Source: an uncultured Clostridiaceae bacterium (GTDB lineage Bacteria > Bacillota > Clostridia > Clostridiales > Clostridiaceae). Taken from it: 64,000 bases of DNA. The notes below the pieces were generated by a model. That model did no database searches. It saw nothing but the letters and a program-made list of their open reading frames with translations, and was not told the origin of the DNA. Below are positions 1 to 64,000 of this stretch, piece by piece. Each line of letters begins with the position of its first letter. Position 1 is the first letter of the stretch. The DNA is taken from the NCBI GenBank assembly GCA_963791805.1, contig CAWBTU010000004.1, positions 172,163 through 236,162 of the forward strand, read 5' to 3'. The translations under genes were made by a program, and so were the position numbers.

Positions 1-385
1 GATGAGGTAATGTCCAAAGTAAATGTCTATTTATTACTAAATCATAGGTATTGTCTGGTTCATCCAAATTTTCTGCATCGCCATAACTAAAATGAACTGG
101 TAATCCTTTCTCTTTAGCCTTTTTCTTGGCTACGCACATCATACCTTCAGATATATCTACCCCTTTAACATTGTTTCCAAGCTCTGCAAGCATAATAGCT
201 AGAAAGCCTGTACCAGTGCCTACATCAAGTATATTATTCCTTGTGTTGCCTGTTAAATTTCCAAGTGCATTTTTCCATGCTGTAGCTTCTTCTTTGCTCT
301 TTAGTCCATGAGCATATTGATTGTCATATTCATTTGCGGAAATATCCCAACTTGAAGCTATTTTCGTCTTAGTTAAAGTATTCAT
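1..385 (-). CDS. class I SAM-dependent methyltransferase (N-terminal ~128 aa; gene runs off window start)
   Basis: RC translation from ATG at 383-385 reads MNTLTKTKIASSWDISANEYDNQY...ILDVGTGTGFLAIMLAELGNNVKGVDISEGMM, containing the DVGTGTG SAM-binding motif I. Its start overlaps the stop of the upstream permease (TAATG). The six-frame ORF 126..311(+) is antisense to it and judged spurious. Confidence 0.7.
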   Translation of the reverse strand, partial: MNTLTKTKIASSWDISANEYDNQYAHGLKSKEEATAWKNALGNLTGNTRNNILDVGTGTGFLAIMLAELGNNVKGVDISEGMMCVAKKKAKEKGLPVHFSYGDAENLDEPDNTYDLVINRHLLWTLPH

Positions 386-1203
386 TAATTTATTCCTCCC
401 TGTAATCCAAATTTATTTTTTAGTGATTCCCCTAAGAAATTGATTGAAAGCATTGATATAACTATCATAATTCCAGGGAAAAGAGCTACCCACCAAGCAC
501 CTATAAGAATATCATTTTGGGCATTGCTCAGCATGTTTCCCCAAGAAGGTATTTGTGGTGGTATACCAATTCCTAAAAAGCTTAGAGATACCTCGGTAAA
601 AACTGCATGAGCGCAGTTGAATATCGCAATTACAAATATTCCTGAAAGACTATTTCGTAATAAATGATCCAGCATTATCCTCCAAGAAGGTGTCCCTAAT
701 ATAACTGCTGCTTTTACAAATTCTTTTTCCTTCAATTCTATAAACTGAGACCTTACAATCCTGGCAGTTGACATCCATCCTGTGAATCCTATAACAAGAA
801 TCATACTAACTACTCCGCCCTTTATTATGGCTTGTAGTGCAAGCATTATAATCAAACTTGGAATTGCCAGTAGTGCATCAAGTATTCTCATCATAAAACT
901 GTCAAACCAACCACCAATATAGCCACTAATACCACCAAACAATACACCAATTATAGTTGAAATTAACACCGCGATAATTGAAACGCTAAGTGATACACGT
1001 CCACCGTAAATAATCCTTGTATATACATCCCTTCCCATATTGTCTGTGCCTAAAATATGATTTTTACTAGGATGCATAAACACCTTTCCTAAATTAACAT
1101 CTACAGGGCTATAGTTAGTAAAAAAATTAGAGAACACTGATAGTAGAATTATTGTTAATAGAATTCCCCCCCAAATCTTTATTCCTCTATTCTCTTTCTT
1201 CAT
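385..1203 (-). CDS. ABC transporter permease, Opp/Dpp/Nik family (DppC/NikC-like)
   Basis: 272 aa with 6 predicted TM segments and typical C-terminal permease core (GIGIPPQIPSWGNMLSNAQ...ALFPGIMIVISMLSINFLGESL). It overlaps the upstream permease by 4 nt. Confidence 0.85.
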   Translation of the reverse strand: MKKENRGIKIWGGILLTIILLSVFSNFFTNYSPVDVNLGKVFMHPSKNHILGTDNMGRDVYTRIIYGGRVSLSVSIIAVLISTIIGVLFGGISGYIGGWFDSFMMRILDALLAIPSLIIMLALQAIIKGGVVSMILVIGFTGWMSTARIVRSQFIELKEKEFVKAAVILGTPSWRIMLDHLLRNSLSGIFVIAIFNCAHAVFTEVSLSFLGIGIPPQIPSWGNMLSNAQNDILIGAWWVALFPGIMIVISMLSINFLGESLKNKFGLQGGIN

Positions 1204-2168
1204 TTCTCAACATACCTCCTAAGCTTAGGATTCAATATCAAGGATGCTATATCAGTCAGCATTATACACAAGACCACAATAGCTCCGGATATCATAATGC
1301 AGCCCATTAAGAGAGGGTAATCCTTAGTAACTGTGGCTTTTACCGACAATTGCCCAAGACCTGACCAAGAAAAAAGAGATTCTATAACTACTGATCCTCC
1401 AAAGAAGGCTGGTATTGTTATTCCAAGATAATTAATATAAGGAACTATAGCATTCTTCAGTATTCCTCTTGTAATAAACCTTTCCTCCATGCCATTTGCC
1501 CTTGCAACCTGCACATAGTAGCTTTTACTTTCTTCCTTTATTTTTTCCTGAATAAACCTAGCATACAGTCCTACATGAGTAAGCGCCATCACTAGAGTTG
1601 GTAATATTAGATGCTTCATTTGATCTATAAATCCACCACCACCTCGTAAACTTTCTGTTCCTGAGGAAGGTAATATCTTTAGATTAACTGCAAAAAACAT
1701 TATAAATAGAATTCCAAGCCAAAAAGCTGGTATTGAACTTAATACTATACTAAAAACAGATAGTCCTCGGTCCCAAAGGGAAGCCTGTTTAAGACCACCT
1801 TTGATTCCAAGTATTATAGAAAAAATAATAATTAGTAGCATAGCGCTGGAAAAGAGCTTAAGAGTATTAGGAAATCTTTCTTTTAAAATCTTTTTTACCG
1901 GCCTGCCTTCTCTATAAGAAACTCCCATATCACCTTTGGAAATTTTACCTGCCCATTTAAAATACCTAACAAAAACTGGTTTATCCATACCATAAGAATT
2001 ATTTATATTTCGCCTTTCCACTGGTGTCAATTTTTGAGCATCAGCTCCAAACATTGCTAAGGCGGGATCTCCTGGTGCTGCATTTATTATAATAAAAGAA
2101 ATAATACTTACAAATATCAGTACTATGATGCTTTGTGCTAGTCTTTTTAGGATAAACTTACTAATCAT
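1200..2168 (-). CDS. ABC transporter permease, Opp/Dpp/Nik family (DppB/NikB-like)
   Basis: 322 aa, [27 protein letters not shown]... with an EAA-like loop. It overlaps the SBP gene end by 8 nt. Confidence 0.85.
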
Positions 2169-3726
2169 TTATTTTCCATTCCTCAATATTCCACAAGAAC
2201 CCAGCTCCATGATGTCCAAGTGTTGTTTCTTTTATTCCATTAACCTTCTTATTTACACCATAAAGTGCCTGAAGATATGCAATGTAGTTATATGGAGGAT
2301 TATCAGAAATCTCTTGCTGAAACTCTTGATATACCTTCTTCCTTTCTTCAGTGTCTACTGTAGTTCTACCCTTTTGAAGCAACTCATCCACTTTGCTATC
2401 CGAATAAGAACCATAATTATATCCTGTTCCTCCGATTTGGCTTGAATGATAAAGCTTATAAGTATGATCATCTGCATCAAATGGACTTCCCCAACCAAGT
2501 AAAAAGGCATCACATTTTGCAATTGTAATTACACTCCAGTCAAGAGCATCAACTTTTACATCTGCTCCTATCTTTTTAAATTGAGAAGCTATATAGTTAG
2601 CCATATTTACCCTTACTTCATCAGTTATTGGACAAGTAAGTGTAAATGCTAGCTTCTTTCCATTCTTATATCTCATGCCATCTGAACCTTTAATCCATCC
2701 AGCCTGATCAAGTAGTGTTTCAGATTTTTGAAGATCATAATTATATTTTTCAACATTTTCATTTTTATATCTATTTATTTGAATTGGAGAATACGCTTCA
2801 AAACCATATCCCATCAGTATATTATCTACTACAGCTTTTCTATCTACTGCATAATTAAAGGCTTTTCTTACATTTGCATCTTTCCATAAATCAATTTTCA
2901 TATTATACATCATGCATCTGTAGTCTGCTGTTGGAACTTTGTAAACTTTTATACTATTAATCTTCTCAATCTTAGCAACCTGACCTGGCTCTAAAAATGC
3001 CATGTCTACTTCTCCAGTTTGAAGTTGTACCGCTCTTACATTCCCATCAGGAATAAATTTAAATATAACATTGTCTATTGATGCTACAGTTCCATAAAAA
3101 TTTTTGTCTGCCTTTAGTGTAAGACTTTTTCCCTTTTCCCATTTATCAAACATATATGGACCACAGCCAATAGGTTTTTGGTTGAATTCTGCTGTTTTTA
3201 CATCTTTACCTTCAAAAGCATGCTTCGGAACTATTCCTATAGTCAACTTGTCAAGTAATGGTGGAAATGTATCCTTTAGAGTAATCTTAATTTCATAGTC
3301 ATTAACTATTTCTATTGAATTAATTTCTTCAAATTCAGACTTAATCTTAGAAGCTGATTTATCGTCAAGTATAGTATTTAGAGTGAAAGCTACATCCTCG
3401 GCTTTTAACTCCTTGCCATCATGAAACTTTATTCCTTTTTTAATTTTGAAGTTATATACACGTCCATCTTTTGAGATTTCATAGGATTCAGCTATATCCT
3501 TTTGAGGTATGTTATCTTTATCAAACCTCATAAGTCCTCTAAAAATAAGACTGTCCACATTTGTTGTATCTAAAGTAGGGTTGATTTTTGCATATTCAGT
3601 TTCTGCTGCATATATCAAAGTCTTGTCTTTTCCAGAAGATTTGTCATCTGAATCCTTTGAACATCCTGTTACAAAAATTGATAGTGACAAACTAAGTATT
3701 AATATAATTGCAAGTAATCTTTTCAT
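2161..3726 (-). CDS. ABC transporter substrate-binding lipoprotein, SBP family 5 (NikA/DppA/OppA-like)
   Basis: 521 aa with lipoprotein signal [13 protein letters not shown] and family-5 SBP architecture. RBS AAGGAG lies 8 nt upstream of the ATG. Confidence 0.85.
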
Positions 3727-3958
3727 TCTAAATTACACTCCTTCATTTTTTCTTCATTGTTTTTCTCCCTTTACTTTCTATCCTTTATTCTCTTCATACC
3801 TCTCCCCCTCAAAAAAAACAAAACCACGACAATTGATATCTATTTCAGAAATCAACCTTCGTGGTTTAAACTTATTACTTATATATATTAAATTGTGATA
3901 GTATGTATACCCTCGTAGTATACATGTAGATAATACTATACAATGATAATTTTGTAAA
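3727..3958 (-). promoter_or_regulatory. structured 5' leader copy 1 (promoter + hairpin + terminator/attenuator), candidate riboswitch
   Basis: Read on the minus strand. Promoter: -35 TTTACA (3953-3958), 17 nt spacer, -10 TATTAT (3930-3935). Hairpin 1: AUGUAUAC-UACGAGG-GUAUACAU (3903-3925). Terminator: AAACCACGA...UCGUGGUUU (3821-3867) with inner stem GGUUGAU/AUCAAUU and apical loop UUCUGAAAUAGAU, then UGUUUUUUUU (3810-3820). Small uORFs (MKRIKDRK*) precede the SBP start. Confidence 0.55.
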
Positions 3959-4024
3959 CATAATTCGTAAAATTTTACACTATTTTCTATATAGTAGTGC
4001 TATTTATTTAGTATTAATGTTATG

Positions 4025-5053
4025 CTAAAAATACTCTGAAATATTTAAATCTATAGTACCGCCTCTTCTTAATTCATTTCTTAGATCAAGCATTTTGCAA
4101 TCAATTATTTGAAGTTTTTCTAGATTGCTTTTTTCTTGTGAGCTTGTTTCAATAATTTTATCTATGCCGCCATTTTTAATCACAAGTCTTTTATCTCCCA
4201 TTAGAGCTAGAATTGGATTATGAGTTGACATTATTACTATTTTTTCTTCTTTTACTAAGAGTTCTAAGGATTTTTTTCTATCAATGCCCGCATTTTCAAT
4301 TTCATCAATAAGAATAATTGGTGATGTGCTAAGTAATGCTGTATCAGCAATCATTAGTGCTCTAGACTGACCTCCACTTAATTGTGTCACAGGAGTGTTT
4401 AAGGTAAAGTCTTCTCCTGCTAAAGAATTGGCACATTCAATAATGGCTTTAACCATAGAGTCAACATTCTTAATCATTCTACTCTCTGCATGCATGGTTA
4501 TAAATTCTTCAACAGTAAGATCCATGATGAAATTCATGTTTTGTGAAAGCTGTGCAACTAATTTATTTTGCATTGAAAACCTTTTCTCCTGAGATGGAAT
4601 TTGGTTATTAACTAGAATTTGTCTTTTAGTAGGAGTATCCTTTTGTGCTAGACACTCAATATCTTCAAGTAATCTACTTTTACCAGAGCCTGTTGGCCCT
4701 ACTATGCTTATTATCTCACCTGGGTGCATTGTCAGCGTAAAGTTCTCTTTGCATCCTATTTTATCAATACCACCAATTATAGTAATTGAACTTAAAACCG
4801 CCCTATTATCAATGTTTAATAATCTCATTTCCTCTACAAAATGATTAAAACTAGCTAAAATATTTTGTCTTTCTATTGCCTTACTTAACAAAAATTCATC
4901 AGTAAGTTCACACACTATTTCTTCACAACTTTTAGAAGTATCAAAATTTATAATACTTAATTGTGAGAAAAAATCTTTAATATATGGATGATCATTAATT
5001 AATTCTATTAATGGTATAGTGGTTAATTCTCTCAAGATATCACGTTCTTTCAT
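4025..5053 (-). CDS. ABC transporter ATP-binding protein with ~75-aa N-terminal extension (atypical, not DppD/F-like)
   Basis: Walker A GPTGSGKS, signature LSGGQSRAL, Walker B ILIDEIE, H-loop STHN. It lacks the oligopeptide-ABC C-terminal domain. There is no SD before the first ATG; the internal M76 has weak GAGGAA. Confidence 0.75.
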   Translation of the reverse strand: MKERDILRELTTIPLIELINDHPYIKDFFSQLSIINFDTSKSCEEIVCELTDEFLLSKAIERQNILASFNHFVEEMRLLNIDNRAVLSSITIIGGIDKIGCKENFTLTMHPGEIISIVGPTGSGKSRLLEDIECLAQKDTPTKRQILVNNQIPSQEKRFSMQNKLVAQLSQNMNFIMDLTVEEFITMHAESRMIKNVDSMVKAIIECANSLAGEDFTLNTPVTQLSGGQSRALMIADTALLSTSPIILIDEIENAGIDRKKSLELLVKEEKIVIMSTHNPILALMGDKRLVIKNGGIDKIIETSSQEKSNLEKLQIIDCKMLDLRNELRRGGTIDLNISEYF

Positions 5054-5088
5054 ATAGTTTTTATTTTTAAAAATTAAATTTATATAAG

Positions 5089-5118
5089 TTATGCCCCTAT
5101 TACTTTAATAATAAGGGC
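5089..5118 (-). other. 12-bp intercistronic RNA hairpin between GTPase and ATPase genes
   Basis: Minus-strand AUGCCCUUAUUA-uuaaag-UAAUAGGGGCAU (one G.U pair), followed by an AU/U-rich tract 40 nt before the ATPase ATG. Confidence 0.4.
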
Positions 5119-5149
5119 ATTATGAAAAAAGGTTTGGGGGTCTAAATAA

Positions 5150-5893
5150 TTATTGAGAAGCAAGCTCTTCTTTTTCTTTTGCTGCCTCAAAATCCAAACA
5201 CATCTGCGTAACAATTTCTCCGCCGATTTGATAGTCTTTGCCAATTCTAACTTCCCCTTGGCAATATGAACAAAATGCTTCCGGCATAGCATATCTAAGT
5301 TTCTTTCCTATAAGTCCATCTACTATTTCAGCAGAATTTAAACAACGTCTACTAAACTCATAGGCACCTTGTCCAGTAATACCATTTACATTCATAACCT
5401 TCGCCTTAGGGTTAGCTTGTTTCACTCTAAGTGAAAAAACTTCTCTTTCTGCTTGAGATACAATATCTCCTTTTGTTATTGCAACAATATCCGCAAGTTT
5501 AAGCATTGGACCAATTTTTTGTGGTGTATTAACCCCAGATAAATTATCTATAACACATACAGCTAATACCTCATTAATGTGAGGAGAACACCTATTGCAA
5601 AGACCTGCACTTTCGCTTATAAGTACATCTAATTCTTGTACTTCACCCCATTTAACAAACTCTTCAATGTTGCAAATATAGTAATGGTCAGGACACAAAT
5701 TTCCTGAAAGTCCTACCTTTACTGGTATTCCTGCTTTTTCATACGTTGCATCATCATAAGTTGTTAGACAATCAAACTTAATAATTCCAACCTTTAAATT
5801 TTCTTCCTTCAAACACTCTATAGCTTTTAATATTACTGAGGTTTTACCTGAAGAAGGAGGACCAGAAACTGTAATTAATCTCAAAACAATCAC
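5150..5893 (-). CDS. G3E-family P-loop GTPase, putative metallochaperone (HypB/UreG/CobW-like)
   Basis: 247 aa. P-loop VSGPPSSGKTS, HypB-like motifs SGNLCPDH and ESAGLCNRCSP, G4 ITKGD, C-terminal CSYCQG. There is no CobW_C domain. Confidence 0.65.
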   Translation of the reverse strand: MIVLRLITVSGPPSSGKTSVILKAIECLKEENLKVGIIKFDCLTTYDDATYEKAGIPVKVGLSGNLCPDHYYICNIEEFVKWGEVQELDVLISESAGLCNRCSPHINEVLAVCVIDNLSGVNTPQKIGPMLKLADIVAITKGDIVSQAEREVFSLRVKQANPKAKVMNVNGITGQGAYEFSRRCLNSAEIVDGLIGKKLRYAMPEAFCSYCQGEVRIGKDYQIGGEIVTQMCLDFEAAKEKEELASQ

Positions 5894-6068
5894 CTTCTAT
5901 AAAATATTTTTGTAGAATTCTTAAAAATAAAAAAACCACGTAGTTAATAACTTTTCAGAAATTAACCTTCGTGGTTTGCATTTTCTAATTCTATATTTTT
6001 AATTATGCTAAAATGTACACTCTCGTAGCGCACAATTAGATACTACTATACTATTTTAAATTTGTAAA
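5894..6068 (-). promoter_or_regulatory. structured 5' leader copy 2 (same architecture as 3727-3958)
   Basis: Minus strand. Promoter: -35 TTTACA (6063-6068), 17 nt spacer, -10 TAGTAT (6040-6045). Hairpin 1: UGUGCGC-UACGAGA-GUGUACA (6013-6035). Terminator: AAACCACG...CGUGGUUU (5933-5977) with inner stem GGUUAAU/AUUAACU and apical loop UUCUGAAAAGUU, then U-tract (5920-5932). The GTPase RBS/start lies about 25 nt downstream. Confidence 0.55.
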
Positions 6069-6361
6069 TACTATTTTGTGAATTTTTACTTTATTTGTTA
6101 AATTAATTTATTCAGTTTATTTTCGTGATTCATGTTTGAGAATATAAACTGTACTCTAGAAAGCACCGATTTATATTCCTTCCAGGCCTACCCTTACCAT
6201 CATAAAATGAAAAAAAGCATTAATAAAATTGTAAATAATGGAATTTATAATTGGTGTTGCATTTAAAATAAATCCATGATACATTGTAAAATATAATTAT
6301 GTTCTTGCGCAATTACGTAATTGAGTAACTGTATAAACAAAAAGAATTTGGAGGGATTTAT

Positions 6362-7422
6362 ATGATTGACATGAGAAGTGATACATTAACAAAGCCAACT
6401 AAAGAAATGAGATCAGCTATTCATAATGTGTTAGTGGGTGATGATTGTTATGGAGAGGATCCAAACGTGAATTCACTTGAAAGTCATTGTAAAGAACTAT
6501 TTGATGTTGAAGCAGCGCTCTTTACCCCAAGTGGAACTATGAGTAATCAAATTGCTATTAAAGCTCAAGTTGAAGAAGGAAATGAAGTTATTACACACGC
6601 AAATTACCATATTAATTTTTACGAAAGTGCTTCTACAGCAATGCTAAGCAGAGCTGTACTAAATTGTACGAGAACCGAAAATGGAATTCTTGATACAAAA
6701 GATGTAGATTATTTAGTTCATTCTAAACCTAGAGGTCCACTATACTCAAAAGTTCAAATGGTAACAATTGAAAATACAATTAATTATTACCAAGGCAAGA
6801 CTTTCCCTCTAGAAAATATAAAAGAGCTTCATAGTTATACAAAAAGAACAAAATTAAATTACATTTAGATGGTGCTCGTTTATTTAATGCTCATATTGCG
6901 ACAAATGTACCATTATGTGAGTATGCGAAACATGTTGATTCCCTTAGTGTTTGTTTTGCTAAAGGACTAGGTGCCCCTTATGGATCAATGCTTATGGGAA
7001 GTGAAGAATTTATTAGCAAAGCAAGAACCATTAGAAAGCAATTTGGAGGTGGCATGCACCAAATCGGTATGTATGCTGCTGCTGCCCAATTTGCACTTGA
7101 CCACCATCTTACAGAATTAGCGAAAGATCATGAATTAACCAAGGAAATGGCTACTTTATTGAATAAAATAGATGATGTGGAAATTAACCCTGATTTAGTA
7201 GAAACCAACATGATTTTTATGAATATTAAACATTTAAAGGTTGATACTGATGATTTTGTCAAACTATGTGAGAATAAAGGATTATTAGTATTTCCCTGGT
7301 TACCAGGTGTGATTCGCATGGTAATTACTCGACATATTCAAAGAAAAGATGTATTCAATGCCTCATTGATTATCAAGGAAGTAATACAAGAACTTGCTGG
7401 TAGATGTGAACATGTTTGCTAA
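6362..7422 (+). pseudogene. ltaE: low-specificity L-threonine aldolase, disrupted by a +1/-1 frameshift in an A-rich tract (~6839-6855)
   Basis: ORFs 6362..6868 and 6988..7422 are the N- and C-terminal parts of threonine aldolase (MIDMRSDTLTKPT...VGDDCYGEDPNVN...TPSGTMSNQIA / ...LHLDGARLFNA...). The conserved IKLHLDGARLFNA is only read in the shifted frame across caaaaagaacaaaattaaatt. Confidence 0.7.
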
Positions 7423-8587
7423 ATATCGACAATACATAGTAAGTTTTCTAGTTCGAATCTTTAATTCTATAGGATTTTTTATAATATCGCCATTTCTCTC
7501 CCTTTGGTTATTGAAAGTGAAGGGACTGAATTTAAATGATACAAGTTTTATTGTAGCTTCGTTCACACTTTCTTCTAAGGCAGGGAGTGTTTTGGTAGCA
7601 GGTATTATCGATCACTTGGGATTCAAGTTAAGTATTAATATAGGGTTGTTTTTGTCCTCTCTGATTTTGTTTCTGATTACATGGACTAAGCCATATATCC
7701 TAATTGTGTTGCTCACCATTCTCCTAGGAATAGCTATCAGTCTGTATAATATTTCATTAAAGGCGCATATTTCAAATCAGGAAGATCAAGTTCGATTACA
7801 ATCCTATGCACTGTTAAACATTGCAGTGAACGTAGGCGCTGCAATGGGTCCATTAATAGCAGGAGTGATTTTTGATTGGAATCCAAAATTTTTATTACTT
7901 TTGAGTATGTCTAACTACTTTGTTGCAGGCATGATTTCCATGTTTCTACCACGAGATCAAGTTAAACCAAAGAATACTGATAAAAATGTTATCAACTTCT
8001 TAATAGAAGAGAGAAGATCTATTGAGTTTCGAATTTTTATTCGATTTATTCTCCTCTCATCCCTGTTTTGGTTTCTCTACACACAAATATTTACAACCCT
8101 TCCGATGTATTTATCTGACAATATGGATGCAAAAATTATAGGTTTGCTATTTACATTAAACTCTATCACTGTTATATCCGTGCAAGGAGTCTTTCCAAAG
8201 CTAAGAAATAATCTAAGTAGTAAAATGTGGTATCTTGTCGCAGTCCTACTGATTAGCAGCTCCTTTCTTCTATTATGGACAAGCAAATCGGTTTTTCTCG
8301 TCATGCTTGCTATAGTACTTTTTAGCATCAGCGAGATTATATGGGTACCGTCAGTAGATCATGAATTATCTTCCTTACGTGGAAGTTTGAGTTCTTCATG
8401 GGCATTTGGAATCAGTGGTGTAATTTGGGGTGTTTTTGAATCAGCGGGAAGTTACTTCGGATTAAATGTGTTTAAACAATTTGGTGATGCTACTTTTCTG
8501 ATACTTTCCTTGATTGGATTTATCATTTTTACAATATTTTTAAAGGCTTATTCTGTTGAGAAAACTCAAATACAAGAAAGCCACTAG
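7412..8587 (+). CDS. MFS transporter (12 TM)
   Basis: Hydrophobic protein of about 391 aa. I place the start at ATG 7412 (MFAKYRQ...) rather than the listed TTG at 7394. It overlaps the ltaE 3' end. Confidence 0.75.
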   Translation: MFAKYRQYIVSFLVRIFNSIGFFIISPFLSLWLLKVKGLNLNDTSFIVASFTLSSKAGSVLVAGIIDHLGFKLSINIGLFLSSLILFLITWTKPYILIVLLTILLGIAISLYNISLKAHISNQEDQVRLQSYALLNIAVNVGAAMGPLIAGVIFDWNPKFLLLLSMSNYFVAGMISMFLPRDQVKPKNTDKNVINFLIEERRSIEFRIFIRFILLSSLFWFLYTQIFTTLPMYLSDNMDAKIIGLLFTLNSITVISVQGVFPKLRNNLSSKMWYLVAVLLISSSFLLLWTSKSVFLVMLAIVLFSISEIIWVPSVDHELSSLRGSLSSSWAFGISGVIWGVFESAGSYFGLNVFKQFGDATFLILSLIGFIIFTIFLKAYSVEKTQIQESH

Positions 8588-8596
8588 GAGGATTGA

Positions 8597-9817
8597 ATGA
8601 AACGTATATTATTTATTGAAACAAATACAACAGGAACTGGATTGCAGGCAATGAAATACGCGAAAAAGCTCGGTTATGAAGTTCATTTTTGGACAAGTGA
8701 TTTGAACCAGTATCGTTTTATGGGAGAACAGCATCCAAGTCAGCTTGCAGATCAAATTGAAACATTAGATACTTTTGACGCTGAGTTCATGCATCAAAAA
8801 ATTTTGAATGAAAACCTGTCTTTTTCTGGAGTACTAGCTTTTGACGATTATCACTTGATGCAATGTGCCTATTTAGCAAAGAAATTGTCACTACCAGGTC
8901 AAAAATTAGAAGCCTTAGCTAAGGTTAGAAACAAAGCAAAAATGCGAGAACATCTTACAGAAGTTGGATTTTCACGTATCAAACAACCAAAATATCAGAT
9001 TGTATCAGAAACAGAGCCGAGTCATTATAATAATATTCCTTTTCCATGCATACTAAAGCCAGTAGATGATAGTGGTAGCAATGGCGTTACTATTTGCCAT
9101 ACCACGGAAGAACTACAGTGTGCACTTGAAATCGAAAAGGATAGGATAGTGAACGAAAGAGGATATAAGTTAGCTCGACAATGGCTGATAGAAGAAAAAA
9201 TAAGTGGTCAGGAATACTCAGCAGAATTGGTCTATCATCATGCAAAATGGAAGCTCATCTCCATCACACGCAAGGAAACATATGGCTCTCATTCCGTAGA
9301 GTGTGGCCATGTATCAGGTACATTTAAAATTAAAAAAGACATTGAACAGGATTTGTCAGAACTTCTTATGGTATTTGATTTAGATTATAGTGCAGCGCAT
9401 GTTGAATTTTTTCAATCGGAAGATGGGTTGTATTTAGTAGAGATTAATCCACGCTTGGCTGGTGATTGCATTCCAGATCTTGTTGAAATTGCTACTGGTG
9501 TCAATATGATACAAAATATTGTGAAGCAGTCTGTAGGTTTGGAAGAGGACCTTATTATATCTAATCATCAGTATGCTGCAATTCAATTCATACTCCCTGA
9601 GCATCAAGGCACTTATTCAGCTGTTTCAGGCGTTGAAAATTTAAAGAATCGTATGGATATAGAGCGCGTTCATATCGGTCCACTTCCTTATACTTCTCAT
9701 GGGATTAAAAGTAGTTACCATAGAATTGGATATGTCATTGCAAAAGCCACTTCTGCAGAAGATGCGCGTCAAATTGCTGTCGAAGCCGTCAATCAATTAG
9801 AATGGAGTGTGAGATAA
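8597..9817 (+). CDS. ATP-grasp domain protein (carboxylate-amine / L-amino-acid ligase-like)
   Basis: 406 aa. N-terminal pre-ATP-grasp (MKRILFIETNTTGTGLQAMKYAKKLGYEV), central ATP-grasp (E..ISGQEYSAELV) and C-terminal VEINPRLAGD. RBS TAGGAGG. Confidence 0.7.
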   Translation: MKRILFIETNTTGTGLQAMKYAKKLGYEVHFWTSDLNQYRFMGEQHPSQLADQIETLDTFDAEFMHQKILNENLSFSGVLAFDDYHLMQCAYLAKKLSLPGQKLEALAKVRNKAKMREHLTEVGFSRIKQPKYQIVSETEPSHYNNIPFPCILKPVDDSGSNGVTICHTTEELQCALEIEKDRIVNERGYKLARQWLIEEKISGQEYSAELVYHHAKWKLISITRKETYGSHSVECGHVSGTFKIKKDIEQDLSELLMVFDLDYSAAHVEFFQSEDGLYLVEINPRLAGDCIPDLVEIATGVNMIQNIVKQSVGLEEDLIISNHQYAAIQFILPEHQGTYSAVSGVENLKNRMDIERVHIGPLPYTSHGIKSSYHRIGYVIAKATSAEDARQIAVEAVNQLEWSVR

Positions 9818-9818
9818 T

Positions 9819-11027
9819 TTGAAAAAGCTTTTAGTGATATTAGGTGCAAGTGAATATGGTGTTTCAGCAGGGAAAAAGCTAGGTTTACAAGTTGTTGTAA
9901 TTAGCCCAAAAGGTGCTAGCATTTCAAGTGAAATCACATCACAGGTAGAAGGTGTTTTCTTTGTAGAAAGCTTAGAAAAAGAAGAATGTGTGTTTAGGCA
10001 GGTACAAAAAATAAAACAGATATACATAAATATTGATCTGATACTTAGCTTTACTGAGCTTGGTTTAGAAACTGCCGCAAAAATTAGTAAAAAGCTAGGT
10101 TTACCAACGAATGAACCCTCAGTGATTCAAGCTACCCGTAACAAGATGATGATGCGAAAGAAATTTCAATCAAGAACAATCCTTTCTTTAGCTTTTCAGT
10201 CAGGTTTTATCAAAGAATTTATCAAAGAACTACCAATGAAACCACCTTTTATTGTAAAACCATTGGATGGGTTTGGAAGTAAGAATATATACTACATATC
10301 AAGTGCGAAAGAGTGGCTCAATTGGTATGAGGAACAACAAGAAAATGATGCTATTCATTGGATTATTGAACCTTATATTAAAGGTAAAGAATACAGTGTT
10401 GAAAGCATTTCTTGTAATGACAACCATCAAATTTTAGGGATCACAGAAAAAACCACAACTGGAAAGCCCCATTTTGTTGAAACAGGTCACAGCGTACCAG
10501 CTAATTTATCCCAGGAGGAAAAACAACACATCGAAGAAATTGTCATTGAAGCATTATATTGTCTAGATGTTAGATATGGTCCATGTCATACAGAAGTGAA
10601 GTATGATAAAATGACCAATCAAGTCTCAATTATTGAGGTTCACACAAGACCAGGAGGAGATTTTATACCTTATTTACACGAACTTTCTTCTGGTTTGAAT
10701 CAGTACGAACTAGGAATACAGTCATATTATTCAAGTGAATGTATTTCATTAGAAATGAGAAAAAAACTTTCATACAGTATGATAGAATTCTTTGTTTTTC
10801 CAGAAGGAATCTTAATGGAAAAAGGACTTTCCTTTCCAATGCAAAAAGAGTATACCAAAGCATTGGATATATATTATAATATAGGAGATGAAATCAAAGA
10901 GACCGTTGATTCTTGCTCTAGAGGTGGTCATGTGATTGTTTGTTCTTCTGATAAAGAGAAAAGTATACAGCTACTACAAGAGTGCAAAGAGAATATCACT
11001 TTAAAAATAAAAAATAAAGGTATGTGA
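9819..11027 (+). CDS. ATP-grasp domain protein (second paralog)
   Basis: 402 aa, TTG start 1 nt after the previous stop. KKLLVILGASEYGVSAGKKLG...IIEPYIKGKEYSVESI...EVHTRPGGD. Confidence 0.7.
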   Translation: MKKLLVILGASEYGVSAGKKLGLQVVVISPKGASISSEITSQVEGVFFVESLEKEECVFRQVQKIKQIYINIDLILSFTELGLETAAKISKKLGLPTNEPSVIQATRNKMMMRKKFQSRTILSLAFQSGFIKEFIKELPMKPPFIVKPLDGFGSKNIYYISSAKEWLNWYEEQQENDAIHWIIEPYIKGKEYSVESISCNDNHQILGITEKTTTGKPHFVETGHSVPANLSQEEKQHIEEIVIEALYCLDVRYGPCHTEVKYDKMTNQVSIIEVHTRPGGDFIPYLHELSSGLNQYELGIQSYYSSECISLEMRKKLSYSMIEFFVFPEGILMEKGLSFPMQKEYTKALDIYYNIGDEIKETVDSCSRGGHVIVCSSDKEKSIQLLQECKENITLKIKNKGM

Positions 11028-11031
11028 TTAG

Positions 11032-12096
11032 ATGGCAGTTTTTGCAAAAACCCCCGTATGGAAGAGAAGTATCGTGAAAGTAAGGATTTCGCAAGTTTTT
11101 GAGATGATGACCTACCTTCGCTATTGTTATTTGGAACGCGATGAAGACGATATATTACTTAAAGAATTCTATATAGACCATAGCAATTTATTAGAAAAAT
11201 ATTATGGCAATTTCGAATATGGGTCACAATTCGCAGAATGTGTTCTTGGGCTTGGAGAGGATCACAGTATTGATGCATTCTTTCATTATCTCAATGAGGT
11301 TTCCAAAGAGGAATTCCTATTCTACTTATTGGGTAGATACATACCACTCGATCAACTTTCAGATATTTTGTTCCACAATCCACATCCAACTGTTCAAATA
11401 GAAAGAATGATTAAAGAGATGGATGGCCTTGTCAACCCTGAACAATTGGCATTTGTTGAAAATTATGAGGCTTATAGCCAAGAACTCTTCAAACTATGGA
11501 AAGATTTTTACGATGCTTATTTCATTCAAAAATCGAGTACTCTTGAGGAATCCTGGAGAAAAGTAAATAAACAATTAGAGTTAGACCTTAAAACCAATAG
11601 TTTAGACGATGTCATCTCAAAGCTATTAGTAGGCTACGACTTACCAAAACAATTTCCAAGTAAAGAAACAGAAGATATCTACCTGTATCCATCTTTCTCA
11701 GTTTCTCCTAAATTTATGATAATCTGGGGGTTAGGTCAACTTCATATTGTATATAATGCTTTCTTATACGCAAATAACTTAGATCAAAATCATCAGCTAA
11801 TAGAAAAAATACATGACGAAACCATGTTAGAGGATATATCTGATTTTAGTAAATCTTTGTCAGAGATAATTAGGTTGCAAATATTACTATTGATTGCTAA
11901 AACTTCTAAAATTAAAGCACAATTAATTGCACAAGAACTAGATATTAGCACTGCTACGGTATCTAGACATTTAAGCACGTTAAAACAAAATAAAATCATT
12001 TTAGAACAAAAAGAAATGGGATGTAACATATACCAAATTAACAAGGACGCTTTTGAAGACTATTTTCAGTGTATCCGTAGGTTAGTAATTAAATAG
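11032..12096 (+). CDS. transcriptional regulator: C-terminal ArsR-type winged HTH, ~260-aa uncharacterized N-terminal domain
   Basis: C-terminal LIAQELDISTATVSRHLSTLKQNKII matches the ArsR/SmtB recognition helix. The N-terminal 260 aa show no recognisable motif. It is the last gene of the operon. Confidence 0.6.
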   Translation: MAVFAKTPVWKRSIVKVRISQVFEMMTYLRYCYLERDEDDILLKEFYIDHSNLLEKYYGNFEYGSQFAECVLGLGEDHSIDAFFHYLNEVSKEEFLFYLLGRYIPLDQLSDILFHNPHPTVQIERMIKEMDGLVNPEQLAFVENYEAYSQELFKLWKDFYDAYFIQKSSTLEESWRKVNKQLELDLKTNSLDDVISKLLVGYDLPKQFPSKETEDIYLYPSFSVSPKFMIIWGLGQLHIVYNAFLYANNLDQNHQLIEKIHDETMLEDISDFSKSLSEIIRLQILLLIAKTSKIKAQLIAQELDISTATVSRHLSTLKQNKIILEQKEMGCNIYQINKDAFEDYFQCIRRLVIK

Positions 12097-12110
12097 AACA
12101 AATTTAAACC

Positions 12111-12139
12111 AAGCCAAGCTAACCCTTGGCTTTTTTATT
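12111..12139 (+). terminator. intrinsic terminator
   Basis: GCCAAGcuaaccCUUGGC followed by UUUUUUAUUUU. Confidence 0.6.
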
Positions 12140-12236
12140 TTGGCATATAAGGCTTATACACTGCATTTCAAAACCTTATTCATGGTCATACTCAAGATGA
12201 TATTTATTCTCGTCGTATGCTGCACAAGGTTTAAAT

Positions 12237-13259
12237 TCATATAATATATTTAATTTCTTTATCTTTAAATAATCCTTCTATCTCTTCTATGAAGAATTCT
12301 TTTATTGAATCTAGATTTTCTTTTGGGTATACATACTTTCCATATCCAAATTGTCCAAATTTAAACTTGCGTTCTTCATCATTCATTGGTAGTTGACTCT
12401 CAGGAAATATATCAAGTATTCTATTTTTAGCTATTATTGTATAGCGGTGAGATATAATCTCAAAAGTTACAGGATACTTTAAATTATTTGGTATTTTTGT
12501 GGATAATTCTAATAATAAATCATGATATTCATCTCTCCAATTAGGATAAATAAATATTGGTGCAATTAAAAATCCCATAGGGTACCCTGCTTTAGCAACT
12601 CTAATGCTTGCTTCTATTCTTTTATCAAGAGAAGCTGTAAAATGTTCATATTGGTTTATTATCGAAGAAGTATTAATACTAAATCTTATTTCTGTATGAC
12701 CCTTATGTTCTAAATTAAGTAATGAATCTATATCATTGTACTTTGTTACAAATCTAAATCTAGCATTTTCGTTACTAGCAAAAAATCTAATAGCTTTATC
12801 TATGGAATGTGTATAGGGTTCTACTGGTATTGGGTCAGAGGTTGCAGCTCCTTCAAATATAGTTATTTCAGGTAATCTATCCTTTATGTATTTTTGAGCT
12901 TCATTGAGAATATCATCTATATTTGCATGAACTCTTATAAAAGGCTTATCCCCTAACTTAGTATTTAAGTAACAGTACTCACATTGCCCCATACAACCTG
13001 ATACTAATGGAAGCTGATAATGGGCTGAAGGTTTACATGATTGAAACTTTAAACTCTTCTTCGATCCAACGACTAAAGTCTTCTTACCCTCTCTATATTG
13101 AGTGAATAAATTGTCACCAGGAATATGCTGCTTCAGTTTATTTGAAGTCAAGTTTATAATTTCCGTATTATCCTTATTTTTAAACTTGTCAAAAATCTCC
13201 CTAGCCATTTGGTATTCTAATGAATCTTTCTCAAATACAATCCTTTCGGGCTTAAACAT
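12237..13259 (-). CDS. splB: spore photoproduct lyase (radical SAM)
   Basis: CMGQCEYCYL radical-SAM cluster motif and SP-lyase-like sequence throughout. I chose ATG 13259 (RBS GGAGAGGGG) rather than the upstream in-frame ATG at 13364. Confidence 0.8.
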   Translation of the reverse strand: MFKPERIVFEKDSLEYQMAREIFDKFKNKDNTEIINLTSNKLKQHIPGDNLFTQYREGKKTLVVGSKKSLKFQSCKPSAHYQLPLVSGCMGQCEYCYLNTKLGDKPFIRVHANIDDILNEAQKYIKDRLPEITIFEGAATSDPIPVEPYTHSIDKAIRFFASNENARFRFVTKYNDIDSLLNLEHKGHTEIRFSINTSSIINQYEHFTASLDKRIEASIRVAKAGYPMGFLIAPIFIYPNWRDEYHDLLLELSTKIPNNLKYPVTFEIISHRYTIIAKNRILDIFPESQLPMNDEERKFKFGQFGYGKYVYPKENLDSIKEFFIEEIEGLFKDKEIKYII

Positions 13260-13331
13260 ATTTTCCCCTCTCCTTGCTTTATTTACAAAAGTATTATTAT
13301 TATTTTCTGAAACTCCAATAATATTCAAATA

Positions 13332-13368
13332 TTTTTTTGGTGCCAGGCACGTGACAAGTGACAAGTGA
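13332..13368. promoter_or_regulatory. 37-nt conserved motif, copy A (identical to the RC of 26751-26787)
   Basis: TTTTTTTGGTGCCAGGCACGTGACAAGTGACAAGTGA. It contains the palindromes GTGCCaGGCAC and CACGTG and 2.5 direct repeats of GTGACAA. It lies 69 nt upstream of the 13437 start and 73 nt upstream of divergent splB. Confidence 0.5.
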
Positions 13369-13436
13369 AATATTGGACTAAACTCTTAATTTTGATTATA
13401 ATAATACTGAATGAAAAACAGAACGGAGTAGATAGA

Positions 13437-14612
13437 ATGAACAAACAGGATTTAGCTGCAATAAAGAAAGAACTAAAAATAGAAAATACTATGCTTAAAG
13501 TTAAAGAAATTTATAGCATTTACTTAAAGAAGGATAATGAAACTATTATTCATTCAGAACTTGAATATTTTGAAAGCTTTGATAGTGAAAAGCAAGAATT
13601 GTACTTGAATAACTTTAAAAAAATATTAACTGGAGCCTTAGACACAAAGATCTTTGAATTAAATTTTATACCTCTACATGATCAACAGCCAGGAGAATAC
13701 AATGCTCCAAATGTGCTGTATAAAGCAGTAAAAGCTGAAAAGGATAGCTTTGCAACAGAGGCTGATAAAGTAATTAAAAAAATAACTGAAAACTATAAAT
13801 ATGAAACTGATGTAATTGTCACTTTCATTAGAGCAGAATACTTTAAGGGAGCTAATAAGAGACGCAGCAGAGAAGCTGAAGAGGCTGTTGATGACAATGT
13901 TTATGCATTTGAATTTATGATGTGTAGCGTAAATAAAATAGATTCTCCGAAAAAATCCCTACAATTTGATTTTGTTGAAAGGAGATTTAAAGTTAACTCT
14001 GCATTAGAATCAAATATAAATTTGACAGCACCTGTTGAAGGTTTTATGTTTCCTTGTTTTAATAACAATAGTGCAGATATAAATAAAATTATGTATTATA
14101 CCTCTAAGCCTAAGGAGATTAATACTAATTTTGTCCAAAATATTTTAAACTGTGAAATTAAAAAAACTGCTGAGGAAGAAAAAGAAGAATTTGGACAAAT
14201 ACTTAAAAATATGATTGGTGATACAATTGCACCAGTAACTATGCAAAATATTTATGAAAAACTTTCAGAAAAACTTGAAAATGAGGAAGAAAGTGAAGTA
14301 CCTACTGTTAGCTTTCAAGATGTGAAAAATGTTCTTACAGAAAGTGGCGTTGAGAATATTGAAAAACTTGAAGATGCTTATAAAGAAGTAATAGGTGATG
14401 GAAAGTATGATTTTAAAGTTCAAAATATAGTTCCGGATATGTCTACTAAGTCCGTGAAGATTTCAAATGGAAGTATGAGTCTGTCTATTTCTCCAAGTGA
14501 ACTTAAAAACTTCAGAAAAGTTAAAGATAGTCACGGTAATCCTTGCTTACTCATTGAACTTACTGATGATGTGATTATAGATGGTTTTGAACTTAAAACT
14601 GAAGAAATTTAG
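13437..14612 (+). CDS. hypothetical protein (acidic, Firmicutes-restricted type)
   Basis: Start chosen at ATG 13437 with RBS GGAGTAGATAGA (listed ORF begins at 13365). 392 aa, no recognisable catalytic motif. Confidence 0.55.
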   Translation: MNKQDLAAIKKELKIENTMLKVKEIYSIYLKKDNETIIHSELEYFESFDSEKQELYLNNFKKILTGALDTKIFELNFIPLHDQQPGEYNAPNVLYKAVKAEKDSFATEADKVIKKITENYKYETDVIVTFIRAEYFKGANKRRSREAEEAVDDNVYAFEFMMCSVNKIDSPKKSLQFDFVERRFKVNSALESNINLTAPVEGFMFPCFNNNSADINKIMYYTSKPKEINTNFVQNILNCEIKKTAEEEKEEFGQILKNMIGDTIAPVTMQNIYEKLSEKLENEEESEVPTVSFQDVKNVLTESGVENIEKLEDAYKEVIGDGKYDFKVQNIVPDMSTKSVKISNGSMSLSISPSELKNFRKVKDSHGNPCLLIELTDDVIIDGFELKTEEI

Positions 14613-14671
14613 TAATACTTTACAAATTGATTTATTAATATTATAATGAGTTAAAATTATAACTGAATAAA

Positions 14672-14838
14672 ATTAACTAGGGGTGCCCTTTGGCTGAGAT
14701 GGTTATTTAACCAATCCCTTTGAACCTGATGTAGTTAGTACTACCGTAGGAAAGTTATTTACCTTAATTATTGTGATTGAATTATTGCGATAAATTTACT
14801 TAGGAAGCTTTACCTTATGGAAAAGCTTCCTTTTTGTA
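14672..14838 (+). ncRNA. TPP riboswitch (THI element) with terminator expression platform
   Basis: CUAGGGGUGCCC..GGCUGAGA..ACCC.UUGAACCUGAUGUAGUUAGUACUACCGUAGGAAAG matches the THI-box consensus. Terminator GGAAGCUUUaccuuauggAAAAGCUUCC + UUUUUG (14803-14836). Promoter TTTACA-N17-TATAAT at ~14623-14651. Confidence 0.85.
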
Positions 14839-14858
14839 TTCCTTAGGAGGTGAAAACT

Positions 14859-15053
14859 GTGATTATCAATGGTAAAATCATGAAATTTGAAGATGAAATA
14901 ACAATAGCTTCCCTACTTAAAGAGTTAAATTTACCTCAAGAAAAAGTAGTTGTAGAAGTGAATTTTCAAATTATATCAAAGGAACTTTATTTAACCCATA
15001 AGCTTTATGACGCTGACAGTATAGAAATTGTAAGCTTTGTTGGAGGTGGTTAA
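14859..15053 (+). CDS. thiS: sulfur carrier protein ThiS
   Basis: About 65 aa ending VSFVGGG. GTG start 8 nt after AGGAGG (the listed ORF starts 9 nt earlier at 14850). Confidence 0.75.
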   Translation: MIINGKIMKFEDEITIASLLKELNLPQEKVVVEVNFQIISKELYLTHKLYDADSIEIVSFVGGG

Positions 15054-15056
15054 AAA

Positions 15057-15650
15057 TTGAACATGGAAAATGAATTAGAAAAATTAAAAAATGCTAAAGT
15101 TGGGATAGCTGGACTTGGTGGAATCGGTTCAAATGTGGCAGTATCCCTTACAAGAACAGGAATCGGAAAACTAGTTCTAATTGATTTTGATAAGGTAGAA
15201 AGAAGTAATTTAAATAGGCAGCAATATTTTCTTAAACATATTGACATGTACAAAACTGAAGCATTAAAAGAAATATTGTATGATATTAATCCTCACATCA
15301 TTCTTGAAACTAAAAATATCTTTGTTCATGAAGATAATATACAAGAATTATTTAAAGATGTAGATATAATAGTGGAAGCCTTTGATAGCTCTGAATGCAA
15401 AGCGACTCTGGTTAATACTATTTTATTAAAAATGTCAAGCATTCCAGTGGTGGCTTCTTCTGGAATGGCAGGCTACTTTTCCAGCAATCTAATAAAAACT
15501 AGAAAAGTAGGAAGTAATTTTTATTTAGCTGGTGATGAGTTTTCTGACATAGAGCTCGGCTATATGCCCTTAGCACCTAGGGTTAATATAGTAGCAAATC
15601 ATCAAGCAAACATGGTTCTTAGGCTTATCCTAGGAGAAACAAAGGTGTAG
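15057..15650 (+). CDS. thiF: thiazole biosynthesis adenylyltransferase ThiF (short form)
   Basis: ThiF/MoeB fold: VGIAGLGGIGSNVAVSLTRTGIGKLVLIDFDKVERSNLNRQ. Confidence 0.8.
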   Translation: MNMENELEKLKNAKVGIAGLGGIGSNVAVSLTRTGIGKLVLIDFDKVERSNLNRQQYFLKHIDMYKTEALKEILYDINPHIILETKNIFVHEDNIQELFKDVDIIVEAFDSSECKATLVNTILLKMSSIPVVASSGMAGYFSSNLIKTRKVGSNFYLAGDEFSDIELGYMPLAPRVNIVANHQANMVLRLILGETKV

Positions 15651-15674
15651 TTTTTTTAGAAAGAAGTGTAATAA

Positions 15675-16451
15675 ATGGACAATCTAATTATAGGTGGCGT
15701 TGAGCTTAGAAATAGGTTACTAATAGGTACAGGTAAATTTTGCAACAATTCTATTGTACCTAAAGTAATAGAAGGCTGTGGTGCTCAAGTAGTAACTATG
15801 GCACTTAGACGAGTTGATATAGATTCTAAAGAAGACAATATTATAGAGTACATACCTAAGAATTGTATACTACTACCAAATACTTCTGGTGCTAGAAATG
15901 CAGAGGAAGCTGTTAGAATTGCTAGACTAGGAAAAGCTATGGGTTGTGGCAACTGGGTTAAAATCGAAGTTATTTCTGATAATAAATACCTACTTCCGGA
16001 TAATCAGGAAACTATAAAGGCTACAGAAATTCTTGCTAAAGAAGGCTTTATCGTACTTCCCTATATGAGTCCTGATCTAATGGCTGCAAGAAGATTACTA
16101 GACGCAGGTGCTGCAGCCATAATGCCTTTAGGTTCCCCTATTGGAACAAATCGTGGTATACAAACTAAAGAATTAATTCAAATATTGATAGATGAAATTA
16201 CATTACCAATTATAGTGGATGCAGGTATTGGAAAGCCTTCTGATGCAGCTTTAGCAATGGAAATGGGAGCAGGCGCTGTACTTGTAAACACTGCTATTGC
16301 TACTTCAAATGATCCAATTAAAATGGCTGAAGCCTTTTCTCTAGCTGTTAGGGCTGGGAGACTAGCTTATATTTCTAAGCTAGGGGCACAAAATGATATA
16401 GCAATAGCCTCTTCGCCTTTAACAGGTTTTCTACATGAAGGTGATAAATAA
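15675..16451 (+). CDS. thiG: thiazole synthase ThiG
   Basis: 258 aa. ThiG TIM-barrel motifs [17 protein letters not shown] and [11 protein letters not shown]. Confidence 0.85.
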
Positions 16452-17554
16452 TGAGCTTTTATGATTGTTATTCTGAATATAAAGATATGAATTTCCATGA
16501 TTTTTTTAATACTGTTCAGGATGACGATATATTAAAAATACTGAGTAAAGATAAACTTTCTAAATATGATTTTTTATCCTTACTGTCCCCCACTGCTGAA
16601 AAATATTTAGAAAAAATGGCTGAAAAAGCACAAAAATTATCTCTACAACATTTTGGTAAAACCATTCTGTTATATACCCCATTATACTTGTCCAATTACT
16701 GCGTTAATAAATGTGCTTATTGTAGCTATAATATAGAAAATAAAATTAATAGGAAAACCTTAACCTTTGAAGAAATCGAAGCAGAGGCAAAAGCTATTTC
16801 TTCCACAGGGCTTAAGCATATTCTTGTACTTACTGGTGAAAGTAATAAAGAAGCTCCTGTATCCTATATTGCTGAGGCAGTTAAAATTTTAAAAAAATAC
16901 TTTGACTCAATATGTATAGAAATTTATCCCCTAACTAAAGATGAATATTCAATGTTAGTGGAAGCTGGTGTTGATGGTTTAACCATTTATCAAGAAGTTT
17001 ATAATGAAAGCATTTATGATAAAGTTCATATTGCAGGACCAAAGAAAAACTATAAATTCAGGTTAGATGCTCCTGAAAGAGGCTGTTTAGCTAAAATGAG
17101 AAGTGTTAGTATAGGCGCGCTATTAGGACTAGATGACTGGAGAAAAGAAGCCTTTTATACTGGACTACACGCAGATTATCTTCAAAACAAATATTCTGAG
17201 ATGGAAGTAAGTCTATCCATTCCTAGAATAAGACCACATGTAGGAAGTTTTAATGATCTAAGCTTTGTAGAAGATAAAAACTTACTTCAAATTATACTTG
17301 CCTTTAGAATCTTTCTTCCTTATGTTGGCATCAATATTTCCACAAGGGAAAAACAAAGCTTTAGGGACAATTTAATCCCTCTAGGTATTACAAAAATGTC
17401 TGCCGGCGTTTCCACAGAAGTTGGTGGACATACCTCTGGTTCTACTGGAGATAGCCAATTTGAGATAAGTGATGGACGTAATGTTGAACAGGTTAAAAAA
17501 GCTATATTAGATAAAAACTATCAGCCTATATTTAAAGACTGGATGGCACTATAG
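16451..17554 (+). CDS. thiH: 2-iminoacetate synthase ThiH (radical SAM)
   Basis: CVNKCAYCSY radical-SAM motif, 367 aa, start overlapping the thiG stop. Confidence 0.85.
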   Translation: MSFYDCYSEYKDMNFHDFFNTVQDDDILKILSKDKLSKYDFLSLLSPTAEKYLEKMAEKAQKLSLQHFGKTILLYTPLYLSNYCVNKCAYCSYNIENKINRKTLTFEEIEAEAKAISSTGLKHILVLTGESNKEAPVSYIAEAVKILKKYFDSICIEIYPLTKDEYSMLVEAGVDGLTIYQEVYNESIYDKVHIAGPKKNYKFRLDAPERGCLAKMRSVSIGALLGLDDWRKEAFYTGLHADYLQNKYSEMEVSLSIPRIRPHVGSFNDLSFVEDKNLLQIILAFRIFLPYVGINISTREKQSFRDNLIPLGITKMSAGVSTEVGGHTSGSTGDSQFEISDGRNVEQVKKAILDKNYQPIFKDWMAL

Positions 17555-17582
17555 AATAAAATTTAAAGGAGACTAAAAAATT

Positions 17583-18893
17583 ATGTATACAACTCAAATG
17601 GATGCCGCAAAAAAAGGCATAATCACTAAGCAAATGGAAATCGTAGCTAAAAAAGAAAATATGAATGTGGAGACGTTGAGGAACCTTATTGCAGAGGGTA
17701 AAATTGCACTTCCTGCTAATAAAAATCATATTTCCTTAGACCCTGAAGGCGTTGGACAAGGCTTAAAAACAAAAATTAATGTAAATTTAGGTATTTCAAA
17801 AGACTGCTGTGATATCGATGAAGAAATGAAAAAAGTGCAATTAGCTTTGGATATGAAAGCTGAAGCTATAATGGATTTAAGCTCTTTTGGTAAAACAGAA
17901 GAATTCAGACAAAGACTTATTGCCACCTCACCTGCCATGGTAGGAACAGTACCAATTTATGATGCTGTTGGATTTTATGATAAAGAATTAAAAGACATCA
18001 CTTCTAAAGAATTTTTAGAGGTAGTAGAAAAACATGCAAAGGAAGGTGTGGACTTTGTAACTATACATGCGGGTATTAATAAGGAAACTGCCGCAGTTTT
18101 TAAAAGAAATAAAAGACTAACAAACATAGTATCTAGAGGGGGCTCTCTCCTTTATGCTTGGATGGAATTAAACCAAAAGGAAAATCCTTTTTATGAATAT
18201 TTTGATGAGCTTTTAGATATATGTGAAAAATATGATTTAACCTTGAGTCTTGGTGATGCTTGTAGACCTGGCTCTATTAAGGATGCTACTGATGCATGCC
18301 AAATTAAAGAATTGATGGTACTTGGAGAATTAACCTTAAGAGCTTGGGAGAGGAATGTACAAGTTATTATTGAAGGACCTGGTCATATGGCTTTAAATGA
18401 AATTCAAGCAAATATGTTACTTGAAAAAAAATTATGCCATGGTGCACCTTTCTATGTTTTAGGACCAATAGTTACAGATATTGCTCCAGGTTATGATCAC
18501 ATTACAAGTGCCATAGGTGGAGCTTTGGCTGCTAGCTGCGGTGCAGACTTTCTATGCTATGTAACTCCAGCTGAGCATTTAAGACTTCCAAATTTAGAGG
18601 ATGTAAAGGAAGGTATTATTGCAGCAAAAATAGCAGCTCATGCTGGTGATATTGCTAAAAATATTCCTGGTTCAAGAGATATAGATAACGAAATGAGTTT
18701 AGCAAGGCAGCAACTCGATTGGACAAAAATGTTTCAGCTTGCTATTGATCCAGAAAAAGCTATAAGGTATAGAAAAGAATCAACGCCAGAGCATGAAGAT
18801 TCCTGTACTATGTGTGGAAAAATGTGTTCAATGCGAAACATGAATAAAATAATGCAAGGCAAGGATGTTAACATATTGAGAGAAGATACTTAA
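17583..18893 (+). CDS. thiC: phosphomethylpyrimidine synthase ThiC
   Basis: 436 aa. Highly conserved ThiC sequence with C-terminal CTMCGKMCS. Confidence 0.9.
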
Positions 18894-18894
18894 A

Positions 18895-19527
18895 TTGTTA
18901 TATCTAATAACTAATAGAAAACTGGTTGAAAATAATAATTTTTATAATATTATTAGTGAAGCAATAAATGCTGGAGTCTATGCTATTATTCTTCGTGAAA
19001 AGGATTTATCCTGTACTGAACTTTTACCTATAGCAATAAAAATCAAGAATATAATAGGAAATAGAGATGTGAAACTTATCATAAATCAAAGTTTAGATGT
19101 TGCAAACGCTATAGAAGCCAATGGCTTTCATACGAATTATCAAAGCTTTATTAAAACTAAGCCTATTTTTAATGGTATTCTAGGGACTTCAGTTCACAGT
19201 CTAGAAGAAGCTATACAAGCCGAAAAGCATGGTGCTGATTATCTACTACTTGGACATATATTTGAAACAGAATGTAAAAAAGGTATTCCACCTAAAGGCA
19301 TAGAGCTTATCAAAAATGTAAAAAATAAAGTTAGTATCCCTATAATTGCTTTAGGTGGAATAAAACCCGAAAATCAACGTTTGGTTATAAACGCAGGTGC
19401 AAGTGGCATTGGAGTTATGTCTTCAATTATGCAATCTGAAACTCCTTATGCTTTGACAAAAGATTATATAGAAGCAATGAATAACTGCCTCGCATTGCAA
19501 AATCCCCTCAATTATACTAAACTATAA
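18895..19527 (+). CDS. thiE: thiamine-phosphate synthase ThiE
   Basis: 210 aa, LYLITN...ADYLLLGHIFET...ALGGI, TTG start. Confidence 0.8.
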   Translation: MLYLITNRKLVENNNFYNIISEAINAGVYAIILREKDLSCTELLPIAIKIKNIIGNRDVKLIINQSLDVANAIEANGFHTNYQSFIKTKPIFNGILGTSVHSLEEAIQAEKHGADYLLLGHIFETECKKGIPPKGIELIKNVKNKVSIPIIALGGIKPENQRLVINAGASGIGVMSSIMQSETPYALTKDYIEAMNNCLALQNPLNYTKL

Positions 19528-19581
19528 TTAAATTAATTAAAAGTTGAACATCTCTCAACTATGAAATAGAAGGGGTTACAT

Positions 19582-21648
19582 ATGAGAAAAGAACATGTAA
19601 ATTATCCGAAAGACATTCCAATTTCTATTTCCTATGCAACAATAAAACAATACCCTCTCCATTGGCATAACACTATAGAAATTCTTTATGTTCTTAAAGG
19701 TAAGATTGAAGTTACAATAGATTCAGATAAATATGAACTAGTAGAAAAAGACCTAGAAATTATTAATATTAATGAGCCACATACAATTCATAGTACTGAT
19801 AAGGAAAATAGAGTTTTACTATTTCATATAGATCATTATTTTTTCGAAAAGTACTATAGTGATATTGAAAATATGTTCTTCTACACTAATACTACTGATG
19901 ATAAAGCTCAAGAAGGTGAAGAATATGATATTCTTAGAACCTTTTTAGCTAAAATTCTATGTGAAGCAGTTCAAAGACAGGATAACTATGATGAAGAAAT
20001 TGAGGATATTCTTATAGACCTTCTATATCATCTTATCAATAATTTTCATTATTTAATGTATGAAAAGGAAGAGCTTAAGGAAAAGGAACATCAGCTTGAA
20101 AGATATCACAGAATAGCAAAATACATATTTAACAACTATAACGATAACATCACTCTTTCAGATATAGCTAAGCAAGAATTTTTAAGCACTCATTACCTTT
20201 CCCATGAGATTAAAGATGCTACTGGTTATAGCTTTACAGATTTATTAAACTTAACTAGAGTTGAAGAATCTTTAAAGCTTCTTTTAGATACTGACAAAAC
20301 AATTTCTGAAATATCAGATACTGTTGGCTTTTCCCATACAAGATATTTGAATAAGCATTTTAAGATTCATTATAAATCAACACCTCTTCAGTATAGGAAA
20401 AAATATAAAATTAGTGAAGAAGCATTTGAAAAACAGAAAAATATCGAATTGCATGATTTAAAAGAAAGTCTTAGCTTCTTAACTTATTACTTAGAAGATT
20501 ATGATAGGTTTAACTATGAAGATAAAATAACAAAAATTAATATTGATATGTCCCTTGACCAAGGATCTTTCGAAAAAACATTTAAAGAGATAATAAATGT
20601 TGGAGATGCTTTTGAACTTCTTATTGAAGATAACAAGGATATATTAGAACTGTTACAAGAAGAAATAGGCTTTGAATATGCTAGACTTCTAAATCTATTT
20701 AGCATAGATATGGCTATATTCCCAAATTCTAGATTTTATAACTGGAATAGAGCAAGTGATGTACTTGAGTTTTTAGATACTCTTGATATAAAGCCGCTTA
20801 TTGTTTTAGATGATAGCGGCTTTACTTCAGAAGGCTTCTTTGAAGCAATAAAATCCTTCTTAGACTATTTTGAGGAACTAGATACCATAAATATAAATTC
20901 TTTTAAATTTCAGTTTATATCAACAATGAAAGAGCTTGAGATAAACAAAATATCAACTTTCTTAAATGAAGAATACAATTTACAGATATGTAATAAACCC
21001 TTTGACCATGTGGAAAATGTCAATTTTATTTATGATACAGCATATATGTTACCGTATATAATCAATAATGAAGTTAATAACAGGCCTTCACTAGATTTCT
21101 TAAAAGCTTTTGATGTCCTAGACAAACAAGTATCTTTAACTAATGAAGTGTTTTTTGGATATCCAGGATTTATTAATGATAAAGGTATAAAAAAGCCTTC
21201 ATACTATGCGTACTATCTTCTAAATAAACTTGGTGACACTCTAGTTGCTAAAGATGATGGATATATCGTTACTAAAAGTGATAATGAATATCAGATTTTG
21301 TTATACAGCCATCATGATGATATAGACAAATTGCTAACCCTTGAAAGCTTTTCAAAACTTAGGGGTACTAAGAATGCAACTGCAAGAAAACTTTCTTTAA
21401 ATATAGTAAATGTGCCTTCAGCAATTAAAATAACAAATTATGAAATAAACGAAAAGATAGGTTCTTCTTATAATTACTGGATGGACATGGGCAGACCTAA
21501 AAGATTAAATAAAGAGGAGAAAGAAATTCTTCATAAGGCTTCCTTTCCAAAAATATACTTTAAAAGCTACAAAAAAAGCACTATATTTAATGTTCAAACA
21601 AACTTGAATGGATATGGCGCCCTGCTGATTATAATTAAAGAAGTATAA
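19582..21648 (+). CDS. AraC-family transcriptional regulator with N-terminal cupin and ~400-aa C-terminal extension (YesS-like)
   Basis: Cupin-like N-terminus (HWHNTIEILYVLKG), AraC HTH (TISEISDTVGFSHTRYLNKHFKIHYKSTPLQYRKK), then a large uncharacterized C-terminal domain. Confidence 0.7.
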   Translation: MRKEHVNYPKDIPISISYATIKQYPLHWHNTIEILYVLKGKIEVTIDSDKYELVEKDLEIININEPHTIHSTDKENRVLLFHIDHYFFEKYYSDIENMFFYTNTTDDKAQEGEEYDILRTFLAKILCEAVQRQDNYDEEIEDILIDLLYHLINNFHYLMYEKEELKEKEHQLERYHRIAKYIFNNYNDNITLSDIAKQEFLSTHYLSHEIKDATGYSFTDLLNLTRVEESLKLLLDTDKTISEISDTVGFSHTRYLNKHFKIHYKSTPLQYRKKYKISEEAFEKQKNIELHDLKESLSFLTYYLEDYDRFNYEDKITKINIDMSLDQGSFEKTFKEIINVGDAFELLIEDNKDILELLQEEIGFEYARLLNLFSIDMAIFPNSRFYNWNRASDVLEFLDTLDIKPLIVLDDSGFTSEGFFEAIKSFLDYFEELDTININSFKFQFISTMKELEINKISTFLNEEYNLQICNKPFDHVENVNFIYDTAYMLPYIINNEVNNRPSLDFLKAFDVLDKQVSLTNEVFFGYPGFINDKGIKKPSYYAYYLLNKLGDTLVAKDDGYIVTKSDNEYQILLYSHHDDIDKLLTLESFSKLRGTKNATARKLSLNIVNVPSAIKITNYEINEKIGSSYNYWMDMGRPKRLNKEEKEILHKASFPKIYFKSYKKSTIFNVQTNLNGYGALLIIIKEV

Positions 21649-21660
21649 TGAGATATTTAA

Positions 21661-21695
21661 AAGACACCCTTAAAAAAGGTGTCTTTTGTGTTTTA
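21661..21695 (+). terminator. intrinsic terminator
   Basis: AAGACACCCuuaaaaaaGGUGUCUU followed by UUGUGUUUU. Confidence 0.6.
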
Positions 21696-21848
21696 TTGAA
21701 ATTATCAATTTGTGTAAAATAGCACATTGGTACTTTTTTATAAGCAGTTTAGTCAATGTAAAGTTTCATTTTAACCACTATACTATAATTACAGCTTAAA
21801 ATAATATCAAAATAAATTTAAACTGTAAGAAATTCGAGGTGAACCTTT

Positions 21849-23234
21849 ATGGGGATTGACAATAATATTTTCGCAAAAGAAAAAATAAGTAAACTACTTT
21901 TCAGATTTGCTGTGCCAGCAATAATTTCATTATTAATATTGGAACTTTATAATATGGTGGATACAGTATTCGTAGGTAGATATATAGGAGCTAATGCAAT
22001 TGCAGCGCTTACCATAGCCTTTCCTATTCAAAGATTTATTATAGCTATGGGTATGTTAGTTGCTGTAGGGGCTTCCACTTACACTGCTAGAACTTTGGGA
22101 GAAAAAAACATTAAGGATTTGAAAAAAGTAATAATAAATTCATTTAGTTTAACTTTATTGTTACTGATACCGATTTGTACACTTATCTTTATATTTAGAG
22201 AACCTGTTCTTTTGGCGCTTGGTGCTAGCGGCTCAACATATCCACTGGCAAAAGATTATGTATCTATAATACTTCTCGGTGGTGTGTTCCAATGTTTGTC
22301 TGTGGTGGCTTGCTACATAATGGTTTCTCTTGGAAATACTAAAGTAACCCTTTACACTAACTTACTTGGAGCTACTTTAAACATAATAATAAATTATGTA
22401 CTAGTTGGACTTCTGGGCTTTGGAGTATCTGGTTCTGCTATTGCAACAGTTGTTTCTCAAATATCAGCTTTCGCCTTTGCTCTATATAAATTTAGAAAAG
22501 TAAATTCAACTTTTAACATTGACTATACACTAAAAATTGCTTCTAAATCACTTAATAAAAGTATTCTTGCTGGAATTGTAGCCGTTGGATTTTCAACCTT
22601 TATCATAGAAATTGCAGATGCCTTTGTTGCTATTGTACTGAATAACATACTTTCCTCACAAGGTGGAGATATGGCTATAGTGATGGTTGGAATAATTACT
22701 AAAATTTCAATGTTTATGTTTATAGCAATAATAGGAATAAGTTCTGCAATGCAACCAATCGTTGCTTATAACTTCGGTGCAGAAAACTATGAAAGAATGC
22801 AGGAAGCCTTAAATGTTGCAATTAAAACTGTAATAATTACATCCTTTTGCTTCTGGTCAGTACTAATGATATTTTCAAATTCAATTATAGGCTTTTTCTT
22901 AAAGGATGCAGCCTTAGTTAATGAAACTGTAAAAGCATTTAGAATATGTATCTCTCTGCTTCCTTTAGTAGGAGTATATTATATTGGAATGTACTACTTC
23001 CAAGCAATTGGTGAAGCTAGAACTAGTTTCTTACTTTCAATTTATAGAGAAACTATAGTATTTATACCGCTAGCAATACTTCTAGTTCAAATCTTCGGAA
23101 TCAAAGGTGCTTGGATTGCTTATCCAATAACCGATGCTATAGCAGCTTTAACTTCTATCTACTTTATAAAACGAGCTACAAGAGAAACTTCGGATTATAG
23201 ATTAGAAAGGAATTTGTTACATAGCAGAGCATAA
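21849..23234 (+). CDS. MATE family efflux transporter
   Basis: 461 aa, 12 TM. MATE N-terminus FAVPAIISLLILELYNMVDTVFVGRYIGANAIAAL. Confidence 0.8.
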   Translation: MGIDNNIFAKEKISKLLFRFAVPAIISLLILELYNMVDTVFVGRYIGANAIAALTIAFPIQRFIIAMGMLVAVGASTYTARTLGEKNIKDLKKVIINSFSLTLLLLIPICTLIFIFREPVLLALGASGSTYPLAKDYVSIILLGGVFQCLSVVACYIMVSLGNTKVTLYTNLLGATLNIIINYVLVGLLGFGVSGSAIATVVSQISAFAFALYKFRKVNSTFNIDYTLKIASKSLNKSILAGIVAVGFSTFIIEIADAFVAIVLNNILSSQGGDMAIVMVGIITKISMFMFIAIIGISSAMQPIVAYNFGAENYERMQEALNVAIKTVIITSFCFWSVLMIFSNSIIGFFLKDAALVNETVKAFRICISLLPLVGVYYIGMYYFQAIGEARTSFLLSIYRETIVFIPLAILLVQIFGIKGAWIAYPITDAIAALTSIYFIKRATRETSDYRLERNLLHSRA

Positions 23235-23241
23235 ATTTTAA

Positions 23242-23280
23242 AGGGTTGACTCCTTATTTTTTAGGAGTCAACCCTTTTTT
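23242..23280. terminator. intrinsic terminator (strong, bidirectional-capable)
   Basis: AAGGGUUGACUCCuuauuuuuuAGGAGUCAACCCUUUUUU. Confidence 0.7.
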
Positions 23281-23520
23281 ACTTAAATATATCCTTAAGA
23301 GCTATTTCTAAATCTTCAAAAATTACATCTAGAGGTGCATGATAAACCCAGCATTCTTTGCCTTCAAAATAACCACCTAGTTTTCTCTCTATATTAAAAC
23401 TAGTTGCTTTCATGCCTGTCACCACGCAGTATGGATAATATTTTCACACACAATGTTGAAACCTTCATATTATATTTATGTAAAGGGTTTCAATCAAAAA
23501 TATTATGAAAGGATGGTATT

Positions 23521-24819
23521 ATGAAGAAAAATAACCAAAGGAAATTTATTTCATTTTTATTATGCTTCTTTGTTTTACTCTTTGTTCCATATGTATCCTT
23601 TGCAGCAACAACTGCAAATGTAAATGCTAGTATAAAAACTAACATTTACCCTATAGTTATGGTGCATGGTCTTTTTGGTTGGGGTAGCAATGAAATGCTT
23701 GGCGTTAATTATTGGGGAGGGTTAGGACTTAATATAAAAGCTGATATGGAAAAACAAGACCCCAACGTTAAGGTTTTTACGCCAACAGTTGGCTCTATGT
23801 CTAGCAATTGGGACAGGGCCTGTGAACTCTATGCAGAGTTAGTTGGCGGTACAGCTGATTATGGTGCAGCACATTCTGCAAAAGCTGGGCATGCTAGATA
23901 TGGTAGGACATATCCAGGCTTCTATACTAATATTAGTGATGTAAACAAAATACATTTAATTGGACACAGCATGGGCGGAGAAACCTGTCGAGTCCTAGTT
24001 CAATTATTAGAGCAAGGAGATGCTGAGGAGCTAAAAGCTACAGGTGATAAAACTAGTCCTTTGTTCACAGGAAATCATCATTGGGTATGCAGTGTAACAA
24101 CAATTGCAACTCCACATGATGGCAGTTTATATGATGACTTTATGAATAATCTACAGCCATTAACCCAGAAGGTTTTTGCAGCTGTAGGAGCACAAGGGAG
24201 TTTATTAAACTCTAATATCCCTTTATTTGACTTTAAACTAGATCAATGGGGAATAAAAAAGCAACCAAACGAAACCAACTTAGCTTACTTTAATAGAGTA
24301 GCAACCAGTCCTTTATTGACAAAGAAAAATAATGATTTAAGTATCTGGGATTTAGCACCTGCTGGAGCTAAGGAATTAAATTCCTGGGTAAAGGCTCAAA
24401 GTGACGTTTACTATTTTTCTTATGCTTGTCTAGATACACATTTAGACCCAATAACTGGTTTCCAAGTGCCTAATCTAAATATGACTCTTATTCTAGCAAA
24501 ATCTGCTCTTTACACTGGTTGTTATATTAGTAAGCCAACCGACATTGTTAAAGTGGATAGTTCTTGGTGGAAAAATGATGGAGTTGTAAGTGTTCCATCT
24601 GCAATAGGTCCTCACTTGGGATCAACTGATACTATTGTTAACGCAAAAGTTGGAGATACAACTTATAAAATTGGAGTTTGGAACTATCTAGGGTTAATAG
24701 ACAATACAGATCATGTTGCTGTAGTAGGGTTAAATTTTAAATATAATACTAGCGCTGCAGTCGATCCTTTATTTTTTAGTATAGAGAATAGGTTAAGTCA
24801 TCTACATTTAGATAAATAA
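23521..24819 (+). CDS. secreted lipase/esterase (alpha/beta hydrolase)
   Basis: Signal peptide, oxyanion IVMVHGLFGW and nucleophile elbow GHSMGG. It resembles Gram-positive true lipases. Confidence 0.75.
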   Translation: MKKNNQRKFISFLLCFFVLLFVPYVSFAATTANVNASIKTNIYPIVMVHGLFGWGSNEMLGVNYWGGLGLNIKADMEKQDPNVKVFTPTVGSMSSNWDRACELYAELVGGTADYGAAHSAKAGHARYGRTYPGFYTNISDVNKIHLIGHSMGGETCRVLVQLLEQGDAEELKATGDKTSPLFTGNHHWVCSVTTIATPHDGSLYDDFMNNLQPLTQKVFAAVGAQGSLLNSNIPLFDFKLDQWGIKKQPNETNLAYFNRVATSPLLTKKNNDLSIWDLAPAGAKELNSWVKAQSDVYYFSYACLDTHLDPITGFQVPNLNMTLILAKSALYTGCYISKPTDIVKVDSSWWKNDGVVSVPSAIGPHLGSTDTIVNAKVGDTTYKIGVWNYLGLIDNTDHVAVVGLNFKYNTSAAVDPLFFSIENRLSHLHLDK

Positions 24820-24883
24820 ATAAATCTAGTACATGTCGTTAGCAAAAGCCAATGTCATGTACTATACTTGTTATTTTCTAAAT

Positions 24884-25198
24884 TCAACCTACACTTCTAA
24901 ACTCAGAGATATGAGTAACTACATACTCCATACATCCCATACACATTGCAAAGAAGGATAAAACCATTATCAGCATTATTGACCCAAAATCGTATTTCAT
25001 TATCTCTTCTTTATTTATTAAATATGCTACAACTATTTCAATTCCTAGAAATACTAAAATCAGGGGCCACAAAGATGCTATGATTCTATAATTAAAACTG
25101 GGATAAATTAATCTTAGTAAAAACATTGCTCCAAAAACAACCAACACAATTCCAGTGGTAAAAGTTCCCACTCTACGCCCTCTAATCATCAATATCAC
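24884..25198 (-). CDS. small membrane protein (3 TM)
   Basis: 104 aa hydrophobic protein, last gene of the sigma operon. Confidence 0.5.
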   Translation of the reverse strand: MILMIRGRRVGTFTTGIVLVVFGAMFLLRLIYPSFNYRIIASLWPLILVFLGIEIVVAYLINKEEIMKYDFGSIMLIMVLSFFAMCMGCMEYVVTHISEFRSVG

Positions 25199-25706
25199 AT
25201 TCCTTCTTCTTCCCCATAATAAGCTTTATTCCCACAACAATTATCGCAGCACTAATGATTATCTGAGGAGCTACTCTTGTTATATTATCCATAACTCTGT
25301 ATACCTCATAAGGTAAATAGGTGTCTATGTTATTCATTATATTATTCCAAATCATGTGAACACCAAGAAGTAATAGTATTATCCCTACAACTAATCTATT
25401 TTTCTTGAATACGCCTTTATCTATTTTCCCTAATTCATCAAAAGAAAATAAATAGTTATCTTCTAGACTTGAGAACTCTTCATCAGTTGAGTAACGTTTG
25501 TTCATGCAGTCGAAAAATGAATAAAACCAAAGTAATGGTAGCAAATAAAGAAGTGGTCCTATATCAAGCCAGCTTGAAAGAAATAACAAGCTGAAAAAAC
25601 CTGCCATAAATGATACACCCATTTTCATAAAACCCATATACATATGCCCTGCACCAGGCATCATTGAAAAACAAAAGGTTAAGAATTTACTTTTTTTCCT
25701 TTTCAT
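25182..25706 (-). CDS. membrane protein (4 TM)
   Basis: 174 aa. It overlaps the anti-sigma gene end and the next gene start. Confidence 0.55.
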   Translation of the reverse strand: MKRKKSKFLTFCFSMMPGAGHMYMGFMKMGVSFMAGFFSLLFLSSWLDIGPLLYLLPLLWFYSFFDCMNKRYSTDEEFSSLEDNYLFSFDELGKIDKGVFKKNRLVVGIILLLLGVHMIWNNIMNNIDTYLPYEVYRVMDNITRVAPQIIISAAIIVVGIKLIMGKKKECDIDD

Positions 25707-26163
25707 TGCCCAAAACCTCCAAATTAATTATTTTTTGAGAAAAGTGATTAAGACTTTTATTTATTGTGTTTACTGTACTTAAACTAGCTGGATTTACATT
25801 TACTGCCTTGATGTTTGTATTTGCTAAAGAATTTAATGCACCTGAGAAAACAAAAACTAACGCTATACTAGCTGCCATTGTAACTCTAAGTGAATAAAAA
25901 ATAAATTCATTCTTGCTTTGTTTTTTATTCTTTATTTTGCTAAGAACTTCCTCCTCAAAGCCTAAAGGAGCATTTAAAAGTTCACTTTCATTAAAACTAT
26001 CGGCCAAAGCCTCTGCACAATCCTCACAACTACAAATATGTTCTGAGATTAAAACTAACTCACTATCTATTAATGTTCCATCTTTTAGGCCTTCAAGTGA
26101 TATTTTAGTTAAGTGACCGTTTTCTTTAAATAATGCATTACTCAAATAAACTCCTCCTTCCAT
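25687..26163 (-). CDS. anti-sigma factor with zinc-finger motif
   Basis: 158 aa. HICSCEDCAEAL zinc-binding anti-sigma N-domain plus a single TM. It overlaps the sigma gene by 22 nt. Confidence 0.6.
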   Translation of the reverse strand: MEGGVYLSNALFKENGHLTKISLEGLKDGTLIDSELVLISEHICSCEDCAEALADSFNESELLNAPLGFEEEVLSKIKNKKQSKNEFIFYSLRVTMAASIALVFVFSGALNSLANTNIKAVNVNPASLSTVNTINKSLNHFSQKIINLEVLGNEKEKK

Positions 26164-26654
26164 AAGACTTTCAATTGCTTTTTAGCTCTATACAATTGAG
26201 TTTGCAAAGTTTTCAAACTCTGCCCTGTGTCTCTTGCCATATCGGAAAGCTTAATATCTTCACAGAAATAATTTAAGGAAACTGTCCTATAAGGTTCTTT
26301 TAATTTATCACATAAATTATGTATGTCTTCCTTGCTATATTTTTTTAGCAAAGTAGCCTCTGGTGAATCTCCCTTATCCTTCAATTCTTCACAAGCCTCA
26401 TCAGATAAACTGTCAACTGCTCGCATTGGACTCTTAAGAAAGTCCTTACATTTATTTGTTGCAATTCTACTAATCCAAGCCTTAAAATTTACTCCATCAA
26501 ATTTATCATAGTTAATGTAAGCTGACAAAAAGGTTTGTTGTGCTAAATCCTCTGCATCAAAATAATTTTTAGTAAAGGATAAACAAATAGTAATGATTAA
26601 ACGTTCATATTGTTTTATATAGACTTCGAATTCTTCCTTTTGAATAATCATCAC
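26142..26654 (-). CDS. ECF-type RNA polymerase sigma-70 family factor
   Basis: 170 aa. Region 2 (AEDLAQQTFLSAYINYDKF...WISRIATNKCKDFL) and region 4 (LSDMARDTGQSLKTLQTQLYRAKKQLK). RBS AAAGGGGTGA. Confidence 0.8.
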   Translation of the reverse strand: MMIIQKEEFEVYIKQYERLIITICLSFTKNYFDAEDLAQQTFLSAYINYDKFDGVNFKAWISRIATNKCKDFLKSPMRAVDSLSDEACEELKDKGDSPEATLLKKYSKEDIHNLCDKLKEPYRTVSLNYFCEDIKLSDMARDTGQSLKTLQTQLYRAKKQLKVLWKEEFI

Positions 26655-26750
26655 CCCTTTTTGTCCTTACACTTAATAAAACGATTGAGAAAATAAAAAC
26701 ACTTCAAAAAATATTTAATTACAAAACTATTTTACCATATTAAAATAATG

Positions 26751-26787
26751 TCACTTGTCACTTGTCACGTGCCTGGCACCAAAAAAA
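26751..26787. promoter_or_regulatory. 37-nt conserved motif, copy B (reverse complement of 13332-13368)
   Basis: Read on the minus strand: TTTTTTTGGTGCCAGGCACGTGACAAGTGACAAGTGA, 97 nt upstream of the sigma factor ATG. It is followed by TGACAT-N14-TGgTAAAAT (extended -10). Confidence 0.5.
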
Positions 26788-26810
26788 ACACCTGCTGGGG
26801 GATGCAAGTG
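26781..26810 (-). terminator. intrinsic terminator of the RR-HK-ABC operon
   Basis: Minus-strand CACUUGCaucccccaGCAGGUG followed by UUUUUUUU. Confidence 0.5.
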
Positions 26811-26823
26811 TTTTCTATGGGTT

Positions 26824-27498
26824 TTAAACTATCTTAACTTGTTTTAATTCACCGTCACTTAATGCTAGTGAAAAATCAGCTTCTTCAGCAACAGTTTTTG
26901 AGTGAGTTACTACGATTACACACTTATCTAATTTATGAGCCAAATCTTTAAGAATTTCAGTTATTTCCACTGCTGTTTTGCTGTCAAGATTTCCTGTTGG
27001 TTCATCAGCTATTATAACAGGAGAGTCGGTGGCAATGGCCCTTGCTATAGCAACTCTCTGCTGTTGACCGCCGGAAAGCTTTTGTACATTACGATTAGTT
27101 TCATCTTCGGTAAGCCCTAAATCCATTAAAATTTTTGTAGCATATGCCTTACGATCTTCTTTATGAGATCCCGAAATAGACATTGATACCAAAACATTTT
27201 CTACTGCAGTAAGATAATTAATCAAGTTAAACTCCTGAAAAATAAGTGATATATTTTTCTTTCTGTAATTTGTATACCCTATTTTTTTAATACTATTTCC
27301 ATCAAAAAGAACTTCTCCAGAGGTGGGCTTATCAAGTCCTCCTGCAAGGCAAATAGCTGTGGTTTTTCCTGATCCTGATGGTCCAACAATAGCATAGAAG
27401 TTACCTCTTTCAAAACTTACATTTACTTTTCTTAAAATGTCACGGCTATTGTTCTCTTTATATTTAAAATTTACATCTTTAAACTCTAATATTGCCAT
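26824..27498 (-). CDS. ABC transporter ATP-binding protein (MacB/LolD/FtsE-like)
   Basis: 224 aa. GPSGSGKTT, LSGGQQQRVAIARA, IIADEPTGNLD. Confidence 0.85.
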   Translation of the reverse strand: MAILEFKDVNFKYKENNSRDILRKVNVSFERGNFYAIVGPSGSGKTTAICLAGGLDKPTSGEVLFDGNSIKKIGYTNYRKKNISLIFQEFNLINYLTAVENVLVSMSISGSHKEDRKAYATKILMDLGLTEDETNRNVQKLSGGQQQRVAIARAIATDSPVIIADEPTGNLDSKTAVEITEILKDLAHKLDKCVIVVTHSKTVAEEADFSLALSDGELKQVKIV

Positions 27499-27509
27499 TT
27501 TAAAACCTC

Positions 27510-37075: not shown

Positions 37076-38084
37076 TTAAAACACCTCGATTAATTTCCAT
37101 TACCAGCTGATTAATTTTGTCATAATCTAGATTTTCAGGCAAGGGAGAATTGTCTTTCGCATATTTAAACTTTTTATCATATACATCAACCATTTCAAAT
37201 ATCTCTTCATAGGTATATTGGCCATTTCGAATAGCTAATAATAAATCTCTATCCTTATCCCTATATGTGTGAATACCTTTACCTTCTAATATTTCTGTAC
37301 CCATTATTAATAATCTAATTAAATGCATTGAATGTTTAAGCAAATGAAGTTCATCTTTTTTACTGTTTCTATGATTAAGTTTATCATAATCAGAAATAAC
37401 ATTAGACATTTCATTGACCATTCCCTTAAAATCTCTCAATGGATAATGTTTTAAATTTATATCCATATATATTTCACTCTCATATTCTTCTTTTTCTGAC
37501 TTATCAATATATAGTTTAAATTCACCATTTGTTATATCTTTATATCTATCTTCAAAAGTACTCATTTGTTTTTCAATGCTTCCCATTATATGTTTTTCCT
37601 TTTCTGATTGAGGATAACTGTCTCTTGCTAATGCATTTTCCAATCTTCTTAGCTGCTGAATAGCATACCCTCCAAAGGAAGTATAGGCCTTTGTTGATAA
37701 GAAAATTTCTGCATTATTCCTAATTAATCTTCCTTCTTTAGTGCAAATAAATAAATGCTCTTCCTTTGTTCCAAGTATCTCTAATACATTAGGGTTGCAG
37801 TTAACTAAAAGATTTACTATTTGTTTTAAAGGAAATACTGTACAATCTAATTCACGATTTTCTATTGGCTTATCATTGCAATTCATAGTCAATATTTCTT
37901 CTTTTGAATTTAGATATATTCCTCTTACATCAAAATTGCTTATATGTTCTGAAGTGTCAATATTGGTTCCATAAGCATAGGAGCCTCCAGTCGTTAGAAG
38001 AATTATATTATTTAATCTAACATCATTTCTTAAAAAATCATATTCTTCACTATTAATTTTCCCTCTCATTTGTAGTATGTCCAT
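37068..38084 (-). CDS. MNT-fold nucleotidyltransferase (pfam10127/RlaP-like predicted nucleotidyltransferase)
   Basis: GGSYAYGTNIDTSEHISNFDVRGIY fits the minimal NTase motif hG[GS]-x9-13-Dh[DE]. Start at ATG 38084 (RBS AAAGGAG). It overlaps cca by 8 nt. Confidence 0.65.
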   Translation of the reverse strand: MDILQMRGKINSEEYDFLRNDVRLNNIILLTTGGSYAYGTNIDTSEHISNFDVRGIYLNSKEEILTMNCNDKPIENRELDCTVFPLKQIVNLLVNCNPNVLEILGTKEEHLFICTKEGRLIRNNAEIFLSTKAYTSFGGYAIQQLRRLENALARDSYPQSEKEKHIMGSIEKQMSTFEDRYKDITNGEFKLYIDKSEKEEYESEIYMDINLKHYPLRDFKGMVNEMSNVISDYDKLNHRNSKKDELHLLKHSMHLIRLLIMGTEILEGKGIHTYRDKDRDLLLAIRNGQYTYEEIFEMVDVYDKKFKYAKDNSPLPENLDYDKINQLVMEINRGVLIE

Positions 38085-38544
38085 TTTCAGGGCTCCTTTC
38101 TTGAACAAAAATTATTTTTTTTCTAAAATTTCATTTATATATTGTCATAAATTCACATCAACTTCAAGTTTGAAATTACTAGAGTAAGATAATATAACAT
38201 AAATGTAATCATATTGCAATTATAAATAAATCTGCTTAGTCTTTCTTGGCGCTGCGAACTATCTCTTATCAGTAAATATTATGTTGTTCCTTTACTATAT
38301 TATTTTATATAGTAGTATAGTTACTAATATTGACAATACCATAACTAAATCCTATAATTAATTTAAAATACATGAAAGGTAAAGGTATTCGCAGATATGA
38401 GAATGTAATTCACTTAAAGGATTTTTTAGTAAGATGTTAATTTATCTTCAAGCAGAAGATTTTTTGACCTACATTTTATTAATACTATGAGTGGATATGG
38501 ACTTGTTCATGTGAATATTGCCTTGGTAATTATCATATTTTTTT

Positions 38545-38610
38545 ATGATGCTTATTAGTGTTAACTTTGTGCAAGTGTTATCCCCTCCTAGGTTTAAGGA
38601 GGGTTTTTTT
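38545..38610 (+). promoter_or_regulatory. leader-peptide/terminator attenuator sequestering the ABC-F RBS
   Basis: Hairpin CCCCUCCUagguuuaAGGAGGG + UUUUUUU (38582-38610). The 3' arm is the AGGAGG RBS of the downstream gene. A 25-codon leader ORF (MMLISVNFVQVLSPPRFKEGFFVIN*) runs 38545-38622 in another frame. Confidence 0.5.
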
Positions 38611-40264
38611 GTTATTAATTGAAGGTTTAAATATAAAAAAATATTATGGTGACAAACTTATTTTGGATGTGAAGAAGTTAAAAATATACTCTGAGGATAG
38701 AATAGGAATAGTTGGAGTTAACGGTATTGGGAAGACCACCCTAATAAATATACTTTCTAAAAAAGAGGAGCCAGATCAAGGCGTTGTTAAAGTATATGGA
38801 AGCTACTGCCTGGTGGAACAGCTTGGCTTTGAGGAGTATGGAACTATAGGGCAGAAGATAGCTAATAAATTCGGAGTTAACTCTACCTGGACCAATAATT
38901 TAAGTGGTGGTGAGAAAACAAGATTCAAATTGGCTAAATGTTTTGAGAAAGAAAATAATCTAATCTTTGCAGATGAACCCACAAGTAACCTTGACATGGA
39001 TGGCATAGAACTTCTAGAGAAGAATTTTAAGGAGTTCAAAGGTGCACTTGCAATAATATCTCATGACAGAGAGTTCATGGATAAGATTTGCAATAAGATA
39101 CTCGAATTAGATGATGGGAAAATAAAGATTTACAATGGTAATTATAGTAGCTTTAAGCTTCAAAAAAATTTAGAAAGAGAAAGAATGTTATTTGAATACC
39201 AAAAGTATGAAAATGATAAAAGGAATCTTGAGGAGTCCATTGAAGGTGCTAAGCAAAAGGCAAAAACTATAAGAAACGCTCCAGCGAGAATGGGTAATTC
39301 AGAAGCAAGACTTCACAAAATGGGAAATCAAAAAGCTAAGGCTAACCTAGATAGAGCTGCAAAAAACATGAAAGCAAGAATAGACCATCTTGAGGTAAAA
39401 GAAAAGCCAAAGAGAATACAAAATATAAAATTTGACGCCTTAGATATTGGTGAATTGCACAGTAATATAATTATCTCAGGTAAAAATATAAACAAGTCTT
39501 TCCAAAATAAAATCATATTTGAAGGCGCCGAATTTGATTTGTATAATCATTCAAGAACAGCTCTTATAGGACCAAACGGCAGTGGTAAAAGCACTTTGAT
39601 TAAAATGATAATGTCTAAAGACTCTACAATCAAGAGAGCCCATGGCCTAAAGATAGGCTACTTCAGTCAGGATATGGATATATTAAAGGATGAATCAAGC
39701 ATTTTGAAAAATGTAATGGAAGATAGCATATATGATGAAACCTTTGTACGCATACTTTTAAGCAGACTCCTATTTAAAGGTGATGAAGTTTATAAGAAAA
39801 TTAAAGTTTTAAGCGGAGGAGAAAGAGTAAAGATTTCTTTTGCTAAGGTATTTTTGAGCGATATAAACCTATTGATATTAGACGAACCAACAAATTATTT
39901 GGACATTAACTCTCTTGAGGTAATAGAAGACGCTTTAAAAGACTATCCTAGGACAGTGCTATTTGTCTCCCATGATAGAAAATTTGTAAGTGCAGTTGCA
40001 AACAGCATACTTTCTATTGAAAATCATAAATTAATCACCTTTAAGGGAACCTATGAAGAATTTATGATAAAGAGACATAACAGAATTGATATAAGTACGG
40101 AAGAACTAAAGAAACAAATTTCTGTTCTAGAAATCCGCCTTTCAGAAATTATTAGCCGACTTTCTATGCCAGGTAAAAATGATGTTGTAGAACAATTAGA
40201 TAAAGATTATCATCAGGTATTAATGGAGCTTCAAGAATGTAAGAAAAAGCTACTGGGTAAATAA
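38609..40264 (+). CDS. ABC-F family ATPase, antibiotic-resistance type (Vga/Lsa/Sal-like ribosomal protection)
   Basis: Two ABC cassettes with a charged linker. The N-terminus (M)LLIEGLNIKKYYGDKLILDVKKLKIYSEDRIGIVGVNGIGKTTL closely parallels Vga(A). TTG start at 38609 after RBS AGGAGG (listed GTG 38558 would read through the attenuator). Confidence 0.8.
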   Translation: MLLIEGLNIKKYYGDKLILDVKKLKIYSEDRIGIVGVNGIGKTTLINILSKKEEPDQGVVKVYGSYCLVEQLGFEEYGTIGQKIANKFGVNSTWTNNLSGGEKTRFKLAKCFEKENNLIFADEPTSNLDMDGIELLEKNFKEFKGALAIISHDREFMDKICNKILELDDGKIKIYNGNYSSFKLQKNLERERMLFEYQKYENDKRNLEESIEGAKQKAKTIRNAPARMGNSEARLHKMGNQKAKANLDRAAKNMKARIDHLEVKEKPKRIQNIKFDALDIGELHSNIIISGKNINKSFQNKIIFEGAEFDLYNHSRTALIGPNGSGKSTLIKMIMSKDSTIKRAHGLKIGYFSQDMDILKDESSILKNVMEDSIYDETFVRILLSRLLFKGDEVYKKIKVLSGGERVKISFAKVFLSDINLLILDEPTNYLDINSLEVIEDALKDYPRTVLFVSHDRKFVSAVANSILSIENHKLITFKGTYEEFMIKRHNRIDISTEELKKQISVLEIRLSEIISRLSMPGKNDVVEQLDKDYHQVLMELQECKKKLLGK

Positions 40265-40396
40265 TTTTTATATAAATTCTTTACCTTGTTTGAATTTTTA
40301 AAAAGTACGATAATATAGATAACCGGTTAGTACCTTTTGAAAGGAGATGGTTATTTTGATTAAAGTGGAGGGGTGGCTGAAAAGCTAACCAACCCT

Positions 40397-40420
40397 AGGA
40401 GGTTTCGGCCTCCTTTTTTT
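40397..40420 (+). terminator. intrinsic terminator
   Basis: GGAGGuuucggCCUCC + UUUUUUU. Confidence 0.5.
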
Positions 40421-40676
40421 ATAATTTATTACATAAGTTATAATTAATAACCTGTTATAATATTGACAGTAAATAAATTGAGTTTTAAAATAAAATTATG
40501 AAATTTATTTATTTCAGATGAAAGGAGTGTATTTAAATGAAATTTGTATGTATTGTTAATGAGGTGTTTTCAAACTAATTTAATACATGGGAAACAGATG
40601 TTTTTTTGTGTTTCCTAAAATTAATAACCGTCATCTGAAGCAGCAGTAATAATTTGTAATATAATTATGCTTTTAA

Positions 40677-40707
40677 CCGTGGATGGTTAGTTGTCCACGG
40701 TATTTTT
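40677..40707 (+). terminator. intrinsic terminator/attenuator inside leader of downstream small gene
   Basis: CCGUGGAugguuaguugUCCACGG + UAUUUUU. It lies 30 nt before the RBS at 40727. Confidence 0.45.
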
Positions 40708-40793
40708 CTGTCTAAATAAATAATTAGGAGGTGTAAAGATGATTAAGAATATTAACTTATTTGAAATTTTCAAAAATAAGGAGGACTTAATTA

Positions 40794-41081
40794 TTGAGTT
40801 ACAAAAATGGCAAGGAGCTTTTACCAGAAAGGCTTTTGAAAGAAATCCAGAGGTACATTCAAGGTGAACTAATTTATATACCTAAAGAAGAGAATGTTAG
40901 AAAAGCCTGGGGAACAGGAACTGGAACTAGAGATTATATGGATAAAAGAAATAATGAAATCTATGCTAAATATAAAGATGGTGCCGATATTGATTATCTA
41001 ATGTCAGCTTACAATTTATGTGAAGATAGTATAATTAAGATAGTTAAAAATAAAGGTAAGGAAAATAAAAACTTGCCTTAA
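40794..41081 (+). CDS. small putative transcriptional regulator (Mor/CD3324-like), TTG start; overlapped by a 42-codon upstream ORF (40740-40868)
   Basis: 95 aa, ...LPERLLKEIQRYIQGELIYIPKEENVRKAWG.... An alternative 42-aa ORF with strong RBS AGGAGGTG-N7-ATG at 40740 overlaps it in another frame. Confidence 0.4.
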   Translation: MSYKNGKELLPERLLKEIQRYIQGELIYIPKEENVRKAWGTGTGTRDYMDKRNNEIYAKYKDGADIDYLMSAYNLCEDSIIKIVKNKGKENKNLP

Positions 41082-41092
41082 AATAATTCAAA

Positions 41093-41131
41093 AAGACCCC
41101 TCGATTATAATTATTCGAGGGGTCTTTTTTT
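41093..41131 (+). terminator. intrinsic terminator
   Basis: AAAGACCCCUCGauuauaauuauuCGAGGGGUCUUUUUUU. Confidence 0.7.
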
Positions 41132-41170
41132 GAGATAACCCATATAATTTATTGCATTAAATTAGAAATT

Positions 41171-42829
41171 TTATTTTTTTATAAACTTGCTAAATCTGTT
41201 TTTAATTTTTTCTTCTCCAATTATCTGCATAACAGTGTAAAGATCAGGAGTGCTAGATCTATGAGTTATTGCTGCTCTAACAGCTGCTGCTACATCTGCT
41301 ACCATTCCTTTAAACATTTCTGGATTGGCTTTGTATTCTTTTCTGTTTGAGGTGTAGCCAAGTTCTGCTCCAAAAGATTTTAATTCATCAAACCAAGTGT
41401 CTTTATCCACATTAAAATTAAACACTTTGGAATAAGCTTCAATTATACGCTTAGCTTCTGCTAATTCCATATTTTTAGGAAGCTCAATTTGATCTACTTG
41501 CTCTTTGTCAAATAATTCATCAAAGAAATAATAAACTTTACCTCTAACATCCATCCATTTTGCAAAGTCTTTTCTTGGGTTGGAGCCTTCTTTATCTATA
41601 TTAAAGATTTCTTTAGAAAAAGTAGCATTAGCTGTTATAAATTCATACATCTCCATATCGAATTCCTTTGCCCACTTTGTATAACTAGCATATACTTCAT
41701 CAGCTTTCATTCTAGCTATAACATCCTTTGAAACATCTCCAAGTTTAACAAGGTCAAATAATGCTCCACTTTTGCTCATCTTGTCTAGAGTTATTTCAAA
41801 GCTTGAGCTATCTTCATATGGATTTTCCACTCTCCATTCCTCAAAACCTGAATTTATTATATTTAATAAATACTCATTTACTGATTGAACTGGATATCCT
41901 ACTTCATTGTAGTATGAAACTGCCGCTTCAGGGTCCTTCCTTTTAGACAGCTTTCTCTTTGATCCACCATCTAGCTTCATTATTGTTGGAGTGTGGGCAT
42001 AATTAGGAATCTCAAAACCCAAAACATTAAAAAGCTGAATATGGATTGGAAGTGAGGATAGCCATTCTTCTCCTCTAATAATATGTGTAGTTCCCATAAG
42101 GTGGTCATCTATAGCATGGGCAAAATGATATGTTGGTAGTCCATCACCTTTTATTAGAACAATATCTTGATTGTTTTCAGGGAAGGATATATCCCCCTTA
42201 ATCAAATCATTGATTTCTACCCTTTTTTCACTTTCTCCAGGTGATTTTAATCTAAGTATATAACTTTCTCCACTGTTTATTCTTTCAATTGCCTCTTCAC
42301 TTGATATATTTCTACACTTGGCGTATTCTCCATAATAACCTGGTGTTACCTTTTGTTCTACTTGATTTTCTCTAACTTTAGTTAATTCTTCTGGGCTACA
42401 AAAGCATGGATATGCCAATCCCTTTTTAATTAAATCAAATGCAAAAGTCTTATATATTTCTTCTCTTTCACTTTGTCTGTATGGACCATAATTGCCTTTT
42501 GAGCTATCTTTGGACATCATACCTTCATGAAAATTCAATCCAAAATTATGCATAGTGCTTATTGTATCTTCTACAGCACCTTCTACTTCTCTTTTTTGAT
42601 CAGTATCCTCTATTCTAATATAGAATATTCCTTCACTTTGATTAGCCAGTCTTTCATCGATTAAGGCTGAAAATACCCCACCAATATGTTGAAACCCTGT
42701 AGGACTTGGTGCATATCTTGTAACTTTAGCACCTTCCTTTAAACTTCTCTTTGGATATTTCTCATAATAATACTCGGGACTTTTATCAATGCTTGGGTAT
42801 ATTAATTTCGCTAATTTTTCAAAACTCAT
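41171..42829 (-). CDS. gltX: glutamate--tRNA ligase
   Basis: HIGH-type motif [12 protein letters not shown] and KLSKR (KMSKS). 552 aa, long for GltX. Confidence 0.85.
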
Positions 42830-42844
42830 AATTATTTCTCCTTC

Positions 42845-43160
42845 CTTTAATTAAAAAATAAAAGCCTCTCATCCTAAAAAATTAGGACGAAAGGCTGTTT
42901 TCCGCGTTACCACCTAAATTGGTTAATTTCCCTTAACCCAACTCAATTATCTTTAAGGGAATTACCCCATAAATATACTCCACCCCTTAGGATTTTCTAT
43001 TTATTGCTCCAAAGCTTCTTTCCACAGCGTTAAATTCTAAGCTTCCACCCTACTTAAATCTCTTTAAATTAACTCTCCATGTACTCTTCTTTCTCATTGC
43101 ACAATATTTAAACACAATTGAAATTATACAGGTAACTATTGCTCTTGTAAAGATGTTTTG
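42845..43160 (-). ncRNA. T-box leader regulating gltX
   Basis: Minus-strand T-box sequence AAUUUAGGUGGUAACGCGG (42902-42920). Terminator AGCCUUUCGUCCUAAuuuuuUAGGAUGAGAGGCU + UUUUAUUUUUU (42852-42896), immediately upstream of the gltX RBS. Confidence 0.75.
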
Positions 43161-43205
43161 TTATAAATTAAATGTTTTAATATTGTACTAAGGCTCAACT
43201 TGGAT

Positions 43206-44126
43206 TTAGTATAGTGTACCTTTTCTATCCAATATGATTTTCTTTAAACCTTCTAAAATAATATTCTCATTTTCTAAATACACTAATTTGTACTCTCCTA
43301 TGCTAAAACCAAAGCTATTGGTTAAATCTGAAGGTATCGCTACATATATTATTTTTTCAATTTCTAATTTCCACCCAGTAGTAAGTTCCTCTAAAGTTTT
43401 TTTTGGTAATCTCATAAATTCATTTGGTAATTCAATTGATACAACATTTATTAACTCCTTGATATTATTTTCAATGTCAACTCTTGTTAACTGATTATAT
43501 CCTTTTTCCAAAATCCTCACATTAAAAGCCCCACCAGCAAAAATTAACCCTACATAGGTTATATTACTTCTACTACAAATAAATATTTTCCTTTTAGGTT
43601 CTTCTAGTATTACCCTCGTTCCAGCTGCCAAACATAAAAAATTGTCAATCAAAATTACCCTACTGCATTTAGTTTGTGATGCTGCATCACTAATTATTTC
43701 TGGAACCTTTGATTGAGAAATTTGAAATGGAAACGCAATAAACAATACGGGCTTAGATAATGATTTCTTAGTATTACTTAAAACATATATTAATAATTGC
43801 TTCATGATATTGTAATCATGCCAGTAACTCTCATTATTTATATTTGTCAATAAATCAGGAAAAACTTCTTCCATAGATTTGTCGATGAAAATATTATCTT
43901 CCTTTTCATAAGCTCTTATTCTCCCATCAAATAAATCCACTCCTACATACTTTCTTCTCAAAAATCCAAATACATTTTTATTCCTTGTTTTTTTATATGT
44001 TCTATTCTCATAAATATTTTCACTCTTATTTACCTTATCTTGCAGTTGTAAGAAAATATTATCAGTTTCTTCTATTAATCTCATTCTTCTCTTTATTGCA
44101 CTTTCAGGTATCTTATACTCTTTCAT
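43206..44126 (-). CDS. hypothetical protein
   Basis: 306 aa ORF with good coding look and no recognisable motif. Confidence 0.5.
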   Translation of the reverse strand: MKEYKIPESAIKRRMRLIEETDNIFLQLQDKVNKSENIYENRTYKKTRNKNVFGFLRRKYVGVDLFDGRIRAYEKEDNIFIDKSMEEVFPDLLTNINNESYWHDYNIMKQLLIYVLSNTKKSLSKPVLFIAFPFQISQSKVPEIISDAASQTKCSRVILIDNFLCLAAGTRVILEEPKRKIFICSRSNITYVGLIFAGGAFNVRILEKGYNQLTRVDIENNIKELINVVSIELPNEFMRLPKKTLEELTTGWKLEIEKIIYVAIPSDLTNSFGFSIGEYKLVYLENENIILEGLKKIILDRKGTLY

Positions 44127-44236
44127 AAAAATCTCACCTCTATATTACATGTATACTTTTACTAATCAACCTTAAGCACATAATTAGAAGTAAAAATCGT
44201 TCCAATTTTTAAGCAGTCAGATCATTTGCTAAGTTG

Positions 44237-45670
44237 CTAATTATAACAAACAATTGGAGCGCCCTCACTAATATTCTCATATATTGGCTTAGCCACAGCG
44301 TATGGTAAGTTCACACAACCATGAGAACCATCTGTTCTATATATAGTTCCACCAAATTCACCTTTCCTCCAGCTTGCATCATGAAGTCCAATGCCAGCAT
44401 TAAATGGCATCCAAAAACTAACGGGAACTTTATAATCCTCACCTACTAATGTATAATTTTTCAATTTATATTTTAACCTATAAATACCTGTTGGCGTTCC
44501 ACGGCCCTCGCTTACATTACCTGTAACAACATCTCCTTGAACTATTAATGATCCATTTTTATAAAACCATAAATGTTGTTTTGCCATATCTATTTCTACA
44601 TAGGTATTTCCAATGTCATTAGCACTATGAGATGCGGCTGTTTGTATGTACTTGGGTTCTTTATCTATGGTTTTTCCGTCTTTAACTGCAGCAATTAAAT
44701 CTTCCGTTTCTTTTGCAGTATTAATTTGCCATCCATAATCACCACCGCCAATATTTATTGTTCTTCCTGAAGATGTAACAAAACTCCTTGTCTTACCATA
44801 AGTATTTATTTTACTCGATAGTACATCCATATATTTTTTCATTTTTTTCTCATCAAATGTAATTTTAAAATTATCATTAACTGTAAGCCACTCATTTATT
44901 GCTGAACCATCTATAGTTTCTTTATTGTCTCCAAAAGTATAGGTGATTTTTGAAGAGACATATTGATTGAGACTATCTCTAATTTTAGTAGTTTCGTTTG
45001 ATTTTACAGTATACTCTGGATTAACATAACATTTGATTGCTTGCAAATCTATTTTATTTTCTCCTTTAAGTATAGCCTTTACTACATTATCGTATAATGC
45101 GTTTTTATCAACTTTGTTCCCATTTAGTTCTGCACCAATCGTATAGCCTTTATCTGAATATTTGAAACTAGGATTTTTAGGTTCAATTACATTTTTACTA
45201 TCGAAACAAGATAGATTGTCCAGTTTTGCTTCCAATTGTTTTTTATCATATGAAACTCCTGCATTCAGTTTAGTATCTTTTGAGCTTGCTAATGCTAGAA
45301 TCCACTTGTACGAATGCTGTTTATCTTTAAGTTTATTAAATTTTCCACCTGAATTATACTTTAGTCCAATGTCCTCTGCTCTAATTTGTTCGTTCTTACC
45401 ATCTCGCTCCTTCAAATTCAATTTATAGGATTTCATCTGAGATGCCATTTTTTTATTTGCTCCCCCTACAGTTTTCCCAGAAACACTTACACAGTTAATT
45501 TCAGAACCAAAATAAAAATGACTCCTGAAGTATTCTGCTATTCCAAAATAAATAACAAGTACAGTGCAAAGAGAAATAACAGTAAACATAAGAATTTTAT
45601 TACGTCTACTCTTTTCTGTAGTAGCAATGATAATTTTATTACCTTCATTCTTTTCTGTATCCTTTTCCAT
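44237..45670 (-). CDS. L,D-transpeptidase family protein (YkuD domain) with N-terminal TM anchor
   Basis: C-terminal catalytic GSHGCVNLP. The N-terminal TM is followed by repeated domains. Confidence 0.7.
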   Translation of the reverse strand: MEKDTEKNEGNKIIIATTEKSRRNKILMFTVISLCTVLVIYFGIAEYFRSHFYFGSEINCVSVSGKTVGGANKKMASQMKSYKLNLKERDGKNEQIRAEDIGLKYNSGGKFNKLKDKQHSYKWILALASSKDTKLNAGVSYDKKQLEAKLDNLSCFDSKNVIEPKNPSFKYSDKGYTIGAELNGNKVDKNALYDNVVKAILKGENKIDLQAIKCYVNPEYTVKSNETTKIRDSLNQYVSSKITYTFGDNKETIDGSAINEWLTVNDNFKITFDEKKMKKYMDVLSSKINTYGKTRSFVTSSGRTINIGGGDYGWQINTAKETEDLIAAVKDGKTIDKEPKYIQTAASHSANDIGNTYVEIDMAKQHLWFYKNGSLIVQGDVVTGNVSEGRGTPTGIYRLKYKLKNYTLVGEDYKVPVSFWMPFNAGIGLHDASWRKGEFGGTIYRTDGSHGCVNLPYAVAKPIYENISEGAPIVCYN

Positions 45671-45825
45671 TGTCGACCTCCCCTTTTTAATTACAATGAT
45701 GATAAAATAGTAATGAAATTAAAATAACTTATATTTTAAACACTTATGATTTAAGTGAAACAATATATTATATATGTAAAAATTGGTTATAATATACATA
45801 TAATATATCACTTTCTCAGAAAAAC

Positions 45826-45873
45826 ACAACCGCCCGTAAGTATTTTTTTTGTAAAATACTTACGGGCGGTTGT
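45826..45873. terminator. 20-bp perfect palindromic terminator (bidirectional)
   Basis: ACAACCGCCCGUAAGUAUUU-uuuuuugu-AAAUACUUACGGGCGGUUGU. It lies downstream of the minus-strand RR gene. Confidence 0.65.
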
Positions 45874-45925
45874 ATATAAGTTGATGGAGCTAAGGCATAA
45901 CGTATAGATATATTTATAAAAATAT

Positions 45926-46588
45926 TTACTGTTTTTGAGTATGGATAATTCCGTGTTCAATAGCTACTGCAACAGCTTCTGATCTAGAATCAACATTTAA
46001 CTTACTATAGATATTAGTTAAATGTGCTTTAACAGTTCTTTCAGATATCTCCATATCAAAAGCTATCTCTTTACTTGTACAACCTCTAGCAATAGATTGT
46101 AAAATAAATAATTCTCTTTCTGTAATTGAAATATTTAAAGAATTCTTGTGTTTATTAGAATTATTTTTAGAATTAAAAATATTATTACTGATTTCAGGTT
46201 GAAGAAGTATTTCTCCCCGAATAGCAGATTCAATTGTTCTAATAAGCTGTTCTCTTGTAGTATCTTTAAGCAAATATCCTTTAGCGCCCAGTGCAAGCCC
46301 TTCCATGATTAAATTATCTTCATTGAAGGTTGTTAAAATAATTATTGGTACTAAATTATTTTTTTCGTTTAATGCCTTTATTACTTCAAGGCCGCTCATT
46401 TTACCCATATTTAAATCCATTAAAATTACATCTAGTTCTAATTGTTCTATAAGCATTAAGGCTTCATTGCCATTTTCCGCTTCACCTACAACTTCATAAT
46501 TTTCTTCAGTTTCGAAAATTAATTTTAATCCTTCTCTAACCACAAAATGATCATCTACCACCAATATTTTTCTTTTACTCATTTTCAT
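45926..46588 (-). CDS. response regulator, NarL/LuxR (DegU-like) family
   Basis: REC (ILVVDDHFVVREG...DVILMDLNM) plus LuxR HTH. Start MKMSKRK with RBS AAAGGGG. Confidence 0.8.
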   Translation of the reverse strand: MKMSKRKILVVDDHFVVREGLKLIFETEENYEVVGEAENGNEALMLIEQLELDVILMDLNMGKMSGLEVIKALNEKNNLVPIIILTTFNEDNLIMEGLALGAKGYLLKDTTREQLIRTIESAIRGEILLQPEISNNIFNSKNNSNKHKNSLNISITERELFILQSIARGCTSKEIAFDMEISERTVKAHLTNIYSKLNVDSRSEAVAVAIEHGIIHTQKQ

Positions 46589-47798
46589 TAAATACCCCTT
46601 TCTCAATTGGTATCCTAATATTAATATTTGTGCCAGATTTCCTTTTGCTTTTTATTTTAATCTCTCCATCAATTGCTTTTACACGCTCTGTAATTCCAAG
46701 TAAGCCATAATGTCCATATAATTGATCTAAAAGTTTAACATCAAAGCCTATACCGTCATCCAAAATATTTATATTTATTTCATTATCATTTTCTATTATT
46801 TCAACAGTTGCTGTCTTTGCCTTTGAATGTTTTGCAATATTATTTAGGCACTCTCTTACAATGTATAAAATATGTTCAAATATCTTTAAGGCTATCTTAG
46901 ATTCAACTTTAATATCTAAGGAAACAGAGCAGTTTGATATAACTTTAAAATGTGCTATTTCATTTTCTACTGAATTAACAAAATCTATTTCTGAATCTTC
47001 TTTAAATCTCAAATCATCTATGGCTAACCGTGAATCTGATAATGTTTTTCTTGCATATCCCATAGCTTTTGACACAATTTCTTGGGACCTTTTTATATTA
47101 TTATTATTTAAATTAGCATCTACTGCTTCTAGTTGCATAATTATCCCTGCAAGCCCTTGCGCAAGGGTGTCATGCAAATCTCTAGCCATTCTTTGCCTTT
47201 CATTAGTTAATGTTAGTTCTTCTACTTTTTCATAAGCAAATTCCAGTTCTCGTAAAATTTTTTGAGTTCGAATATGCTCTCTTGATTGTCTAAAATAGAC
47301 AGTTGAGAATGCAACTGTAGCAATAATAAGAAGAAAAAGTATTGGAATAGCCCTAATTAAATCATGTACACCACCAATAGTTGCAGTAATACTACAAAAC
47401 AAAGCATAAAAGAAAAGGAAAGTAAATGTAACTTTTAAGGTGTTATAATAAATTCCTATGCTTTGGAAAATCAAAGCAGCTATAAGTCCAAGAAGTATAG
47501 CAATATATCCCTTTGGCATTATAAATGAGGCAATAGTTATGATTATTCCTTGTATGCCAAAATAAATCCAATGCTTATCCTTAAATAAAATATTAGTAAA
47601 CAAATAGACTATTGAATAAATCCCCATTAATATAGTAAAAATTATACTTTCCCATATGCAAATTTTGTTTAAATTTTGTAAAAATAGAGTAGTTAAATAA
47701 TTTAAAAAAATGCCTACTAGTATGGGGGTTCTAACTGCAATATTTTCATCTGTATCCATTGTATATAATGATTTTAACTTATTTATCAAATCTATCAT
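46575..47798 (-). CDS. sensor histidine kinase, HisKA_3 (NarL-partner, DesK/LiaS-like)
   Basis: 5 TM. H-box ERQRMARDLHDTLAQGLAGI. HATPase_c. Confidence 0.8.
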   Translation of the reverse strand: MIDLINKLKSLYTMDTDENIAVRTPILVGIFLNYLTTLFLQNLNKICIWESIIFTILMGIYSIVYLFTNILFKDKHWIYFGIQGIIITIASFIMPKGYIAILLGLIAALIFQSIGIYYNTLKVTFTFLFFYALFCSITATIGGVHDLIRAIPILFLLIIATVAFSTVYFRQSREHIRTQKILRELEFAYEKVEELTLTNERQRMARDLHDTLAQGLAGIIMQLEAVDANLNNNNIKRSQEIVSKAMGYARKTLSDSRLAIDDLRFKEDSEIDFVNSVENEIAHFKVISNCSVSLDIKVESKIALKIFEHILYIVRECLNNIAKHSKAKTATVEIIENDNEININILDDGIGFDVKLLDQLYGHYGLLGITERVKAIDGEIKIKSKRKSGTNINIRIPIEKGVFNENE

Positions 47799-47915
47799 CT
47801 GCCTTTTTATAGAATTATGGCATAGATTAATTTCTATGTCAAAATTTTAAAAAAGCTATAACATTCAAATTATTTTAAAATGTTATAGCTTTTTTTTATT
47901 GTTTAAATAATTTGC

Positions 47916-50117
47916 TTATATGGTGTCTAAGGATACTGTAGGTATTCCTTCGTCTTCATTTATGTCTTCACTCTCAAGATCAAATTTAGGTAAAATTTTA
48001 TCTAGCCATTTTGGAATATACCAAGCACTATCACCTAATAATGTCATAACCGCTGGTACAAGTGTCATTCTAACAACAAAAGCATCAAATAGCACACCAA
48101 AGGCGAGAGCAAGTCCCATAGATTTAATATTTATGTCACCCTGAGTAGCAAAGCTTGTGAAAACCACAGTCATTATTAATCCTGCTGCTGCTACTACAGT
48201 ACCACTACTTTTAATTCCATGCAAAACTGCTTCCTTTGCATTACCATTTTTATTATAATGCTCCCTTATACCACTTACTAAAAACACTTCGTAATCCATT
48301 GCTAAGCCGAATACGATTCCTATTAGTAAAATAGGCATGAAACACAATATTGGGCCCGGTTTAGATATACCAAGTAAGTTTGCACCGTATCCCTTTTGTA
48401 AGGTGAGAACCGAAAAACCAAATGTTGCAGCTAATGTCATTACAAAGCCAAGAATAGCCTTTATTGGTATAAGTATAGACCTGAAAACTAAAGTCATCAA
48501 TACTAAGGCAAGTCCAAGAACAACTATAGCGAATTTAGGAATGGCTGCACTAAGTTTATCAGAAATATCTATATTAACTGCTGTTGAACCTGTTACCATT
48601 AGCTTAACATTATTCTTTTTTTCAATATTTTCAGCTTTTGAGCGAATAGCTTCAACTAAGTCTTTAGTAGTTTTGTCATTTGGGCCTTTTTGTGGCACTA
48701 TTGACACCATTGCTATTTTTCCACCGGGACTTGGAATTACTGGTGAAATACTAACTACATTTGGTAAATCTTTAATTTTATTAACTGAATCCTGAATAGC
48801 TTTTAATGGATCATTTGAAGCGCTAGAAGCATCTGCTACAACATAAAGTGCACCATTACTTCCTTCTCCAAAGCCTTCAGATAAAATATCATATCCTTTT
48901 CGTTCTGTAGTACTTTTTTGCATCATCCCATTGTCAGGAAGCCCTAATTCTAAATCAAGAGCTGAATAAGAAAGCAAAATAGTTAACGCTAAAACGGAAA
49001 TAATAACTATAATTGGATGACCGGTTACCACTCTACCCCATAAATTAGAATTAGAATTTTTATTTTTCATTTCAGATTCTGATTTAACAGATACTCTTTT
49101 CTTTTGTTTAGGAGTAATATGGCTTCCTGCTAGCGTCAAAACTGCAGGAACTGCTGTAAGTGATACCAATAATACAATAAGTACCATAGCCGCAGCCGCA
49201 TCTCCCATAATCCCTAAAAATGGTACTCCCACTAGTGATAGCCCACACAATGCAATAATTACAGTTACGCCAGCAAATAAAACTGCCCCACCAGCTGTAC
49301 CCATTGCTAAAGCAACAGCTTTTTGTCGTTCATGGCCTTCACCAAGGTTTTGGCGATACCTAGAAACAATAAATAATGCATAATCTATTCCCACAGCTAA
49401 ACCAATCATAGACGCTAAAGATAGTGAAAAAGACGACATTTTCACAAAATTAGTTCCTATAAGAATTGACAGTAATCCAACTGACAATCCAATAAGGGCT
49501 GTTAGAATAGGTAATCCTGCTGCTAAGAATGATCCAAGTGTAAATGCAAGAATGAAAAATGCTGCAATTATACTTATTAACTCAGAAGTTCCACCAACTT
49601 CTGTTTTTGATGTGCTAACAGTTCCGCCTAATTCAGTTTGAATGCCTGCATTTCTAGTTATTTTTATACTTTCCAATATGTTATCTTTTGATGACTGTTT
49701 AACTTTTTCTTTTTCAACATTATAAGTTATATCTGCATAAGCAATTCTTTTATTGCTACTAATAGTCCTCATTGTATAAGGACTAGCTACAGAGGCAACA
49801 GCCTTATCATTATTTTTAACTTCTTCTATTGTTTTGTTTATAGCATTTTTTACGGATTCATCCTCTACGGTTTTTCCTTCTTCAACTTTAAAAATAAGCC
49901 TTATTGTTCCATATTCTTTAGTTTGCCCAAATGCCTTTTGTAGTACCTCACCTGCTTTTTCAGATTTTGTACCTGGAATAGTAGTATCGCCCTTGTAATG
50001 AACTCCCAGGCTTAAAGTCAAACCAACTGCCACTAGTATAATCATTACCCAGCAGGCAATGATTGTTTTTGGCTTTTCATAAATCCAGTTGCCAAGTTTG
50101 TACAAGAATTTTTTCAT
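47916..50117 (-). CDS. MMPL family (RND superfamily) transporter, YdfJ-like
   Basis: 733 aa. Two 6-TM bundles, each with a large extracytoplasmic domain. Gene order MMPL-HK-RR mirrors B. subtilis ydfHIJ. Confidence 0.8.
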   Translation of the reverse strand: MKKFLYKLGNWIYEKPKTIIACWVMIILVAVGLTLSLGVHYKGDTTIPGTKSEKAGEVLQKAFGQTKEYGTIRLIFKVEEGKTVEDESVKNAINKTIEEVKNNDKAVASVASPYTMRTISSNKRIAYADITYNVEKEKVKQSSKDNILESIKITRNAGIQTELGGTVSTSKTEVGGTSELISIIAAFFILAFTLGSFLAAGLPILTALIGLSVGLLSILIGTNFVKMSSFSLSLASMIGLAVGIDYALFIVSRYRQNLGEGHERQKAVALAMGTAGGAVLFAGVTVIIALCGLSLVGVPFLGIMGDAAAAMVLIVLLVSLTAVPAVLTLAGSHITPKQKKRVSVKSESEMKNKNSNSNLWGRVVTGHPIIVIISVLALTILLSYSALDLELGLPDNGMMQKSTTERKGYDILSEGFGEGSNGALYVVADASSASNDPLKAIQDSVNKIKDLPNVVSISPVIPSPGGKIAMVSIVPQKGPNDKTTKDLVEAIRSKAENIEKKNNVKLMVTGSTAVNIDISDKLSAAIPKFAIVVLGLALVLMTLVFRSILIPIKAILGFVMTLAATFGFSVLTLQKGYGANLLGISKPGPILCFMPILLIGIVFGLAMDYEVFLVSGIREHYNKNGNAKEAVLHGIKSSGTVVAAAGLIMTVVFTSFATQGDINIKSMGLALAFGVLFDAFVVRMTLVPAVMTLLGDSAWYIPKWLDKILPKFDLESEDINEDEGIPTVSLDTI

Positions 50118-50272
50118 AAATACACTCCTTTATTCTAAATATTATTTTAATACTCTTTTAGTTTTGTTATGAAAGGTTCCATATTTATGTTATAGCAAAT
50201 CAATAATCAAAACAATTGTACCTTAGGGCAAAAGCAATGTATAAAAGAAGGACATCTCCCGTCAAATGGAAG

Positions 50273-52567
50273 TTATCCTTCTTGAAGTTCAAACACTGTA
50301 GTAAAAAAGAAGCTACTTCCTACCCCTTCACAACTTTCTACGCCAATGTCTCCATCCATCATTTCAATCAACATCTTTGAAATTGCAAGACCAAGCCCTG
50401 TGCCACCAAATTCCTTTGTATTAGAGTCATCTACCTGGCTGAATCTTTTAAATAGTCTATCAATCTTATCTTTAGCGATTCCAATTCCTGTATCTATCAC
50501 TACAAATTTCAGCTTAACTTTGTTTTCAAACCACTCCTCTACATCTGCATTAATAACTATTTCACCTTGAGTTGTAAACTTTACTCCGTTGCCAACTAAG
50601 TTTGACAATACTTGCCTTAGTCTAACCGAGTCTCCAATAACAGTATCTGGCATTTTTTCACTATAATTTAATTGTATACTAAGTCCCTTTTGTTTTGCTC
50701 CAACCTGAAACAGATTAATGACTTCATCAATTGTATTTTTAACACTGAAATAAGACTTTTCTAAACTGATTTTACCAGCTTCAATTTTCGAATAATCTAG
50801 AATGTCGTTTAATACCCGAAGTAGTCCTCCAGTTGATGACTTAACTACATTTAAATATTCCCTTTGTTCTTCGGTTAAATCCGTCATTAGTGTTAAATCA
50901 GTCATACCAATTATTCCATTCATAGGCGTCCTAATTTCATGACTCATATTGGCCAAAAACTGACCTTTCGCAATATTGGCAGCTTCAGCATCCTCTTTGG
51001 CCTTAATTATTTCTACCTCAGCTAATTTACGGTCAGTTATATCATGATAGTTTACAAGTAATCCATTAATACATTTGTCATTAAAAAGATTTATTGCATT
51101 TATCTCTACTATTTTATAGCTTCCATCCTTGCATTTGTAACTAAATTCTGTGGTTCCTTCTAAAATTTCTTTATCTATAATAGACATAAAAATCTTTTGA
51201 ACGCGTTCCTGATCTCTAGGATGAACTGTTTCTGAGTAGTCTAAACCAATAAGTTCCGCAGTATGCCAGCCAAAAAATTTTTCTACATTAGGGCTCTTGT
51301 ATCTCATTATTCCATCTTGATCTATGATAGAAATAACATCAGAAATGTGTGTTGTCATAGCTTTGTGTTTTGCTTCACTTTTAAGTAATACATCTTCTAA
51401 TAATTTGCGCTCTGTGACATCTCTAGAAATATTCAATAAAGCAGGTTCATTCTTATAATTTATTAAAGTCACTCTATTATCAATATTTCTAGCATTTCCT
51501 TCCTTATCTTTAATGATAGTCTCAAATTCAACCCTTCCACAGGCTTTCAAAGTGTCTATTCTAGCCTTCATTATTTCTTCCTTCACCTCTAGCTCTAAAT
51601 CTTTAATACTTAAAGCCATAAGATCATTTTTACTGTAGCCAAAAATCTCTGACACAGCATCATTGGATTCAACAAAATTTGATGGAGTACCATCTGGTGT
51701 AATATTAAATATCGAAATACTGTCCTTGTTAGCGTTAAAAATCATTCGAAATTTCTCTTCACTCTCCCTAAGAGCTCTTTCTGAATTCATACGCTCTGAA
51801 ATGTCAGTAACAGTAACGGCAATTTGATTTTTCTTTGTGCAAAAAGAATGGGTTGCATAATATTTCCCCGTGATTTTTAGGTAATTTTCGTAATAAATTG
51901 ACTCGCCTGTCAAAACAACCTTATTTAAAATATCTATCCAGTATTTTTCTGCATCCGGAAATACATCTCTTATTCGTTTTCCAATAGCTCTCTCCTTTGT
52001 TATACCTCCTAACCTAGCGTAACTATCATTGATATCAAGATATATATAGTCAACAGGTTTCCCATCTTTATCCGTTATTATTTCAAGAAGTGCTACCCCC
52101 TGATTCATAGAGGTGTATATAAGCCTGAACTTATCCTCGCTTTCAGCCATAGCAATTTCTATTAATTTTTTACCTTCTAAATCAAGCTCACCTATTTGGT
52201 CTACTTCATTAGAAATTTCAACAAAATATGCTACAAAATAATTTTTCTCTGGAGAATAAATAGATACCTTATACCAGCACTGCAAGGATTCTGAAAACTG
52301 CTTAAATTCTTTATTACAAGGATTTATAGCTATATCCCCACAAAATCTAATCCAATCTAATTCAACTTTTTTGAAATCCCGAAAGATTTCAGTAGCTTTT
52401 CTGCTAACTATATCTGAACGTAATAGCCCTGTAATTGCCTCAAATGCAGCATTAACTTCAATAAATTCATAATCACAGGGAATACCGTTTTCATCACATA
52501 TTATTCTGTGATAGGCATATCCTGCTGGATGTTTTTCAATTAATTGTTTATAAAAATTATCATTCAT
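50273..52567 (-). CDS. multi-PAS sensor histidine kinase (cytoplasmic, no receiver)
   Basis: At least 4 PAS-like repeats, HisKA (SHEIRTPMNGIIGMTDL), HATPase (GGTGLGLAISK). Confidence 0.75.
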   Translation of the reverse strand: MNDNFYKQLIEKHPAGYAYHRIICDENGIPCDYEFIEVNAAFEAITGLLRSDIVSRKATEIFRDFKKVELDWIRFCGDIAINPCNKEFKQFSESLQCWYKVSIYSPEKNYFVAYFVEISNEVDQIGELDLEGKKLIEIAMAESEDKFRLIYTSMNQGVALLEIITDKDGKPVDYIYLDINDSYARLGGITKERAIGKRIRDVFPDAEKYWIDILNKVVLTGESIYYENYLKITGKYYATHSFCTKKNQIAVTVTDISERMNSERALRESEEKFRMIFNANKDSISIFNITPDGTPSNFVESNDAVSEIFGYSKNDLMALSIKDLELEVKEEIMKARIDTLKACGRVEFETIIKDKEGNARNIDNRVTLINYKNEPALLNISRDVTERKLLEDVLLKSEAKHKAMTTHISDVISIIDQDGIMRYKSPNVEKFFGWHTAELIGLDYSETVHPRDQERVQKIFMSIIDKEILEGTTEFSYKCKDGSYKIVEINAINLFNDKCINGLLVNYHDITDRKLAEVEIIKAKEDAEAANIAKGQFLANMSHEIRTPMNGIIGMTDLTLMTDLTEEQREYLNVVKSSTGGLLRVLNDILDYSKIEAGKISLEKSYFSVKNTIDEVINLFQVGAKQKGLSIQLNYSEKMPDTVIGDSVRLRQVLSNLVGNGVKFTTQGEIVINADVEEWFENKVKLKFVVIDTGIGIAKDKIDRLFKRFSQVDDSNTKEFGGTGLGLAISKMLIEMMDGDIGVESCEGVGSSFFFTTVFELQEG

Positions 52568-52893
52568 AAGGACTTATCCTCCAATTTATATTTTCTAAAC
52601 TATATTCTTCTTGTAATTTTCAGGTGTAATCATCATAATTTTCCTTTTTATATGCAACTATTTTTATGTAATTTTACCACTTTTTATATCATTTACCAAC
52701 ATATTTTTCAATTAAATTCTCTATTTATTTATCTACTGCATGGTAACTTTTAGAATGCTTTTCTTAGAATACATGTATTATGAGCTTGAAAAAGCTAAAA
52801 AAAATACCGGTCATTATAACTAATGGCGGTACTTATGAATTACTTAATGCTTTCAATATTCACTTGTTCAAATGTATATTTCCTCCTTTTTTA

Positions 52894-53586
52894 TTAGCCC
52901 TCTATTCCAAAAACTACTTCATTTTCACCTTCTGATATTTTATCAGAAATACTAAAGGTTTCACCATCTTCTACACCCTTATAATAAATATCTGTGTTGC
53001 CTTGAAATGTAGAATTAATATTTATGGAGGAATGAAAAGTTTTTTCACTAAAGGCTTCAACTACTTCTTTATCTTTAACTAAGACTAGGCCCCATTCTTG
53101 ATTAGCTTTCTTTTGTGCTTCGAAATTCTCTTGTAACCCTAATATAAAACCCATGGCATAGTCATTTCCTACACCTTTTACGCTATAGCCATCTTTAACA
53201 TATTCTCTTTGTATTCTTTTAGTAGTAGTTTCTATACAATCTATGGCATATTCTAAAACTATATTGCACACTAAAACATCCTCTTCTCTTCCGAAGAAGG
53301 TTATAGTGTTAACTCTTCTAGTTTTATAATAGTTGTAGCATCCAAAATTATCAGCAATTATATGGGCAAGCATCCCTTTCCATTTTGCTTTTGTAAAAGA
53401 AATACTGCTTATATCTTCTTTAATTTTACTATTATACTTTTTAAAACTTGTAACTTCTTGCATTGATAATTTATGTTTAGCAAGCAGCTCCTGAGCTTTA
53501 AGCATGGCCACTTTGGCTTCATGTTCATTACTGCTTTCACTTAAACTTAATAGTTTTTGTATTTTTTCAATTAATTCTTCACTCAA
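52894..53586 (-). CDS. DUF2786-like domain protein
   Basis: N-terminal IEKIQKLLSLSESSNEHEAKVAMLKAQELLAKHKL is the DUF2786 signature. Confidence 0.5.
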   Translation of the reverse strand: MSEELIEKIQKLLSLSESSNEHEAKVAMLKAQELLAKHKLSMQEVTSFKKYNSKIKEDISSISFTKAKWKGMLAHIIADNFGCYNYYKTRRVNTITFFGREEDVLVCNIVLEYAIDCIETTTKRIQREYVKDGYSVKGVGNDYAMGFILGLQENFEAQKKANQEWGLVLVKDKEVVEAFSEKTFHSSININSTFQGNTDIYYKGVEDGETFSISDKISEGENEVVFGIEG

Positions 53587-53655
53587 ATATTTTAACTCCT
53601 TTTAAAGAAATAATTAAATAGTCTTAATCATTTTTCTTTTGATTTTAATTCAATG

Positions 53656-54213
53656 TTATATTACATATTCTTCATTTAGCAATGAATAATACAGCCTATC
53701 TTCATATTCACCATTTATATAAAAATAATCTCTTAGAGTACCCTCATATTTAAAACCACATTTATCAATGACTTTTTTTGATACTTGATTAACTGGTCGG
53801 TGACAAATTTGTATCTTATGAAAATTAACATCATTAAATCCAAACTGAATTATTGCTTTTGTAGCCTCAGTTGCAAGTCCTTTTTTCTGAAATTCACTAC
53901 CGATACAGTATTCTATTTCACAAAAGTGGTTTTTATTATCCACAAGAAAAAAAGCTATTTGTCCAATACATTCATTTGTTTCTTTTAAAACGATTGCCCA
54001 TCTATAATAGTCAGACTTCTCATATGAAGGTATGATTTTATTTAAAAGTTCTAAAACTTCTTGCTTATTTGAGTAAACTGGTTCGCAATATTTTAATTGT
54101 ACTGAAGGATCACTAATCCAATTTTTTAACATTGCAATATCATCTGTATAAGCAAATTTTCTTAAAATCAGCCTCTCTGTTTCAATACTTTGTGTGCCTT
54201 TGTTCGTAAGCAT
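53656..54213 (-). CDS. GNAT family N-acetyltransferase (RimJ/RimL-like)
   Basis: ETERLILRKF... and the acetyl-CoA-binding QKKGLATEATKAII. Confidence 0.75.
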   Translation of the reverse strand: MLTNKGTQSIETERLILRKFAYTDDIAMLKNWISDPSVQLKYCEPVYSNKQEVLELLNKIIPSYEKSDYYRWAIVLKETNECIGQIAFFLVDNKNHFCEIEYCIGSEFQKKGLATEATKAIIQFGFNDVNFHKIQICHRPVNQVSKKVIDKCGFKYEGTLRDYFYINGEYEDRLYYSLLNEEYVI

Positions 54214-54252
54214 AATTATAACCCCATTCTAATATTTTAATTTATACTTTTA

Positions 54253-55116
54253 TTATCTTAATTCTAATAATTCCCCAATTACAATGCATTTTGAATCCAT
54301 ACCGTGTCCAATATCTTTAGTTTTAGCAATAGGCAGTTGTATGTCCTGTAGTACATTTATAAGTATATCCTGAGCCTTAGGCTGACAATTATCCTCTTCC
54401 ATTTTTGTAAAAGTTCCAAGTAGTATTCCTTTTACTTTTGAAAACACTCCCATTTGCTTGAATTGGTTGAAAAATGATGTCAGGAGAGCTATATCTCCAC
54501 CAAAAGCTTCTAAAAACAATATTTTATTTTCAAACTCAGGCCAATAAGGTGTTCCTGCTAATTTCAAAAGACAGCGAATATTGCCACCTACAACAATACC
54601 CTCCATCTTTTCCCCTTGTATAAATGAATACTGAAAATCAAATAAATCCTTTTTACCATTTAAAAGTGAATTTGTAAACCACTTTACTTGAAGATCTTTA
54701 TTATCATATATTAGATTTCTAATCTGATATAAATATGATGGGGCTTCTGTTTTTGTATATATTGCATTTATTATAGTAGTTAGATCACTATATCCAAAGA
54801 AAGGCTTGGGATTGCTTTTAATTAAATCAAAATTTAAGTATTCTAAAATTTCATTTGCAATATCTCCACCAGATATATCAAATATAGCTTTAATCTCAAT
54901 ATCATTATAAAATTTCATTAATGCATTGGCACGCTCTTCACCACTACCACTATATACAGCATATTTTTCGAAAATAAAATCACTACATATAGGGACTAGT
55001 CCTATCTCTGTTATTACCTCAAGTAATTCTTGAACCTTTGTCTTATATGATAACAGTTGAGCATTAGAACAAGCAACTATTCCTATTTTATCACCTTTTT
55101 TAAGTTTCATTTTCAT
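54253..55116 (-). CDS. LD-carboxypeptidase (S66 family; LdcA/MccF-like)
   Basis: KGDKIGIVACSN... and S66 fold features. 287 aa. Confidence 0.7.
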   Translation of the reverse strand: MKMKLKKGDKIGIVACSNAQLLSYKTKVQELLEVITEIGLVPICSDFIFEKYAVYSGSGEERANALMKFYNDIEIKAIFDISGGDIANEILEYLNFDLIKSNPKPFFGYSDLTTIINAIYTKTEAPSYLYQIRNLIYDNKDLQVKWFTNSLLNGKKDLFDFQYSFIQGEKMEGIVVGGNIRCLLKLAGTPYWPEFENKILFLEAFGGDIALLTSFFNQFKQMGVFSKVKGILLGTFTKMEEDNCQPKAQDILINVLQDIQLPIAKTKDIGHGMDSKCIVIGELLELR

Positions 55117-55275
55117 TTGCCCCTATTCTGCTTAAATAAATAATATTTGTTTAATGAAGTTTAGTTTTATTTTATGCTATTATATCATATCTTTACATAA
55201 TTGTATTTTATCTAGTATAATATCCAAAATGTATATTTTTTTATAAAGCAATTAAGAATTTGGAGGATGATATAA

Positions 55276-55815
55276 ATGGGTAAAAAAGTATTAGTGCTAT
55301 CTGCAAGTCCAAGAAAAGGTGGAAATTCTGACATGTTATGTGACCAATTCATGATTGGAACCAAAGAATCAGGAAATCTGGTAGAGAAAATCTTTTTACG
55401 AGATATGAAAATTAACTATTGTATCGCCTGTGAAGTCTGTATTAAAAATGGGGGCAAATGTGTCCATAAAGATGATATGACTGAAGTTTTGGAAAAAATG
55501 ATTGCTGCTGATGTTATTGTCATGGCAACCCCTGTTTATTATAATACAATGAATGGACAACTTAAAACATTAATTGATAGAACCTTTGCCAGGCATAAGG
55601 AGATTAGAAATAAAGAATTTTATTTTATTGTGACTGCTGCGGATAGCAGAAATGAGGAGCTAGAGAGTACTTTTGAAGGGTTAAGAGGATTTACCCGCTG
55701 TCTAATGAGCTCAAAAGAAAAAGGTTCCATATACGGAACTGGAGCGTGGGGTAAGGGAGAGCTTGAAGGAAGTCAATCTATGAAACAGGCATATAAGCTA
55801 GGTAAACTTGTATAA
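55276..55815 (+). CDS. NADPH-dependent FMN reductase-like / iron-sulfur flavoprotein
   Basis: KVLVLSASPRKGGNS flavodoxin-like fold with Cys cluster CIACEVCIKNGGKC. Confidence 0.65.
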   Translation: MGKKVLVLSASPRKGGNSDMLCDQFMIGTKESGNLVEKIFLRDMKINYCIACEVCIKNGGKCVHKDDMTEVLEKMIAADVIVMATPVYYNTMNGQLKTLIDRTFARHKEIRNKEFYFIVTAADSRNEELESTFEGLRGFTRCLMSSKEKGSIYGTGAWGKGELEGSQSMKQAYKLGKLV

Positions 55816-55983
55816 GTGAATTAACTATTGCAAACACGAACTTAGCTTTTCATTTTAGAATTTTAATTTAAAAATTCTATTGACTTAGAGTTAACTCCAA
55901 GTGCTAGACTATAGATATGCAAAGTGCACCTGCAAATAAACTTTAAAAAATTAGTGGTGCTAAAATAAGGAGGAAACTAAAAA

Positions 55984-57102
55984 ATGGAACATAAAAAACT
56001 AGGATTTGGATTTATGCGTTTACCTATAATGAATCAAGATGACCCAACAAGCATTGATTCTGATATTTTAAATAAAATGGTTGACACTTTTTTAGAAAGA
56101 GGATTTACCTATTTTGATACAGCATATATGTATCATGCTTTTAAAAGTGAAATTGCACTCCGAGAAGCTTTAGTAAAGCGTCATGACAGAAATAGCTTTA
56201 CTGTGGCTTCAAAAATGCCTACTATGTTTTTGAAAACCAAAGAGGATCATGAAAGGATTTTTAACGAACAGTTGGAGAAATGTGGTGTTGAGTATTTTGA
56301 TTATTATCTTCTTCACAACCTTGGCGTCTCTCATTATGAAATAGCTAAAGAACTCGATAGCTTTTCATTTATTCAAAAGAAAAAAGAAGAAGGCAAAATA
56401 AGAAACATAGGTTTTTCTTATCATGATAATGCAAGTCTTCTGGATGAAATATTAACAGCACATCCAGAAGTAGATTTTGTACAGTTGCAACTGAACTATT
56501 TAGATTGGGACAATGAAAGCATTCAGTCAAGAAAATGTTATGAAGTTTCTACAAAACATAAAAAACCAGTTATTGTCATGGAGCCCATTAAAGGTGGTGC
56601 ACTTGCAAAGGTTCCTGCCAAAGTAGAAGAATTACTTAACTGCTATCATGCTGATATGTCTGTACCAAGCTGGGCAATTAGATTTGCAGCAAGTCCTGAA
56701 AATGTAATGATAGTACTAAGCGGTATGTCAAATATGGAACAGTTACTTGATAATACAAGCTATATGCAGAATTTTAAGCCACTTATACCGGAAGAGTATA
56801 ATATAATTAATAATGCCGTAAAAATAATAAATGAATCTATTGCAGTCCCATGTACAGCATGTAGATATTGTGTGGATGACTGTCCGAAAAACATAACGAT
56901 ACCGAATTATTTTGCATTATATAATGCTGAAAAACAAGCGTTAAAGCAACTGTTTTCAATACAAAGTGTATATTATGGAAATCTCACAAAAAAATATGGA
57001 AAGGCATCAGATTGCATTGGATGCAAAAAGTGTGAAAGAAGCTGCCCACAGCATATTGAAATTACAAAATTTTTAAAGGAAGTTGCAAGCACCTTTGAAT
57101 AA
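55984..57102 (+). CDS. aldo/keto reductase with C-terminal 4Fe-4S cluster domain
   Basis: AKR N-terminus (GFGFMRLP...YFDTAYMY) and C-terminal CxxCxxC...CP motifs ([12 protein letters not shown]; [12 protein letters not shown]). Confidence 0.75.
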
Positions 57103-57132
57103 TTACTAATAAAAGATTGGAGGGAATCAAAA

Positions 57133-57528
57133 TTGACTATTACAGAAGTAAGTGTAAAATTTGATCTTTCACAGGATACGCTCCGCTATTATGAACGAAT
57201 AGGTCTGCTTCCTAGTGTAACTAGAAATAAAAGTGGAATAAGGAATTATTCAGAAGAAGACTGCAGGTGGGTTGAATTTATTAAATGTATGAGAAATGCA
57301 GGTCTCCCTATTGAAGTATTGATTGAATATGTTGCACTATTTCAAAAGGGTGATGAAACCATTGGAGCTAGAAAAGATCTATTAACTGAGCAACGTAAGA
57401 TACTAATGGAAAAAATTGAAGATATGAAGCAAACACTAGAACGATTGGATTACAAAATTGAAATTTATGAGCAGTCCGTAGTCTTAAAAGAAAAAAATCT
57501 AAAAAAGGAAAGTGAAACTATGTCCTAA
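57133..57528 (+). CDS. MerR family transcriptional regulator
   Basis: TITEVSVKFDLSQDTLRYYERIGLL HTH_MerR. TTG start. Confidence 0.75.
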   Translation: MTITEVSVKFDLSQDTLRYYERIGLLPSVTRNKSGIRNYSEEDCRWVEFIKCMRNAGLPIEVLIEYVALFQKGDETIGARKDLLTEQRKILMEKIEDMKQTLERLDYKIEIYEQSVVLKEKNLKKESETMS

Positions 57529-57682
57529 ATCAACTTTTTAGATGCTTTAGCTATTTACAGCGCTCATAGATTTCGGCAAAAAAGGCGTCATTAATTGGTT
57601 CAATAAAATTAGTATAATTTCATAACAATAGAAATTCTCCAACTTTTATAAGCAGTAACCACCTTGTAAAATTGGAGAATTT

Positions 57683-64000: not shown

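Follow-up and report, generated by a model that had tools for sequence, protein, structure and literature searches.

Stand-alone L-amino-acid ligases (LALs), such as BL00235 of Bacillus licheniformis, YwfE/BacD of the bacilysin pathway and RizA/RizB of the rhizocticin pathway, combine ATP-grasp and LAL_C2 domains, and in the RizA/RizB logic, two tandem ligases act in sequence. The compact hsv (phevamine A) operon of Pseudomonas syringae is an NRPS-independent system that reportedly produces a small secreted amide by means of two ATP-grasp ligases and one precursor-modifying enzyme. The Tn3-family transposon Tn1546 carries the vanRSHAX genes, which include an ATP-grasp ligase, a substrate-supplying enzyme and their own regulator. 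In dab-like operons, a threonine aldolase co-occurs with the ATP-grasp clade of DabC (PMC10906522).

The 64,000-nt stretch of DNA analyzed in this work (hereafter, the window) contains an operon of five genes that encode an aldolase, a transporter of the major facilitator superfamily (MFS), two ATP-grasp ligases (GRA and GRB) and a regulator (REG). Most likely, this operon makes and secretes a small peptide. A published description of the operon was not found in the literature; we regard it as a good lead for genome mining, not as a novel type of system.

Organization of the operon

Including the promoter-like region and the candidate operator, the operon spans positions 6257-12140 (Table 1). 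The initial annotation described four tightly packed genes lying directly behind ltaE. The coordinates and the gaps of 9 nt (MFS/GRA), 1 nt (GRA/GRB) and 4 nt (GRB/REG) were reproduced, and the adjacency stands, but the aldolase gene does not lie outside the unit: its stop codon (7420-7422) runs past the start codon of the MFS gene, yielding an 11-nt overlap, and the gene is part of a conserved cassette. Because about 10 species of Bacillales share this five-gene order, the aldolase gene is assigned to the operon. The unit as previously delineated also missed the promoter-like region and the candidate operator that precede the aldolase gene. At the other end, the terminator-like hairpin itself (12111-12132) is bidirectional, with the convergent splB gene on its other side.

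Table 1. Features of the operon, with positions counted from the first nucleotide of the window
Feature	Position	Strand	Basis
Promoter-like region (predicted)	6257..6292	+	TTGCAT-17-TACATT, or TTAAAA-18-TAAAAT with TG-extended -10 at 6285-6292
Candidate operator	6291..6330	+	Five 8-bp-phased units like ACGTAATT
Gene 1, PLP-dependent threonine/allo-threonine-aldolase-like (GntG family)	6362..7422	+	HMM, nearest structure, motifs
MFS transporter, 391 aa, probable exporter (ATG start)	7412..8587	+	Pfam MFS_1
GRA, ATP-grasp ligase A, 406 aa, L-amino-acid-ligase type (ATG start)	8597..9817	+	ATP-grasp_4, LAL_C2
GRB, ATP-grasp ligase B, 402 aa (TTG start)	9819..11027	+	ATP-grasp_4
REG N-terminal 262-aa domain, presumed ligand sensor, no fold recognised (ATG start)	11032..11817	+	
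REG C-terminal ArsR/SdpR-like winged helix-turn-helix (about residues 270-350) and stop	11839..12096	+	
Intrinsic-terminator-like hairpin and T-run, operon end	12111..12140	+	Sequence scan

The two ATP-grasp ligases

GRA contains the ATP-grasp_4 (2e-24) and LAL_C2 (8e-14; 52 bits vs. a cut-off of 29.4) domains; in GRB, ATP-grasp_4 is detected at 4e-21, LAL_C2, at 26.3 bits, falls just below the same cut-off, and there is a weak Ddl-C match (26.8 bits vs. a cut-off of 24). Among solved proteins, the GRA family profile matches the LAL BL00235 (3vot; 1.6e-30), BacD (3e-13) and RizA (3e-9), and GRB matches BL00235 at 1.4e-19. The GRA family alignment, which consists of the window sequence and 17 homologues, includes 98 columns that are invariant in all 18 members, among them the catalytic motifs K154 and E282-x-N284-x-R286; the catalytic motifs of GRB, K147 and E273-x-H-x-R277, are kept in all orthologues. 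When read from the TTG codon, the N-terminus of GRB aligns with the orthologues from residue 1. The identity between GRA and GRB is only about 22-28%, and GRB is an old paralogue of GRA.

None of the NCBIfam equivalogs of primary metabolism comes near its cut-off with either ligase (22 of the required 502 bits for purT, 29 of 1027 for CPSase, 31 of 246 for Ddl). Judging by domain composition and closest structures, GRA and GRB are thus classified as LALs rather than as enzymes of primary metabolism, in agreement with the initial annotation. The bacilysin- or rhizocticin-type cluster proposed there does not hold: the BacD equivalog reaches 27-44 of the required 850 bits, and prephenate-pathway and phosphonate genes are absent. 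To call the combination a hallmark of dipeptide or aminoacyl natural-product clusters was also an overstatement, given that neither the product nor the direction of MFS transport is established. Compared to the stand-alone LALs, the identity is low, with the cut-offs for BacD, DdaF, LdmS and PylC missed more than 10-fold, the partner enzyme is a PLP-dependent aldolase in place of anticapsin or phosphonate genes, and the type of regulator also differs.

For both ligases, the top-scoring model among the curated HMMs is PRK02186 (190 bits for GRA and 160 bits for GRB, far under the cut-off of 625 and in the ATP-grasp half only), which probably corresponds to DabC, a fusion of an ATP-grasp domain with argininosuccinate lyase. 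Therefore GRA and GRB may not join two standard alpha-amino acids. The N-terminal domain of DabC is given no function (PMC10906522), so PRK02186 is a lead rather than an annotation. On actinomycete plasmids, relatives with about 29% identity are covered by a feature denoted 'pyridoxal-phosphate dependent enzyme', which suggests a fusion. Unlike DabC and the dab operons (pacidamycin/napsamycin-type), the present operon encodes neither a cysteine-synthase-like beta-replacement enzyme nor a lyase. The resemblance to the hsv operon lies in the compact arrangement of two ATP-grasp ligases with a precursor-modifying enzyme, but in hsv the latter is an amidinotransferase, the substrates include a polyamine, and no MFS transporter or comparable regulator is known.

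The aldolase and the transporter

In this assembly, the aldolase gene is split into two ORFs, 6362-6868 and 6988-7422, by a 1-nt deletion (one A of an A6 run) at the A-run 6841-6845, a frameshift that was overlooked in the initial annotation. Over 7343 nt, the only difference from an independent short-read contig (L001) is that single A, and in L001 the aldolase is intact, with 353 aa. The intact protein passes the cut-off of NF041359 (GntG family; 314.8 vs. 230 bits) and stays below that of the LtaE equivalog (234 vs. 312). The nearest solved protein is the L-allo-threonine aldolase of T. maritima (1jg8, 1e-83), and the HLDGAR and FAKGLGAP (PLP-lysine) motifs are found. In these respects, the protein resembles GntG-family and low-specificity L-threonine aldolases; the difference is that its gene belongs to a mobile ligase operon rather than to glycine/threonine housekeeping. 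The functional tie between the aldolase and the ligases that had been proposed gains support from the retention of the aldolase in the cassette order, where it is 58-70% identical to the orthologues. Still, unless it yields an unusual isomer, an aldolase that produces glycine or threonine would seem to duplicate primary metabolism.

The transporter matches MFS_1 (8e-23), is 45-53% identical to the cassette orthologues, and shows weak NCBIfam matches to one H+/peptide symporter and to efflux pumps. It probably exports the product, a direction that cannot be read from the sequence itself.

The regulator and the candidate operator

Pfam matches in REG (HTH_5, HTH_11 and HTH_24) are confined to residues 276-323, and residues 1-265 match no Pfam family; REG scores under the NCBIfam SdpR and ArsR cut-offs. 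As the initial annotation had it, the winged helix is ArsR-type and the N-terminal domain has no recognisable relative: it belongs to no Pfam family, resembles no solved structure, and is matched by only 32 of 1.84 billion cluster representatives. The alpha3 CxC and alpha5 His/Asp/Glu metal sites are absent on inspection, the invariant and near-invariant columns of the alignments contain no Cys and, in the N-terminal domain, no His, and the sole conserved His, H313, is inside the HTH. REG differs from the ArsR/SmtB and SdpR-family repressors in that the HTH is C-terminal to the 262-aa domain and in that the candidate operator consists of overlapping palindromes with an 8-bp period.

This candidate operator, the longest phased motif run of the window, comprises the units ATATAATT, ATGTTCTT, GCGCAATT, ACGTAATT and GAGTAACT, in this order, with a core 12-bp palindrome, AATTACGTAATT, at 6311-6322. 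The exact palindrome occurs once in the 64 kb and, among 93 loci, only in cassette promoters, at the same position; the non-core units are weak (5-6 of 8 matches), and the window is AT-rich. Among the cassette loci scored, phased motif runs are present in 11 that carry the regulator and in none of the 3 that lack it; on inspection, the motif is present in L095 and L096 and absent from the regulator-less L100 and L102. This co-occurrence suggests that REG binds the repeats. A promoter consensus scan reports 6263-6292. At the equivalent site, immediately 5' of the repeats, the cassettes of Geobacillus, Anoxybacillus and Aneurinibacillus have a clear promoter, TTGACA-17-TAATAT.

Conservation and mobility of the cassette

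The aldolase-MFS-GRA-GRB-REG order is also found in Geobacillus, Anoxybacillus, Aneurinibacillus, Heyndrickxia and Bacillus stercoris, in the loci that bear the protein P0002 (L007-L009 and L011), and in one further lineage (L094-L096). P0002 is assigned to H. sporothermodurans by NCBI, and L011 is titled Cytobacillus firmus. In Chengkuizengella (L010/L099), REG is missing and the four genes before it keep this order. Each lineage has different flanking genes, hence the block is self-contained. A relative with at least 46% identity is present in only 11 of the 185,579 species representatives. In L008 and L009, a 9.9-kb Tn3-family element carries the five genes as its entire cargo, with inverted repeats of about 98 bp starting with GGGGTC and, in L008, a 5-bp target duplication (TTTTC); identities to this copy are 70, 52, 55, 52 and 49% for the aldolase, MFS, GRA, GRB and REG, respectively, and identity rankings agree across all five genes. 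Regulated ATP-grasp cargo accompanied by a substrate-supplying enzyme on a Tn3-family element recalls Tn1546, but here the ligases are LAL-type rather than Ddl/Van-type, an exporter takes the place of peptidases, and transposon ends were not found in the 64-kb window. Frameshifts and decay of the cassette in B. stercoris and H. faecalis argue that it is dispensable; P0026 is a truncated protein of 273 aa.

The GC excess noted by eye in the initial annotation is real but small (34.3% in the cassette vs. 31.5% in the window, +2.8 points; per-gene z of +0.2 to +2.0). The tetranucleotide shift is clearer: no other 5.7-kb block of the window is as atypical as the cassette (z = 3.2). Together with the Tn3-family carriage in relatives and the differing flanks, this supports the proposed horizontal acquisition more strongly than GC content does, and the cassette moves between spore-forming bacteria.

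Variants in the Bacillus cereus group retain GRA, with or without the aldolase, and have a MarR regulator in place of REG and a non-orthologous EntS-type MFS_3 transporter in place of the MFS protein. They are located in NRPS-rich plasmid islands; the module adjoins an IucA/IucC cluster in L004-L006, or NRPS, isochorismatase and a DHB-AMP-ligase fragment on plasmids.

Proposed function and alternatives

The reading that we favor, with a probability of about 0.6, is that of an accessory operon in which an aldolase, an exporter, two LAL-type ligases and a repressor serve to make and release a small peptide or amide. The aldolase would supply or interconvert a beta-hydroxy-alpha-amino acid (threonine/allo-threonine type) or glycine; GRA and then GRB would link two or three amino-acid-like units at the expense of ATP, such that assembly would require neither the ribosome nor an NRPS; and the MFS protein would send the product out. 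REG, acting through its winged helix on the repeats that start at the -10 element, would silence the operon until a small molecule, the product or a precursor, occupies the N-terminal domain.

Weak Pfam and NCBIfam matches to CPSase_L_D2, GARS_A, purT and Ddl, and the label 'biotin carboxylase' given to homologues in some sources, might point to a primary-metabolism ATP-grasp enzyme (PurT, PurK, PurD, a CPSase fragment, biotin carboxylase or Ddl), but each equivalog is 10- to 30-fold under its cut-off and the distribution is patchy and mobile. The coupled operon has no space for the precursor-peptide gene of a graspetide RiPP system, and a single small ORF lies upstream (6132-6266), which lacks a Shine-Dalgarno sequence and to which nothing similar is seen upstream of the other cassettes. 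Either version is highly improbable. A metallophore, whereby the ligases would build a metal-chelating peptide, the MFS protein would export it, and an Opp/Nik-type ABC importer would recover it with the metal under an ArsR-family regulator, is unlikely. The divergent genes at 385-5893 (for a CobW-type GTPase, an ABC ATPase, an SBP_bac_5 binding protein and two permeases), the ArsR/SmtB-type HTH, and the EntS-type transporter and the IucA/IucC or NRPS, isochorismatase and DHB-AMP-ligase neighbours in the B. cereus group are consistent with such a role; however, metal-related neighbours are lacking in the Tn3-borne, Geobacillus, Chengkuizengella and L094-L096 copies and in another B. cereus-group context, REG is devoid of the metal sites, and a building block rich in ligand donors is not evident.

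A transposon-borne cassette for resistance or cell-envelope modification that follows the logic of vanHAX on Tn1546, with the aldolase making a substrate, the ligases producing an altered peptide precursor or modifying a toxic compound, and the MFS protein expelling the toxin, is quite unlikely. Here, the Tn3-family carriage with a dedicated regulator, the weak similarity of the efflux-type MFS protein to Cmx/CmrA and the Ddl-C match of GRB have to be set against Ddl/Van equivalogs far under their cut-offs, the absence of peptidase, dehydrogenase and Mur-type partners, the LAL_C2 domain and LAL nearest neighbours, which indicate ligation of free amino acids, and the biosynthetic setting of the B. 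cereus-group variants. It is equally doubtful that the product, a dipeptide-like compound, stays in the cell as a compatible solute or stress protectant, or that the operon salvages an amino-acid derivative imported by the MFS protein. The hosts do include Geobacillus, Anoxybacillus, Aneurinibacillus thermoaerophilus and H. sporothermodurans (the label of P0002), spore-formers that are, as their names imply, thermophilic or thermotolerant, and the MFS protein, its direction not fixed by sequence, has a weak POT-family match. Nevertheless, catabolism is not a typical role of ATP-grasp ligases, the B. cereus-group module uses a transporter of an exporter family, and the frequent decay and patchiness of the cassette are more readily explained by a dispensable secreted product than by a core stress function.

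Operon architecture and conservation

The best-supported reading of this region is an accessory operon with a small peptide or amide as its putative, exported product (probability about 0.6). The initial annotation described four tightly packed genes, encoding an MFS protein, two ATP-grasp ligases (GRA and GRB) and an ArsR-like regulator (REG), directly behind 'ltaE'. The ORF list bears out both this layout, with gaps of 9, 1 and 4 nt, and the adjacency; the unit, however, consists of five genes, because the end of the aldolase gene ('ltaE') at 7422 overlaps the MFS ATG at 7412 and the same order is shared by relatives. The MFS protein belongs to MFS_1 (8e-23 in a Pfam search). Strong Shine-Dalgarno sequences precede GRA (AGGAGG) and the aldolase gene (GGAGGG), and the weaker ones at MFS, GRB and REG are expected of coupled genes. 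Within the 468 nt upstream of the aldolase gene, no riboswitch or T-box leader was detected, either at gathering thresholds or at E<=1. A 44-aa ORF in this region has no Shine-Dalgarno sequence and nothing similar upstream of other cassettes, and is judged to be a chance ORF.

In tblastn searches with the five proteins, the order aldolase-MFS-GRA-GRB-REG recurs in Geobacillus (L002, L012), Anoxybacillus (L014, L015), Aneurinibacillus (L013), Heyndrickxia acidiproducens (L018), Bacillus stercoris (L019), the loci bearing the protein P0002 (L007-L009 and L011; in L007, every gene junction overlaps, by 1-8 nt) and a further lineage (L094-L096); the Chengkuizengella loci (L010/L099) lack REG but have the other four genes in this order. 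The aldolase, MFS, GRA, GRB and REG proteins of the window are 70, 52, 55, 52 and 49% identical, respectively, to those of the L007-type copy and 62, 48, 49, 47 and 39% identical to those of Geobacillus, and this identical ranking across all five genes fits inheritance as one block.

Coordinates of the features discussed (positions in the window unless a locus is named)
Feature	Location	Strand	Remarks
Divergent operon	385-5893	-	
Two permeases	385-2168	-	divergent operon
SBP_bac_5 binding protein	2161-3726	-	divergent operon
ABC ATPase	4025-5053	-	divergent operon
CobW/HypB-type GTPase	5150-5893	-	divergent operon
44-aa ORF MFENINCTLESTDLYSFQAYPYHHKMKKSINKIVNNGIYNWCCI	6132-6266	+	upstream of operon promoter
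Candidate operator array ATATAATT ATGTTCTT GCGCAATT ACGTAATT GAGTAACT	6291-6330		starts at -10 element
Exact palindrome	6311-6322		
Aldolase gene	6362-6868; 6988-7422		two ORFs
A-run	6841-6845		in the aldolase gene
MFS	7412-8587		in-frame ATG inside 7394 TTG ORF; ORF list
GRA	8597-9817		ORF list
GRB	9819-11027		TTG start; ORF list
REG	11032-12096		ORF list
Terminator-like hairpin and T-run	12111-12132		3' of REG
splB	12237-13364		
TPP riboswitch	14669-14769	+	above Rfam gathering score; ahead of putative thi operon
Putative thi operon	from 14850		
T-box leader	42880-43106	-	above Rfam gathering score; ahead of 552-aa gene 41171-42829
Tn3-family transposon, 9.9 kb	L008 1799-11681; L009 1790-11681; L007 2577-11684		sole cargo is the five-gene cassette
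Apparently frameshifted aldolase	L013 5749-6782		Aneurinibacillus
Apparently frameshifted aldolase	L014 372-1405		Anoxybacillus mongoliensis
Apparent frameshifts, GRA and REG	L019 8001-11460		B. stercoris
Apparent frameshifts, GRA and GRB	L020 6817-11466		H. faecalis
Distant REG relatives	L090 6417-7472; L092 8001-9053; L093 4754-5806		

The aldolase

The window's aldolase gene is broken into two ORFs. Across 7343 nt, the short-read Logan contig L001 (from ERR12035932) differs from the window by a single additional A, in a run that reads A6 in L001 and A5 in the window; its aldolase is intact, at 353 aa, and shows the motifs HLDGAR and FAKGLGAP (PLP-lysine). The split is most simply read as a homopolymer error, or else as a minor variant, in the window's assembly; since the missing A is probably an assembly error, the contig may hold other homopolymer frameshifts. 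The intact protein exceeds the cut-off of the GntG family (NF041359; 314.8 vs 230) and stays under that of the LtaE equivalog (234 vs 312), and its nearest match is the Thermotoga L-allo-threonine aldolase (1jg8, 1e-83). By its score and its PLP-lysine motif, both found in the intact copy, the enzyme is predicted to be a GntG-family PLP-dependent aldolase.

The two ligases

Both ligases contain an ATP-grasp domain (PF13535, ATP-grasp_4; 86.3 bits and 2e-24 for GRA, 75.7 bits and 4e-21 for GRB, with a cut-off of 27). The LAL_C2 domain (PF18603, cut-off 29.4) is recognized in GRA (52.1 bits, 8e-14) and falls marginally under the cut-off in GRB (26.3 bits), the orthologues of which in L002 and L094 carry unmarked PF18603 matches. 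Single-sequence searches of the PDB rank the L-amino-acid ligase BL00235 and 4dim highest for both proteins (GRB alone vs 3vot, 1.4e-19), and a profile of 18 GRA-family sequences matches BL00235 (3vot) at 1.6e-30, BacD at 3e-13, CPSase at 6e-13 and RizA at 3e-9. In the family alignments, the Lys of the IKP motif, the Glu pair and E-x-N/H-x-R, placed by motif position rather than by structural superposition, are kept in every GRA and GRB orthologue. On these grounds, namely the ATP-grasp and LAL_C2 domains, the nearest solved relatives and the catalytic residues, GRA and GRB appear to be ligases of the L-amino-acid-ligase (LAL) type; with 22-28% identity to each other, they are old paralogues.

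HMM classification, which the initial annotation had proposed as a check, places both enzymes on the LAL side, and no equivalog of primary metabolism is reached: the bit scores (over the NCBIfam cut-offs) are 22/502 for purT, 20/288 for purD, 29/1027 for CPSase, 24-28/723-739 for the ACC biotin carboxylase and 31/246 for Ddl, so that an identity among these enzymes was rejected. For the named LAL equivalogs BacD, DdaF, LdmS and PylC, too, the scores lie at least tenfold below the cut-offs.

The top curated model for both ligases is PRK02186, an 890-residue 'argininosuccinate lyase' (190 bits for GRA and 160 for GRB vs 625), with alignments confined to the N-terminal 400 residues of the model. 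DabC is an ATP-grasp/lyase fusion whose ATP-grasp half is also found alone or fused to a PLP enzyme, and a threonine aldolase is present in dab-like operons of the pacidamycin/napsamycin type (PMC10906522, 2024); the same study gives the ATP-grasp half of DabC no role. Relatives of GRA on Streptomyces/Kitasatospora plasmids (~29% identity) are found under 'pyridoxal-phosphate dependent enzyme' annotations. A lead to be drawn from these observations is that the GRA/GRB-type ATP-grasp clade recurrently partners PLP enzymes with non-standard amino acids as their products, and the link of the cassette to DabC could help to assign a function to the ATP-grasp domain of the Dab/Dap pathways.

The regulator and its candidate operator

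REG carries an ArsR-type winged helix-turn-helix, the Pfam matches to ArsR-type HTH families being confined to residues 276-323. It scores below the family cut-offs (NF033788, 45.1 vs 55; NF033789, SdpR, 50.6 vs 100), and inspection of residues 270-354 revealed neither an alpha3 CxC nor a His-rich alpha5 motif, so that an ArsR/SmtB metalloregulator proper was rejected. The REG orthologues are 39-49% identical, and the conserved columns of the family, which include Ser20, Glu24, Glu69, Tyr98, Arg102, Trp156 and Asp242, contain no Cys anywhere and no His in the N-domain, which makes an organic ligand likelier than a metal. This 262-aa N-domain has no consistent Pfam match even at E<=10 and matches only 32 cluster representatives among 1.84 billion, about two thirds of which are 346-367 aa long, the others being shorter and probably fragments. 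Modelled alone (pLDDT 79.7, pTM 0.78), the N-domain is predicted to be mostly helical with a small sheet.

Distant relatives of REG with the same two-domain length (22-26% identity; L090, L092 and L093) come from a Spirochaetales MAG (protein P0090) and from metagenome contigs (L092 and L093). Each of these genes is divergent from genes for a ~700-aa molybdopterin oxidoreductase and a large unannotated protein, not from ligase genes. The domain pair would thus represent a small general regulator family that controls unrelated operons, and its use as a marker of the ligase pathway is ruled out by this context. With its standard DNA-binding domain, its rare sensor and a well-delimited candidate operator, REG could yield a new ligand-responsive switch.

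When the 330 nt upstream of the aldolase gene were lined up across all cassettes, repeats of ACGTAATT with an 8-bp phase were found directly 3' of a sigma-A-type promoter, making overlapping 12-bp palindromes, AATTACGTAATT. There are four perfect copies in Geobacillus, five to six in Anoxybacillus, five in Aneurinibacillus and seven, degenerate, in the L007-type loci; those of L095/L096 are dispersed. The candidate operator is the longest phased run of the repeat in the window, and the exact palindrome occurs once in the 64 kb and, among the 93 loci compared, is restricted to cassette promoters. The array is absent from the REG-less loci of the B. cereus group (L004, L017, L100, L102) and of Chengkuizengella (L010). 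That array and regulator occur together supports the view that REG, probably by binding the array, represses the whole operon, its own gene included.

Mobility, composition and decay

A scan of one representative genome for each of 185,579 species found 111 loci with a gene for a relative, and the 11 of these with at least 46% identity are all from Bacillales. Judged by names, the latter clade (L010-L020: Geobacillus, Anoxybacillus, Aneurinibacillus thermoaerophilus, Heyndrickxia) looks enriched in what we take to be thermophilic or thermotolerant spore-formers. The window host is a different, poorly sampled low-GC spore-former with a splB gene, and its housekeeping proteins have no relatives at 90% identity.

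The L007, L008 and L009 copies of the cassette occupy three different genomic settings, each within a Tn3-family transposon. The 9.9-kb segment shared by L008 and L009 (96.6% identical) is bounded by ~98-bp inverted repeats beginning GGGGTCCTACC (GGGGTC start) and contains a 985-aa Tn3-family transposase (DDE_Tnp_Tn3), a resolvase and exactly the five cassette genes; a 5-bp target duplication, TTTTC, is present in L008, with no clean one in L009, and the transposase of L007 is interrupted by an IS insertion. The L007 and L011 loci were rejected as a case of inter-genus transfer, being 100% identical including the flanks and probably from the same strain. In the window, the inverted repeat of these elements was not found at <=3 mismatches, no transposase lies nearby and no convincing inverted or direct repeats flank the cassette. 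To our knowledge, Tn3-family elements seldom have a biosynthetic operon as their only cargo, which raises the question of a selectable advantage conferred by the product.

The impression in the initial annotation that the region is GC-richer than its surroundings is correct (34.3% in the cassette vs 31.5% in the window); as a sign of acquisition, GC alone is too weak, since the per-gene z values are 0.2-2.0 (GC3 z up to 2.4) and native genes, such as thiG, are as GC-rich. By tetranucleotides, no 5.7-kb block of the window is more atypical than the cassette (z = 3.2).

Apparent frameshifts affect the aldolase in Aneurinibacillus (L013) and Anoxybacillus mongoliensis (L014), GRA and REG in B. 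stercoris (L019), and GRA and GRB in H. faecalis (L020), which also lacks the aldolase. Single cases are perhaps sequencing errors; together, the frameshifts in several lineages suggest repeated decay and hence a dispensable cassette.

Variants in the Bacillus cereus group

The B. cereus-group loci (L004-L006, L097/L098, L101, L100 on a B. toyonensis plasmid and L102 on a plasmid of Bacillus sp. BS98) encode a single GRA (48-49.5% identical), without GRB and REG; its partners are a MarR regulator, an EntS-type MFS_3 transporter and, in some loci, the aldolase. PGAP labels these proteins in general terms ('GntG family PLP-dependent aldolase', 'ATP-grasp domain-containing protein', 'MFS transporter'). 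The module is often located on megaplasmids in NRPS-rich islands or adjoins an IucA/IucC cluster, and its neighbours comprise NRPS, isochorismatase, thioesterase and PPTase, or IucA/IucC, or two PLP (PALP) enzymes. Around the same ligase, non-orthologous proteins have thus taken the place of the cassette's transporter and regulator, which argues that the transporter serves as a generic exporter of the ligase product.

Functional interpretation

The cassette belongs among the NRPS-independent ligase pathways, where its dedicated aldolase, its two-domain repressor with a candidate operator and the Tn3 carriage in relatives stand out; full-text literature searches returned no published description of it. 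The bacilysin- or rhizocticin-type logic proposed in the initial annotation is not upheld. The BacD model (NF053745) gives 27 bits for GRA and 44 for GRB vs 850, the genes of the prephenate-to-anticapsin pathway (BacABCFG) were not found, and neither were PEP mutase or other phosphonate genes among ORFs 385-14612; the neighbours of the cassette are an ABC transporter, a CobW-type GTPase, SplB and DUF4317. In the accessory operon that we favour, the aldolase would supply a beta-hydroxy amino acid or glycine, GRA and GRB would act as sequential ligases, the MFS protein would export the product and REG would repress transcription via the repeat array until relieved by a ligand. We know of few ligase-only peptide pathways; several of their products are antimetabolite antibiotics. 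A more specific scheme is put forward tentatively, as a possibility that we consider doubtful: an undescribed NRPS-independent route in which the two sequential ligases receive an unusual beta-hydroxy amino acid (e.g. allo-threonine) from the PLP aldolase, the exported di- or tripeptide is an antimetabolite or metal binder, the pathway spreads among Bacillales on a Tn3-family transposon, and a new class of ArsR-like repressor, with a 262-aa sensor without a solved fold relative, reads the 8-bp-phased palindromes.

Among the rival explanations, a metallophore as the product would fit the divergent CobW/Opp-Nik-type ABC operon of the window and the siderophore-type neighbours of the B. cereus variants; however, such siderophore-type or metal neighbours are not conserved and REG shows no metal site, and we regard this version as unlikely. 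It is improbable that the transposon carries a resistance or envelope-modification cassette, and an intracellular protectant or salvage role, with the MFS protein acting as an importer, has an equally low standing. Primary metabolism or a graspetide RiPP is essentially excluded by the equivalog scores, the patchy species distribution and the precursor-ORF search: for a microviridin-like graspetide, the coupled genes leave no room for a precursor gene, and the sole small upstream ORF has neither RBS nor conservation. With five genes that are self-regulated, naturally mobile, equipped with a built-in precursor enzyme and small enough to synthesise and express, the cassette is a discovery target.

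Other features of the window

The divergent operon encodes uptake machinery of the Opp/Nik type together with a metallochaperone-like GTPase. On the other side of the cassette, the order and sizes of the ORFs behind the TPP riboswitch suggest an operon of the thiS-thiF-thiG type; this riboswitch and the T-box leader are unrelated to the cassette.
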